Shown: positions 1 to 64,000 of the stretch, piece by piece | How the letters are laid out: each line of letters begins with the position of its first letter | Numbering within the stretch: position 1 is the stretch's first letter | From: Camelus dromedarius | Taxonomy: Eukaryota | NCBI RefSeq assembly: GCF_036321535.1 | Contig: NC_087436.1 | Coordinates: 50,036,001 to 50,100,000, forward strand | Length of the DNA: 64,000 nt | Reading direction: 5' to 3' | Program-made: the position numbers and the translations under genes | Notes under the pieces: model-generated | What the model saw: only the letters and a program-made list of their open reading frames with translations | The model's database searches: none | What the model was told of the DNA's origin: nothing

Positions 1-44
1 CTGCATTTGGCAAATTTAATGGTTATTGTTATTAATGGCTATTT

Positions 45-1160
45 TACTCACAACACACCAAATGTGTGTGGGGTTTTTCACAGCACTTCTCCAGCTCTCT
101 GACACCAACTGGGTGTTCAAGGATTCAATTCAATTCTGACACCAACTACCTGGAATTAGCATCAGATCCCACAGGTTACGGGCTGGTCCCACAAGACTGC
201 CCCCACTTTGGACCTCAATCAAAAGTCCCAGGCCTCCTGTACTTTTGACCTAATGGCTATAAGTCCTATAAGTCAAGGATTCCCACAATTATTGATTCCT
301 CCTCCGGTTCAGTAATTTGCTAGAATGGCTCACAGAACTCACTTACTGTTACCAGTTTATTTTAAAGGACACAACTCAGGAACAGCCCAATGGGAAGGAT
401 GCAAAGTATAAGGTATGCCAAGGTTGGGGACTGAGGATGGAGCGGGTGAGAAGTGTCCATGTCCTTGACGGCACCATTCTCCCAGCACCTCAATGTGCCC
501 ACTAACCCAGAAGCTCTCTGAACCAGTCGTTTAGGAGTTTTTATAGATTTCTTTGTGATCTTATGATTTATGATTTTTTATATGATTATGTAGGCATGAC
601 TGATTGAATCATTGGCCATCGATGATTGACTCAATATCCAGGGATGTGGAGAGAAGGGAGTGCTCTTTGGGTTACAGCCTCAGCTAAGTGTGACCCCAAA
701 AACCAATGCGAGCTCTGTCTCCAGCAGAATACATTTGGCAGATGGAGGAAACATCTGAGAATAAGAGTATGGCTGTTACAGGGATTGTGTAAACCTACTG
801 CTTTATCTTTTCCTGCCAGGTGTTATATATATGGTGATTTATGTTTTAATGTATTGGAAACTTTCCATTTTATTTAAGAAATCTGTTCCATGTTAAAAAC
901 CTTGATTAAAGAGGGGGTTTTCATAATCTAAAATCATATTGAGGATATTGTGGATAGCTGAAAATTCAACCTTCCAATCATGTCTTGGTCTTTCCGGTGA
1001 CCAGCCCTCACCCTGAAGCTCTCTAGGGGTCCTTAGTCCCCGTTAACCCATTAGCATACAAAAGACTCTCTTATCACTCCAGAGATTCCGAGGGTTTTAG
1101 GATCTGCATGCCAAGGAACTAGGAACAAAGATAAAATATATATTTCCTATTATGTTACAA
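45..1160. mobile_element. MER21-type ERVL-class solo LTR, interrupted by a ~300-bp foreign insert (642-940)
   Basis: Motifs recalled from the MER21 consensus: 'caattcaattctgacacc..tacctgga..tagcatcagatcccacaggtt', 'aatttgctagaatggctcacagaactca', 'ggtgaccagccctcaccctgaagct', and the terminal 'tatatatttcctattatg'. Confidence 0.75.
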
Positions 1161-1169
1161 CACACATAT

Positions 1170-1710
1170 TAAAAAAGGTCTCAAACCAATATCCTAACTT
1201 TATACTTCAAGGAACAAGAGAAAGAAAAGGAATCCCCTCTCAAAATAACAATAATAGTGGGAGAGGCTGTGTGTGTGAGGAGGCAGCGGGTATATGGGAA
1301 ATCTCTGTACCTTCCACTCAATTTTGCTGTGACACTAAAACTACTCTAAAAAAAAAGGTTTATTAAAAAAAGAAGAAATAAATGTCTGCTATTTGCCACA
1401 AAATGAACCTTAAAGGAATAAAAACAGACACAAAAAGACAAATATTATATGATTCTGCTTACATGAAATATATAGAATAAATAAATTTATAGTGACAGAA
1501 AGTAGATTAGAGTTTACCAGGGACCGAGGAGAGGAAGGAATAGGAAGTTATTGTTAATGTACTTTTGAAGATCTGGAGAAGTTTTGAAACTAAACAGTGA
1601 TAATGGTAGTATAACATTGTGCATGTAATTAATGCTGTTATATTGCACATTTAAAAAAAGGTTAAAATAGCAAATTTTGTTTTATACATATTTTACCACA
1701 CAAATTTTTT
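1170..1710 (+). mobile_element. Cluster of old L1 fragments (short ORF2 piece plus two L1MB/MC-type 3' UTR ends)
   Basis: 'gggtatatgggaaatctctgtaccttccactcaattttgctgtg...aaaactactctaaaaa' and 'gacaaatattatatgattc...gacagaaagtagattagagtttaccaggg...tattttaccac' are typical L1M 3' UTR motifs with A-rich tails. Confidence 0.75.
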
Positions 1711-1844
1711 TTTAAGTTTTTAAAAAGACCATGAAAGTATAGTTTAGCCTCCTACATGCAGTCTAGAATTATCTGGCAAGATAATACCATAAGGAAAGTT
1801 AATGTTTTCCTTAGGATTTTTAATTATTTTCCTTATACATACGT

Positions 1845-2040
1845 TTTTATTGTGGTATAACATTTATGTGTACAGTTTGCTCAGTTTTGACAAATATATG
1901 GACTCTGAAACCATCACCTAATCAAACTATATAATAGTCATATTAAAAATTTCCATTAAAAATTCCTTTCTGAAATTTTCCTATCAAACACCACCACCAC
2001 CACCAGAAGCAACTGCTGTTCTGATTTGTGTCACAATTGC
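1845..2040 (-). mobile_element. L1ME-type 3' end fragment
   Basis: 'ttttattgtggtataacat...gtgtacagttt..cagttttgacaaatata...aaccatcacc' is the reverse complement of an old L1 3' end. Confidence 0.55.
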
Positions 2041-5000
2041 TTTAAATATCCTTTTAGCATCCTCATTAGCATATCAGCTATAAGCTGGATTTGAAGGCCA
2101 TTAAGGCAAGATTGGGTCAGGAATAAAAAAGATAAACTGCAGAGAAGTAAAAGGAAAGCCCATCTACCTCTTGATGGTCCAGGGGAAATATCGACCTGCG
2201 ATGCAGCATATTAAAATGAATTCGGCGTGTGAGTGAGGCCGGGAAGAGGAAAGCACTGAAGTTAGCTCTCCTAATCAACTGTAATAGATGACTACCGTCA
2301 CACACAGGACCCAGAAATAGCTCAGAGTCTGACCGGCTTGTCAAATTTAAGATAATGGAGTAAAGCGTATCTGCATAAAAGGCTACTGAAAGGACTGCGA
2401 AAGTCAAGGCAAAAAGGCGACTGATGCCTTACCTGAAGACACCTACAGTGCTCCCCAGAGCCAATGTGAAGCCCAAAGAGCTAAGGAGGATGAGAGAAAA
2501 CACCATTCCAGCCAAAAGAAACAAAAACCCGGGTTGTAGAGCCAGAGTTCAACCACAAATGGAGCAGAGCAGACCGACCCCAATGAGCAGGTGCCATTGT
2601 CCTGAGAAGAGTAGGTGCCGGCCAGTCTACACCAAAGAAGGGCACAAGGACTTGGAAAGGGGACGCTTCTGCTTTGTGCCACAGACCCACCTCAGTATTC
2701 TCTCCTTCTGATCACCTAAATATCCTTTAGCTTAAGAAGTGGCCAAAAGGCATCCATCTGAGATATTGTCTAAAGGCTTGTTTAAATCATTGGCTATAGA
2801 TTAGACATTTAGTTTAATTATCTGCCCTGCTGACCAATGATATGGGGCTTAGAAGGAAAGCCAGATTAGTTATTGACAAAAAATAAAATAGTTACACTTT
2901 CTGTGAACATTTGAGTAGCTATGTGAGTTATATTTGTAGCCTGCTGCCATTGCATTCAAGGGCCAGGTTGAATAAAAATTATGAACTATATCTTTAAAAA
3001 TTGGAGTCATAGCTGGCAAAGATGACATAACCAAACTACTTAAGTTGTCCTTACACTCTTTTCTGAACTGGTGTTTGTAGTAGAAATTTTGAGCATTCAT
3101 ACCATTCTTAGGCTTGAACCCTGGTTATTTTCACTTGACAGTATGAAATGAAAATTTTACATGTTTAAATATTCTCTAAAAATATATTTTTTAATATCTG
3201 TACAATATTCAAATGAATTTACTGAAATGTGTTTACATATTCTCCTATATTTGAATATGAAATCAGATTTTGCAATGATAGGAATAATATAAATGTATAG
3301 CCAATTTATACAGTATCTCTAAATACTAATTTAGTGTGTTTTTCCTAAAATTGGAATTTGTGAGTCAAAATACAGGAAGATTTTAAAAGTTAGCTTATAC
3401 TGCCAAATTGCTTTCCAAAAGCTCTGTGAAAATTTATCCAGCTACCAGTAGGAAAGAAAATGCCAATCATAAAGAGTGCCCTTGCCAGGATGATATACTA
3501 TCATTGTGAATCTTTTCTAATTGGACAGGTCAAACATGGTATCACCTTTAATCAGAACATTTTATAACCACTGAGCAGTAAGATGATGGATGGTTACTGG
3601 AAGACACCAGTGAAGACCTGCTTTCTGGACCTGGAAATCCTAAGGATGCCATTTAAAACCGGGCTACAGAGCCTGTGTTTTTAATCTAGTATTGTTCTAG
3701 GGCTCAACTTACTTAGAAGAATATGCCATGGTCAAATTGTATAAAATAGACTATTTTTCCTTTTCAAAGGCTAACATTCATTGTCCCAGATTCCAGGTCA
3801 TTAATGATAACATTTTTAATGGGGCTTGATTTATTTGAATTATACATCTTTTGAAATAGTTTGAATATTACTGTTCTTTTATTAGGGAACTTTTTTAGGT
3901 CACCTATGGTCAGGCACTATGTTAGGTGCTGCTATATCAAAGATAGCCTTTGTTTTCAAGATATTCATAATCTTAGGGAGTAGGAGAAAGCAGGAGGCGT
4001 GTGAATATACAGTCAACTACAGCATAGTTCTCTTAATATTCATTAGAGGTAAAGAGAATTATGTATAAGGACTTATAATAAAACAATGAACTTGGAATCT
4101 CAAGAGAGCAGTTTACCTCTACGTCCTCCGTAAATTTCCTGGTACGTAGCTGACATCAAACATGGTCCATAGTTCCTTGTTCAGATAAAATTTGTTGACA
4201 ATAGGGACAAATATCAAGCATTTGTTAGCATGTTCACAAATAATAATATTTGTATATTTTCAACATATGTACAAATAATAATAATTATTATAAGTAGATA
4301 TAAATATCAGTCCATTATTAACATGTATATAAATAATAGTGTTTGCTATCCCTTAGACATGCTTATCAGGGGACCTCGCTCACTCCACAATTGACCACTG
4401 ACAAAATCCAAGCACAATTTTTTGAGGGACAACTTCAGTTTATCAGCTTTTTAGGACTATTTACTTGGACAGAGATTGTTAAGGCTCACAAATTACAAAC
4501 ATTTTGCCTTTATTGACAAATATCTCTCTTTTCTTCTTTTACATTTTACACAACAAACTTACTCACCTCTTCACAAATTATCTTTGATTGTATGTCTTTT
4601 TTTTTTAATCACCAAAGCCGTGTTTGGTGATAGAGTATCCTGAGTACTTTGCCTTGTTTCTGTTTCACTTGAATACTCTTTGATTGCTGGAAACTTAACC
4701 CCAGGCCTTAGGTATCCATTCTTATAGTTTTAAGGGGTGGCTATGCATTTGTCCTCTAGGTGTACATTTGTATTTCCTGCAACTTGACCACTCATTGTAT
4801 CAATATTTCATCTTTAAAGAAAAGATATCAAATTCTTATGATTTTAGGTCATATTTCAAGAATAAAATTCACATTATTCACATTAAATTTCTTTTCTCCC
4901 TGTCCCTTCTGTCTCTCTGTCTTCAAAATTCCATCACAGAGATTCTATAAGCATCCAACACTGTTATTAACTGAACAATTTTCAAGCTATGTTGTCTTCA

Positions 5001-7859
5001 ATAAATAAGACTTTATTTTCAAAATAAAGTAAAAATGAGAATACCCTGTAATAGTAGAGGCTTCATAATGATTTTAGTCAGAAGATTCCCTCTTTCCAAC
5101 AAAGTAATTTGGGGGAAATTTTGCCTTACATTAAGATTTAAAATGTCATTCTGCTTGGAGAAGATAAAATTGAAATTGGCCTTAAAGTATAGTTTCAACA
5201 GGAATTTTTTTCACATAGGTAATGGGCAGTTCAGAAACAGAGGTTTGTAAATTCTTGTTCTGTTAAGGCACTGGAACTAGTCAAATACGGAAAAGGCATG
5301 GAGCATTCACTATATCCAACTTAAAGTCCTATTAGGGACAATGTGAGGGGTTTTGAAGTTCATGTTTGTTGACTTGCTTTTCTCAAAATTTTTTAAGTAT
5401 GAGCAAAGGAAATTAGTACAATATCTTGCTACAAATTCTAGACTGTAAAGTCCTTAAAAGAAGAAACTTCTATGTATCTCTGTTGAACTGATGAATTAAC
5501 TAGCTATTTTTATTTCCTCAATTTTTGTGTTGCTTTGTTTATCTGGATATTACCAACACATATTTCCCCCATACTTTAAACCTCCTACACTCACATCGGT
5601 GGAAAGTGAGAATGCATGCCCAGTATCTTCTATCTACTTTAAAGCCTTTAAGCCCATAACCTGTGTGCTCAGTCAAGGATGTTAATTGCATGAGAATAAG
5701 AAAATGGCAATTTCCAGAGCTGATATTCCATTAGCTCTTCATGAGGGTGAATGAAAAGGGTGGAGAATGACCTAAAAATGTAGATTAGCTTGGTCTGGAA
5801 ATGTAATGAACTTCTAACTGAACATAAGCTAAATTCAGATTCCTAATAAAAATGGAAACGAGCCAGTTTTTAGCTCTCATTACCAAAATTTTGTATGGCT
5901 CCAGTCTTTACTCATTTCATACTGTAAGATGTCTGTTCTGGCATACCTTGGTGTCTTCTGAGTTAAAAAAATAATTAAGTCCTCTAAACTTTATATACCT
6001 TGTCATAGGAAATTTAGAAAAGAGCATCTCATCACATCTTAATTACATTTAATTTATGTGTATACTACCAGCACCTAATTTTATAACTGATACAGTGTGT
6101 GATGAACATACATATTTTAGAAAAAATGAATGAATAACCATATTTATGATTTTGACATGTATACTATTATTGTAATCAATGTAAAAATGGGCTAATTTTT
6201 ATTTTTTTAAATATTTAAGGGCACTAATAAGAATAAAATTTAATTAGAAATTTAGATTAATGGTGTTAAGAAATAAAATTACCCTTCCAAATGGATATTA
6301 ATAGAACTTTCTGTATTAATATCTTTGAAAAACATATGAAAGAATATTGTAATATATACTAATAAAACATTGCAATAGAGCTACAGTTAACAGCTTTTAT
6401 TATTCGGGCAATGCTTAACACAGGATGCAATAAAATACTAGTACAACCGTATAATTTGGACAATCTTAGAGAGCTTATAGAGTTCATGAGAATTAAAATT
6501 GTTTTGCACAAAGGACTTAGAGGTTAAGATCAAGACATATTTTATAATTGATTTAGTAATTAGGATGATTTCCCCTCAAGGCTCTGCTGGTTTCTGAAGG
6601 GAAATGGGGTATTAACATAGACTAGGTTAGAGGGGCCAGAGCATGTGTACTGTTGTCCATTCCAATGAATGTGACCTGTTTCTTACTCTCTTTTTGGAGG
6701 GGATAGAAAGGATGCATTCACCAAAGCAATGATCATAGAAGTCATAATGGTGTCCCACTGAGCATAAGACTCCACGTATTGCCTGGTCACTATGGACTCC
6801 TCAGCAAAAGTGATTGGTCCTCACTGCTGTGTGAAGCTAGGGTTGCTGCCAGAGAAGAATGATGAAGAGGAGTGTGTCTGGGGCTGTGTGAACTCACAGG
6901 AGACTCTCTTTTTCCTTCTGTGCTTAGTGATTAACACAGGAGGGCCAGTTAGAGCAAGTGTGGTCTGATAAGTCCAAAGCGACCAAAAGCTCAGACCTTC
7001 ACCGATGAAATCAGCTCACCACACCATGAAAGCAACCTAGACCAGTCAAAGAGCCGGCTGAGTGTTTGGGAAATCTGATCTCATGGTGGAGGGAGGGAGT
7101 GATAAATATCAATTATCACCTCAGGACCAGTTGCCGTAATAGAGACTGTAACTTACCTAGAGTCCTTCCTGTCAGAAGCCTTTTCCTTTTTTCCCTCAGT
7201 AATCTCAACTAGCCACCACCTTGAAGTGTCAGTAACAAAATGATTTTTATGTGCAGCATGCCTAGATCTGAGCAGTAAAGGAGTTGCCGAACAAATGCAC
7301 GTTCTTATTTTAGAAAGAAGAAAATGGCTTTCCTTACAAAGGTACATTTGAGCAGAAAAGGCATGATTATTATTGACTGTCTATCTTTATCTGAATATGT
7401 AAGGCTTTTTTTCTACTAGATCTAAGTATGCCTTATGGTTGTCACTTAATTTTGGTGTTTTGCTTCTTTTTCTTTTGTTTTTAGCATACTCCAGAAAACT
7501 TAGTGGTTATTCACCAAGGCATATAGGAAATCAACTTATTTCAAACAACATTGTAAGTAATAGATTCTCCAAGTCCTGAATCTAAATCCTAGAATTGTTG
7601 CAATCTCTCCATATCTTCTTGGTTCTCTTGATATATCCCAAATTTGTGCTAACTGTTCAGGGAGGCTGGCTGTCTCCGAGTTGTATTCATTTAGACAAGG
7701 AGCAGATACCATCTTCTCACCCACAGACCCACAACCTTTGGGTTTTTCATGTCTACCCTTTTAACTCTTTATTCTTTAGTTTTTTGAATTCATATAATTT
7801 GAATAAGTGAATATTGACACTTCCATCCTTACAACCTTCCAACAGCTTTATATTATTTT

Positions 7860-8100
7860 CAAAATAAAATCCACAAATCCCCAACTCTGGTGCAGGAGGT
7901 TGTAAATGATCTAATACCTGCTTATTTTTCCAAAATCTTTCTCTCTCTTTCTCACTCACACTCTCTCTCACACACACACATACACACACACACAGAATCT
8001 CTCTCTCTCTCTCTTTCTCTCTTTTTCTTCTATTCAGCCACACTGGCTTTTTTTTTTTTTTAATTTCAAATACCAAACTTGTTCCAAACTGAAAGCCTCT
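7860..8100. repeat. Compound (CT)n/(CA)n microsatellite (~7940-8020) within a degenerate L2-like fragment
   Basis: CT and CA dinucleotide runs are directly visible; flanking 'ctattcagccacactggc' resembles L2. Confidence 0.75.
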
Positions 8101-8499
8101 ATGTGTAGGTGTGATACTAGGTTAGATATGATAGGTATGTGTAAGTGTGTTCTATTACCTGTGAATTTTATTTCATAATGGAATTTTTACAAAATGCTGG
8201 TTACGAAGAGGAGGGCTGAGTCTAACAGTATGAGAACCACTGAGAAGAGGAAGAGCTTTCTTGATAGTGATGGGGTTTTCCAAAATGGTGAATAACTGTT
8301 AGTGATATGCCTCAAAAAAAGGAAAAAAAAACCTGCAATTTTCCTTAATTTATAAGGTTGTGTCATTCCTGTAAAAATTTCATAAATGTTAAATCCATGC
8401 CAAAGGTACTTTGAGTTTATTTGTAAAACATCATTAAGCTCTTGGCTCAGATTTACTTCTTGTCTCAGATCATTATGAGCAGGTACTTCATTTACAGGT

Positions 8500-8720
8500 A
8501 TGTCCTGCGGGGCACTTAAAGGACATAAGGAATGCAGCACAGTTCATCACTGGGCAGGCTGCCCGCCCAGGGCAGAATGACCACAAGGGCAGGCCTCCGT
8601 CCACTCCGTGCCAACACCTCGGCGCTCCAATAATGGTGGCAAACAAAACACCACTAGGAGGCAGATCCCTTTTGCGAATTACCACCCAGTCTATCCAATG
8701 GCTCGTTTCCTTTCTTTATT
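8500..8720 (+). promoter_or_regulatory. Candidate CTCF-bound/promoter-like element
   Basis: CCACTAGGAGGCAG at 8651-8664 matches the CTCF core. GC box GCCCGCCC at 8561-8568, CCAAT at 8627-8631 and 8695-8699, and local CpG enrichment. Confidence 0.5.
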
Positions 8721-9609
8721 CTGGTCTCTGCTCAGATTTACAGCTCAGAAATGTGGCCACATAAATAAACTAAGGTATGGGCTATAAAAAATACCCCTCT
8801 CTTTCTAAAAATAGCAACATAAATATAGTATAGATCTGATAGAGACCTAATGGTCAGTCCAACTGCAAGTAAGGGAAGTGGTGAAGCAAGACGACTAAAG
8901 GTTGCTGGTGTGATGGAGGCAGGTTCCAGGAGGAACAGTGTTGTCACAACTAAGGCCCCAGAACCACCTGTGAGATCGGGGCCACCTGGAACTTGAATGA
9001 GATTGCTCAAGGATATAACTAGCCTTCATAACTGCATCGACTTCCGAGAAAAGGAAGCAGCAGCAGCATTGTGGCTACGAGCCCCAATTTCGGAATCAGA
9101 TACGCTAAAGCACAAATCTCCTTAGCAAGAACCTTTAGTTGGAGAAACTCTGAGCTGAAGAAAACAATTCAGCATGGATTACAAAATAAAATCCTATAAT
9201 CAAATTTTCTTAAACTATGTAGAGGACAATTTGGATGGAAATAAGTAATTCGAATATTGGTTAAAAGCAAGAATGTTGCCATTTGATGGCCCCAGGATTC
9301 TTCTGTTGGGTTTCTAGAATATAAATCAGCGAACTCATTTCAATTATGCAGACATGTATTGGACTTGTGATGTACTACACCTTGTCTGAACTACACTCCC
9401 CAGAATTCCCTTTTCAGGTTAGGGTGAGCTGCAAATGTCTCAGGTTAGCATGGGCTACAAAGAAGCGGTTGTCGTTTTAAAGCAGCATATATATACATCC
9501 TCCCAAATTATTCAATCTAAAATAAATTTGGGTGCTGCTGTGATTTTGTAGATATTCCAGTAATGCAAGTTTTGTGAATGCCCCTCTGTTGTAATCTAAG
9601 TAAGAATAG

Positions 9610-9780
9610 CATTCAGTCATTCGTTCATTTATTCAATTAATAAATATTTATTCAGGGGCTACTTGGTGCTGAGCACCCTGATGAGTCCTGGGGTTACAGC
9701 CATAAACAAGAAAGACTAGTGTTTATCTTTTCATAGATATTTGAATTATTGGGTAGATAGACATCAAATAAATACTCAAT
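9610..9780 (-). mobile_element. L2 3' end
   Basis: 'attcagtcattcgttcatttattcaattaataaatatttattc...ctggggttacagccataaacaag' is the reverse complement of the L2 terminus with its (AATG)n tail. Confidence 0.65.
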
Positions 9781-10499
9781 TTGAAACAGAAATGACAGTA
9801 GAAAATGAAGTTTAATTCAGTTTCTTTGCAAACAATTAACTCTTAAATCCCCTGTGAAGCATTTTATAGTTCTTCTAAGGTGGAATTTTTTCCCCTCACT
9901 TCTGTCCTACCCAGGGCAGCCCTTATTTACATTGGAATTTGTGTTTATTTGTATCTGGGACATAACCCCATATACTTATTAGATTTCAAGTCAACTGCAG
10001 TGTAATCTTAATAAGTGAAGAGAATTTGTTTTGTCACAACTAAATCTCCGTCTCATAGACATAAAAGTGTACCAAGAACATAAAAGTGTTCAACAACTAT
10101 TTGTCGAATGAATAAAAGACTGTCACATCCACGTGTATGTCCTTCTTTGAGGGAGAATTGGGTTGTACATCAAGCACCCAACACAGCCACTTTATGCTAC
10201 TCGGATTCATTTCTTCATATGTGTCTTGGGAGCATTTTTTAAAATTTTGAGGCAAATTTAAAACATCAAGGTTAATGAGATGAACCACAGCCACCACTGC
10301 TGCGGCTCTAAGGCACTCAAGGGCTCTAACCATGTTCTCCTTTTGTTACTCAGTTTCTGTATGTCCTTAACCTTCATCCCTGTTTGTCTCGGCATCTCTC
10401 CTGACTTTCATCCTCTCTTCTCCATCCTTCATTCTGAGCCCCTGATCACTCTATCTTTTCCAAGTCAGGGTTGCTATCTTGGTTCAATGACCCCAAAGT

Positions 10500-13240
10500 T
10501 CCCAGGTGGCAATTTTAACCATCAACTGCCTTTCTCTTCCTATGATTTTGGGTTTTTTTTTTTTTTTAGATTCCACATCTAAGTGACATCTAAATTTTGT
10601 CTTTCTGTTTGACTTATTTCACTCAGCATAAGGCCTTCAAGGTTCATCCGTGTTGTTGAAAATGGCAGGGTTTCCTTTTTTATGGCTGAATAATATATCA
10701 TTGTATACATACCACATCTTCTTTATCCATTCATCTGTTAGTGGACACTTTGGTTGTTTCTATGTCTTGGCTACAGTGAACATGGGAATGTAAGAATCAC
10801 TTCAAAAAATTGATTTTGTTTTCTTTGGATGTATAACAAGAAGTGGGATTACTGAATCACATGGCAGTTCTGTTTTTAATTTTTTGCAGAACTTCCATAC
10901 TGCTTTGTATAATGGCTGTAACAATTTACATTCCCACCAGCAGTATGAAAGTTCCCTTTTTTCCACAAACTTACGAGCACTTGTTATATCTTGTCTTTTT
11001 GATGACGGCTTTTCTAGCGGGTGTGAGGTGACACATCATTGTGCTTTTGATTTGCATCTCCCTGCTGGTTCATGATGTTGAGCACCTTTTTATGTACCTG
11101 TTGTCCATCTTTGGAAAAATATCTATTCTGTTCCTTCACACATTTCTTAGTCAATTTTTGGCTACTGAGTATGTTTGAGTTCCTTATATAATTTATATTT
11201 AAACCCCTTATTACATATGTGGTTTGGAAGTATTTTCTCCCATTCAGTATGTTGCCTTTTCATTTTATGATCATTTCTTTCACCTTGCAGGAGATTTTGG
11301 TTTGATGTAGTCCCACTTGTGTATTTTTGCTTTTGTTGCTTGTGCTTTTGGTGACATAGTCATAAAATCATTGCTAAGATCAATGTCAAAGAGATTTTTC
11401 ACTATGTTTACTTTTAGGAATTTTCTAGTTTCAGATCTTACATTTAAATTTTTAATCCATTTTAAGTTAATTTTTGTGACTGGTGTAAGATAGGCATCCA
11501 GTTTCATGCTTTTGCATATGAATATCCAGTTTCCCAACACCATTTATCAAAGGGACTGTATCTTCCCAACTGAGTATTCTTGGTTCCCTGTTAAATATTA
11601 GTTGACCACTAATATCTGGTTTATATTTGGGGTCGCAATTCTATTCCATTGGTCTACATGTTTCTTTTTATGCCAACACCATATAGTTTTAATTCTTATA
11701 GTTTTGTAACAGGTTAAAATCAGAAAGTCTGATGCCTCCAGCTGTCTTTTTCTTTCTTAAGAATGCCTTTGTTATTTAGGTCTTTTGTGGTTCCATACCA
11801 GTTTTAGGATTATTTTTTCTATTTCTGTGAAAAATATCATTTACATCTTGACAGTGATTACATTAAATACATAGGTATCTTTAGGTAGTATAGACTTTTT
11901 AAAAATGTTAATTTTTAAAACCATGAATGGAGGATATCTATTTATTTACTTTCTTTTCAGTATCTTTTATTGCTGTATTATAGTTTCCAGCATACAGCTC
12001 TTCCACCTCCTTTGTTAAATTTATTTCTAAGTATATTACTGTTTTAGAGGCACTTGTAAATGGAATTATTTTCTTTATTTCATTTTCAGATAATTTGTTA
12101 TTAATGTGTAAAAACACAACTGATTTTTGTATGTTGATCTAGTATCCTGCAACATTACTTCGTTTGTTTATTAATTCTATTAGTTTTTTAGTGGAGTCTT
12201 TAGGGTTTTCTATATATATTATGTCATCTGCAAACAGAGATGTTTTACTTTTTTCTTTCCAATTGGATGCCCCCTTTTTCTCTCACTCCTCTCTTCCTGC
12301 TTTGTCTAGAATTTCTAGCACTGTGTTGAATAGGAATAGTAAGAGTGAAGACTCTTGTCTTATTTTTGATTTTAGAAGAAAATCTTTCAACATTTCACCA
12401 TCGTGTATGGTGTTAGCTGTGATCTCATATATGGTCTATATTATATTGCAGTATGTGCTTTCTATACACAACTTGGTGAGTTTCTGTGAAACTTAGGTGA
12501 ATGAAATTGAATTATGTCAAATGATTTGTCTGCATCTATCAAAATGATCATATGATTTTTATTTTCCTTCTATTAATAAGATGACTCACATCAATCACAT
12601 TAATGATTTGCATTGTATTTGTGCAAATATAATTGATTTGCATGTATTATGCCAAACTTACATTCCAAGGATGAATCCCATGTGATTATGGCGTATGATC
12701 CTTTTAACGTGCTATTGAACTGGCTGGTATTTTGTAAGAATTTCTGCATCTATATTTACCAGGGATATTGTTTTTCTTTTCTTGTAGTGACCTTATTGGG
12801 CTTTGTTATCAGGGTAATACTGGCCTTGAAAAATGAGTTTGGGAGTTGAAACTTTGGAAAAGTTTGAGAATGATTGGCGTTCATTCTTCTTTAAATGTTT
12901 TGTAGAACTCATCAGTGAAACCATCTGGCTCTCGGCTTTTCTTTATTGTAAATTATTGATTGAATCTCCTTATTTGCTATTGGTCTATTCTGGTTTCCTA
13001 TTTCTCTATGATTCATTCTTGGTAGGTTGTATGTTTCTAGGAATTCATCCATTTCTTCTAGGTTATTCAGTTTGTTGGTTTATCATTGTTCATAGTCACC
13101 TCGATGATCCTTTGTATTTCTGTGGTATCAGCTGTCTTCTCTTTCATCTGTGATTTTATTTATTTGAGTTCTCTCTCTTTTTTTCTTGATGAGTCTAGCT
13201 AAAGGTTTGTCTCTATTGTTTCTCCTTAAAAAACCAGCTA
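10500..13240 (-). mobile_element. L1 (L1MA-type) ~2.7 kb fragment: 3' part of ORF2 plus 3' UTR, degenerate
   Basis: ORF 11280-11543(-) 'GNWIFICKSMKLDAYLTPVTKINLKWIKNLNVRSET...PKAQATKAKIHKWDYIK' is L1 ORF2p C-terminal sequence. L1 antisense motifs are continuous, with many stops and frameshifts. Confidence 0.95.
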
Positions 13241-15734
13241 AGAAGAGCTAACTCTTGAAGAGGTGACTTCCTCATCATAATATATATTTCTGAAGATTCC
13301 ACAGACTTCAGGACAGGGATAGGTAAAGAGGGATTCTGTAGATAAAGAGTTAGGCTAGGTGGCATTTAAGATACACTCTAAGATTTAATGATTAATTTGT
13401 ATCAGTACCTCATTTCCCTGTCATCTCTCTGTCAAACTAAATAATTACTCTTTTTATCATTCTGCTTTAGAAATGGCATATCATTTAATTGTGACAATTA
13501 AAACATAACATATTCTTGAGTCCAAAACTTTAAAAACAATCAGCAAAATCCAGCTAAAATACAAATTGAACAAAAAAGAAAATCACCGAAGAGTTATTGA
13601 TATCAGAACTTAAAATTGGCATGGGTAATTTTTACCAGTTTTAAGGGCAAGGGTAGTTTGCCCACAAATGCAAAAGCCTCATTTATTTCACAAAAAGTAA
13701 AGATTTTTAGGCAGAGGAAGAGAGAAAGAAAGCAAAAGCAGACAGGCTGAATGCTGCTTTTAGCCTTGGCAGTCTCACTGCAGGGTACGGGTCAGAACTG
13801 TATCTATTTAAAACTGCTTGGTAAGTTATTCTGAGGAAAATCTATAATGCATCACACCTTGTAAATCCTCCACCTGCTGCCTAGAAAAATAGAACCTAAT
13901 AAAAACTGCTTGAGACATAATTTGGCTCCCCTTTGCTTAATCGCAGACAGAGGATAAATGGATAGAAGCGGATGGCTATTATTTAACATTTATTAAGCAC
14001 CCACAGTGTACCTGGTATTACATAAAACATGGATGAATCCGTCCCTTCTTAATACCAAACTTCAGTTTCAAGCAAAATTGTGTGCACACACAGCTAGAAC
14101 ACTTTTAAAAATATCATCCATGCTATATGCTTAAGCTTCCCATGTATATACATTTTATATTTGTACATACATACAAAATATACATTTAAAAATATTATCC
14201 TATGCTATATACTATATAGCTAGATATATGCTATATATATGCTAAATGCTCAAGCTCCTCCCTAATACACACACACGCGTGTGCACACACACATATTTTT
14301 GCTTTAATAAGGATCATGAGAAAAATAAGTGTGACCAACAGAACAAAGTTGCTGAAATTGGAAAGTACGAGGGAGAAGAAAAAAAGAAATCTGTTTCTCT
14401 TCAAATAACTATAATCAATTAATATTAATTAACTTCTCTAGCTTTCATGGGGCTCTTATTTCAGGCTATACCTATGTAGATTTATGTACGCATAGATGAT
14501 ATTACATTTTGTGCTGGAAAAAAGTAATGTAGAAAGAACAAAAGGAATTTAAAATATCAAGATTGAGGAGTGGTCATTTATTCAGTCATGTGGGTAGTAA
14601 CATGTATGAAATTAAGTGATGGGCGTGGTAAAACTTGGAAGGGGAGGGACTAATATGATAAAAACTTATTTTATGATAAAATGGTGTAACAGTAGTGAAA
14701 ACTCTTCTCTGCTATCAGATTTTTGGTCTGTAAATTCCATTCCTATTATCCAGGTTTTCTGGGTTTCCATTACCTTCATGACTGGTATTACTGTATCAGT
14801 ATCTGTGTTTCACACATCACCACTATATCACACGGCTGTAACTAAACAGTGACCCTGTGGCCGCCGGCCTCTGTGGCAGGCTGTTGGTCACCACACATTG
14901 TCAAGAAGCATGCATGTTAACACAGAAAAGCATATTCACATACAGGCATGTGCACAGTTATCACTTCAGTTTTCAGCACTTTAAGTTTATTTCCCCCGAA
15001 GGGGCATCTCCTTCCACATTAATTCCAACAAAGTCAGTTCAATATTTGCTGAGCACATACACTGTACCACGTGTTAATTAGGGGCTTAGAATATAAGAAG
15101 AATATAAAGAAGATGATAAAAAAAATCCTGCCTTTGAGGAATTCATGGCTTAAATGAGGACACAGAAATATTAACTAGAGATTTGAGAAGTACGGTAATA
15201 AAGAGTGTGTGGAAAATGCTTTGGGGGACACAAGTGAACACTTGATCCCACCCTGTACTTGGAGACACTCGCCTCTGGTTATAGGAATCAAGTCTACTTT
15301 CAATGAGCAGTGTAAGAAGCAACGAGTGAGGCCCTCTTAGATGACACTAGTGTACAAACCAGTTATTTAGCAACTAATCATGGATTCCTTAGGGTGCCTC
15401 CGATACTGTAGCTCTGTGTGGTTTGCTGCTCTTGCCCGTCTTTACGTGCTGTTTCCCCAGCTCTGTAGCAAGCTCCTGACGTCTTGCCCGCAGCCATTTC
15501 TCTACCATCTTCATTTCAGTCGTAAAACAGAAAATCATGGCTATGTTTTCATTCCCCCTCTTCTCAATTAGGCACTTCCTCAGCTGAGATCCCAAAGCAC
15601 TTTATAAGTGCTTTTAAGAAGAAGCACTTTAAAGAAGAAGGTATTTTCTTTCTTTTCTTTTTAAATGAGGCTTGTATATCTGACTCCCTGAGGCTAAGCT
15701 CCTTGAGGTCAGGGACTGGGTCTTATGTCCGGCA

Positions 15735-16548
15735 CAGGAGTTGCCAAATTTAGCAAATCAAATACTGAATTGCCCAGTTAAATTTGAAGCTCAGATAGTT
15801 ACTAATTTTTTATGTATATAATCATCTTTGTTGTAATTTGTGAATGCATTGGAAACTGACATGAATGTCTTTAAGAAGACATCTAATTTCTCATGGGTGT
15901 CTGCTTTTCACTCACTGTTAGAAAATCCAGTTTACTTCAGAATGGTAAAAAAGGTCAAGTAATATCTTGGTGCTACTGTGACAAGTTTCCAACTCATAGG
16001 AAACCTGGGCCTCCCAGGTCAAAAGACTATACTGTCTTAACAGGTCTGCCCCACTCAAGTGTCTTCTGGAATTCTTTAAAAATTTCAGTGGCCCCCGGGC
16101 AACAGAATATTCTATCACTCTGCTGGTGTTTAAGGTCCACTTCTAGTGTTAAACACTGTTCCCAAACATTTTCAAACTGTCCAGGCTTATCTTCCAAAAA
16201 TAATGTGTTACTCACTTTCCCACCTCTCCCTGCAAATAAAGGGCCCCGAAGCATTCAGTGTTAACTGCAAAGTTAGGCAGGGCTCCTCTTCTCTCCCCAG
16301 ATCAAGTTATTTAGGCTCCCAAATGAACGTGAGCACCGCAAACCTAGGGCAGTGGTCTTTCCCGAAAAGAATAGTAATTTTTAATACAAATGTATTTCAA
16401 ATATTTCATGGACATAAGTTTTGTACTTGTAGTAATATTTAGATTTATACTAATACTTACATATTTATACTCATATTAAAAATTATCCATTGCTTATCTG
16501 AAATTCAAATTTAATGAGGCATTCTGTATTTTTAATTTGGCAACCCTA
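15735..16548. mobile_element. MER53 palindromic hAT MITE, split by a ~550-bp insert
   Basis: Left arm 'caggagttgccaaatttagcaaatcaaatactgaattgcccagttaaatttgaagctcagata' and right arm 'tatctgaaattcaaatttaatgaggcattctgtatttttaatttggcaaccct' are inverted copies matching the recalled MER53 consensus. Confidence 0.85.
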
Positions 16549-17547
16549 CATGGGGATGACCCAACAAGGATCACTGTGGCACATGGAAACATTTTTTTTT
16601 TCTTTTTTGTGGTATATGCAAGCTGTTTGTCACATTTCTGCTGTAGTGGAGCATGACGTAGATCATATGATTGTCATGCTGCCAGTGGATGAGCTCTTGA
16701 TTTTCAACACCGGAGATAAAAATGAGACAATTCCACAAAGGAGAAAATGACTCACTGCTTTATAATTACCAGTATAATAATCACCTCTGTAGGGGAGGCG
16801 CTTCTCGGTTTCTCATTGGATTTCGTGATCTATGATGGTGATCCCTCTGTGGAAATGTTTCTGAAACCAGTGGGCATTTCATGCTCATCTGATTCGCAAG
16901 AGACTGGATCCCTGGGCCTAAATATCATTTCACTTGTGAACCAGCTTCGGGGAGTAAAGAATCTTACATGTCATTTCAGGACAATAACCACCCTGGTGTG
17001 TGATATACGACAAGGTGCCTCACCTTGTTACGAGAGAGTTTTCTTTCCTAGTAAGAAATAGGGAAATGGATACTGTTGGTCTCATGGCAGTGATAACTTC
17101 TGCTATGCTCGGTACTGTACATGCAAATCTTCAGGATGCTTAAATACAAGGGATTTACCATTCTCTTAAAGTCTTAGACATGAAGAGAGATCTACTCTGA
17201 CATGTGGTTTGTCTCCTCCTATTTTTGAAGAGTCCACATTTGCTTTTTTTTAGCCTCTCTTGATAGATTTATTTATTCCTACATCATTAATTAGAAAGTA
17301 ACACTTGAACACAATAGATAACTGCTTTATTATGATTTATTTAATTAGTATTAAATATTGCCAAACAGCAAATGAATTTTATGAACCTTTCACAAAGTGG
17401 AACTTCATCTTGGAAAAAAAAATTGGGGGTGTAATTTCCTATATTATTTAATAAATATAAATAGCAACATCGCAATTTATTTGACTAAATGTAGGTATCT
17501 ATACTGCAACCTTCTCAGTAGGTTTCCTTCCTATTCGAAGGAAGAAA

Positions 17548-17710
17548 ATTTTTTATATTATATCTTTGTATCTTATATCTATTTTTATATTATATCTTCA
17601 TATCTTGAATCTATTTTATATTATATCTTTATTTTGCATTACATCTTTATATCTTATACCTATTATTTTTATATTATATCTTTATAATATATTTTATATT
17701 ATATCTTTAG
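17548..17710. repeat. Degenerate AT-rich minisatellite with core 'ttttatattatatcttt'
   Basis: Five to six imperfect copies of the core are visible at roughly 30-bp spacing. Confidence 0.8.
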
Positions 17711-17739
17711 TTTTTTTTTTCTCTGAAAGGGACAAAGAA

Positions 17740-17890
17740 CCATTTTGTGCCTCATTTTTCTCATCTATAAATAGAGAGTAATAGTAACATCTATCATTTT
17801 AAATAAAGGTAAGTGAAAATTAACTAACACATGTAAGGAGCATAGAGTGGGGCATGGCACCTAATAAAACAACGCAATTTTAGCTATAGC
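17740..17890 (+). mobile_element. MIR fragment (3' half)
   Basis: 'tgtgcctcatttttctcatctataaatagagagtaatagtaacatcta...catgtaaggagcatagagtggggcatggcac' follows the MIR core and tail. Confidence 0.65.
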
Positions 17891-18409
17891 AGTAATTTCC
17901 TGGCATCTCATGAAATCCCACTCCATTCTTGGCATCCAGCTCAAATGCTGGCTTTTCCTTTAACATGGCATGGGTTTTTTGCAAGTTCCTCGGGGCTCTT
18001 TCTGCCAGTCACAGGACACTTAACAATAATTCTCTCTGCTGTGATGATTGTGTACAAGTTCTGTCATAAGTCTCCTGTTAGAATCTGATTCTCAGCAATG
18101 GTCGGTTTGTATCTCAATTATTTCAATACTCTTTAAAGGTTTTGCTGAAACAAATACCCTGTACACTTATGTAGTTGAATAAATAAACAAAATCCAAGGT
18201 GAAATATGTTTGCTAAAAGTTCAGTCTGGAAAACCTTCAATCCATTCAAAGATACCATATGTTGAGAACAAGTTAATGTCTATTTGGTTCTGTTAGCCCT
18301 TTGGGAAAAATTGAGTAAGGCTTAGTTAATTTTTCTTGCCTGATCTTGGGGACTATTCCTTCAAAGGAGCCCAGATGTGACTGGATTGCTCTGTAGAGAT
18401 ATGTATGCT

Positions 18410-18700
18410 TCAGGGCAGAGTTAACAAGTGATGGAGCAATCAGTCAGCAGTAAGTGGCATATAACAGCTGGGTGTGGTCAGGGAAGGAACAGAGAGCCCT
18501 GCCGAAACCACTGTCATTCCAGGGTGACTGCGGACAAACTGGAGGCTGCACGTCTCTGAGGAACAATGTAAGGGGCTTAATAGTGTGTTGGAGAAATTGA
18601 CTTCACTTAAATAAGGCAGCTGGTCACTAAAGAATAAATAACCAAATAATAATAACAAGCCCCGTGGTGGGGGCAGTGATGACAGCAGTACCCAGAGTGG
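18410..18700 (+). mobile_element. Old L1 (L1MC/MD-type) 5' region fragment
   Basis: 'aaaccactgtcattccagggtgactg...gacttcacttaaataaggcagctggtcactaaagaataaataaccaaataataataacaagccc' resembles L1MCa/MDa 5' sequence. Confidence 0.55.
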
Positions 18701-18728
18701 CTGTCCAGAGTGGCTGTCCAGAGTGGCT
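18692..18728. repeat. 13-bp tandem repeat (ccagagtggctgt) x ~3
   Basis: Two perfect units plus an 11-bp third unit, seen directly. Confidence 0.95.
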
Positions 18729-19149
18729 TAAGGCTCCAAGCACAAATCAAGTGCATTAAGCAGAATCTCATATTCCACGTGCCGCCTGAATTTTAACCTC
18801 TTAACCTTGGAAGTTACTAAAAGAGTCTAAGTGCTCACCTTGCTCAGGGTCCCATACCCTACCGGATCCCGTCCTGGTAGCTGTTGAATGTCATGTTAGC
18901 TGTATAATGTCTTATCTTCTAAGAAGAAAAGACATTTTAGAATTGTCTTCTAACACTTCTAATTGTCCTTGATGAGAAAATTGGTTCAAATTATCTAGCT
19001 GGCCATTAATGGAAGCAAAAAAGTGATTAATTTGTACTTTCACAAAATCTTATACGATATTTATTTTGAGAAATAAGAGCTATGCATATCTTTTTTCACT
19101 AAAAAGAAAAAGAGAGAGAGAGAGACAACGGTTCTTCTTCTCCGCAATA

Positions 19150-19390
19150 TACATCATGGGGACTTTAGTTAATGATACTGTACAGTGTATTTGTAAGTTG
19201 CTAAGAGAGTAGATCTAATAACTTCTCACCACAAGGAAAAACAATGTGTAACTACGATTGGTGACAGATGTTACCCAGCTTTATTGTTGCAATCATTTCA
19301 CAATAGATACAAATATCGAATCATGCTGTATTCCTGAAACTAATAAAATGTTATATGTCAATTATACCTCAAAAAGAAAAAAAAAAAGAG
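19150..19390 (+). mobile_element. 5'-truncated L1 (L1MA9-like) 3' end with A-tail
   Basis: 'aagttgctaagagagtagatct...aatcatttcacaata.atacaaatatcgaatcat...ctgaaactaata.aatgttatatgtcaattatacctc' followed by poly(A). 'ggttcttc' recurs on both flanks (possible TSD). Confidence 0.85.
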
Positions 19391-19539
19391 TGGTTCTTCC
19401 CAACTTCATCAAAGCAAAAGAACTTCTTCAGATTGCATTCATTCAATTAAATTCATGCCTTGGTTTGAACCATCATTAATGCTCCCCTGGAACTACCTGC
19501 ACTCTTTTCTGGCATGTACTACACTTTTCTCTCCTCTTT

Positions 19540-20660
19540 TTTTAAATTTTTTATTGAAGTCTGATATAAATATGGACACACGCACTCACAAGTAAATCTT
19601 GATATATTTTTACAGATTGAACAGACTTAGTCACCAGCAACAAGATCAATAAACAGACCTTTCTTGAACCTCAGAATATCCCTCACACTCCCTGTCATTG
19701 TTCCTTGCCGAGTGTAATCACTGTTCTGACTGAAATAGAGCATTAGTTTGGTCAGTCCTTGTAGTTGGGTAAGTGAATTTAGAGTATGTCCTATTTTGGG
19801 GTCAGCTTCTTTTGCTCAACATCTAATTTTTGAGTTTTACCTACTGTTGTAGGTAGTGACAGATTATTTATTCTCATTTCCACCTTATTTTCCACTTTGT
19901 GAATTTGCCACAGTTTATCTACATATTTTACTGTTGATGAGAATCTGGATACATTCTAGTTTTTGCCCATTACATGTGATGTTTGCCTGCATATGTAAGT
20001 GTGTTTTGGTGAACATAGGTACACATTTTTGTTAAGTATAGACCTAGGAGTGGGATTTTTGATTCTCAGAGTAGGTATATCTTCAGCTTTAGTAAATACA
20101 AACAGTTTTCCCATGTGGTTATACATATTTACATACCTGCATGGAGTTCATGACAGTCTGGTGACCCCCATATCCTCACACAAGCTTGGTGATTTTTTTC
20201 ATTTCTCATGCCCTGCCCGTGGCTTTAATGGGCATTTCCCTGATGAGGCCAAGAGTTTTCCATGCATCTAAAAACTGCTTGAATATTCTCTTCTATGAAA
20301 AGTCTGTTCAGAATTTCACCCATTTCCTGCTAGCTTGTCTACCTTTATCTCAGTGATTTACAGGTGTTATTTATACATTCTGGATATAAGGATTTTTGCC
20401 AGATACATTTAACATATAATGACATATATCTGACAAAAATAATATGTAACATATAATTATATAATCATAATTACATATAAAATATGTGAATATATATTTT
20501 GTCATATGTACTACATATTTTTAATATCTTCCCCCAACCGATGGGTTGCCTTTTTACTTTTTAATGATTTCTTTGATGAAGAGAAGTTTTGAATTTTACT
20601 GTAGTCCAATTTGTTATTTTTTGTTTTAAATTTACTATTTGTATCTTAAGACTTTTCTTA
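19540..20660 (-). mobile_element. L1ME-type fragment (3' UTR and end of ORF2)
   Basis: T-rich start 'ttttattgaagt' and antisense L1 motifs 'gcttcttttgctcaacat', 'gacctaggagtgggatt', 'ttctggatataag', 'gatgaagagaagttttgaatttt'. Confidence 0.75.
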
Positions 20661-23600
20661 CTCTAGCTTGGAAGTGAACAAAAATATCTGGAGTTCATTT
20701 GGAAAAAAACACATCTCTAACAAAGTATAAAGAATAATGGGATAATATGACCTCATGAATTGTTCAAAAAGATGGGGAATAGCTTTCTCAGTGGGGAAAA
20801 CAGGTAAATAATACAGTACTTATGTCAAAAGGGGAAAGTGGAAACCCTTGAGCTGTAGATTTAGTATATTAAAGATCTAAATATTTCAGAAAAGTCATAT
20901 CAATCTATCTACCTATTTATTTTTGAGAAATGCCACTCCCTGGTTTACGTAGTAAACCTCACTCACGATGCCACATATTTGAAGATGAATCCCCAGACTC
21001 ACTGCGCATATGCCTCCTACATGACCATTGCTATCAAAGTAGGTGGACTCTGTATTCAGATATTACAGAGCCCTATTGTTTTGTAAGATTATAATTACAG
21101 AGTATTGAGACCTATGCATTTTAATAACATTTTCTTCCCTTCTGGCCTACATACACATAGATAATAATATAAGTAACTATTTCATAGTATTTATGCGCTT
21201 TATCTATGTAGTATATAGCATTCCACATTAACACTTGGCCTGCTAAAATAAACGGAAATTAGCAGAGAAGAAATATGAGGACGAGACAGCTTCATGTTAA
21301 GTAACTACATCGGATATGTACATTGAAACTGTGCTTGACTGTTTAAGTACTTGAAAACACGCAAGACTGTTAAAGTCATAGGATCTAAAATTGATTAAGC
21401 AATAAGAAGCTTTTCCTTCATTAATATTTCAAAACTCACAAATGGATAAAAAATTCTTTAATCACAAGGTCAAAATGAATATATTCTTCATTTTTAAAAT
21501 GTGTTTATAAACGACTCTGTGACCAGATAATACAAACTCTGAATTCTACAAATATCCTGAGGGAACAGTGAATTATTGTTTTGAATAAGAACTGTAGTGA
21601 AAGTGCAATTCTGAGAATAATCAAAATATGATTTATCAAAGCAGGAAAAGGCAGGGTATCTAGACTTTCCAAGGAAGCTACTGTTCTAGGAGTAAGCTGT
21701 TGCACTGTCAGAAAACTAACAAAGAATCTCAAAACGTCCCATTTGACAAGGTTGTAACAATAATATTATATAACAATACTGGCTACCATGTATTGAACTT
21801 TGATAAGCCAGATGTTGTTAAATGTTTAATACACCATATTTAGTCAAGTTTGTGATAGTCATTTTTTATATTTTAATACCTTTTGAAATAGATTCTTCTT
21901 AAAATAGATGACCTCTTATCATTTTTGTATGCAAGACAACAATTGTCTACTCAACATTGCCTGCACATGTGCAAACTTGGTCATTGCTGCTCACATTTTT
22001 CTCATTTCAACCCACTTAGTTCTATCACACATGTTAAGCTTAACTGCTATTCTAAATGAGTTTAAAAATATACTGGATCAAGGTATTGAAAATAATTATG
22101 CATGCAGAAGGGCATAGATATGGAAGTGTACACAGATAAACATGGAGATGAACTCTAAATGTAGTATTTATGAGAGGAAAATTAATCAGAGGAATGACTA
22201 CAATTCCATATTTTCTTGAAAAGCCATGACAAAATGCTTTCAGGATCTAAAAAAGGAAGATATTTATAAATGCAATAATCTCTATTACGTATTCTTTCTG
22301 AGCTATGTAAGAACGAATTGCCTGTCATTAACAAGGCTTTATACCTAAAAAGTAGGAATATTGCTGTATCCCTTAAAATAGATGAGGGAAACTTCAAATA
22401 AAACAAGGGTAAATACGATTGATTTTTCTACAGGGCAAGACCACAATTAAGACATTAAATACCAATTTGTTAGAAACTTTCTATTGACTTGGAAAAAAAG
22501 TTGCTCATATTTTGAGTGATCTGTCATTGAAAGAAGAGGGAAAAATAAAATTTTATGTTTAGATAAATAGTAAATTGCCAGCATCAGCAGTTCCAGAATG
22601 AGTGTTAACAATATTAACAATAAAGCATACTTTCTGCCACTGACACCAATGATTCTGAGGAAAATCCAAGCTGTTGTCCAATGTCAACTGCAAAATAAAG
22701 GAAATATTTGTAAGTAATCCTTATATTCATTCACTAAGCATTTATGGCTCAAATATCCAGCTGTTTCTCCAGAATCTTTTTCATCAAATTTAGTATCTTT
22801 CACCTACTTTGTACCACATAAGGTAATAATGAGTTTCATATATTATAATCTATAATAGAAAAAAGAGATTATTTTTGTTTGTCCTAAAAATCAACATTAT
22901 GTTCTATAATCCATGCATTTCACAAACACATTTTCTTTCCTTCATCTTTCCCTTTAATTAATTTTCAATTTCAAATATAGAAATTCTCAGCTTTTATTTT
23001 TTGACATTGGAAAATAGTTTTTAATCCTTCACTCATAGACATTTAGAGAGAATCTCTAACATCTTGGTTAACTTTTTCTAGAACCTCTATAGCTGCATTT
23101 TAATATCTACAGCTACAGTGAACGAAGGGAAAGGTTTACAGGAGTGGTGAATCTTTGATTTATGGATTATATACAAATGTCTTGCTTCTCTTAGTAACTT
23201 GTCAATTGTGTTAATGTCTTTAAGAACCAGACTGCAATGAACCAAAGCCTCTTTTTCTGAATAGAGTGAGACTTTATAGTCACTTTAGTAAAACTGTCTC
23301 TTTTTTCTAAATGCAGCTCCAATGTGCCTCTGCAGCATTTTAACCAGTCAACAATCTTATATCTTCCTGTGATTTATCTCTGTTAGCTTTGACTGACACT
23401 ACCTGAGAGCTAAGAATTGGGTCATTCCACCCATTTTACTGCTTCTCCATCCAAAGTACAAGTATTTCAGAGATATAATTTATTTTAGAGTTTTTCTACA
23501 CACAGTCTCATCTGAGAGATAGATGTTAAATGAAGTCAGAGCAATGAAATAATTTGACCAAGGAGTCACAGCTTTTCTATAGCAGGCTTGGTATAAGAAC

Positions 23601-23784
23601 TATGGCTCCACAATATGAGCTCACAACGCTGTGCTCTTTATTCCAAGTCTGTTTATTCCATCTTTCTAATTACTTTTATTAAGTTAGCTTCCTAACAAAG
23701 AATTTCTTTCCATATCATTAAAACTCATTTTTTTTTAAAATGGACTTTTTAAGAAATCTGATAACTCAAGGGACTATCTTGAAG

Positions 23785-23960
23785 AGGTTGAAAACTTAGC
23801 ATTTGGAGTCAGAAATACATCAAATAAAGTCTGAGCTATGCTAGCTGTGTGATACAAGCTTTTACTAAGTCAAGTTTCTTTTTTTTTTTCCCTTAATTTG
23901 TATAATGGGAAAAATCATATCTACTTACAAAATTGTTGAAAAAAATTGTGTAAAATATAT
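23785..23960 (+). mobile_element. MIR, degenerate
   Basis: 'ttggagtcaga...ctagctgtgtga...tgtataatggga..atatctacttacaaaattgttg' follows the MIR order. Confidence 0.5.
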
Positions 23961-24319
23961 GAGACTATATATCTTATTCCTGGGCCATCATGAGTCTTTA
24001 ATAAATGTTAGTATTTTATTATGATTGAGAAAATGAATGAAATAGACCAAAAGGTGAGCAGTAAAGATGACATGGTGAAAAAAATCATGAATATTTATTC
24101 TTTTTATGTAACTTTTCCAAATATTATATAAAATCACTGTAATAGTGAATAACGAATAAATAAATGGAATTAAATTGTAGAGAGAATAAACAGAACATAA
24201 ATAATTCTTCCAGGTTCTCTGTGGTGATGGAGAGGTCTGGGAAACTAAACAGGTTTGTTTCTTGTCACTCGTCACCCCAAGGTCCATCTTCCTGACAAAT
24301 AAGCATAGAAGAATTAAAA

Positions 24320-25051
24320 CAGCAGGCTAAAAGCACAATGAGATGCACTACATAACTATTAGAATGGCTACAATTTAAAAAGACATACCACACTTGGAGC
24401 CACTAGAATTCATTTAATTTTCTGGTGGAAATGCAAAATGATGCAGCCACTATAGATAACATTGTGTTCGGTTTGGGGGGATTTTTTGACATCAAAGATA
24501 CAGCCATTCCACTTCCAGGTATTTAACCAATGCCCAGGAAAAAGGTATTGGAAAACAAATATCCATTTAAAGACTTGCACACAAATGCTCATAAAATCTT
24601 TATTTGCTGCAGCCTAAAATGGAAACAATACCAATGTCCATTTACAAGCAAATGGATAAACAAATCATGATATGTCTATACAATGGAGTACTATGCAGCA
24701 ATAAAAAGAAATGAACTATTGATACTCACAACATGGATAAATTATTTAAATAATTATGCTGAGTGAAAGAAGCAAGACACTCTCCCTCCCACCCTGCAAC
24801 AAAAAAGTGTACATTCTGACTAATTCCATTTAGTGTGGAATCTAGAAAATGTATGCCAAAATATAATGACAGAAAGCAAATAAGTCGTTGTCTGAGGGAT
24901 GGAGGTGGGACTAGGGAGTGAGAGTATCAGACAAATTTGGGAGGTGATAGATATGTTCATCATGTTGATTGTAACAGTGGTTTCACAGATGTACACACAA
25001 GTTGTCCCACTGCATGTACATTTTAAATAGTGCAGCATATTGTATGTCAAT
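24320..25051 (+). mobile_element. L1MC/ME-type 3' fragment
   Basis: 'cacaatgagatgcactaca..tattagaatggcta', 'gcagcaataaaaagaaatgaactattgatac', 'attatgctgagtgaaagaagc', ending 'tattgtatgtcaatta'. Confidence 0.85.
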
Positions 25052-25053
25052 TA

Positions 25054-25390
25054 CAGTTTACCTTCTGTGGTCACAGGTTCTACATCTGCAAATTCAACCA
25101 ACCATGGATAGTAAAGATATATCTATTTTTAATCCAGAAAGTTCTAAAGAAGCAAAACTGAATTTACTACATGCTGGCAAAGATTTACATAGCATCTACA
25201 CCTCATTTACAACTCTTTACATTGTATTAGGTATTCTACATAATCAAGAGATGATTTAAAGTGAATGGGAGGATGTGCATAGGTTATATGCAAATATTAT
25301 GCCATTTTATTCAAGGGACTTGAGCATCCTCCGATTTTGGTATCTCGGGGGGTCCTGAAACCAACCCCTGTAGATACCAAGGGATGACTC
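25054..25390. mobile_element. Tigger3a/MER7-type non-autonomous TcMar-Tigger element inserted at a TA in the L1 tail
   Basis: Degenerate TIRs 'cagtttaccttctgtggtc' and 'gataccaagggatgactc' with TA on both sides. Internal 'gagatgatttaaagt...gggaggatgtgcataggttatatgcaaata..atgccatttta...agggacttgagcatcc'. Confidence 0.85.
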
Positions 25391-28300
25391 TATACCATAA
25401 TAATGTTTTTATTTTCAATGGTTATGCCACACAGAACAGTCTTCTCTCTCAAGCAAGTGTTTTGAATCCCTATCTTTACAAGTGACAAAAATTCAAATAC
25501 AGAGGCACAATTGGAAAATTACATTTACAAGGTTATCTCAGATCTTTTATTCTAAGAATTTAAAGTATTATTTCACTTATTATCTTTATGGTGTCTAGAA
25601 AAGGTCAGATTTATTTTCCTCATTTTTTATAACAAGGTAGTGACTCAGCACATGAATGAAAGTGTTGCAGTATATGATCCTTAGGGTTCTAACCCTAATT
25701 TCTGTATTGGACTGTGTAACTTGGCAACTGGAGAATCCTTATGAAGTGTAGTGAAGAGTCTCTTTTGGAAGAACGTAGCCAAATCACAGATTTCTCAGTA
25801 GCAAGAACTATTTTATGAAAAAAAAAAACAATACTGGAAAAAAACTGGGGAAAAAATTCCCACCTCAAAGTGCACTCCAGGGATAAGAGACATATGGGTT
25901 TTACATTTTGCTAGAACACAGGATGTAAATAATGTAAATGGTGTGATCACAGGTTTGTTTTAGCTCCTTGTCTTCCCCATTTTTCTATACAAAGAAGGTA
26001 AGAATCAATTACAGCTGTCTTCAGCAATAGTCTATATTCTTGGACTTATGTGAAAAGCTTACCCAAACACACTTAAAAGATTGAATAACAAATATGCTCC
26101 TTTATGAAAATTAAGAAAGCAGCACAAATTGAGGCGCAAGCAAGACCCCTTCACAATGAACACCGTAAGAATGAACAGGTTTGTCATAGTGGAATTTCAC
26201 TCTAAATAAGTAAATTGCCATGAATCAGATTTCCATCCTGCAGAGCAAATACTCAGCTTCCCATCTTTCTTTATAAAAACTGTCAAGTGTCAGGCAAGGA
26301 ATTAGTATGTGAAGAGAAACATTTTATATAGGGCAGATGTTCTGTGAATGTCTTTGACTGACAAGAATCCTGCTAAAACCTGGACTGAAGGAATTAAACC
26401 CTACTGTTTGTTGTCATTTAAATTTGAGGGGTGCTGAGAAGCTCCCCACCCTCAGAATATTTCTCCACTGGCCTGTCAAAATGCCTATAATTTCACAGTT
26501 CTAAATCACTCCTTTCAACCAGCTGAGGTCGTGAGTGAGCAGAGGCCCAGGAGAGGCAAACACAGGGACGCATGCTCAGACCTGGGAAATCTCTGATGTG
26601 CATGAATTCTGGACAAAGGAAACCTCACTGCCACATTGTGAAGACTTTCAGCTCTCAAAATTATTTAGTTAGCCCATTTAGGGTAGAGCGTTTCTCTGAT
26701 ATCTCTTATATCAAATAGTATTTCCATTACTATGATATTATCAAAGGTGCTGCACTGATACAAGTCTGATCACTCCATATTATTTCAAGCTATGTCATTA
26801 CAGTGTAAAAATGGAATGTTTTTATAACCCAGAAATCAGTGATAATTTTTTAAAAGCATTTAGTTTAACTGAGGTTATTCAGAAATGAGTGAGTTGACCT
26901 GGTTAGTGAGGATGTCTGTGTGTATGTGCGTGCGAGAGAGAGGTGGGAATAATTTCAGTATCCACACAATATTAAGGGATATTCAGAAGGGACTGTTATT
27001 ATTATATCATCATTTATGTTCATGGAGAGCCAAGGTTTTAATTATTTATACCTTAAGGCTCCTGAGTCACATAACAGCAGCGAGCGTATATGGCAATTAA
27101 TAAGCAGCCAAAAGCCAATGTCTCAGTCTCCAGAGCTCTGGCTCTCAGGAATGAGGCAGAGGAAACAGAATACAGAGGAAAGCAGTTTTAAAAGCCTCGA
27201 CGAAATCTCAGGTGTGTGCTGGGTCTTCCCTGGCCTTATCATAAGCCGTCCTTCTGTCATGTAATTCCAATCACATTCTGAGCAGGGGCTTGCGCTGAGT
27301 TATTGCTGCTTCCCGGCCTGTCTTCTCCTGACAGTTCCTGTTTTCTGGGCACTCTTATTTGCCGCTTCCTGATGCTCATCTGTACTGATGCGGCTGTAAC
27401 ATTCAGGTCGGTGACCAGACACCCACAATATAAGATGCTCATCTCAACACAGTCTATGCATTTTGCTATTGAGTAGAGGGAGAGGGTATCCAATCTGCAG
27501 GGAAACCTTTCAATCTTACATTCCCTGGACATGCATTACACCTGCACCATGCTATCTGCATAGAAAATGCAAGTCTTCCCTCTTTCCTCTCTACGTCCTT
27601 TTTGAAATTATTGCCTTCAATTATTTTTCGTTCAGACTTCACGTTTGCTAAAATTGGAACAAAATCAAAAAGCTTTAAAAAGAGAGGGAGAGGCACTCAT
27701 CAGGATGTGTTTTGTCAACCCTCCTGGCTTTTTTTCTTCCCCTTCCATTCAGAGAGGGCAGCCTCTTTAAATGCACACTTGGCTTCTGACAGCTCTGCAG
27801 TGATTGGGTGCAGCAGGAAATAGTGCCTGACACATAAAATCCACTGATTCAACTATGCAATATTTATTTCATAGCCAACATAAATAAAAATAAAATATTT
27901 CCTTGAACATTTTGCTCACACACTGCCTGCCTGGCTGCGTTGCCAGCAACTTTTCGGATCCTTCCGTTAGAAAACTTTTATTTGCCTTCCTCTCTACCAT
28001 AAATCATCTTCTCTGATCTAGCTCTGGTTGGACTACCCTTTGTTGAATAATAAAACATAGGTATTGCTTGAAGATCTTGCAGATAATGCAATAAAGTTAA
28101 AGAGAGAATCAGTACAGTTTGATGAGGAAACTATCGGATTCATATAAGATAAAGCCTTTCAAGAGAAAATTAAAGTTTCTTGCTCTAATTACCAATACCC
28201 TGGGCCTTGCTGTGGCACACTAAGAAGCTTGGGGATTTGGGCTTTTAGGGGAATGGGGTAACCACGGCCTCAGTGAGTCCGGATCCCAGTTATTAGAGTG

Positions 28301-28700
28301 AGGCCAAGGTAGTTCAGGAAATTGTTTTAAAAAATCAGAGAAATCATCGCTTGCAGTAGATTTTATAGCCTCAAGTGAGTCGAGTAGGAGCAAGCCTGAT
28401 GATCAGCATAGCATGAAATGTAATGGAGGGTTGCAGAGGGAGAAAGGTGGGAAACCTCTGTTGTTTGGGAAAGCATCCGTGAGTAAGGTAACAGTTTTCC
28501 TCAAGTGGCAGGAAATCACTAGTCACAAATGCACCAAGGCATTACTGCAAGGAAAAGCCACGGGGAGGGCTAGAAATTAAGTAACAGAGGGATGCCTTCA
28601 TGGGGCTATCTTTGGTGAACTTAGTTAAAATCTCTCCATAATTTGGCAACACTGAAAAACTATTTAATCCACTCACTAATTTGAGTTTGGGTTATTTAAG

Positions 28701-30400
28701 TAGCAGTTTTCAAAGTTTTTTAGACTGACGTCCTTAAAATAATTTTTTTAAGAATTGCATAACCCTTGCCAATGTTTAAGTTGACAGCTAGAAGTTTTTC
28801 ATAATTTAATTGTAGCAAGTGACATAATTTACGTGTATTATAAATATTGACATTTTAAATTCACACTGTTATACTGCTTTTTAAATGTATACAACTGGAT
28901 ATTAAGACCATACCGTTTGATTTACACCTCAGTCCATTGAAATTACATTATTGTTAAAGATTATATTATAGTCAAAATTTACATTATATTTTTCATATTT
29001 CTGTGTTCCTATTTCACTTCTGCAACATATTTTATTTTGACATAATATATTTTTAAGTTTGAAAGACTTCTTAATCATAGATCACACACTTCTGCAGTTC
29101 AAATATGTGTTACGTGTGCCTGTGTTTGTAAGTCTGAATTTTGAAAAAATTGTGAAAATGTCTACAGGATTAAAATCATTATGATTATTTTATTAAACAA
29201 TTGACTAAAAGTATATGACCGGTTTTGATAATTGATTATTAAACAATAAAACATATTGGAAAAGTATCTGTTAATGTAGCAAACCGGACTTAAAAATTAT
29301 TCTATTACAAACAAATGAATAGTTTAGTTAGAAGGAAGCAGAGTTTGCCCTGAGTTCGGCATTATTTGTTTTCATGGATAGGTGATTTACAAATACTTTT
29401 TCTTATAAGATGTTGATGGAAATGGGAGAGTTTATTTATTTAATAACACATCATTTTTATGTTCTCTTAGTTATGCACCTAGAATTATATAGTGGTCCAT
29501 CATAAAAAATTCTTCTTATTGATCTAAAAGCTTCTTCAGGTTTACTGAAAGCAAAGAATTAAAAGCTGCTTAAATGGCAGGATGATATCTTAGTCAGTCA
29601 CTGTGGTCATTTACTTTCTCAGTTTCTGAAAATCCTTTCAAAATATTCGGCAATGATTATTGATGATGTGTGCTACTTTTTCAATTAGAGACGTCTCATT
29701 TAGCCCAGTACAATCAGAAAGTATTGGAAAAATTAAAATATTACAAATTTTACTATCCCTTTGTCAATGCAGTTTTTTTAATTGCATTGATCTTAAACAT
29801 TTTGATCAAAACCTTGAACTATAATATGTAACTCAAGTTATGGGATACAAATCAATCGGCAAAGTCAATTCTTATCATAAATACAATTAACCAAATGAGA
29901 TTTATGATTCATCAGAGTCTAATTTTGTATTCAATTCAAATAATTATTTTAATATGCACCATTTTGACTGCCACCTATATTCTGAGTTAAACTGTAAAAC
30001 AGACATACATGGATAGATAGGTATTTACATAGCTAGGTAGATAAGTCACAAAACCTTCCCATGAGTTCATTGCCCAATTAAAACAAGTTCCTGCCTCCTC
30101 TGATATTTCTTAGTGATGTTTTCCTTGCTTTGCTCTCTTGGGACCCTTCCTGGGGTGATATATTCTTTCATAGAGATGGCTAACAGAAGATTCTAGGTTA
30201 TAAAATGATGATTATAATTTTTCCACCCCTCTCATGTAAGATAAATTTCAGTTAAGAATATCCTTAATGTAAACTACAGTGCATACACCCAATTTCTAAT
30301 GTTACATTTTGCCATTAAGAAAAATGTATATAAGACTGGGAAGATTCAAAGGTTTGCCACAATTAATGGTGTATTGATTAAAGGAGCTTCAGTGACACCA
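28701..30400. mobile_element. Probable old hAT-Charlie DNA transposon remnant
   Basis: Begins 'tagcagttttcaaagttttt' (Charlie-like terminus) followed by an AT-rich interior. A weak BED/N-terminal transposase-like stretch lies on the minus strand near 29500-29650. Right boundary uncertain. Confidence 0.4.
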
Positions 30401-30434
30401 ATCTTTTACATTTTCCATTTATGTGCTTTGTTGT

Positions 30435-32350
30435 TTTAAAACTTTTTACGTTTCTTATGAAAATTTGCAGACATATACAAAAGTGGAGAGAGTAATATAA
30501 TGAACCCTACATACCCATTTCCAGCTTCAACAATTACCAATACATAGTCAACCCATTTTCCCCATGAGCTATTTTGAAGCAAATCCCACATCATTTCACC
30601 TGCATGTATTTTATTATGTATCAATTAAAAAGAAAACAGACTTTACAAGTAACTTGCCAATTATTTTTAAAATGGATAATAATTTCTTAGTGTGATCAAC
30701 TATCCACTGGGTAGTCATACTTTCCTGATCGTCAATTTTTTTAAGAAAAATTTTTAGTTTGCTTAAAACAGAATTCAAGGAAAATCAATAGACCATAATT
30801 TGTTGATATTTCTCTTAAGACTCTTTTAATCTGTATTCCCTCTTCTTGCCTCCCTCTCCTCTCTTCACTTCTCTCATTTTTTTTCTGTTGTGTTGAATAA
30901 AACATACAACCCTATAGAATTTTCCACAGTCTACATTTTGCTGATCATATTCCCATGGGGTACATTAAAGTACATTAAATGTTTACATCTGCATTGTGTT
31001 ATCTGTAAACTGCTTGAGGCTCATACAATTGATCAGATTCTTCTTTTATTTCTGCTTCTGCTCCTGCTCCTTCTCCTGTTTCTCCTCCTTCTCCAGTTCC
31101 TCCTCCTCCTTCTTGTCCTTCTTGTCTTCTTTTTCATAGTTGCTGCTGGGTGAGATTTACTCAGGAGTCATGTAACATTGGTGATCCCCTTTAAAAAAAT
31201 ATTCCCAGCTAATAATAATTACCTTCATCCATTAATTTCATAAATTGAATAGGGTTGCAAAATATAAAATTTCAGTCCTATCATTTCTTTTTAATTAATG
31301 AGGTGGAATATTTCTACCAAGATCAAATTATACCTCTAAGCATTTTCTTAAGATACCAGTCTGTATAGAAACAATAAGGTGAATGTGTGATTCTTTTCCC
31401 TTTTCTTAACAATTTTCAACTGGTAAGTTGACTCCTAACATCTTCCAAAAGTAGCCAAAGTGTTTTTGAATATGATTAGAAACTCCTGTATTTAAATATA
31501 TTTTAGGATTGAGTCCATTGTAATTACAATTATTGTGGAAATTCAAGTGCTCCCATCTTTTGCCGGTGGCTTGGCTTCTGAGTCTTTCATAGCTTTATAG
31601 CTTTCGGGTATGAGCTGATGTTTCAGACTCATCTTTTATTTTTGATGTGCAGGTCTGAAATTAATTAATGAATTTCTCCAAAGAGAGCTGTATAGCTTTA
31701 TAGAGAATGGCATTTAAAAATCAAACTTTGGACACTAAGAGTTACTCATTTCCACTGCACTGATCATTGTTTCTACGCCTTTCTTTAGACATAGTTCTAG
31801 GGTTTTGGTGGGGGGGAGGTTAGGATAAAATACATCTTGAGTTTATTCTTATGCTTTCAGGTCAAATTAGCACTACACAAATTTCATTGACTCTCATTTG
31901 TATCTTCTTTCAATCATGATGAGATATTATTTCCTAATAATACCTATACAGTTCCTTTCATTATTGTTTCAAGAATGCACCTTCAACAACTTCATGGTAA
32001 ACATACTAACACTGCCACTAACAGTGTAATTGCTGAAACAGTTTAAGATTTTTGCTGAATTCTTTTGTCTGTAGCATATATCCCATTAGTGATGTAAAAT
32101 CAAATAACTACTTTAAATATAGTTATTTAGTTTGAATAAATCCTCCTGAAAAAGTTATTCTGTTTATCATACAGTTAGGCTTATAAGTTTGTTTTTCCAT
32201 TTTACTTGGGGGGACATTAAATGTAAAATTATTTCATTATTATGTGAAGTATTTACATGGTCTAAAAGTTAAAATTACAAAGTAAAGTATGTTCAAGTCC
32301 TGTATAATCCTCTTTATCCCTTCCACACTCATAAGTAATCTTTTCTTTTT
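30435..32350 (-). mobile_element. L1MC4/5-type long 3' UTR fragment
   Basis: 'tatgaaaatttgcagacatatacaaaagtggagagagtaatataatgaaccc..catacccat..ccagcttcaacaattaccaa' is the reverse complement of an L1MC 3' end. Further motifs such as 'gtttcagactcatctt' and 'ggacactaagagttactcatt' follow. Confidence 0.7.
31035..31135. repeat. Degenerate (CTT/CTC)n pyrimidine triplet repeat
   Basis: Seen directly; it generates the poly-Leu ORF 30890-31153. Confidence 0.85.
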
Positions 32351-32697
32351 AACTTCGTGATTTACTTTCCATTTGGAAATGCCCTTCCTGCCCTTATTAT
32401 AGTAGGGGATGATATACTTAGGTTTATACTTAAAAAAACTACTCAAATTATATTGCATGAAATACTTTGGTAGGGCAAGCGTGGATATAGGCAAACTAGT
32501 CAGGAGGCTATTGCATAAGTTTAGAACATGGCAGCCTGTGTTTGATTCTTTAGTACTTTGTGATTCTCCTGATATTTGTGGCACCTGTATAGGATATTTG
32601 GATTATGTGTTGTGGATTAATTTTTATTGCTTTATTTCTTAACTTTCTATAACTTGTTCATATGGTTAAGATGTTTCGGGTTTTATTAGTTTACTAT

Positions 32698-33082
32698 TAA
32701 TAAAGATAAATAAATGAAATAGAGACTAAAAAGACAATAGAAAGGATCAAGAAAACAGAGCTGGTTTTTGAAAAAATAAAATTGACAAAACTTGAGCTAG
32801 ACTCATCAAGAAAAAAGAGAGGTGACTCGAATAAATAAGTCAGAAATGAAAGACGAGGGGTTAACAAATGATACCACAGAAATACAAGGATCATAAGAGA
32901 TTACTATAAATACTTATATGCCAGCAAATTGGACAACCTAGAAGAAATAGATAAATTCCTGGAAACATACAACCTACCAAAAGTGAATCATGAAGAAATG
33001 GAAAATGTGAATAGACAGATTACTAGTAAGATTGAATCAGCAAAAAAAAAACTTCTAACAATCAAAAGTCCAGGGCCAGATC
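32698..33082 (+). mobile_element. L1 ORF2 internal fragment (sense)
   Basis: ORF 32929 begins '[36 protein letters not shown]...KSPGPD', which is L1 ORF2p Z-domain region. Confidence 0.92.
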
Positions 33083-33084
33083 AC

Positions 33085-33735
33085 CTCCATTGTCTTCTTA
33101 GTCTGTATTTGATTTCTTTCTGCTCTGATTTTTATATTTGCTTCTTTGTGCTAACTTTCTTCTGCTAATCTTGTTTTCCTTTTTCTGGTTTCTGTTAGTG
33201 TAAATTTAGGTTGTTTATTATATATCTCTGTGGATTTTTTCCTAATGTAGGAGTTTATCACTGTAAGCTTTCCTCTTAGAACTGCTTTTGCTGCATTCAT
33301 AAATTTGGGTATATTGTACTTCCATTTTCATTTGTCTCAAGACACTTTTCTTATTTCTCTTTTGATTTCTTCTTTGGCCCACTGGTTGTTCAGGAGCATG
33401 TTGTTTAATTTCTGCATATTTGTTTTTTTCTAACTTCCTTCTTATAATTGATTTCTAGCTTCTTACTATTGCAGTCAGAAAAGATTCTTGATATGATTTC
33501 AGTCTTCTTAAATGTATTAAGACTTTGTTTAGCAGCCTAATATGTGATCTATCCTGGAAAATGCTCCATATGTTCTTGAGAAGACTATATTCTGCTGCTA
33601 GTGCATGGAATATTCTTTTTTTATTATTTTTATTTTTTATGGAGGTACTGGGGATCGAATCCAGCACCCTGTGCCTGCTAAGCATGTGCTCTACCACTGA
33701 GCTATACACACCATCTTGAAATGTTCTTTAAATGT
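33085..33735 (-). mobile_element. L1 ORF2 (endonuclease-proximal) fragment, antisense, interrupted by a SINE
   Basis: 'tttcctcttagaactgcttttgctgcat', 'cactggttgttcaggagcatgttgtttaatttc', 'cctaatatgtgatctatcctggaaaatg.tccat' are antisense L1 ORF2 motifs. Confidence 0.9.
33616..33712 (-). mobile_element. Camelid tRNA-derived SINE (Vic-1 type)
   Basis: Reverse complement reads 'ggtgtgtatagctcagtggtagagcacatgcttagcaggcacagggtgctggattcgatccccagtacctcc' plus an A-rich tail, with Pol III A and B boxes. Approximate TSD ggaatattct/gaaatgttct. Confidence 0.9.
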
Positions 33736-35160
33736 AGAAGTTGGATATGACTTCAGATTATCTCCATTTGGGAAATTACGAGTGCATTTATAGTGGTGTG
33801 TGTGACAGTGGATATACGTCAGGTGGGGGAAGCTTTTGAATTGTATATAAGAGAAGTGTAGGTTGAGCAACTGAGAGATGAAATGTACTGTGGAGTAATT
33901 ATAACTGCCCAACTTACTCTCCAAAATATGTCCTCTGCAGTCATGTTTTCATTCGTCCACTAACAAAAGGTGGATATGTCACATGAATTGGCACACTTAA
34001 ATTTCTCCCTCTCTGTCCCTCCTCTGCACACCTCCTCCTACCCCTAGACTTTAAGAGAGATAAGGAGACAGGAGTTTTTTAATAAAGCAAATATCAGAGG
34101 ACTAGAGATAAGTGTTATTTATTCCTTCTGCTGATATCACCAATGGTTCTCTATTTTTGGTGCTTACTGAGCTCGAATTTTTCACTTGTTCTGTGAACTC
34201 TGGGAACTACCTCTGCATCCTTCTACTTCCATTAAGTTGCCCTTCACGTTTAGGCCAATCCAAATTGGCATCTGATGCATGCAAGATAACAAAAGCATAT
34301 TTCTGTTTCTGGTGTTTCTTGTGATACTGAGGTTTGACACATTGTCTGAATTGATCCTGAGATTACAACATCCATGTCTGAACTACTGTAGATTAGATTT
34401 ACATATTACCCATCTATGACTGTAATATAGCTGCTTATCTATATTTTTTATATATAACTATTTTTATGTAGGGGAAATGGGGAAGGATACAAAAAAGAAT
34501 GCTGGACATGAGAACATTTTCTGGAGGGTAATTGTTTTCAGGCCTTTATATCTTGTTTCATCAATGGTTTCTTATGCATGCATTTGAGACAGAAACTTCC
34601 AAGGGCAAGAGCTAAGTCTGCCCTGGAATGACACAACACTTCAGCAGCTGTGCTCTTTAAATCAGAAAGCCTTTTTCCTTTTCTTCTTTTTAAAAAAAAT
34701 TTGTTTGTTTTATTAGTTTCAGCTGCTCCAAGTTATCCTGCCACTACAAAGAAGGATATATGAACCCCTCTCTTCTGGATCCTCCTTTTGGAAGGGTAAT
34801 ATTTGAAAACAAGAGTTTATAAAATGTATTCCTAATAGCACTGGCCACTCTTCCTCAAATATATTCCACTTTCTCCCCCTGACCAAATTCTTTCCATTGT
34901 CTTGTTTCCTATTTGTTTTCAGATAATAATACAAATGTGCAATATACACACTGTAAGAAATTTGGAAGGTACAAAAATATAGGAGAAAAATAAAAATTAT
35001 TCATTATCCTCCATCTGGAAATATTTAGTCTTCATATTTCTGGTATATTTCCTTCCTTTATGTGCATGTTTATTTGTACCTATACACTTAGAGTTTTGAT
35101 AATTATAACATACACACTGACTTATATGTTTTGGCTTATATTCTCTGGTCATCTGGTCCT

Positions 35161-35440
35161 GATCATCTTTTATTGTGGGGAGAGGGTTACAGAGAGCAGT
35201 GTAATCAAGGGTTGTTGTAAGAGGAACACAGGAGAGCCAGACAAGGGAAGACAACATGATAATGGAAGTAGAGATTGGAGTGATGCAGTCACAATGCAAA
35301 AAGTGAAGGTGGCCTCCAGATGACATATTTGTATTATTTTAAAAGTCACTATATTTGTGGTAATTTGGTACAGCAGCAACAGGAAGTAAATATACCACAT
35401 ATCTGGCCCCCTAGAAAGTATTTAGATTATATAAAGAAAT
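35161..35440 (+). repeat. 280-bp local duplicate of 36463-36864 (MLT1 LTR 3' part plus L1 flank) lacking 122 bp
   Basis: Hand alignment gives 19 mismatches in 280 bp, ungapped except for the loss of 36623-36744. Confidence 0.95.
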
Positions 35441-35744
35441 ATATATATTTATTGTAATAGCTTCATGTGTCCATTATTGACCTTGTACCAAAACCAAAAA
35501 GAAAAAAAGAGAGAATACAGTAAAAGACAGCCACACAACATTATAATCTATGAACTTAGACACAAAATGCTCAGTGAGATATTAGTAAACTGAATTCTAC
35601 AATCTATAAAAAGAATTAGCTGTTTCCACATGTAAGGAGCTTGGGAGTCAACACTCCATCCCAAAACAATTGAGAAGCTGAACAGACTAAAAAAACCATC
35701 TCTTCTTGGATCCTCCAGAAAAGAGAGGACACAAGGCAAACCAC

Positions 35745-36315
35745 TGCACCTCAATGTTCACAGCAGCACTATATACAACAGCCAAGACATGCAGCAACCT
35801 AAATGTCCATGGACTGATGACTGGATAAAGAAGATGTGGTACATATATACAATGGAACACTACTCAGCCATAAAAAAGAGTGAAATAATGCCATTTGCAG
35901 CAACATGGGTGGAACCAGAGATTACCATACTAAGTGAAGTAAGCCAGAAAGAAAAAGACAAATACCGTATGATATCACTTATATGTAGAATCTAAAAAAT
36001 GATAAAATGAACTTATTTACAAAACAGAAACAGACTCACAGACATGGAAAACAATCTTACAGTTACTAGAGGGTAAAGTGAAGGGGAGGGACAAATTAGT
36101 AGGAGTTTGGGATTAGTAGATACAAACTACTATATACAGAATAGATAAGCAATGAGGTCCTATTATATAGCACTGGAAACTATATTCAATATTTTGTAAT
36201 TACCTATAATGAAAAAGAGAATGAAAAAATATACATATGTAAAACTGATTCTTTTTGCTGCACACCAGAAACAAACACAAGACTATAAATCAACTATACT
36301 TCAGTTTAAAAAAAG
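35745..36315 (+). mobile_element. Younger artiodactyl/camelid-type L1 3' end (ORF2 C-terminus, 3' UTR, A-tail)
   Basis: ORF 35789-35995 'QPKCPWTDDWIKKMWYIYTMEHYSAIKKSEIMPFAATW...ILSEVSQKEKDKYRMISLIC' is the L1 ORF2p C-terminus. Ends 'taaatcaactatacttcagtttaaaaaaa'. Confidence 0.95.
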
Positions 36316-36360
36316 AGTATGAAAAGACAAGCTTCAGACTTGAAGAAAATATTTGCACAC

Positions 36361-36818
36361 CGTATGGGGTAGAAATCCTCTACAAGTATATCTGCATCCT
36401 AATCCCAGGACCTGTGACTGTCACCTTATATGACAAAAGGGACTTTGCCGATGTGATGAGGAGATCATCTTGCACTGTGGGGAGAGGGTTACAGAGAGCA
36501 ATGTAATCAAGGATTGTTATAAGAGGGACACAGGAGAGCCCAACAAGGGAAGACAACATGATAATGGAAGTAGAGATTGGAGTGATGCAGTCACAATTCA
36601 AAAAGTGAAGGTGGCCTCCAGAAACTGGAAGAAGCAACAAATAGATTTTCCCCCTGTAGACTCCAGAAGGAACCATCTAGGCTGACATCTTGGATTTAGC
36701 CTTGTAAAAATCATTTTGCACTTCTGACCTTCCACAATGTGAGATGATATATTTGTATTGCTTTAAAAGTCACTATGTTTGTGGTAATTTGGTACAGCAG
36801 CAACAGGAAGCTAATACA
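36361..36818 (+). mobile_element. MLT1 (C/D-type) MaLR solo LTR inserted in an L1
   Basis: 'catcctaatcccaggacctgtgac..tcaccttatatgacaaaagggactttgc.gatgtgat', ending 'tttgtggtaatttggtacagcagcaacaggaagctaataca'. Confidence 0.9.
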
Positions 36819-37725
36819 CCACATACCTGGCCCCCCAGAAAGTATTTAGATTATATAAAGAAATCCCAAAACTTAATAGTAAAAATAAGCCAATTAGGAA
36901 ATGGGCAAAAGTATGAAGAAACATTTCACTGAAGCGGATAAAAATGTCAAATAAGCAAGTGGAAAGATGGTCAACATCATTAATCATCAGGGACACATAA
37001 ATTAATAGCACAATGATCTATCACTATATACTTACCAAAATGGCTTATAAAAAGTTGTAGCACTAAATACTAGCAAGCATGAACAGAAAATTCATACATT
37101 GCTGATAGGAATGTAAAATTTCCACTCTGGAAAAAATTTTGGCAGTTTCTTATAGAAATAAACATTCAGTTACCAAGTGACCCAGCAATTGCACCTTTGG
37201 GCATTTATCCCAGAGGAATAAAAACTTGTGTACACACAAAAACCTGTACACAAATGTTTATAGCAGCATTATTGGTAACAGCCAAAGCTATAATCAGCCT
37301 AGATTTCCTTCAATAGATAAAAGGTTAAATAAGCTTTGGTGCATACATAGCATGGAATATTAACTATCAATAAAAGGAAATTAACTATTGATATATGCTG
37401 CAATTTGGATGCTTCTACAGGAAATGTGATGATGACATTGTTCAGTATCTTGACTGCCTTGGTAGATACACAAACCTAGATGTGATACAATTGCATAGAA
37501 CTACACACACATACACACACACAAGAACAAGTAAACTGGGAAAATCTGAATAAGATCATTGGATTGTACCAATGTCAACACCCTGGTGGTTATACCGTAG
37601 TCATAGTCAAAATGTTAACACTGGGAAACTGAGTAGGTGTTCATGTACATGGAATATCTCTATAATAGTTCTTACAAGGACATGTGAGTCTACAATTATT
37701 TCAGTACAAATTTCAATTAAAAATG
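36819..37725 (+). mobile_element. L1MD/MC-type fragment (end of ORF2 plus 3' UTR); its upstream part is at 36315-36360
   Basis: 'gacccagcaattgcacctttgggcatttatcccagagga.taaaaact', 'gtaaaactgggaaaatctgaataagatc..tggattgtaccaatgtcaa', ending 'tgagtctacaattatttca..acaaatttcaattaaaaa'. Confidence 0.85.
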
Positions 37726-38401
37726 CAACTGTGAAAGTGATAATGAACCCAAATGAACATCTTCAATTCATTCCTCCTTTGGGAACTAGCGTCTATAATG
37801 ATGGTACAGGATTCTAATTCCAACGTTTTGAGAAACATGATTTCTTCTGTGGTTATAATTGTAATTTTTAACTTTTTTGGTTTTTATGTATTTACCTTAT
37901 TGTGAAGGAAGTTTGTTCACCAAGACTTTATTGATAATTATTAGTTTCTTGTTTCCACAGGATAGAAGACAAACATGCTGGTAGAGAACAAATTGGTGTG
38001 GAATTTTTGGGTGATAAAGCCTTAAACTGGGAATCAATCTCATTTTTGTTTTAAATCATTTATTTTGCCCATATTAATCACATATCTTGAGGATAAATCA
38101 CACCTAAGATCATTTTTATATCCTACAGTGCCTGGCATAATGCCATCCTTAACATAGTAAATTGTTAGATACATATTTACTGACTCTATTGCTAATTAAC
38201 TGATCATATAAAGTATATGCCACAAAAATAGAAATGAAAATTTAAATAAGCATTCTTTATAGAACATTTTATAAATAGCTGTCTCAAAGTTCCATTCATA
38301 AATACAAACTCTGTTAGAGTATACATGATATAATAAGACAGAACAGGACAGACATTTTGGAAGCAGTAACACCAATTCAACTATATCAAATAACCTCCTC
38401 T

Positions 38402-38450
38402 CAACACACACACACACACACACATACACACACACACACACACAAATACA
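38402..38450. repeat. (CA)n microsatellite
   Basis: Seen directly. Confidence 0.95.
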
Positions 38451-38803
38451 CAGTTTGAAACTCAAAAGTGAAATAAAATAAGTAATCATGTCCATCTTAC
38501 AATGGGATATGATGTATTTTTAAAACGCCATCTCTTCTTTTTCAGTATAGACTACCATAGTCAGATTCATTTAATTCTCATTAAAATTTTCGGGTATGGC
38601 TTCAAGAAGCATTCCCCAGAGAAACCCCTTCCTAACATGCTGATCTATATATTCGGTGACTAAAATAGAAATAAATGTGTTAATTCAGTGTATAACATTT
38701 GTTTTCTGACTTGAATTTTTTGAATAAATAAAACATCGTGAAAATTAACTTATAGAAATATATTCATCAACTTCCACATTCAAAAAAACCAAAAAAAGAT
38801 GTA

Positions 38804-39704
38804 TGTTGGTTTGTAAATTGGCCCCCATACATGGAGGGCCAGGAGAGACCAAAGAAAGAGGCAGACTATTCCAGATTGGTAGGTGGTGTGAATGAAAAAT
38901 ATTGCCGGCCCTATCTATAAACTGCAGCCACCAACTCATCGGCCACTACCACTGCCTTCAAGGGTGAGTGAAGGAAAGTCAGGATGGAGACAAGCAGGCA
39001 GCCGTGCCTCTGCCACCACCCCCAGTGGTGCCCCATGAGGGAACCCAGGATGGGAAAGCACAGGATACTGGCCCTAGATAGCTAGGTGTGTATCAAAGGA
39101 ATGATTTCAAGGAGCTCAGAATTTTGTACCTTCCCACACATAGAAAAACGCTAAATTATTAACTTGAGATATCTGATTTTCTTTGATTAACAATAATCTT
39201 TGATGTTTCGACTGCCTAGCCTTTGTTGCAAAAACGCTTATATATCCTGGCTCCTTCCCTGCCTTTTTGGAACAGTCTCTCAGAGATATCTGAGAGGCCA
39301 CATCCCGGTCTTAAGTCCTCAGAGATGTCCACCAAATAAAACGTAGCTCAACTTTTAGGCAGTGCATTTTTTCAGTCGACAGTGGTAGGTTTAACAAGCA
39401 AGGGAACTTCCTAATGAGGCTTGTCTTGGACAGTCACAAGATGAGTAGATCTCTGCAACCACCTGCTAGAATCTTAAGTTTGCATAGCAGCCTGGACTGG
39501 GTTCAGTCTCCTATACCGTTCAGATGGCTTCAACTGCACATTGTTCTCTCATGGTTGCATCCTTGAAATGGCTCCAGCTATGGGAACAGTGGGCAGAACA
39601 GACATTCCAAGGACAAGGAAGCGGGGTGAGGAGCCTTCCGTTGCCTGTGTCCAGCTCATGCATCAACCGCAGTGGTCACCTCCTCCTGATGACCTCCTCC
39701 AGCA
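38804..39704 (-). mobile_element. ERV solo LTR (outer element; 5-bp TSD suggests ERVL class), interrupted by a second LTR
   Basis: TG...CA termini ('tgttgg' ... 'ccagca') flanked by atgta/ctgta. The sequence reads continuously across the inner insertion. Orientation inferred from a degenerate poly(A) signal on the minus strand. Confidence 0.65.
38887..39381 (+). mobile_element. ERV1-class solo LTR (495 bp) nested in the outer LTR
   Basis: TG...CA termini ('tgtgaatg' ... 'gtcgaca'), perfect 4-bp TSD GTGG (38883-38886 and 39382-39385), TATA-like 'cttatatatcc' at ~39238, AATAAA at 39335-39340. Confidence 0.88.
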
Positions 39705-40519
39705 CTGTATATTACTGGAGTCCAAGAAACAAGAGAGGAGTAGGTTCTGGACAGTCATTCCAATTTTCTTTTTAAGTTTTATCCTGGTGATGATTTACAT
39801 TGCTCACAAATTCACGATTGTGAACACACCCTTTCCTTTTCTTTGTTTTTCTGCTGGGACTTTCTGTATTGCTCTTGATGTGAACACAAGTCACCTGACA
39901 AAGAAGATGCAGAAGAGAGATGAAAGTAAATATGACCAAATGAAAAAGAACTACCGATGCTAACCTGGAGGAACATATCTTTGCATGCAGATGTAGAGAT
40001 CTCAAGGACTTTCTGCATCTAAAGACAGACTTACTCACTAAGCAAAATTTCTCCTCTTTTACATTGTTTGCCTGCAGGCAGCAAGATCAGGGGGAAAATG
40101 CCATAAAAGGACTATAGAATTACTTAGGGAATTTATTTTCAAATCCATGGGATGATTGTTAGTGAAATTATAATTTCACAAGATAAAAAATTTAGAAGCA
40201 GGGAAATCAATTTTACAATAGGTGTTATATTTATTTCCTTTCAGTCTCGAAGGCCATTTTATATTGACCCTGAAAACATGTAGTCTATGTAAAAAACATG
40301 CAAGAATATCAATTATTTCAACTTGGTTTCATAACTGAAAGCTAAAGGAATTAAAGTGTAGTGAATGCTTCTCCTTGGAAATGCTGAGTAATTGTTGTAA
40401 TAAAGACTGTTATAAAGAAAAATGAAAATGATATAGGGTTGTTCAAATAATATTATGAAGAAAGTTAATTACTAACTATGGCAAAAATACATTAAATGAT
40501 TATTGAACAATAATCTATT

Positions 40520-40770
40520 GCAGCATAGTAATTCAGAGTGTATCTTCTAGGGTCAGGCTGGATTCAAATCCTAACTCACCACTTATTACTGTGTGACCCT
40601 GTATAAGTGTACTGCCATTCTGTGTCTCAACTTATTTCTTATAAGATTGGGATAATTTAGTGCCTAACTCATTGGGTTGTTATGGGGATCATGTAAGACA
40701 ATCTACATTAAAAAGAAAACTTAAAGTAGTGTCTGACACAAAGTAGACCCTGTAAGAGATAGTTGTTATG
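40520..40770 (+). mobile_element. Near full-length MIR
   Basis: 'ggattcaaatcctaactcaccacttattactgtgtgaccctg...tgtgtctcaact...gggataat..agtgcctaactcattgggttgttatggggat...gtgtctgacacaaagtag'. Confidence 0.8.
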
Positions 40771-41329
40771 AGGCACCATTGTTTGCTAACAGAGTAACGC
40801 AACAGAAAAAAATAAAAAGCAAAAGTTTTAAGACGATGCACAAAATACCGGAGAGGCAGGCATATAAATAGCCCTGCCAAAAATAAAGAAATAAGTTCTG
40901 GGAAATGATCTGGAAGGAACTAATTACAGTGGGAATATTAAGGAAGATTACAGAGAACATAATTTGACCTGAGACTTGAAATTTGAATAAAATTTCAATT
41001 GTTCGTGGAAGGAGTGGAGGAGAGGAATGACAAAAACATTTTCAAGACAGAACAGGACAAAATATATAGGGACATCTCAGTAAATGGCCCTCCTGGGGAA
41101 AAATTAGTATTGTGGTGAATGGAGTTTAAGAGTTGTGAACTAATAAGGTAGAAGTTGAAGCTGAAATGTGAGATTGAGAAGAACTTGCTCTGGATACTCT
41201 ATTGTGGACTTTGTTAGTTGTGCTAAAAAATGTACATCCATTGTTCACCAAAGATTGCAGTCCCATTCTGTGTTACAGATATACTTGAGAATGATTGATT
41301 TATGGAAGGTGTTGCCAAGGCAAGGACTC

Positions 41330-41576
41330 TGTATTTTTGCCCAATTTACATCTAAGTGGAACCACACATCTAAATCTTACCAATAGAATTTGAGTGGAAG
41401 TGATGTGTGTCACTTCCCACCCAGCATGGTAAACAACAGATGTGGTTCCTCCACAATCTCTTCCCAGTTCTTAGCCTGGAAGAAAAGAACTCTTAAGTCC
41501 TAGCAGATGGATGATGATAGAAGAAGTTTATATTCCTACTGGCCACTGAAAACTGTGTGAGTGTGTGTGTGTGTGT

Positions 41577-41615
<39 letters not shown>

Positions 41616-41640
41616 TGTAATAACCAGTGTTATCTTACCT
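41330..41640. mobile_element. Old MLT1 (I/J-type) LTR remnant containing a (TG)n microsatellite at ~41553-41618
   Basis: 'ccaatagaatttgagtggaagtgatgtgtgtcacttcc' is a hallmark of old MLT1 LTRs; the TG run is seen directly. Confidence 0.65.
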
Positions 41641-41644
41641 AAAA

Positions 41645-42050
41645 CATGGAGATCATTACTTTAAGCAAAGTAAGCTAGAAAGAGAAAGAAAAATACCATA
41701 TAATATCACTTATATGTGAAATCAAAAAAAAGAGACACAAATGAACTTACTCACAAAACAGTAAGTCATAGAAAACAAACTTATGGTTACTGGGGGGAAG
41801 AGGGGTGGGGAGGGATAAATTGGGGGTTTGGGATTTGCAGATACTAACTACCATATATAAAATAGATAAACAACAAGTTTATACTGTATAGCTCAGGGAA
41901 CTACATTCAATATCTTGTAGTAACCTATAATGACAAAGAATATGAAAAGGAATATATGTATGTATATGTATGACTGAAGCATTACGCTGTACACCAGAAA
42001 TTGACACACTGTAAACTCTCTATACTTCAATTTAAAAAGGACAAAAAAAA
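41645..42050 (+). mobile_element. Camelid-type L1 3' UTR with A-tail
   Basis: 'agaaaacaaacttatggttac', 'gggataaattgggggtttgggatttgcagatactaacta', 'gctgtacaccagaaattgacaca.tgtaaact..ctatacttcaattt' plus an A-rich tail. Confidence 0.9.
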
Positions 42051-43009
42051 GAATTTGTCTTTATTCTTATAGTCCACCTAATTTTCTAGAAGAACTCAAA
42101 CTGTCATAGAAATAAGGTGGTTCTGGTATTAGTGAAAAACTGTAGAGCCAATAAGCTAAAACTAGCTGATTGGGAGCTCACTCGGGAATCTATTCCACTA
42201 ATTCTGACAGCGGTGAGAAGTGTACCGTTAGGGAGGTGGCACAGGAATGAAAGGAGGGAATAGACACCAAGGCAGTCACTGGAGACAGGGCTGGTCATGC
42301 TAGACCTCGGTGACTGAACCTGGGGAACACGTGAGTAGGAGAGGAAGAAACACTGGAGATTCCATGTCTCTGTGACCAGTCAACAGAAGTCACAAGTAGC
42401 AAATTTTGGCATAATTTATGATGTTGGCTGATTATAATCATTATTAAAAAGCGATGGGTTTTCTCAAGAGGGAATGAGATCTCTCCCACTCAAATATATG
42501 CAAATCTAATAATATAATTAATTAATAATAATATAATAACAAATAATATAATAATAAGTGACTACTTACTAAGGATTTATAAAGGGGCTTTCCATGAGGA
42601 GTGGATTCTTGTAAAAATATAGCTTCTTAAATTTCTTACAATTCAAAGATTTGATAATTTAGCAATGATTCTGGCTGTGCTCAAAATAACGTATTTCAAT
42701 AATTTGTAAGAAAAAATTAAGGCAACTGAAAAACCAGAAATGTACAGAGTACAAATACATTTCATGTATCATTTTTTAAATAAAGATTTTGTTTTAGGTC
42801 AGAATGATGCAGAAATTACAAGGGCATTTCAAATAGCATTGAATAGTATTGACATAATCTACTTAATAGAACTTTCTTATGATGACAAACAATTTTAAAT
42901 CTTAGTTGTAGCAATACACTTTTTTTCTGAAATAATTACTAAAAGTATGCTTTGTGATTTCTCTCCAGTGTACAGGTAACATTTTAGAATATAAGCTAGC
43001 ACTTACCTT

Positions 43010-43885
43010 TTCTCTTTTCAAGCCCCTCCTCATTCTTCACAGGGTCTTGGATTTATCCACCTGTGATATTTCATCCGCGGCAGAACCGCATTGTCTCCAC
43101 AGTAAATGGTCAGGAACCACAGAGGTCCGGACGTTATTGTTTCTGCGAGTGCGTATTCTGTGTCCACTGCTGATTTGCATAGCATCTGCTGTCACTTTGC
43201 ACTTTCTCTATAGTTTTTTGGGGTTTTTTTTGCATTCTTGACAGCTGCTTCAGTAGCACTTTGCCATTGGATTGGCTGTGATGAGGAGAAGATGTGACAT
43301 GTTCAGATTCTGATGACACAGCGAACCGCAAATTACCCATTGGCAAAATGAAGTCTATTGCTGGCAAATAGTCTCAGGAATTCCGTAATAGGCAATCTGG
43401 GCACTGCAGTACCCCAGTGCAGCAGATCAGATGCTGCTGTGTATAACAGCTCCATTTTCTAGTAGTCAGAGTGGTAATCAGCCATAGCAAGGTATTCATG
43501 ACTGCCCACCGCAAACAAACACATCCTTTCCTTACTCAAGGCCACTCTGGTGATTCCATGAGCATAGCAGGATAATGTTGGTTATTGGCTTGAGGTATTG
43601 CCTTTGTCTTTATAAATTCCACAGGTATAATTCTCTGAAGCTTAATTAATTGGTTATCATGGAGTTCCTCCAGTGTTGGCTGGAAAATCACTTTTGAGCT
43701 AATAAGAGTATCAATTTTAATGAAACAAGCTATATTTTAAATTATGTAATTGCACAATTAAGGTGTAACCGAACTGCAACTCGCTTCAAAGACTGGAGAG
43801 TCTTCACAGCAATCAAGATGGGATGTGAGGAATCAGTTCCTCTCATACTCTCGTTGGAAAGCTTTAGAGTCTTGATGGAAATAAA
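43010..43885 (-). mobile_element. Degenerate Ty3/Gypsy LTR-retrotransposon pol fossil (pre-integrase region plus integrase core)
   Basis: Minus-strand translation across frameshifts gives, in order: 'LKLSNES...KTLQSLKRVA', 'NYTCGIYKD', 'PEWP', 'SKERMCLFAVGSHEYLAMADYHSDY*KMELL', 'AQIAYYGIPETI', 'ASNRLHFANG*F', 'FAVSSESEHVTSSPHHSQSNGK', 'EAAVKNAKK'. These are colinear with Gypsy rve motifs (PW.KVG.DLF...YL..VDYYS.Y.E; FAR.GIP..I.SDNGPQF; H.TSSP..PQSNG.AE.AVK.AK). Confidence 0.85.
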
Positions 43886-44110
43886 TTTAAAGATGTTTTA
43901 AATCAAAATGGATATATATTATTATATATTAAAATATCTGCTGATTTTTGAAGGCAAGGGAGTTGTCCCACCATGCCACATCAGATAAGTATATAATATA
44001 AAACATAAATAGAATATTGATTTTATGTAAAAAAACAAGAAAAGTTCTCTTTCAAACCATGATGTATTCTGAACCCAGACATTATTCCATTGTTAAGTCA
44101 GAGGAAACAC

Positions 44111-44330
44111 TTTTATTCATTTATTTATTTATGTTTATTGACATATAGTCAGTTTACAATGTTGTGTCAATTTCTGATGCATAATGTGTCAGTCATACGC
44201 ATACATATTCCTTTTCTTATTCTTTTTCACCATAAGTTACTACAAGATATTGACTATAGTTGCCTGTGCTATACAGTATAAACCTATTGTTTATCTATTT
44301 TATATATAGTAGTTACTATCTGCAAATCTC
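44111..44330 (-). mobile_element. 5'-truncated camelid-type L1 3' end with TSD
   Basis: (ttta)n tail, then 'atagtcagtttacaatgttgtgtcaatttctg...ttactacaagatattga.tatagtt.cctgtgctatacagt'. Flanks cagaggaaacac/cagagaaaacgt form an imperfect TSD. Confidence 0.88.
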
Positions 44331-45527
44331 AGAGAAAACGTTTTTAAATAAACATATGAAACCCCAGTTACAGGTTTCTTCTATGCTAAGGCCTCCTCTG
44401 AAATTAATGAATTAGAATAATATCAGTAAAATCTAAAAGGGTGAGATTCACAAAATTAACAGAATTTTTATGTTGACACAACAGAGTTTAAAATTTAAAG
44501 GACCAGGTTGATTCAGTGGCTTTAATGCATGGTCGTTGTAAGGGGCGACATGGAATATTATCCTCTCAATATATGTAAATAACATGAGCTACATTTTTCT
44601 ACCATACGTAGCTAATTTAACAGATTCCGTTAATGTGAAAATTGATTAAGTTTATATTGACCTATGTTAAAAATCAGTATTCAGTTTTAAAGTATATAGA
44701 ATGATTTACTCCCTTTTTAGAAGCCCTGGCACCCAAAATACCAATTATTTCAGCAACTTAAATTTTGACCACAATCATGTAAATGTTTATTAAAATCAAC
44801 AAAATAAACTTGCAAAGGCAAACTCTTTCATTGTTATGACTATGTGTGCAAACAAAATTAGGCATTTGGGTTGTGGGGTGCTTACCAGTAAACTGATCAG
44901 ACAAAAACAAGCATATCATTGAGACGAAATGAGTTTAAAAGGATAATCATTAGAACCAATTTTTAAAATGTAAGATCCAAATAAAGTGAATATGTTTGGA
45001 GGAAAGAGCAAAGTGCATTTCTCTTTGGCAAAACACATAGCCTCTAGTCCAAAGATTAAAAAAATATCAGGACAACGATTTTGCTTTCTTTGCATTCTTT
45101 TACTTTTTTTACTTATTTATTAGATTTTTAGTTGTGTTTGGGGTAGTGAATTTAGTAAATAAATGACTCAATTAAGATGATGTATTAGGTCAATGATAAT
45201 TACTTCAGAAACACCAGGTGGGTATTGATGAATCCATCTCAGATAAAAAGCATTTCAGTTAACTCTTAGAAGCACTCAGGACTGAACCCAAGAAGCATAA
45301 AAAACGGGGAAGAAGAGAAAGGAAGGAGATGGTCCCTGGTGTTTGTAGCCAGTGTGCATGGTTACAGGATTCTAGTGGGTCAGGGAAAATGGTGCACTAG
45401 AGAAAACCTGGAGATAATGGAAGGTTATACAATTTGGTTTCAAGGTAGATTAATAGGATAAAAGCTTTAATTATTAATTGACTTTAGTCAGATATCTATT
45501 TTTACTTACAAATTTATGCTGTTTTCA

Positions 45528-45620
45528 GGGGGTGATAATAGTCTAGTGGTAGAGCACATGCTTACGACGCATGAGGTCCTGGGTTAAATCTCTAGTACCT
45601 CAATTAATAAAAAAAAAAAA
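45528..45620 (+). mobile_element. Camelid tRNA-derived SINE (Vic-1 type, short form)
   Basis: 'ggggtgataatagtctagtggtagagcacatgcttacgacgcatgaggtcctgggttaaatctctagtacctc' plus poly(A). Confidence 0.85.
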
Positions 45621-45645
45621 TTTTTTTTAATGGAGAAAGATTATC

Positions 45646-45803
45646 GGAGGAGGATATAGCTCAGTGGTAGAGTGTGTGCTTAGCATGCACAAGGTGCTGA
45701 GTTCAATCCCCAGTACCACCATCAAAAAATAAATAAATACATACATAAACCTAATTACCTTCCCCTTCTCCACAAAACAAAAACAAAAACAAACAAAAAC
45801 CCC
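45646..45803 (+). mobile_element. Camelid tRNA-derived SINE (Vic-1 type, longer-tailed form)
   Basis: 'ggaggaggatatagctcagtggtagagtgtgtgcttagcatgcacaaggtgctgagttcaatccccagtacc' followed by 'aataaa..cctaattacc' and a (CAAAA)n tail. Confidence 0.9.
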
Positions 45804-46494
45804 AGAATTTTATGCTGCTTTTAGTTTTACTGGACTTGAGAAATTGGATCAGAGAAATTTCCTGCTTTGGTGAAACATGAGAATCTAAATATAAAGAACT
45901 GATGAATCATAACATGTAGAAGCAATATAAAATATTTATTCAGATTTTATATAATTATAGGGATCTGGAAACCAATTGAATCATTATTCTTAAAACTGGT
46001 ATAATTTATTCTTAAAAACGTATGTTAGAAGTGTGGTCATGTATGAGACTGTATCTTCCAGGCTCAGTGAGGGTGCAGCTGGTTAACTGTTTTAGATTAA
46101 ATAAAACAAAATGAAAGTGAACAAGAGCACAAAGTCAGAAGTATGAGGATCTTTTAGTCTGCTTTAAAAAACACAAACCAGCCGCCACTTTTGGCATTCA
46201 AAATTTGAAAGTGCTTTGTGACTCCCTACCTCTACCTCTCTATCTCTGAAAAACAAAAGGTCCTTTGAAAATGGAAGCAATGTTTCTAAATGTGCTAAAA
46301 TATTTCAGAAATAAGTTGTAAAATGAGGGAAGATATGAACATGCTTCTTCAAATTACAGCACCCCAAATTTCAGCTGAGAAAAGTTGAAGATGCTTAAAT
46401 AGAATGTTGCCTTGAATTTCAGATTCACACTAAGCTGTATAGCTCTGTATTTTAATTGTGAATTCAACTGCATTTAAAATTATGACATTAGAAA

Positions 46495-46715
46495 ACATAA
46501 AGACATAGGTTCAAAATTCTTTCTACAACGTATTACCTGTGCGAGTGTGAATGAGTAAATTAGACTTTTAAATCACAGCTTTCGCAATGCTAAAGTAGGA
46601 AAAATTATAGAACTTACATTGTACGGCTATTGAGTAAATTAACTCATAATGTATACAAAATATCTAGCACAGTGCTGATATCTAAATATATTCAAAAACC
46701 ATAGGCTATTATTAT
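46495..46715 (+). mobile_element. MIR, degenerate
   Basis: 'agacataggttcaaaattct...attacctgtgcgagt...aaaatatctagcacagtgctg...ggctattattat' follows the MIR order. Confidence 0.55.
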
Positions 46716-48039
46716 GAATAGTTTCTAAAGTGAATTAATTCTATATTTAGATTAGAGTAAAAAGTGCGACTGTATTATATTGCTTTCTTATGTTGCACTT
46801 CCAGGCAAATAAAAATAGATTTTTTTCATATTTTGTTTATATAACTAACATTAACAACTAAATTCAATCCTTAGCATTTCAATCTTAAAATTCAACTGTA
46901 TTTCTGAAATTATAACACTTTAAATCTCCTGAAATCACTTTAACACTGAACCTACCATCTGATCGACTAACCATTCCACTGTAATAAACAAATCCCTAAT
47001 AAGATTTGCTTAATCGATAAAAGCATTCAATAGGACAGAGCTAATGAAGGAAGTTGTGACTTGTCACCAAAGGGCTCACCTTGGATTGTCATGACTCCAT
47101 TAATTTCTCCTTTTTGCAAAGATTTTTAAAAACTTGTTATGAATTCAGGTAACTGCACTATTACTTAGTATTTCTATACCTTTAATATAAGTAAAGATAA
47201 TTAGATATTTTGCCTTATAAATTGCTGAAACCATTCTTCACATTCCACTCACCGTGTATCCCTGCGAAACAGGAAGGCAGTTACTTCTGCGTGGCTTGTT
47301 CTCAGTGAACCCTTATCAGTTCCTAGGGTTGATGCTTCTGTTCTGTCATATATATTTTTACACTCATGTGTTTAACAGATCTTTATTGAATAACTGCTAT
47401 GTTTTATGTATTTTAATACATGATATGATGGGGAAACTTTAATGGACAAGTAAAACATAGCTTCTGGAGTTGTGAATCCAGCAGGGATTACGGGAAAGAA
47501 GACAATTATAATACAATGTAATAAATTCAATTATGGATCAAATTTATAATGACATATAACTCAGACTGTGTGAGAAAAGGAGGATGAGTTAGTGAATATT
47601 TTCTAAAAACGTAAAAATTGAATATTTAAGCCAAAACCTGAAGGATAGATAAAATAGAGCCTCACTGAGGAAGAAGAGTGTTTAGCCTAAAGGAAATAAC
47701 GGAAGAAAATATGGACTGTAATCAGAATGAGTTGGTTTGCTGTGGCTGGAGTGAAGGGAGTGTACAGGTGGGGAAGGAAGAGGCTGGAATTGTGAACCGG
47801 CCAACGCATAAAGCTCTATGAGGCTAACGTACCTCTTCTGCTACAGCTGTTGCAAGCAACTTTCCTTGCCCGACCTTTGAGTACTAGAGCAAGATGTGCA
47901 CATTTCCATCTGCATATTCTCAAATTCCCATTTATTTTAGTTTTTATTAAGGATTGATTTGTGGTAACAGTCACAAGTTCAGTACATTGGTATTTAATCC
48001 ATTAATTTATTCTATCATTCATTTATTCATTATATATAA

Positions 48040-48413
48040 TATATATGACTGAATTGTGTCCCCCAGATTCATATGTTGAAGCTTTAATCCCCAGTACCTC
48101 AAAAAAGGCAATTAAGTTAAAAGGAGGCCCTTAGGCTGGAACTTAATCCAGTCTGACTGGTGTCTTCCTAGTAAGAGGACCTTACACCACACAGAGACAC
48201 CAGGGATGTGCACGCACAGGGAAGAGCCTTCATGAGGACACGGGAGAACGCGGCCATTTGCAAACCAAGGAGAGAGGTTTCAGAAGAAACCAAGCTGTCA
48301 GTAATTCGATCTTGGGGATTTCTAACCTCCAATACTGTGAGAAAATAATATCCTGTTGCTTAAGCCACTCAGTCTACGGTATTTTTTTATGGCAGGTCTA
48401 GGAAACTAATATA
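48040..48413 (+). mobile_element. MLT1B-type MaLR solo LTR
   Basis: 'actgaattgtgtcccccagattcatatgttgaagc.ttaatccccagtacctca...taatccagtctgactggtgtc...cacagagacaccagggatgtgcacgcacag...taagccactcagtctacggtatttt..atggcag.tctaggaaactaata'. Confidence 0.9.
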
Positions 48414-49865
48414 ATGTGTATGTGTACATTTATAATATATTGAACTATGTTCTGTTCCCTGCACTGTAGTATTGGTTAAGAATATGAAGAAAAGAAACAT
48501 TATTTCTTAAAATTTTGGAATTTCAGATTTGAGGGAGAACTGAATTAATAAAACATAAATTACAAAAAGGGTTTATACACGAATATGGGATTATACGTGC
48601 TATAAAAGAACTGCCAGGGAATTAGCTCCACATAATACACGACATTTCTTGGAGATGGAGATGCTTGGGCAAAATTTTGAAGGGAAAACTGTGTTCAGCA
48701 AAATGAAAGGACTGGTAGGAAGATGGCCTTGGCTTCCTGGCCAGACCCAGACATGTAAGGGTGCACAGCAGATTTTATGACTTGCAGTATGTAGTGCTGT
48801 CGGCACCGGTGTATGTGTGTAAGGGAGCAGCAGTCAGACGCTCCTTCAGTGATCCAGAAGAAGTGAACTCTAATTACCTTTTGTCCTATGAGGGGCTTCA
48901 TTTCCATGATGCCACTTCTTATCACTTTCAGTATGTTGATTTTTTTTTCCCTTCCTGAAAGAAAGGAAACAAGTTGCAATTAATGAATCTTGTCCATATC
49001 TGTTATCAGTTTACTTTATATGACCTCTCCCATGGAGTGATTCTCGCACTTCTTAGTCATTTTTAATTCTAAAGGAATATTTTAAAATATGGCCATGCAT
49101 TTGCAGGCTTCAGTCTGTTGCCTGACCACCAGTACATGTTGAGGCTCTTCCTCTCAGCTTTTAACTTATTTTAATCTACTTTAAGTTAATGATTAATACC
49201 TACACCAGCTGTTATCTGCTGTCAGTACACACAGTAGCACAAAAACACTTACCCGCACTTAGTTCTAACACTGTGGGATATTTACTTAGCTTTCTTCCCT
49301 TCCCCCGCATTTGTTTGTCTTTTGGATGAGTTCCTTTATGCTAGGTGTTAGCTTTTTCACCTTGGGTCAATTGTTCTTATACTATAGTGTGTCTCAAAAT
49401 CACCTTGAAGTTATTGGTAAAAATACAGATTCTCCCTGAATGTTTTAATTCAAAAGCTTTGAAGGAGTAGCACATGAAGTGGGAAATCTTGCCTTACTAA
49501 CTGATATGCAGGGCGTTTATTAACAGAACTCAACAGTGGGTACACTTATAGCCTCTAATGTGAACACTGTAGCACCGTGTTTTTGCCCTGTGTCCTTGAG
49601 TCCACCTCTCATGATCACAGAATAAATAGCAGGGTTTCACTTGCAGACTGATGCCATGCAGAATATCTAATAGGAAGCTCTTGAATTCGTGCCTTTGTAA
49701 ACCACGTACACGCAAACACTTAACTTCTCCTTGTTTACAGACCCTGTATACTACAATTCATGCTTTTGCGGTCAGGACAACTTTTGGTGGCAAATGTTGA
49801 AATAGCAAATCAGTTTCCTTCATTAGGCTTAGTTTTAAATCTATTGAAGAGTTAAGTGTCCTCTA

Positions 49866-50142
49866 ATAGTCAAGGTTCTCCCTAGCAATAAACCAATAGG
49901 AGATACACATGGAGGAAGTGTTATAATAAGGAATTGGATCACATCAAAATGAGGCTGGCATGTCCAGACTTGCAGAATCAATATCCCAGTTCAAGTCTGA
50001 AGGCTGGCAGGCTGTTGTAGAACCAGGAAGAGCTGATGTCTCAGCTTCAAGGCTGTTAGGCAGGAGAATTCTCTTTTATTTGGGGGAGGATCAGCCTTTT
50101 GTTCTATTCAGCCCCTCAACTGATGGGATGAGGCCACCCACC
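49866..50142 (-). mobile_element. MLT2 (ERVL) LTR fragment
   Basis: 'tagtcaaggttctcc...aaccaataggaga...taaggaattgg.tcaca...gccttttgttctattcag.ccctcaactgat.ggatgaggcc' is antisense MLT2. Confidence 0.85.
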
Positions 50143-50164
50143 TGGCTACCTTGCCTGCTTCTCT

Positions 50165-50350
50165 TCTAGCATCCTTAGCTGCTTCCTTCTTCTATCTTTC
50201 CCTTGATTCCTTCTGTCTTTTCTTCTTTCTACCCTCACTTGCTCACCTCCATTTCTATCATCTCTGACTTTATGACTTTCTTCTCTCTTCCCCTCTTCTT
50301 TTTTCTTTCTTCCTTCTTTCCTACATAGCCTCTTTCTTTTCCTCTTTATC
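50165..50350. repeat. Polypyrimidine (CT-rich) low-complexity tract
   Basis: About 180 bp almost devoid of G, seen directly. Confidence 0.75.
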
Positions 50351-51467
50351 CAGTTTACACAAAAAGGGGGAAATGATCTACTTTTGGCAAGTTAATTACT
50401 AATACCTTTTTAAAGAAAAAAAATTCATCACTTACATACAAAGTTGGCATTTCAGTTAGGAGTCATACAAATTTATACTATTATCTTCACATTTCTCACA
50501 GATTATAAATTAGACTGGTTCTTCCCTTGGATGTGATTTGACTGTAAAACCTCAAGTGTTCCAGCAGGGGCTGGGGTTGGGGGTGGGAACAGCTTCTTGC
50601 CAAAGTGTCACCCCCTTGTGAATTCTGGGATAAAGCTGTCACATGAAGACTCTTCCCTTCCTTGAGTGATCTGCTGGGTCAGGTTCCCTCATCAAATGTG
50701 TCAGTGTGAGTCGGTCTTTACTACTCTTATCAGCTTAAATTCCAGCCCTCTCATCACCATTTAACATTTCTCTGGCATGATTTAAATGGATTTTGACGGT
50801 ATTCCAATATCAGAGAGCATATTCTGCCAGTATAAAACATGTTCAGTAGCTACAATCACAAAACATCTAAATTTATCCAATTTAATTTCTTGGATGCTTT
50901 TTCCCCTCACCCCACATGCCAAACTAAGTCATTTTTCCTGCCTAGTGGTACACACAGGCCCCAAAGTACCCAATCTGAAAATGTTAAGATTGATTTAATG
51001 CTTTCAACTTTCTTTGCGTTACTCTTGTAACTCTGCATCCTCAAATATTCCAGGTAATATTTTACCAGAATTTGAATGCTGGGTATACTACAAAAGATTT
51101 CTTAAATGTTAGGGCTCACGTATTTAACTGTCTTCCAACCACCCAATCTTACAGATGAAGAAATGTGATGCACAGAAGATAAGAGATTTGCCCCAAATCA
51201 TACTTCTAGAGAGTGGCCAAACTGGTTCCAGGCCGGGCTCTATTAGTCAACATTAGTACACATTTGGGCCAGTCCAGATATTGTTCTAAGTGTTTTGGGG
51301 TAGGGACATTGACTACGCATTGGATAATATCCAAGCTTGTAGATTACTTGCCAGTTCAAAAAGAAAGCATCTCTTTTATAAATGCATATTCTTGGTACTG
51401 AAAAATCCCTTTGACATCTCTGCACATCTTACAATCAATTATTAGATAAATACTATTTCTTGGGGTG

Positions 51468-51543
51468 TCCGAGTTGAACTCTATGAAATCACTGAACTAT
51501 TTTTTGACTTAAAAATTATAAGTTAATATTGTTTTATCTAATA
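51468..51543. mobile_element. MADE2-like mariner MITE (~80 bp)
   Basis: 'gttgaactctatgaaat...ctattttttgact.aaaa...atattgttttatctaata' follows the recalled MADE2 palindrome. Confidence 0.5.
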
Positions 51544-54500
51544 CTTTGATGACATATTTAACAGCCTCCAGAAATAAAATTATGCCAAAATCTGTCCTTT
51601 CATTTCATAAGTGTTAAAATGAAAGTGGGTGGGAGTGGGTGGAGGAAAATAGGAATTTTGACCAATTGGAACAGAAAATATAATCCAAAGGGAAACATAA
51701 CTTATGTAAATCTTTCAAAAGGGCCATTGCAACCAACGGAGAATAGACAAGAATTAAAATCTAAATATTACAGATACTTGACAATATCTCTTTAACAGCT
51801 TCAGATTGATTCCTTTTTGCCTGAGCATACTGGCTCACTCACTCCTCCATCATATATCTGTAGCTTGACTGACTCCCAATTCTTGCTGATGCAGTGTGTG
51901 GGAACCAGCTCCATTATCTTTAGTTTCCAGGATTATAAGATATCTAATAAACTTAGCAACCAGCATGCCAAGTACATGCAATGCAGCCAGCTGGTGAAGT
52001 CTTGTTGCGTATTAAAGAGAAACTTTGCTTTCATTTTGAAAGGAGTCTTTCGAATCTTTTCTTTCATATGTAATGTCTCAGTTGTGGATGCATTAATCTA
52101 AAACTTCATCTTAACTGTGGTTTTCTGCCTGCTGCCACAAAGAGGGAACACAAGTCGTTATAGAGCAAGTAGCATGCTACTAACAAGAAAAAATATGAAA
52201 TCTGTTATGAGATGACCATTTCAAATTTATAAACTTTGAGGAATTATCTACACAATTAGGAAGTGAGTGTCTGACAGAGAATGTGAAGGGTGTTTGAGAT
52301 GCAGAACCAAATGCACAGTATGTTCTCAGATCTATCTCAGTATTTCCAATGCTCTATTTTTGAAATGGGTGCATAAATGTTCAAAGTTATCATTTGTGAA
52401 TGTACAGTTTACATCACTGCTAATTAACTCATTGTTTCCTTAGTTACCAATTGGTATCCTGATTTATTCCGAATTTTTTTGAGATGGCTCTAATTAGCTT
52501 GGTGCTGAGATAGGAGACCAAAAAGGAATAAAATAATTTGCTAACAGGACTGTAACAATCAGAATCCATAAACTGAGAAACATGAGGAGATATTTTAAAA
52601 GCTGTGACCATATGAATTAAATATAAGATATTCAGAATCATACTTCTGTGAGAGAGAAAATGAAGAATAGATTCATACATGAGAAAGCATAGTCCAACTT
52701 CTCCATTCAATCTTTGGGAACAATGAGGGAAGGACCATTTTTTTAAAGTTCGAAAATGAGTTTGTGATAGTCAGGGTTGGAATGCATGTTGCCTGATTTT
52801 CAATCCAGTATTCTACCGTGCAATAGAGACGTAAAGTGATCAAGGCAAAATTCCTTCTGACTTACTGAAAGCACAGGAGAAACAAGTGCTGTTTGTCTTC
52901 ACAGAAAAAGATTAAGGTTTGGAGAACTGACTTTTACAAATGAGAAATTAGAATATTCTCTTGGTGTCCTAGCATTCTCCCCATTGAAGGTGCCCAAGAG
53001 AGAATACAACTATAAAAGTCGTAGTAAGTGTCAGTGTGTAAATGATAGACATGATGCTAGGACATATGGGCTAAAGAAATGAGGGCAATATCCTTTTCTG
53101 TCATGTGTCTGACAGTTTGAAGAGAGAAATTGCAAAGAACGTATGATAGTTCTCTGTAGCAGCTGGAAGTTACATGGACACACAAACATCTTCTTGCTCA
53201 TTCATATCATAAAAAATATGATTTTTAAGGAAGTAAGTGTTTAGGATGTCTGTGTTTATATCATGACTGTGAGAAGTTGGCTTAATAACCAAACATTTTT
53301 CTCAACCATGACAGGCATGATTTTTACTGGGTAAGATGACTGTCTAAAATGGATTTTCCTTAAAATTAAAAAAAAAATGAAAACAGATCATTGCAAATCT
53401 AGGAACAGTATTTACATTTAATTTGGAAAGGAGATTGATGGCAAGGAGTAAACCAGGTGTGCAACTCTCAAGAAAAAAAAAAAAACAATGAGGGGAAACT
53501 TATGATTATTTTTGAAAAGAATTGAAGAGACAGTCCTGAAAGTTGGAAAATTGGATATATGTACTATGTGGAAGTGACAGTGAGAATGAGTTGAGCTGAA
53601 GCCGTCCAAATTAAAGCCCCTAAAGGAAGAAAAGACAGACTGGAAAAAGATGGAGCATTATTATTGAAGAGAAAGTGAGTATTTATATGAGTGGACACAT
53701 GACTTTAGGGATTTGAAATGCAACAGATGGCATGGATCTGAGAGCTAATTTTCAGAAGATATTTAAGTATGTTTAAGGTTCATTGAGTGTATGATCTAGT
53801 AAGAAGGAAACCCTGATTCAAATTGACCAGAATCCTGAGAAACCTGCCAGATTGACTTTCCATATAATGATGCCACAGAGAACTGAATGTGTCTGGTAGA
53901 TTCAATGAATACACATGTGTCCTGTCACAGAGCACAGAGGACCCCTTATCTCTAAAGGATAAAATTTGGGGTAGGAGAGTTAATGTTTTTCCAAGAAGTA
54001 AATTAGTGGTGTTTCCTAATGTATACCTTCAAATGTGCGACAGAATTAATAGAACAAAAGTGGTGATTAACTTCTAGGAAATTCATCTTTTTTTACATAT
54101 GTTAACTTTGGCTGATTTGTTTCTAGACCTTTATGAAATACAAAAAGAAAGATTTCATATGAAGAAGTATTAAATATAGATTTTAGCAATTAGTATTAGA
54201 GTTTGCCAGTAGGAACTTTGTTTTCCCCCTCAAGCCTAAAGCCTCTTTGGAAGAAATTTTTGTGTTTTAAAGAATTATTTAAATCCATGGAAATAGGTAG
54301 GAAAGACATGCACAGTTTAGAGATTCCCAGATGAGAACTTCTCTCCAGTATTTTTTATATATTGCTTTTGCATCTTAAACCAGACCTCACAGATCCTAAA
54401 GATTATACCAGCTGAACGCTATCCAGCTATCAGTCCATGATCTTTAGATGAAGTGCACCGTACAAGACATACGGTCCTTTCTTCACAAGAAGCTGTAATT

Positions 54501-56889
54501 TGTCTGTTTTCACGTGGATACCTGTGCACCAGTAAATCTTCACACTTTCAGCCCTATTCCCAGTCCATTCATGACATGATTTGCACTTTTTTCCTACCAG
54601 TATTTCTCAAGAAATGGATTAAGCAATTGCTCCAGTCTATCAAGCTCTGAAGTCATTTGATTCTGAGATTAGTTTCACATTTCCCCTGACTGTTAACAAT
54701 TTTACAGTATGGCCAGAATGCCTGCTGAAATTCCTACTGTCACATTTGAGATGTAGAGAAGCCACAAAGACTTAAAACATTAAGAAGAGAATAAAGTCTG
54801 TATTATTCATAAGAAGATAGGGAGGTACCTGAAACATTAACAGAATAAGTTACATTATCTATTTAGTTGGAAATGATTCTTCCAAGTTTTGTCCTTGTGG
54901 AATTTTTTCTAGTTTGATTAGGGTTATTCTGGATTTTGTAGGTATTATGACTTGGAGCACTTTCCAACAGGAACCTTGTAACCATGAGCTACTTATTTTT
55001 TCAGAATTATACTAGTTTTTTCTTTTTTTTTTCCCATCTCCTTAACCATTGCTATGCACCACAGTTGTTGATTCTCTTTTTTCCCCTTTTTTATCGATAT
55101 GGTGACAGAATCACTATGCAATTTTGTAGAGCTTTATGATTCTAGCCACAAACTTTGGGAAAGAAAGCTTTTTACTATGAGTGGTAACATTTCTAGCGAT
55201 TTTATTTATGTTTATCTTTTATTTTAATAGTCATTTGGTCATTCTTGAAAGAAACGTATCCCCTTTAACATCTGTTTCATTGTCTTGGGTTTTAGGAGTA
55301 TTTTCAGGGGTTTTAGAATGAATATTTTCAGGGTAATTTTCATCTGGTAGCATTTGGAAAATTTTTACATCCAAAGCAAAAAAATTCTAAATTGATCTTG
55401 ACCACATTGTGTTAGACAGCTAACCTCAGTCTTGCTACCTGGATATTATCTCTAAATAATTAAAGCACAAGGCTTGTATTGTTCGTTTGTTTTTTAATAT
55501 ATAAAGAATAGATTATAAAAGCTTTGATAGCTAAAATTACTCATACTCCTGGACTGGTACGACCCAAAGTGTGCTCTTATCTGGGATAGTAGTTACCTGT
55601 GGGGGAAAAAAGCTGCAGGAAGGCAGCAGACGAGGAATTCAGTGGAGCAAGGAGGCTGAGAAATGCAATGCAAAACTGATGACTTCTCAGTGTCTAGAAA
55701 GTGCTAAAATTTATTCTGGTCATCTCAAGGGGTTTATGACATGACATATACTCCCAAACAAAATCACAGTATCATCCTCTTTAACAGAAACTTCCATTAT
55801 ACTAATATTCACAGGAATATATTTTGGAAAACACAGTTTTAGACAATTTCCTTACTTAGGATAGAAATCATCTCTGGCCTTCCAGGTTTTCTCACTAGTA
55901 TTTATTTTTTTTAACATGAAAAGGGTATTTCTCTTTCTAATCCATCTAAAGCCGTCTGTAGGCAAAATTATGAATATACTTGCTTCTTCCTTGGACTGCC
56001 ATCTTTTCATTCCTGCCCATTCTGTACTCTCCCCTCCAGGCTTCTTCCTAAGTAAGCTGAGCCTGTGACACCACCTTGTCCTCTGGGCTTCCTCGCGTCA
56101 CAGTCCCCGGCCTCTGTCTACACCTGCTGAACATGTCAGCATTCCTTGCTTCAGAGCACAACTCTATGCTAACAAGTTTGTAGATCTGAAGAAGTTTATA
56201 GAGACTCACAGATCTTTCTTTCTTCTGTGTCATTTATGGCCATCAGAAGACAAGGGCACAGTCATTTTCTTGCTAGACTCAAGGCAGTGTTTCTAGGTGG
56301 AAGTTTAAGTTAGGTGCTATGCCAGCATGACAGCTAAAATAGGACGTCTGAGACATCAGTCACAGTTTTAGTCTAGCTAGTAAGTATGTGTATTCGTCTC
56401 TGTGCAGATCGATGCATCTCTTTAAATCTTTTTTTTCTGGATCTATTTTATTCAAAAAATACATATTGAATACTTATTGTGTGTTATTCTTGAGATAGGT
56501 GTTGTGGGTGGAATGACTATGAAATTCACTATGACATCTTGAATTAATAAATTCCTAAGAAAAGGGATGTACCTTGGTAGAAAAATGAGAGGATGGTTTG
56601 GGGCCAAGTATGATCTAATGCATTCATTTCAAAAATTATTTTGGGGGGGAAGGAGTTAAACTAGATCTTGGGAATTACTTACCATCTAGGGTTACAGTTT
56701 ACCTAATAGATTAAAACACAAGCTTAGGAAATTAGTTAAATAGCATTTTAAAAAGTACTTGGAAGGTATCTGATGCTTCTAGAGAAGCATTGTAATAGTT
56801 TTTAAGAGAAGAACCAGAACTTCATTGAATTTTCACATATTTTATTGTTCACTCCAGTGTTGTCTCATTTTAAATTACTGATGTAATTG

Positions 56890-57076
56890 TATTGTGTATT
56901 TGTTCTGGAGGCTAGAAATCTGAAATCACAGTGCTGGCAGGACTGTGTCCTCTCTGAGGTTAGAGGGAAGACTCTGTTCCATGCCTCTCTCTTAGCTTCA
57001 GGTGATTTCTGACAATACGTGGAGTCCCTTGGCTTCAGCTTTACTCCTCCAATTTCTGCCTCATCTTCATGGCCTC

Positions 57077-57116
<40 letters not shown>

Positions 57117-57300
57117 ATGTCCAAATTTCCCTCTTCTTTTTACAACATAAAGTTGTATTGGATCTAAGGCCCATCCTTCTCTAGTGACCTCATTTTAGCT
57201 TGATTACATTTGTAAAGACTCTGTTTCTAAATTAGGTCATATTCACAAGTTTCAAGTGGACATGCATTTGAAGCGAAAGGCATTGTCCAACCTAGAACAG
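56890..57300 (-). mobile_element. MLT1 (C/E-type) MaLR LTR containing a (TG)n microsatellite at ~57078-57114
   Basis: 'gttctggaggctagaaatctgaaatca..gtgctggcagg...gacctcattttagcttgattacatttgtaaagactctgtttctaaattaggtcatattcaca' is antisense MLT1. Confidence 0.88.
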
Positions 57301-59199
57301 TAAGTGTGGCATGTTTTAATCAAAGAGCAAAAGTGCCAGTGAAATACAGAGTTAGTGCAGGAAGTTAGCAGTGACCTTTTGGGTCAATACAATGATTTTC
57401 TTATAATCATTATGTCCATAGTTTTACTTTTGATCCCAATATGAGGATATTCTTTTTAATAAAATTACTCATATAACACTTATATTTAAACTTCCACATC
57501 TCTCTAGAATTAAACCTCCCAGATAGTACATAGTTTTTTCTTTTTCTATTCTCTTTTTCGAAAAAAGGTAATCACGATCATGATTGAATAACTACTAGTA
57601 GAATTAAGTAATCACCAAAAATACCAAAATGATGTTGTTAGTATTACTTCTATTTCTATTTTATTCTTTTTACATATGTGTCTTTAATATTGCCTCTGTT
57701 TTATATTTTGTCATGGGAGGAGTGTTTTAGTTGCTTCATTTCTCTTACATTTTGGAAAGTGACTTTAAACATTCCTTAAAAATTTTTGAACTAAATTTCC
57801 TAATTGATCAAAATCCAGAAATAAATAAAAATTTTACCTTCCACCACGAAAGAGGAAGAATTAATGCTCTTGGCTTTCTGCAGATTTTCTCAGATTTTCT
57901 TAATTTATTCTTGAAAAATAAATCTAAACTATTATATAATTATATGTTAATATGATTATATTAGTGTAATCTAAAAGATATAATTACATTTAAATAACTT
58001 CTATGGGCTTCTGGCATTTGCTTTTCTAGTCAGAGCTGCAGCAATTATTTGGATTTACATCTAAGTAATTAATTAGGATTAGCTCCTGCAGTCTTGGCTC
58101 CTTAATTTTTACTGCTCACTAATAGTCTAGAGCATCTCTTCTAATATTTACTCAGAAAAAATAACTCAGGAATACACATTCTTTACCATATTTGTAAACA
58201 CCTTTCAGTAAATTTTGCCCAATTATGGATGACAATGACAACTTGGCTGGGTATAGAATTCTACACTCACAATCCTTCCTTGAGCCTTTGTAAAAATGAT
58301 TTCATGTGAAATCCACTTTTTTATGTGAAGTCTAAGAGAAGTCTTTCCTTGAAGGAACTTGTTTTCAGCTTTGGATTTGGGGATGTTTTTCTTTCTGTAT
58401 CTGTCAGATTGAAAATTATCACTAGGATTTGTGTAATTTCATGTCTTTTAATATTTTTTCTCTTCTTCAGAAATGTAATAGACTTAAAAATTCTTCATTC
58501 GGGGAATATTTCAGTCTGACTTTTAAATTATCTTTTTAATATAATAGTTCTTATATAATTTCTTATAACTTATAATTATTTATTCTCTATATTTATATCT
58601 GTAGTATCTCTTTACTATGTGTGGTTTGGAGGTTTTGTACATTTTAAAACAGCTCTCTTTTTTAAAGAAGTTAGTTTTAGTGTTACTTCTAGAAGAATCC
58701 TTTCCTGATTATCCTAGTCAACAGTGATAAAATAATACCACCAGCTTAACAGCGAAACTTTTTTCTCACTATTAAAGTTATATGGAAAGAACCAAGTCTT
58801 TTCATCACTGTATCCAGTGGATCCTTATTTATGTTGGTAGGCATCTCTGCTTAATGGCATTTCAAATCATCCTATTCCATCTCTCCTAGTGTTGTACAGT
58901 GTATAGTTTAAGGTCATTTTTTCCTACTGTATTAAGGTCCTGAAGCAGATATTGCTTATTTTCTTTTTAATACAATCAATGTTTAAAATATACATTTCCT
59001 GTGGATCTTCTTAGTAAAAGTAACTTCTTTTGAATTGTATTTAGTTGTTACATAGTACCCACGTGTGTGTGTGTGCGTGTGTGTGTTTGTATTTCTGAGA
59101 ATTTATGCTAGAGTGATATGAGGCTGGGCTAGATCCCAGGTGATAGTATGTGCAAAATACTGTTAGTGAACAGAAAGAAAGAACTATCTTTACAACCAA

Positions 59200-59282
59200 G
59201 AAGTAAAGAAGGAAGGAAGGGACGAATGAACAAACAAAGGAAGGAAGGAAGGAGGAAGGAGTGAAAGAGGAAGGAAGGTTGA
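59200..59282. repeat. (GGAA)n-like purine-rich simple repeat; short (GT)n nearby at ~59063-59086
   Basis: Seen directly. Confidence 0.8.
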
Positions 59283-60559
59283 AGTTTGAGTTCATTATTA
59301 TATTGATTTCTATGGCCATGTCATTCTTATACACCATGCAGTCTGTTGTAGTGTCTTTAAGAATTGAAATTGTATATATTTTTTTCTGCACTGGAAGAAG
59401 ATTCAGATTGCCAGGAAATAGACTCAGTATGAGCATTTCACAGTATAGATTCTTGCACCTCTCCTAATCATGATCTTCATCTATTCCTTCTAAATTAAAA
59501 TCAGAAAAAAAGTAAACATAGGATGACATAGTGTTACCGTCTTCCTCGTCTTGCTACCTATAACCCTGAAAATTATTCAGACAAACTGTATAACATTCCT
59601 CTTACTCTCTCTCTACCGTTTGCAGCTTGAAATCCAAAGAGCATATACAATCATTTTAAAGCCTACATATATTTAGGAATTAGAGGAACAGTGTTTCTTT
59701 CTTTCTTATTTTTCATTGGTATTTTAAAAAAACTGCTTTTGGATTTTTTGTTTATCTGTTTAGATGACTTATTTGAATTCAGAAAGATATGAAGCAACAA
59801 CTTCCTGGCTAGATTCAGTTTTTCATTTATTCAACTTTATATGTTTGACAAACAAAAACCATAACAATAGTGGAGTGCTCTTAAACTACATCTATAATAA
59901 TTGTGTCTTTTCTCATTTTTGACAGTAATCACAGCAAAAAATATTGAATTTCATTTAAATTTAATTAAATCAGTGAACAATAATGATAAAAGAAAAAAAA
60001 CAGTAAAAAATGTAAAATAAAAAAGTCTTCAAAAGGAATTGATTCACCTGTGGATATATGACAATATGTGAAAAAAAAAAGGTAGATGATCAAGAGTTTT
60101 CTTGTAACAGAAAAGCTCTTCCCAAACTTCTCTTTCACATAAGATGAAAAGCAAGTGTTCTTAAGTAGGGTGTATAGAAATTAAATTAGATATTAACATG
60201 GCTGCTGACTAAGTATGTGCAAGTCTGGTACTGTATATCTAAGGTCAATAAAATCTTTTTTATATGTTTTCAGTATTTTACTATGTCTTTAATTTTATTA
60301 TAATTGTATTAATCCCAAAGACAGAAGGTTCATATTTTTAAGACAAATTTCCTGCAAAAGACAACAGAAAATATTGTGTTTAAACAGAATAGATGTATAC
60401 ACTGCTATAACTAAAAATTGAGAAAATAATTTGAAAATTAAAAGTTGATATTTGACCAACATATAAACACGTTTCTAAACAATAAAATTTTTTTCTAATT
60501 AGTATATGATTCAATATAAAAGTATTTATAAAACAAAACAAAACAAGTATAATTGTTAT

Positions 60560-62515
60560 ATCTTTCTGATTTATTGACTGTTTTGTACATAATATATATA
60601 TCTCTGTTTCTAGAAAAATTTATGATCCCAGTGTCAATTTTATTTATTTATAGGCATTCCATTATTGTTATGGTTTTTGTTTGTCTAAAATATCTTTTTT
60701 TAAGATAACATATAGTTGGATTTTTGCTTTTATATCCAGTTTACTATCTCTGTCTTTTGATTAAGGTGTTTAGACTATTTATATTTCATTTAATTTTTGT
60801 GTGGTTGCATTTTCATTTACCATTTTACTGTGTCTTTTCTATATATCTCCTGTCTTTTTTGTTCCTTTGTTTCTAATTTCTTTAGTGCTAAACAAATATT
60901 TCATGTATCATTTTAATTCTTTCTTGTCTTTTTTAAGTTTTTTCTTAATATTTGCTATACAGATTACAATATTCTGTATTCTAATTTATTATAGTATACT
61001 TCAATACTAACTAGGTCTGATAAAATATAATAACTGCCCCAAAATAGACCCATTTCCTCCTTTGGACCATTATTGTAACTTATTAAGTCTATATTTGTTA
61101 TAACAACAATATTGTGTTATTATAATTGCTTTATACAATCTGATGTCTTTTTAAAAAATTAGAAGAAAATGATAAAAATGCACCTGTAAACGTTTCAAAT
61201 TAGCCCACAGTTACCGTTTATGACTAGCCATTATTTTTTAATTGATTCTTTCTTCTAGCATTTGGAACATGGCTCTTTTCAGTCTATCTTTTTCATTTCA
61301 GTTTTTGCATTCTTCAACTACATAATTATTAGTTGGTTATTTTTCATAACTTCAATATCCTTGTTGAAATTTTTATTTATCGTTTCATTATTATCATAAT
61401 TTATTTTAGTTTTTACCATGGTTTTATTTCTTTAAACATATTTAAAACAGCACATTTGAAATCTTTCTCTAGGAAATCCAACATCATTGGTGGATATTTC
61501 TATTGCCTTTTTTTATTCCTTGACAATGCGTGACAATTTCCCATTTCTTTGCATCTTTCATAATTTTTTGTGAAAAACTAGTATAATATACCAAGTACTC
61601 ACAAATAATATCTATGTATTATATGTAGATAGATAGATATAGATCTATATATGTTCTATATTTGATTATATAATGTAGCAACTCTAGATTTTGATATTTT
61701 GCTCCAACAGTAGCTGTCAGTTTTTTGTTTATTTTTTGATTCTTGTTTTTGGAACTTCCTGGACATAATCTGTGATGTCTGTCTTCATTGCAGTGTGTAG
61801 CCATTTATGTCTCTGTTCAGACATTTTTTATTCTTTTTTTTTTTTAGCTTGGCTTCCTAGGAGATTCTCCTGTGTCTGTGTAACTTAGTGGTCACCCAGT
61901 GATTACACAGAAGTTGTGCACAAATAGTTCAAACAAGTAAGGTTTCTGTCCTCTGCAGGTGGATCTGTGTGTGTGGTCAGATCATTTGCAAGTTGCCCAA
62001 ATTTTACAAATTTTACACTTCTGTACACATGCATGCAGTCACAGGGTTGACGAGGAATGTCTGAATAGCTTGGACCTACTCTAGTGTCAGCTGGACACAG
62101 GCACAGCTTCAGCCAGTAACATGCTTCGCCCAATCACATCCACAATCTTAGGCTAGTAGAACCAAGCAGTTCGCTCTCAACTTGTTTGCTTGCCTTCAAG
62201 AAGTCACTTCCACTAATAACGCTGATGGGTGTGGACATCACCCAACATTCCAGATAGAAAGGTTGTTGATCCTCACAGTTTTTCTAAGTCCTGATATAAA
62301 CACCACACTGAGCTGGGGGAACGGCACAGACTTCTGCTGCTCTCCTTCAAAGTTCAGCAGTTGTTCAAGTACGAACACGTCTCCATTTCTATTCCTCTGG
62401 CTAATTTTCAAAGCATTGAAATAATAGATTTTGGCAATTTTGTGACAATATATAGCTGCCTTTTGGAGAGAGGACTTCCCCATCTCCTCAGTCATAGCAA
62501 GAAGTGTTGATTTTT
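60560..62515 (-). mobile_element. Old L1 (L1ME/MD-type) ORF1/5' region fragments
   Basis: Antisense motifs 'catatagttggatttttgctttt.tatccagttt..ctatctctgtcttttgatt..ggtgtttagac.attta', 'ggaaatccaacatc', 'tataatgtagcaactctagatt', 'tatagctgccttttggagagagga'. Confidence 0.65.
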
Positions 62516-62519
62516 TACA

Positions 62520-64000
62520 TTTGTCTATATTTTGCAAAGAAATGAACAAAACCAAAAACCAATCCAAATATATCTTCATGGAGGAAGGTGAGTAGTTATA
62601 AAGAAAAACAGAATTCTTTTTCTAGTGTAGAGCATTTTTGTTGTTGTCCCAACATGTCAACCATTTTTAAATGAATTTTAAATTCTAGATGCCCACCTTA
62701 TAAAAACAGTGTGAATGTAAACTTTGTTGAAAATTCAATACGAAATGGAAAGGGAAAAATTGGTATATAAAAGGAATACTGTGAAAAATATGGAGAAGTT
62801 GAAGATCAAAGCTAAAGATTAAAAGATTGAATCTAGGTAACTTATGTGTAAGAAAATGTGGAAGATGTTTACACGCATAAAAAATTGAATTTTATGCATT
62901 AGAACACAAGTGTGTTATAAAGATCACTGAGACATTACAGGAAATGAGAACTAAAGGGGAAGGAAAGATGCAATGTGGAAATCATACTCAGTAAGCCACT
63001 AGCAATAGTAAGTACACATGTTTTGCAAAGCAACGACAGCATCCTTCCAAGAAAAAAATATTGTTAAAAGCACACACAATCACATTTGAATCTGTGCTAT
63101 AATGAAAGACTTTTAGAGAGAGTTGACAATCACTGGGAAAGGATAAAAAGAAAGGATTTAGGAATCAATGTTAAATCTAGTGCTATCTAAGAAGAATAAA
63201 TGGCATTGACCCCAAAGACTCTAAAAGAGCAGCAATGTTGAAACAAATACATATATAAAATGTTCAGAAGAGGATTTGAATTAATGAGAAACGAGAGGAG
63301 ACCTTTGCATTTACTGGGGTTTCTTGTAAGAACCTGCGATAAACTAACGTATGATTTTTTTTTTTAGTTTCTCAAAAAGAATAACTGTAAATATGCATAA
63401 AAATTGAAGAAATATTATAGCAAAATATTTGGAATCATACCTAGAAGTCTTGGAAATGACACATACCAAAGTGAAAGAAAGTTCATGTTTAATTATACTT
63501 GAATATGCATACAAGGAAATAAAACAATATGGCTTTAGGGTTTTTTCCTGCTATTATTGTTCTGTAATATACAGAGATGATTATAAAACTGAAGTCTTAT
63601 ATTGACATTTGACTCAACATAACACATATTTGTAAAGTATACTTTATATTATTTGAAATGTGCTAACTGTTCACTAAAGACAGTGGATATGAAAGATTGA
63701 AAGATTACAAATAATTATCGAGATACCTGAAAAAAAGTGCTAAGGCCTATAATTACATCAAGACTGATTGGTAGGTAACATCAGCTAAAGAACAATTTTC
63801 TAACGTTAACATGGATATTACACAAATATCTTAGAAACTCTTATATTAGCTAAACAAACAGTGGAAAGTGGGTTTCCTAAACTAGCCATATAATCATTAG
63901 CACTCTTATTACCTCTTGAAATGGCACAGGCTATTATGAAATGCTATTTCTCCAGTCCAAACTAAAAGACTATTCACTGGGTATGGAATTCCAGAAGAGC
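62520..64000 (+). mobile_element. Probable ancient hAT-superfamily transposase remnant; N-terminal part possibly at ~59900-60550
   Basis: Scattered plus-strand translations: 'CGRCLH' (~62858, CxxH-like), 'KHTQSHLNLCYNERLLERVDNHWERIK' (~63068, like KH..TRWLS....ER...QW..LK) and 'ESGFPKLAI*SLALLLP' (~63864, like the hAT dimerisation-domain FP.L..LAL.LL.LP). Highly degenerate. Confidence 0.35.

Follow-up and report, generated by a model that had tools for sequence, protein, structure and literature searches.

Two Ty3/Gypsy-derived pieces on the minus strand

The window, that is, the whole 64-kb stretch of DNA that was analyzed, carries two degraded retroelement pieces on its minus strand (Table 1). 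One is a non-coding fossil of an rve-type DDE integrase of Ty3/Gypsy (Metaviridae) origin, as the first-pass annotation of this DNA had proposed; the other, a gag piece located 8.3 kb from it, was absent from that annotation. The locus is an object of an already known type, an old Gypsy protein fossil, and the new part is a modest point on its clade.

Table 1. Coordinates of the two pieces and of associated features in the window.
Feature	Position	Strand	Basis or remark
Possible continuation into the integrase C-terminal region	42974..43119	(-)	Borderline
Splice-donor-like site just 3' of the integrase piece	43001..43009	(-)	Motif scan
Integrase catalytic-core fossil, Ty3/Gypsy (probably SURL/Mag-like)	43120..43592	(-)	Profile and pairwise alignments
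"Pre-integrase segment" and TCGIY of the first-pass annotation	43593..43885	(-)	Not above chance
Intervening DNA; expected site of zinc knuckles, protease, RT and RNase H	44400..51750	.	Younger repeats
Possible nucleocapsid zinc-knuckle remnant, C-x2-C-x10-C	47856..47921	(-)	Expected order, not significant
Donor-like and acceptor-like sites bracketing the gag piece	51842 (donor-like), 52132 (acceptor-like)		Motif scan
Gag fossil, capsid C-terminal region	51853..52077	(-)	75 codons, 1 stop, no frame break

A search with one stop-free 48-residue part of the integrase piece returned 12 proteins among 16 candidates, namely ten near-identical open reading frames (ORFs), one short integrase fragment and one intact polyprotein of 1,396 residues (P0013) with RT, RNase H, H2C2 and rve domains. 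The integrase region of P0013 was used to collect 1,198 relatives, and the best 120 of these were analyzed; this set was seeded from that one match, and none of Mag/Jule, Barthez, sushi and Gmr1 is represented in it as an outgroup. Of the named relatives among the best 120 listed, some were "K02A2.6-like" proteins, from sea urchins, lancelets and a pseudoscorpion; the others were Gypsy proteins, from Xenopus tropicalis, another frog, oyster and fishes. This agrees with the earlier preference for a K02A2.6-like or Mag-type element over the sushi-related lineages. The intact relatives showed the domain order RT-RNase H-H2C2-rve and carried PF00665, and the closest solved structure to one of them, P0041, was Ty3 Gag-Pol (E 1.6 × 10−72). 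Four very long or chimeric models (P0038, P0045, P0071 and P0072) were left out of the profiles and trees, and the trees were built from 76 sequences of at least 1,250 residues each.

A profile of 116 intact relatives was scanned against both strands of the whole window with a frameshift-aware protein-to-DNA aligner written for this analysis, together with 42 controls (2 reversed strands and 40 local dinucleotide shuffles). The integrase core (43,592–43,195, minus strand) scored 165.4 half-bits versus a control maximum of 56.9, corresponding to a Gumbel P value of about 2 × 10−16. In pairwise alignments to the same stretch, 118 of the best 120 relatives out of 1,198 scored 71–157, and the two misses were the long gene models P0045 and P0071 (scores 37 and 39). 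The rve/Gypsy search proposed by the first-pass annotation gave a divided result: the Pfam scan of three single frames of the region, with stops read as X, returned no family in any of the three frames at E ≤ 10 because frame breaks cut the piece, whereas both the frameshift-aware profile and tblastn with the intact polyprotein P0013, which gave one match in the window (E 3 × 10−6), were positive. Chance motifs, an assembly artefact or contamination, for which the empty Pfam scan might speak, can practically be discounted and are refuted for the integrase core by its P value. All 142 sampled words were recovered in 14 of the 24 listed runs, from two organisms (13 rows being marked as possible sources of this DNA), orthologues come from other hosts, and mammalian SINEs and L1 ends lie nearby.

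The integrase fossil was identical to P0039 and to P0041 at 54 of 146 positions each (37%) and to Xenopus P0033 at 56 of 156, and these best pairwise alignments extended to about 43,120. Each of them required five frame breaks (at about 43,563, 43,420, 43,365, 43,328 and 43,258) and three stops. Other residues occupy both catalytic Asp positions, and the Glu survives in a different frame. In all 76 full-length relatives D, D, E, H, H, C and C show no variation; the piece thus has the loss of both Asp that was called earlier, and with its breaks, its stops and an undetectable HHCC region it lacks the intact frame, D, D, E and HHCC of an active integrase.

The motifs quoted in the first-pass annotation were all located on the minus strand between 43,626 and 43,225; their order was as quoted, and they were distributed among the three frames: TCGIY at 43,626–43,612, the first-Asp region at 43,521–43,462, YGIPETI at 43,387–43,367, the piece after it at 43,365–43,342, a histidine-serine block at 43,301–43,260 and EAAVKNAKK at 43,251–43,225. 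The reading of the 5' part did not hold up. For the local alignment of the supposed pre-integrase segment (43,885–43,600), 42 and 70 of 300 shuffles scored as high or higher, and the anchored extension through the proposed TCGIY zinc finger and its upstream segment was reached by 110–275 of 400 shuffles under six settings. On the other side, the alignment score of the 3' tail (43,177–42,995) was reached by 9 and 17 of 300 shuffles. The same profile also gave a weak first-Asp-region match at 24,299–24,127 on the minus strand, whose 52–55 half-bits fell inside the null range.

The gag piece scored 69.9 half-bits with the unselected 116-relative profile (P about 5 × 10−4 per 64-kb strand). A sub-clade profile, picked after the scores had been seen, gave it 77.2, whereas 47 shuffles reached at most 62.1. 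Its best pairwise scores were 97, 94 and 92 to P0069, P0041 and P0147, respectively. It aligned to residues 109–183 of P0041, a part that overlaps a weak Pfam Retrotrans_gag assignment and therefore identifies the piece as capsid; we label its pattern as that of the major homology region, which is our assumption. Pfam on the gag piece itself gave an irrelevant 13-bit match only, and a word-based homolog search with its stop-free part confirmed none of three candidates. The signal for the gag N-terminus and for the region 3' of gag was not above shuffles.

Relationship of the two pieces and the DNA between them

The gag and integrase pieces probably derive from one element rather than from two. 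Both are on one strand, with gag ahead of integrase, and no other signal in 128 kb (both strands) rises above noise. P0041 and Xenopus P0147, which are sisters in the pol tree, rank 2–3 of 76 for the gag piece and 1–2 for the integrase piece, and the rankings of the relatives by the two pieces are correlated (Spearman 0.36, P value 0.001, with no correction for kinship). The alternative of two separate insertions by related elements, one of which left the gag and the other the integrase, would account for the 8.3 kb between the pieces, as against 2.6 kb between the matched stretches in intact elements, with no linking fragment found. It would also account for the tree placements. Exhaustive maximum-likelihood placement on the 150 branches of a fixed backbone was flat, and the two pieces preferred different branches (best weights 0.20 and 0.21). 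Nor was a contig found on which another host carries the two side by side. In addition, the gag piece has 1 break in 75 codons and the integrase piece 8 in about 150, but this difference in break rate is not significant (Poisson P value 0.09–0.14). Given the shared strand, the right order, the same top relatives and the sparseness of such fossils, a double insertion is improbable.

No remnants of protease, RT, connection, RNase H, linker or H2C2 were detected between the pieces when profile segments were compared with shuffles (0 of 8 segments above the shuffle maximum, two settings). A zinc-knuckle-like word in the gap scored 45.6 versus a null maximum of 42.8 in 60 shuffles, as one of 11 segments tried, but on a second test 14 and 20 of 200 shuffles scored as high. 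The surrounding stretch (47,819–47,921, minus strand) shows a Cys spacing like that of the first knuckle in the intact relatives, followed by a second knuckle-like word in another frame. A same-strand repeat that could represent an LTR pair was not found between 52,100–60,000 and 36,000–43,000. Two of 15 intact loci inspected, the metagenomic relatives L009 and L028, share a 13-base primer-site-like word 212–241 bases upstream of their gag match; in the window this word had three matches with at most two mismatches (1.9 expected by chance), none of them near gag. The missing LTRs and primer site are the expected loss in an old fossil, and the locus is a remnant, not a complete element.

Younger repeats occupy the gap. 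Stretches resembling MIR, L2, MLT and MER5 were seen by eye between 44,400 and 51,750, and we presume that they are such repeats. Three related copies, 76–87% alike, lie at 35,918–36,279, 41,649–42,008 and 44,195–44,331; they look like L1 3' ends, which we take them to be, and the third sits between the two Gypsy pieces. ARAGORN and Rfam on 44,500–64,000 returned one tRNA-like SINE only, called tRNA-Ala. Three short tRNA-Ala-like SINE copies, 73–86% alike, were noted at 45,545–45,745 (+) and 33,629–33,706 (-). Vic-1 SINEs are of tRNA-Ala origin, and the copies presumably belong to a camelid vic-1-type SINE, which makes a camelid host plausible. Vic-1 is entered in SINEBase as a simple SINE of camels (PMC3531059).

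Fragments of a single element pushed apart by younger insertions have been described by Frith (2022; PMC9004415), whose catalogue, built on a protein-fossil detection method described by Yao and Frith (2021), comprises, for human, 83 Gypsy protein fossils of pre-amniote age, of which RepeatMasker had recognized 3, and 4 older ones matched to proteins of oyster, salmon, Xenopus and turtle. With these numbers, the rarity of Gypsy fossils was overstated in the first-pass annotation. Like those fossils, the pieces described here are non-coding, frameshifted and found by DNA-to-protein alignment only, they match Gypsy proteins from frogs and aquatic animals best, and they form a pair that drifted apart; unlike them, they are 8.3 kb rather than 30–3,000 kb apart.

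Clade affinity and known mammalian Gypsy remnants

Because the relative set was seeded from one match and holds no outgroup clades, the clade call rests on a motif count by eye over 20 positions around the catalytic Glu. Reptile exemplars were taken from supplement file 3 of Kokosar and Kordis (2013; PMC3670739), the Alligator SURL being AKHW01056905. The fossil matched Xenopus P0147 at 18 positions, Alligator SURL at 15, Anolis SURL at 10, Chrysemys Mag/Jule at 9, Alligator Mag at 8, new Mag at 6 and Alligator Barthez at 4; the motif is short, and Anolis SURL is barely above Chrysemys Mag/Jule. P0147 and P0041 further share with the SURL exemplars, by eye, a CPA(Y/F)G double knuckle and an LR(I/V)C(I/L)DP RT motif, both of which are missing from the Mag/Jule exemplars. 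These comparisons suggest that the fossil probably belongs to the SURL branch (C-clade) of Mag, as a lead rather than as a tree test. With the SURL elements (Alligator, Anolis, Xenopus P0147 and P0033, and P0041) it has in common the Glu-region signature, the capsid segment and the gag-before-integrase order, and the amino-acid identity to Xenopus P0033, P0039 and P0041 is 36–37% over about 150 positions; unlike them it is dead and fragmentary, with no RT, RNase H, primer site or LTR found.

Kokosar and Kordis (2013) placed the SURL/Mag C-clade in the mammalian stem germline from reptile data, and SURL, Mag and new Mag are scored as absent in the three mammalian columns of their Table S2, not even as remains (PMC3670739). 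If the clade call holds, the locus would be direct evidence for such elements in that germline, and a datable orthologous insertion would bound the extinction time of the lineage. It would alter a table entry rather than a concept, since dozens of unannotated old Gypsy fossils are known in human. Nowhere in the literature covered was a mammalian remnant of SURL or Mag reported by name. The accessible text of Frith (2022) names no clade ("Mag" occurs 0 times), in contrast to the SURL-like call made here, and the accessible part of Wang and Han (2021) makes no mention of Mag. A camel survey (among PMC4131045, PMC8605555, PMC4350176 and PMC5486457) predicted 15–56 "Gypsy" elements per genome, with no clade given in its accessible part.

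The fossil could also be a copy of a curated mammalian Gypsy family (X1_LR to X4_LR or MamGypsy2-I) or one of the human fossils listed by Frith, and the chance of this falls somewhat short of even. MamGyp-int/MamGypLTR, X1_LR–X4_LR and MamGypsy2-I, the last of which we take to be a Dfam mammalian Gypsy family, are likewise ancient mammalian Gypsy remnants with similar decay. X1_LR–X4_LR appear in Table 4 of Kojima (2018; PMC5753468) as Gypsy internal portions without LTRs in human, and the 87 old Gypsy fossils in Tables 4 and 5 of Frith (2022) have best matches, oyster, salmon and Xenopus proteins among them, from the host range of the relatives found here (PMC9004415). Against a curated family, only 3 of the 83 Frith fossils were known to RepeatMasker, and all ten close clusters of ORFs proved orthologous, with no paralogous copy found in what was a weak search. 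MamGyp-int in particular gave rise to PNMA2 (PMC9934673), and PNMA is of Barthez descent (PMC3670739), so that identity with MamGyp-int is unlikely, Barthez being the worst fit in the motif count (4/20). A PNMA-type capsid was not seen either: in the relatives, Pfam PNMA (PF14893) was below cut-off in 4 of 6 proteins (13–22 bits versus 25) and absent in 2, and it was not found on the gag piece.

Orthologous loci, present role and other features of the window

The near-identical ORFs amount to 19 sequences in 10 clusters, all of them gene calls in non-coding frames that read the same wrong frames as the window. Four of the five integrase breaks are shared by 4/4, 17/17, 19/19 and 18/19 of the ORFs that span them, indicating that the ORFs represent the same locus in other hosts and that it was dead before these hosts split. 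Of the 17 ORFs that span the fifth break, near 43,420, 16 lack it; it is therefore specific to the lineage of the window. Seventeen of the 19 ORFs are 73–83% identical to the window, which in a simulation corresponds to about 8–12% DNA divergence, and the other two are 55% and 59% identical; among themselves they are mostly 81–100% identical, with lower values for P0010 and P0011. For the gag piece, a full HMMER search gave two matches. P0144 is the orthologue, with 80 of 131 residues identical including non-gag flanks (61%, about 20% DNA divergence) and six frame changes relative to the window, while P0143 was dropped as a gag relative because it is repetitive and tblastn did not match it to the window. 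A search for orthologous DNA in JGI metagenomes gave 39 pattern matches, of which none was confirmed. P0002–P0022 and P0144 are spurious proteins in public collections, in at least 11 clusters, that stem from this dead locus.

The shared breaks point to one orthologous insertion that decayed before the hosts of the ORFs split. If the host is a camelid, the sole age bound would be that the insertion is older than the camelid lineage. Elements of this kind encode gag and pol in one frame, assemble a capsid, are reverse-transcribed from a tRNA primer and integrate by a DDE integrase. In the history we propose, a Ty3/Gypsy LTR retrotransposon of the SURL/C-clade of Mag would have entered, by a single minus-strand insertion, the germline of an ancestor that camelids share with other mammals, and would then have died. 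Deletion or decay would have removed the LTRs, the primer site and the central part of pol, younger repeats would have widened the distance between the pieces from 2.6 to 8.3 kb, and only the capsid piece and the integrase core would still be recognizable. We regard this overall reading, a single dead SURL-branch Mag insertion in two fragments at a locus common to other mammals, as likely. The gag-integrase pair would then serve as a small marker of local genome expansion.

The fossil makes no protein: all orthologous ORFs covering the breaks have shared and lineage-specific breaks, and no open frame is conserved. It could nevertheless have been exapted, with one or both pieces under selection as non-coding DNA, such as an enhancer or exons of a minus-strand ncRNA; the history proposed above would hold in that case too. 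Very old protein fossils are strongly conserved in Frith (2022; PMC9004415), and the orthologous ORFs are 82–94% identical to the window in the core, a value inflated by ascertainment because the core was the search query. The gag piece is flanked by one donor-like and one acceptor-like site, and another donor-like site lies just 3' of the integrase piece, but the window has 15 equally good donor motifs (GGTRAGT, 8 on the minus and 7 on the plus strand). A divergence of 8–12% is moreover the neutral level should the hosts belong to the slowly evolving artiodactyls, for example whales, and breaks specific to the window or to single hosts still accumulate. Exaptation is rather unlikely, and a passive relic, rather than a constrained element, is moderately favored for the present state. 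RNA-labelled runs contained 54%, 41%, 17%, 7%, 6% and 6% of the sampled words, which is no evidence of expression. The narrower proposal, that a SURL/Mag C-clade insertion at this one mammalian locus had its pieces reused in minus-strand ncRNA exons or regulatory DNA, appears distinctly improbable; if it were true, a lineage that has no known domesticated descendant and that mammals were scored as lacking would survive there unannotated.

A pseudogene of a domesticated gene (GIN1/2, KRBA2, SCAND3, PNMA or RTL), or of a lost gag-and-integrase gene, is very unlikely. The gag piece is nearly open in the window and lies between the splice-like sites, as such a gene might leave it, but P0144 differs from the window by six changes of frame, and the homolog searches found no intact mammalian protein. 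The relatives match Pfam PNMA below cut-off only, and the gag of P0041 gave no match to capsid structures at E ≤ 10 in a comparison run with no positive control. The known sources of domesticated genes are Chromovirus, Barthez, Gmr1, Osvaldo, Cigr2 and ERV, and Table 1 of PMC3670739 has no domesticated gene derived from Mag. In human, Henriques (2024) found no intact metaviral capsid genes beyond the 24 already known, plus two related pseudogenes. The domesticated metaviral genes (PEG10/RTL, PNMA, ARC, GIN1/2, KRBA2 and SCAND3) resemble the fossil in their metaviral origin and single orthologous locus; unlike them, the fossil has no open frame and no catalytic triad, and it comes from another source clade.

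Several further features of the window were recorded. A local duplication (35,161–35,440 and 36,463–36,864) consists of 160 and 123 bases at 93–94% identity, flanks one of the L1-like ends and has about 120 extra bases in its second copy. The region 8,100–9,000 is GC-richer, with overlapping frames of 108–118 codons on both strands, and no Pfam family was above cut-off there in six frames. An AT-rich degenerate tandem array with periods of 13–81 lies at 17,550–17,714. At 59,839–60,693, the two arms of a 47-base inverted repeat, 85% complementary and 761 bases apart, are possibly the termini of a small DNA transposon.
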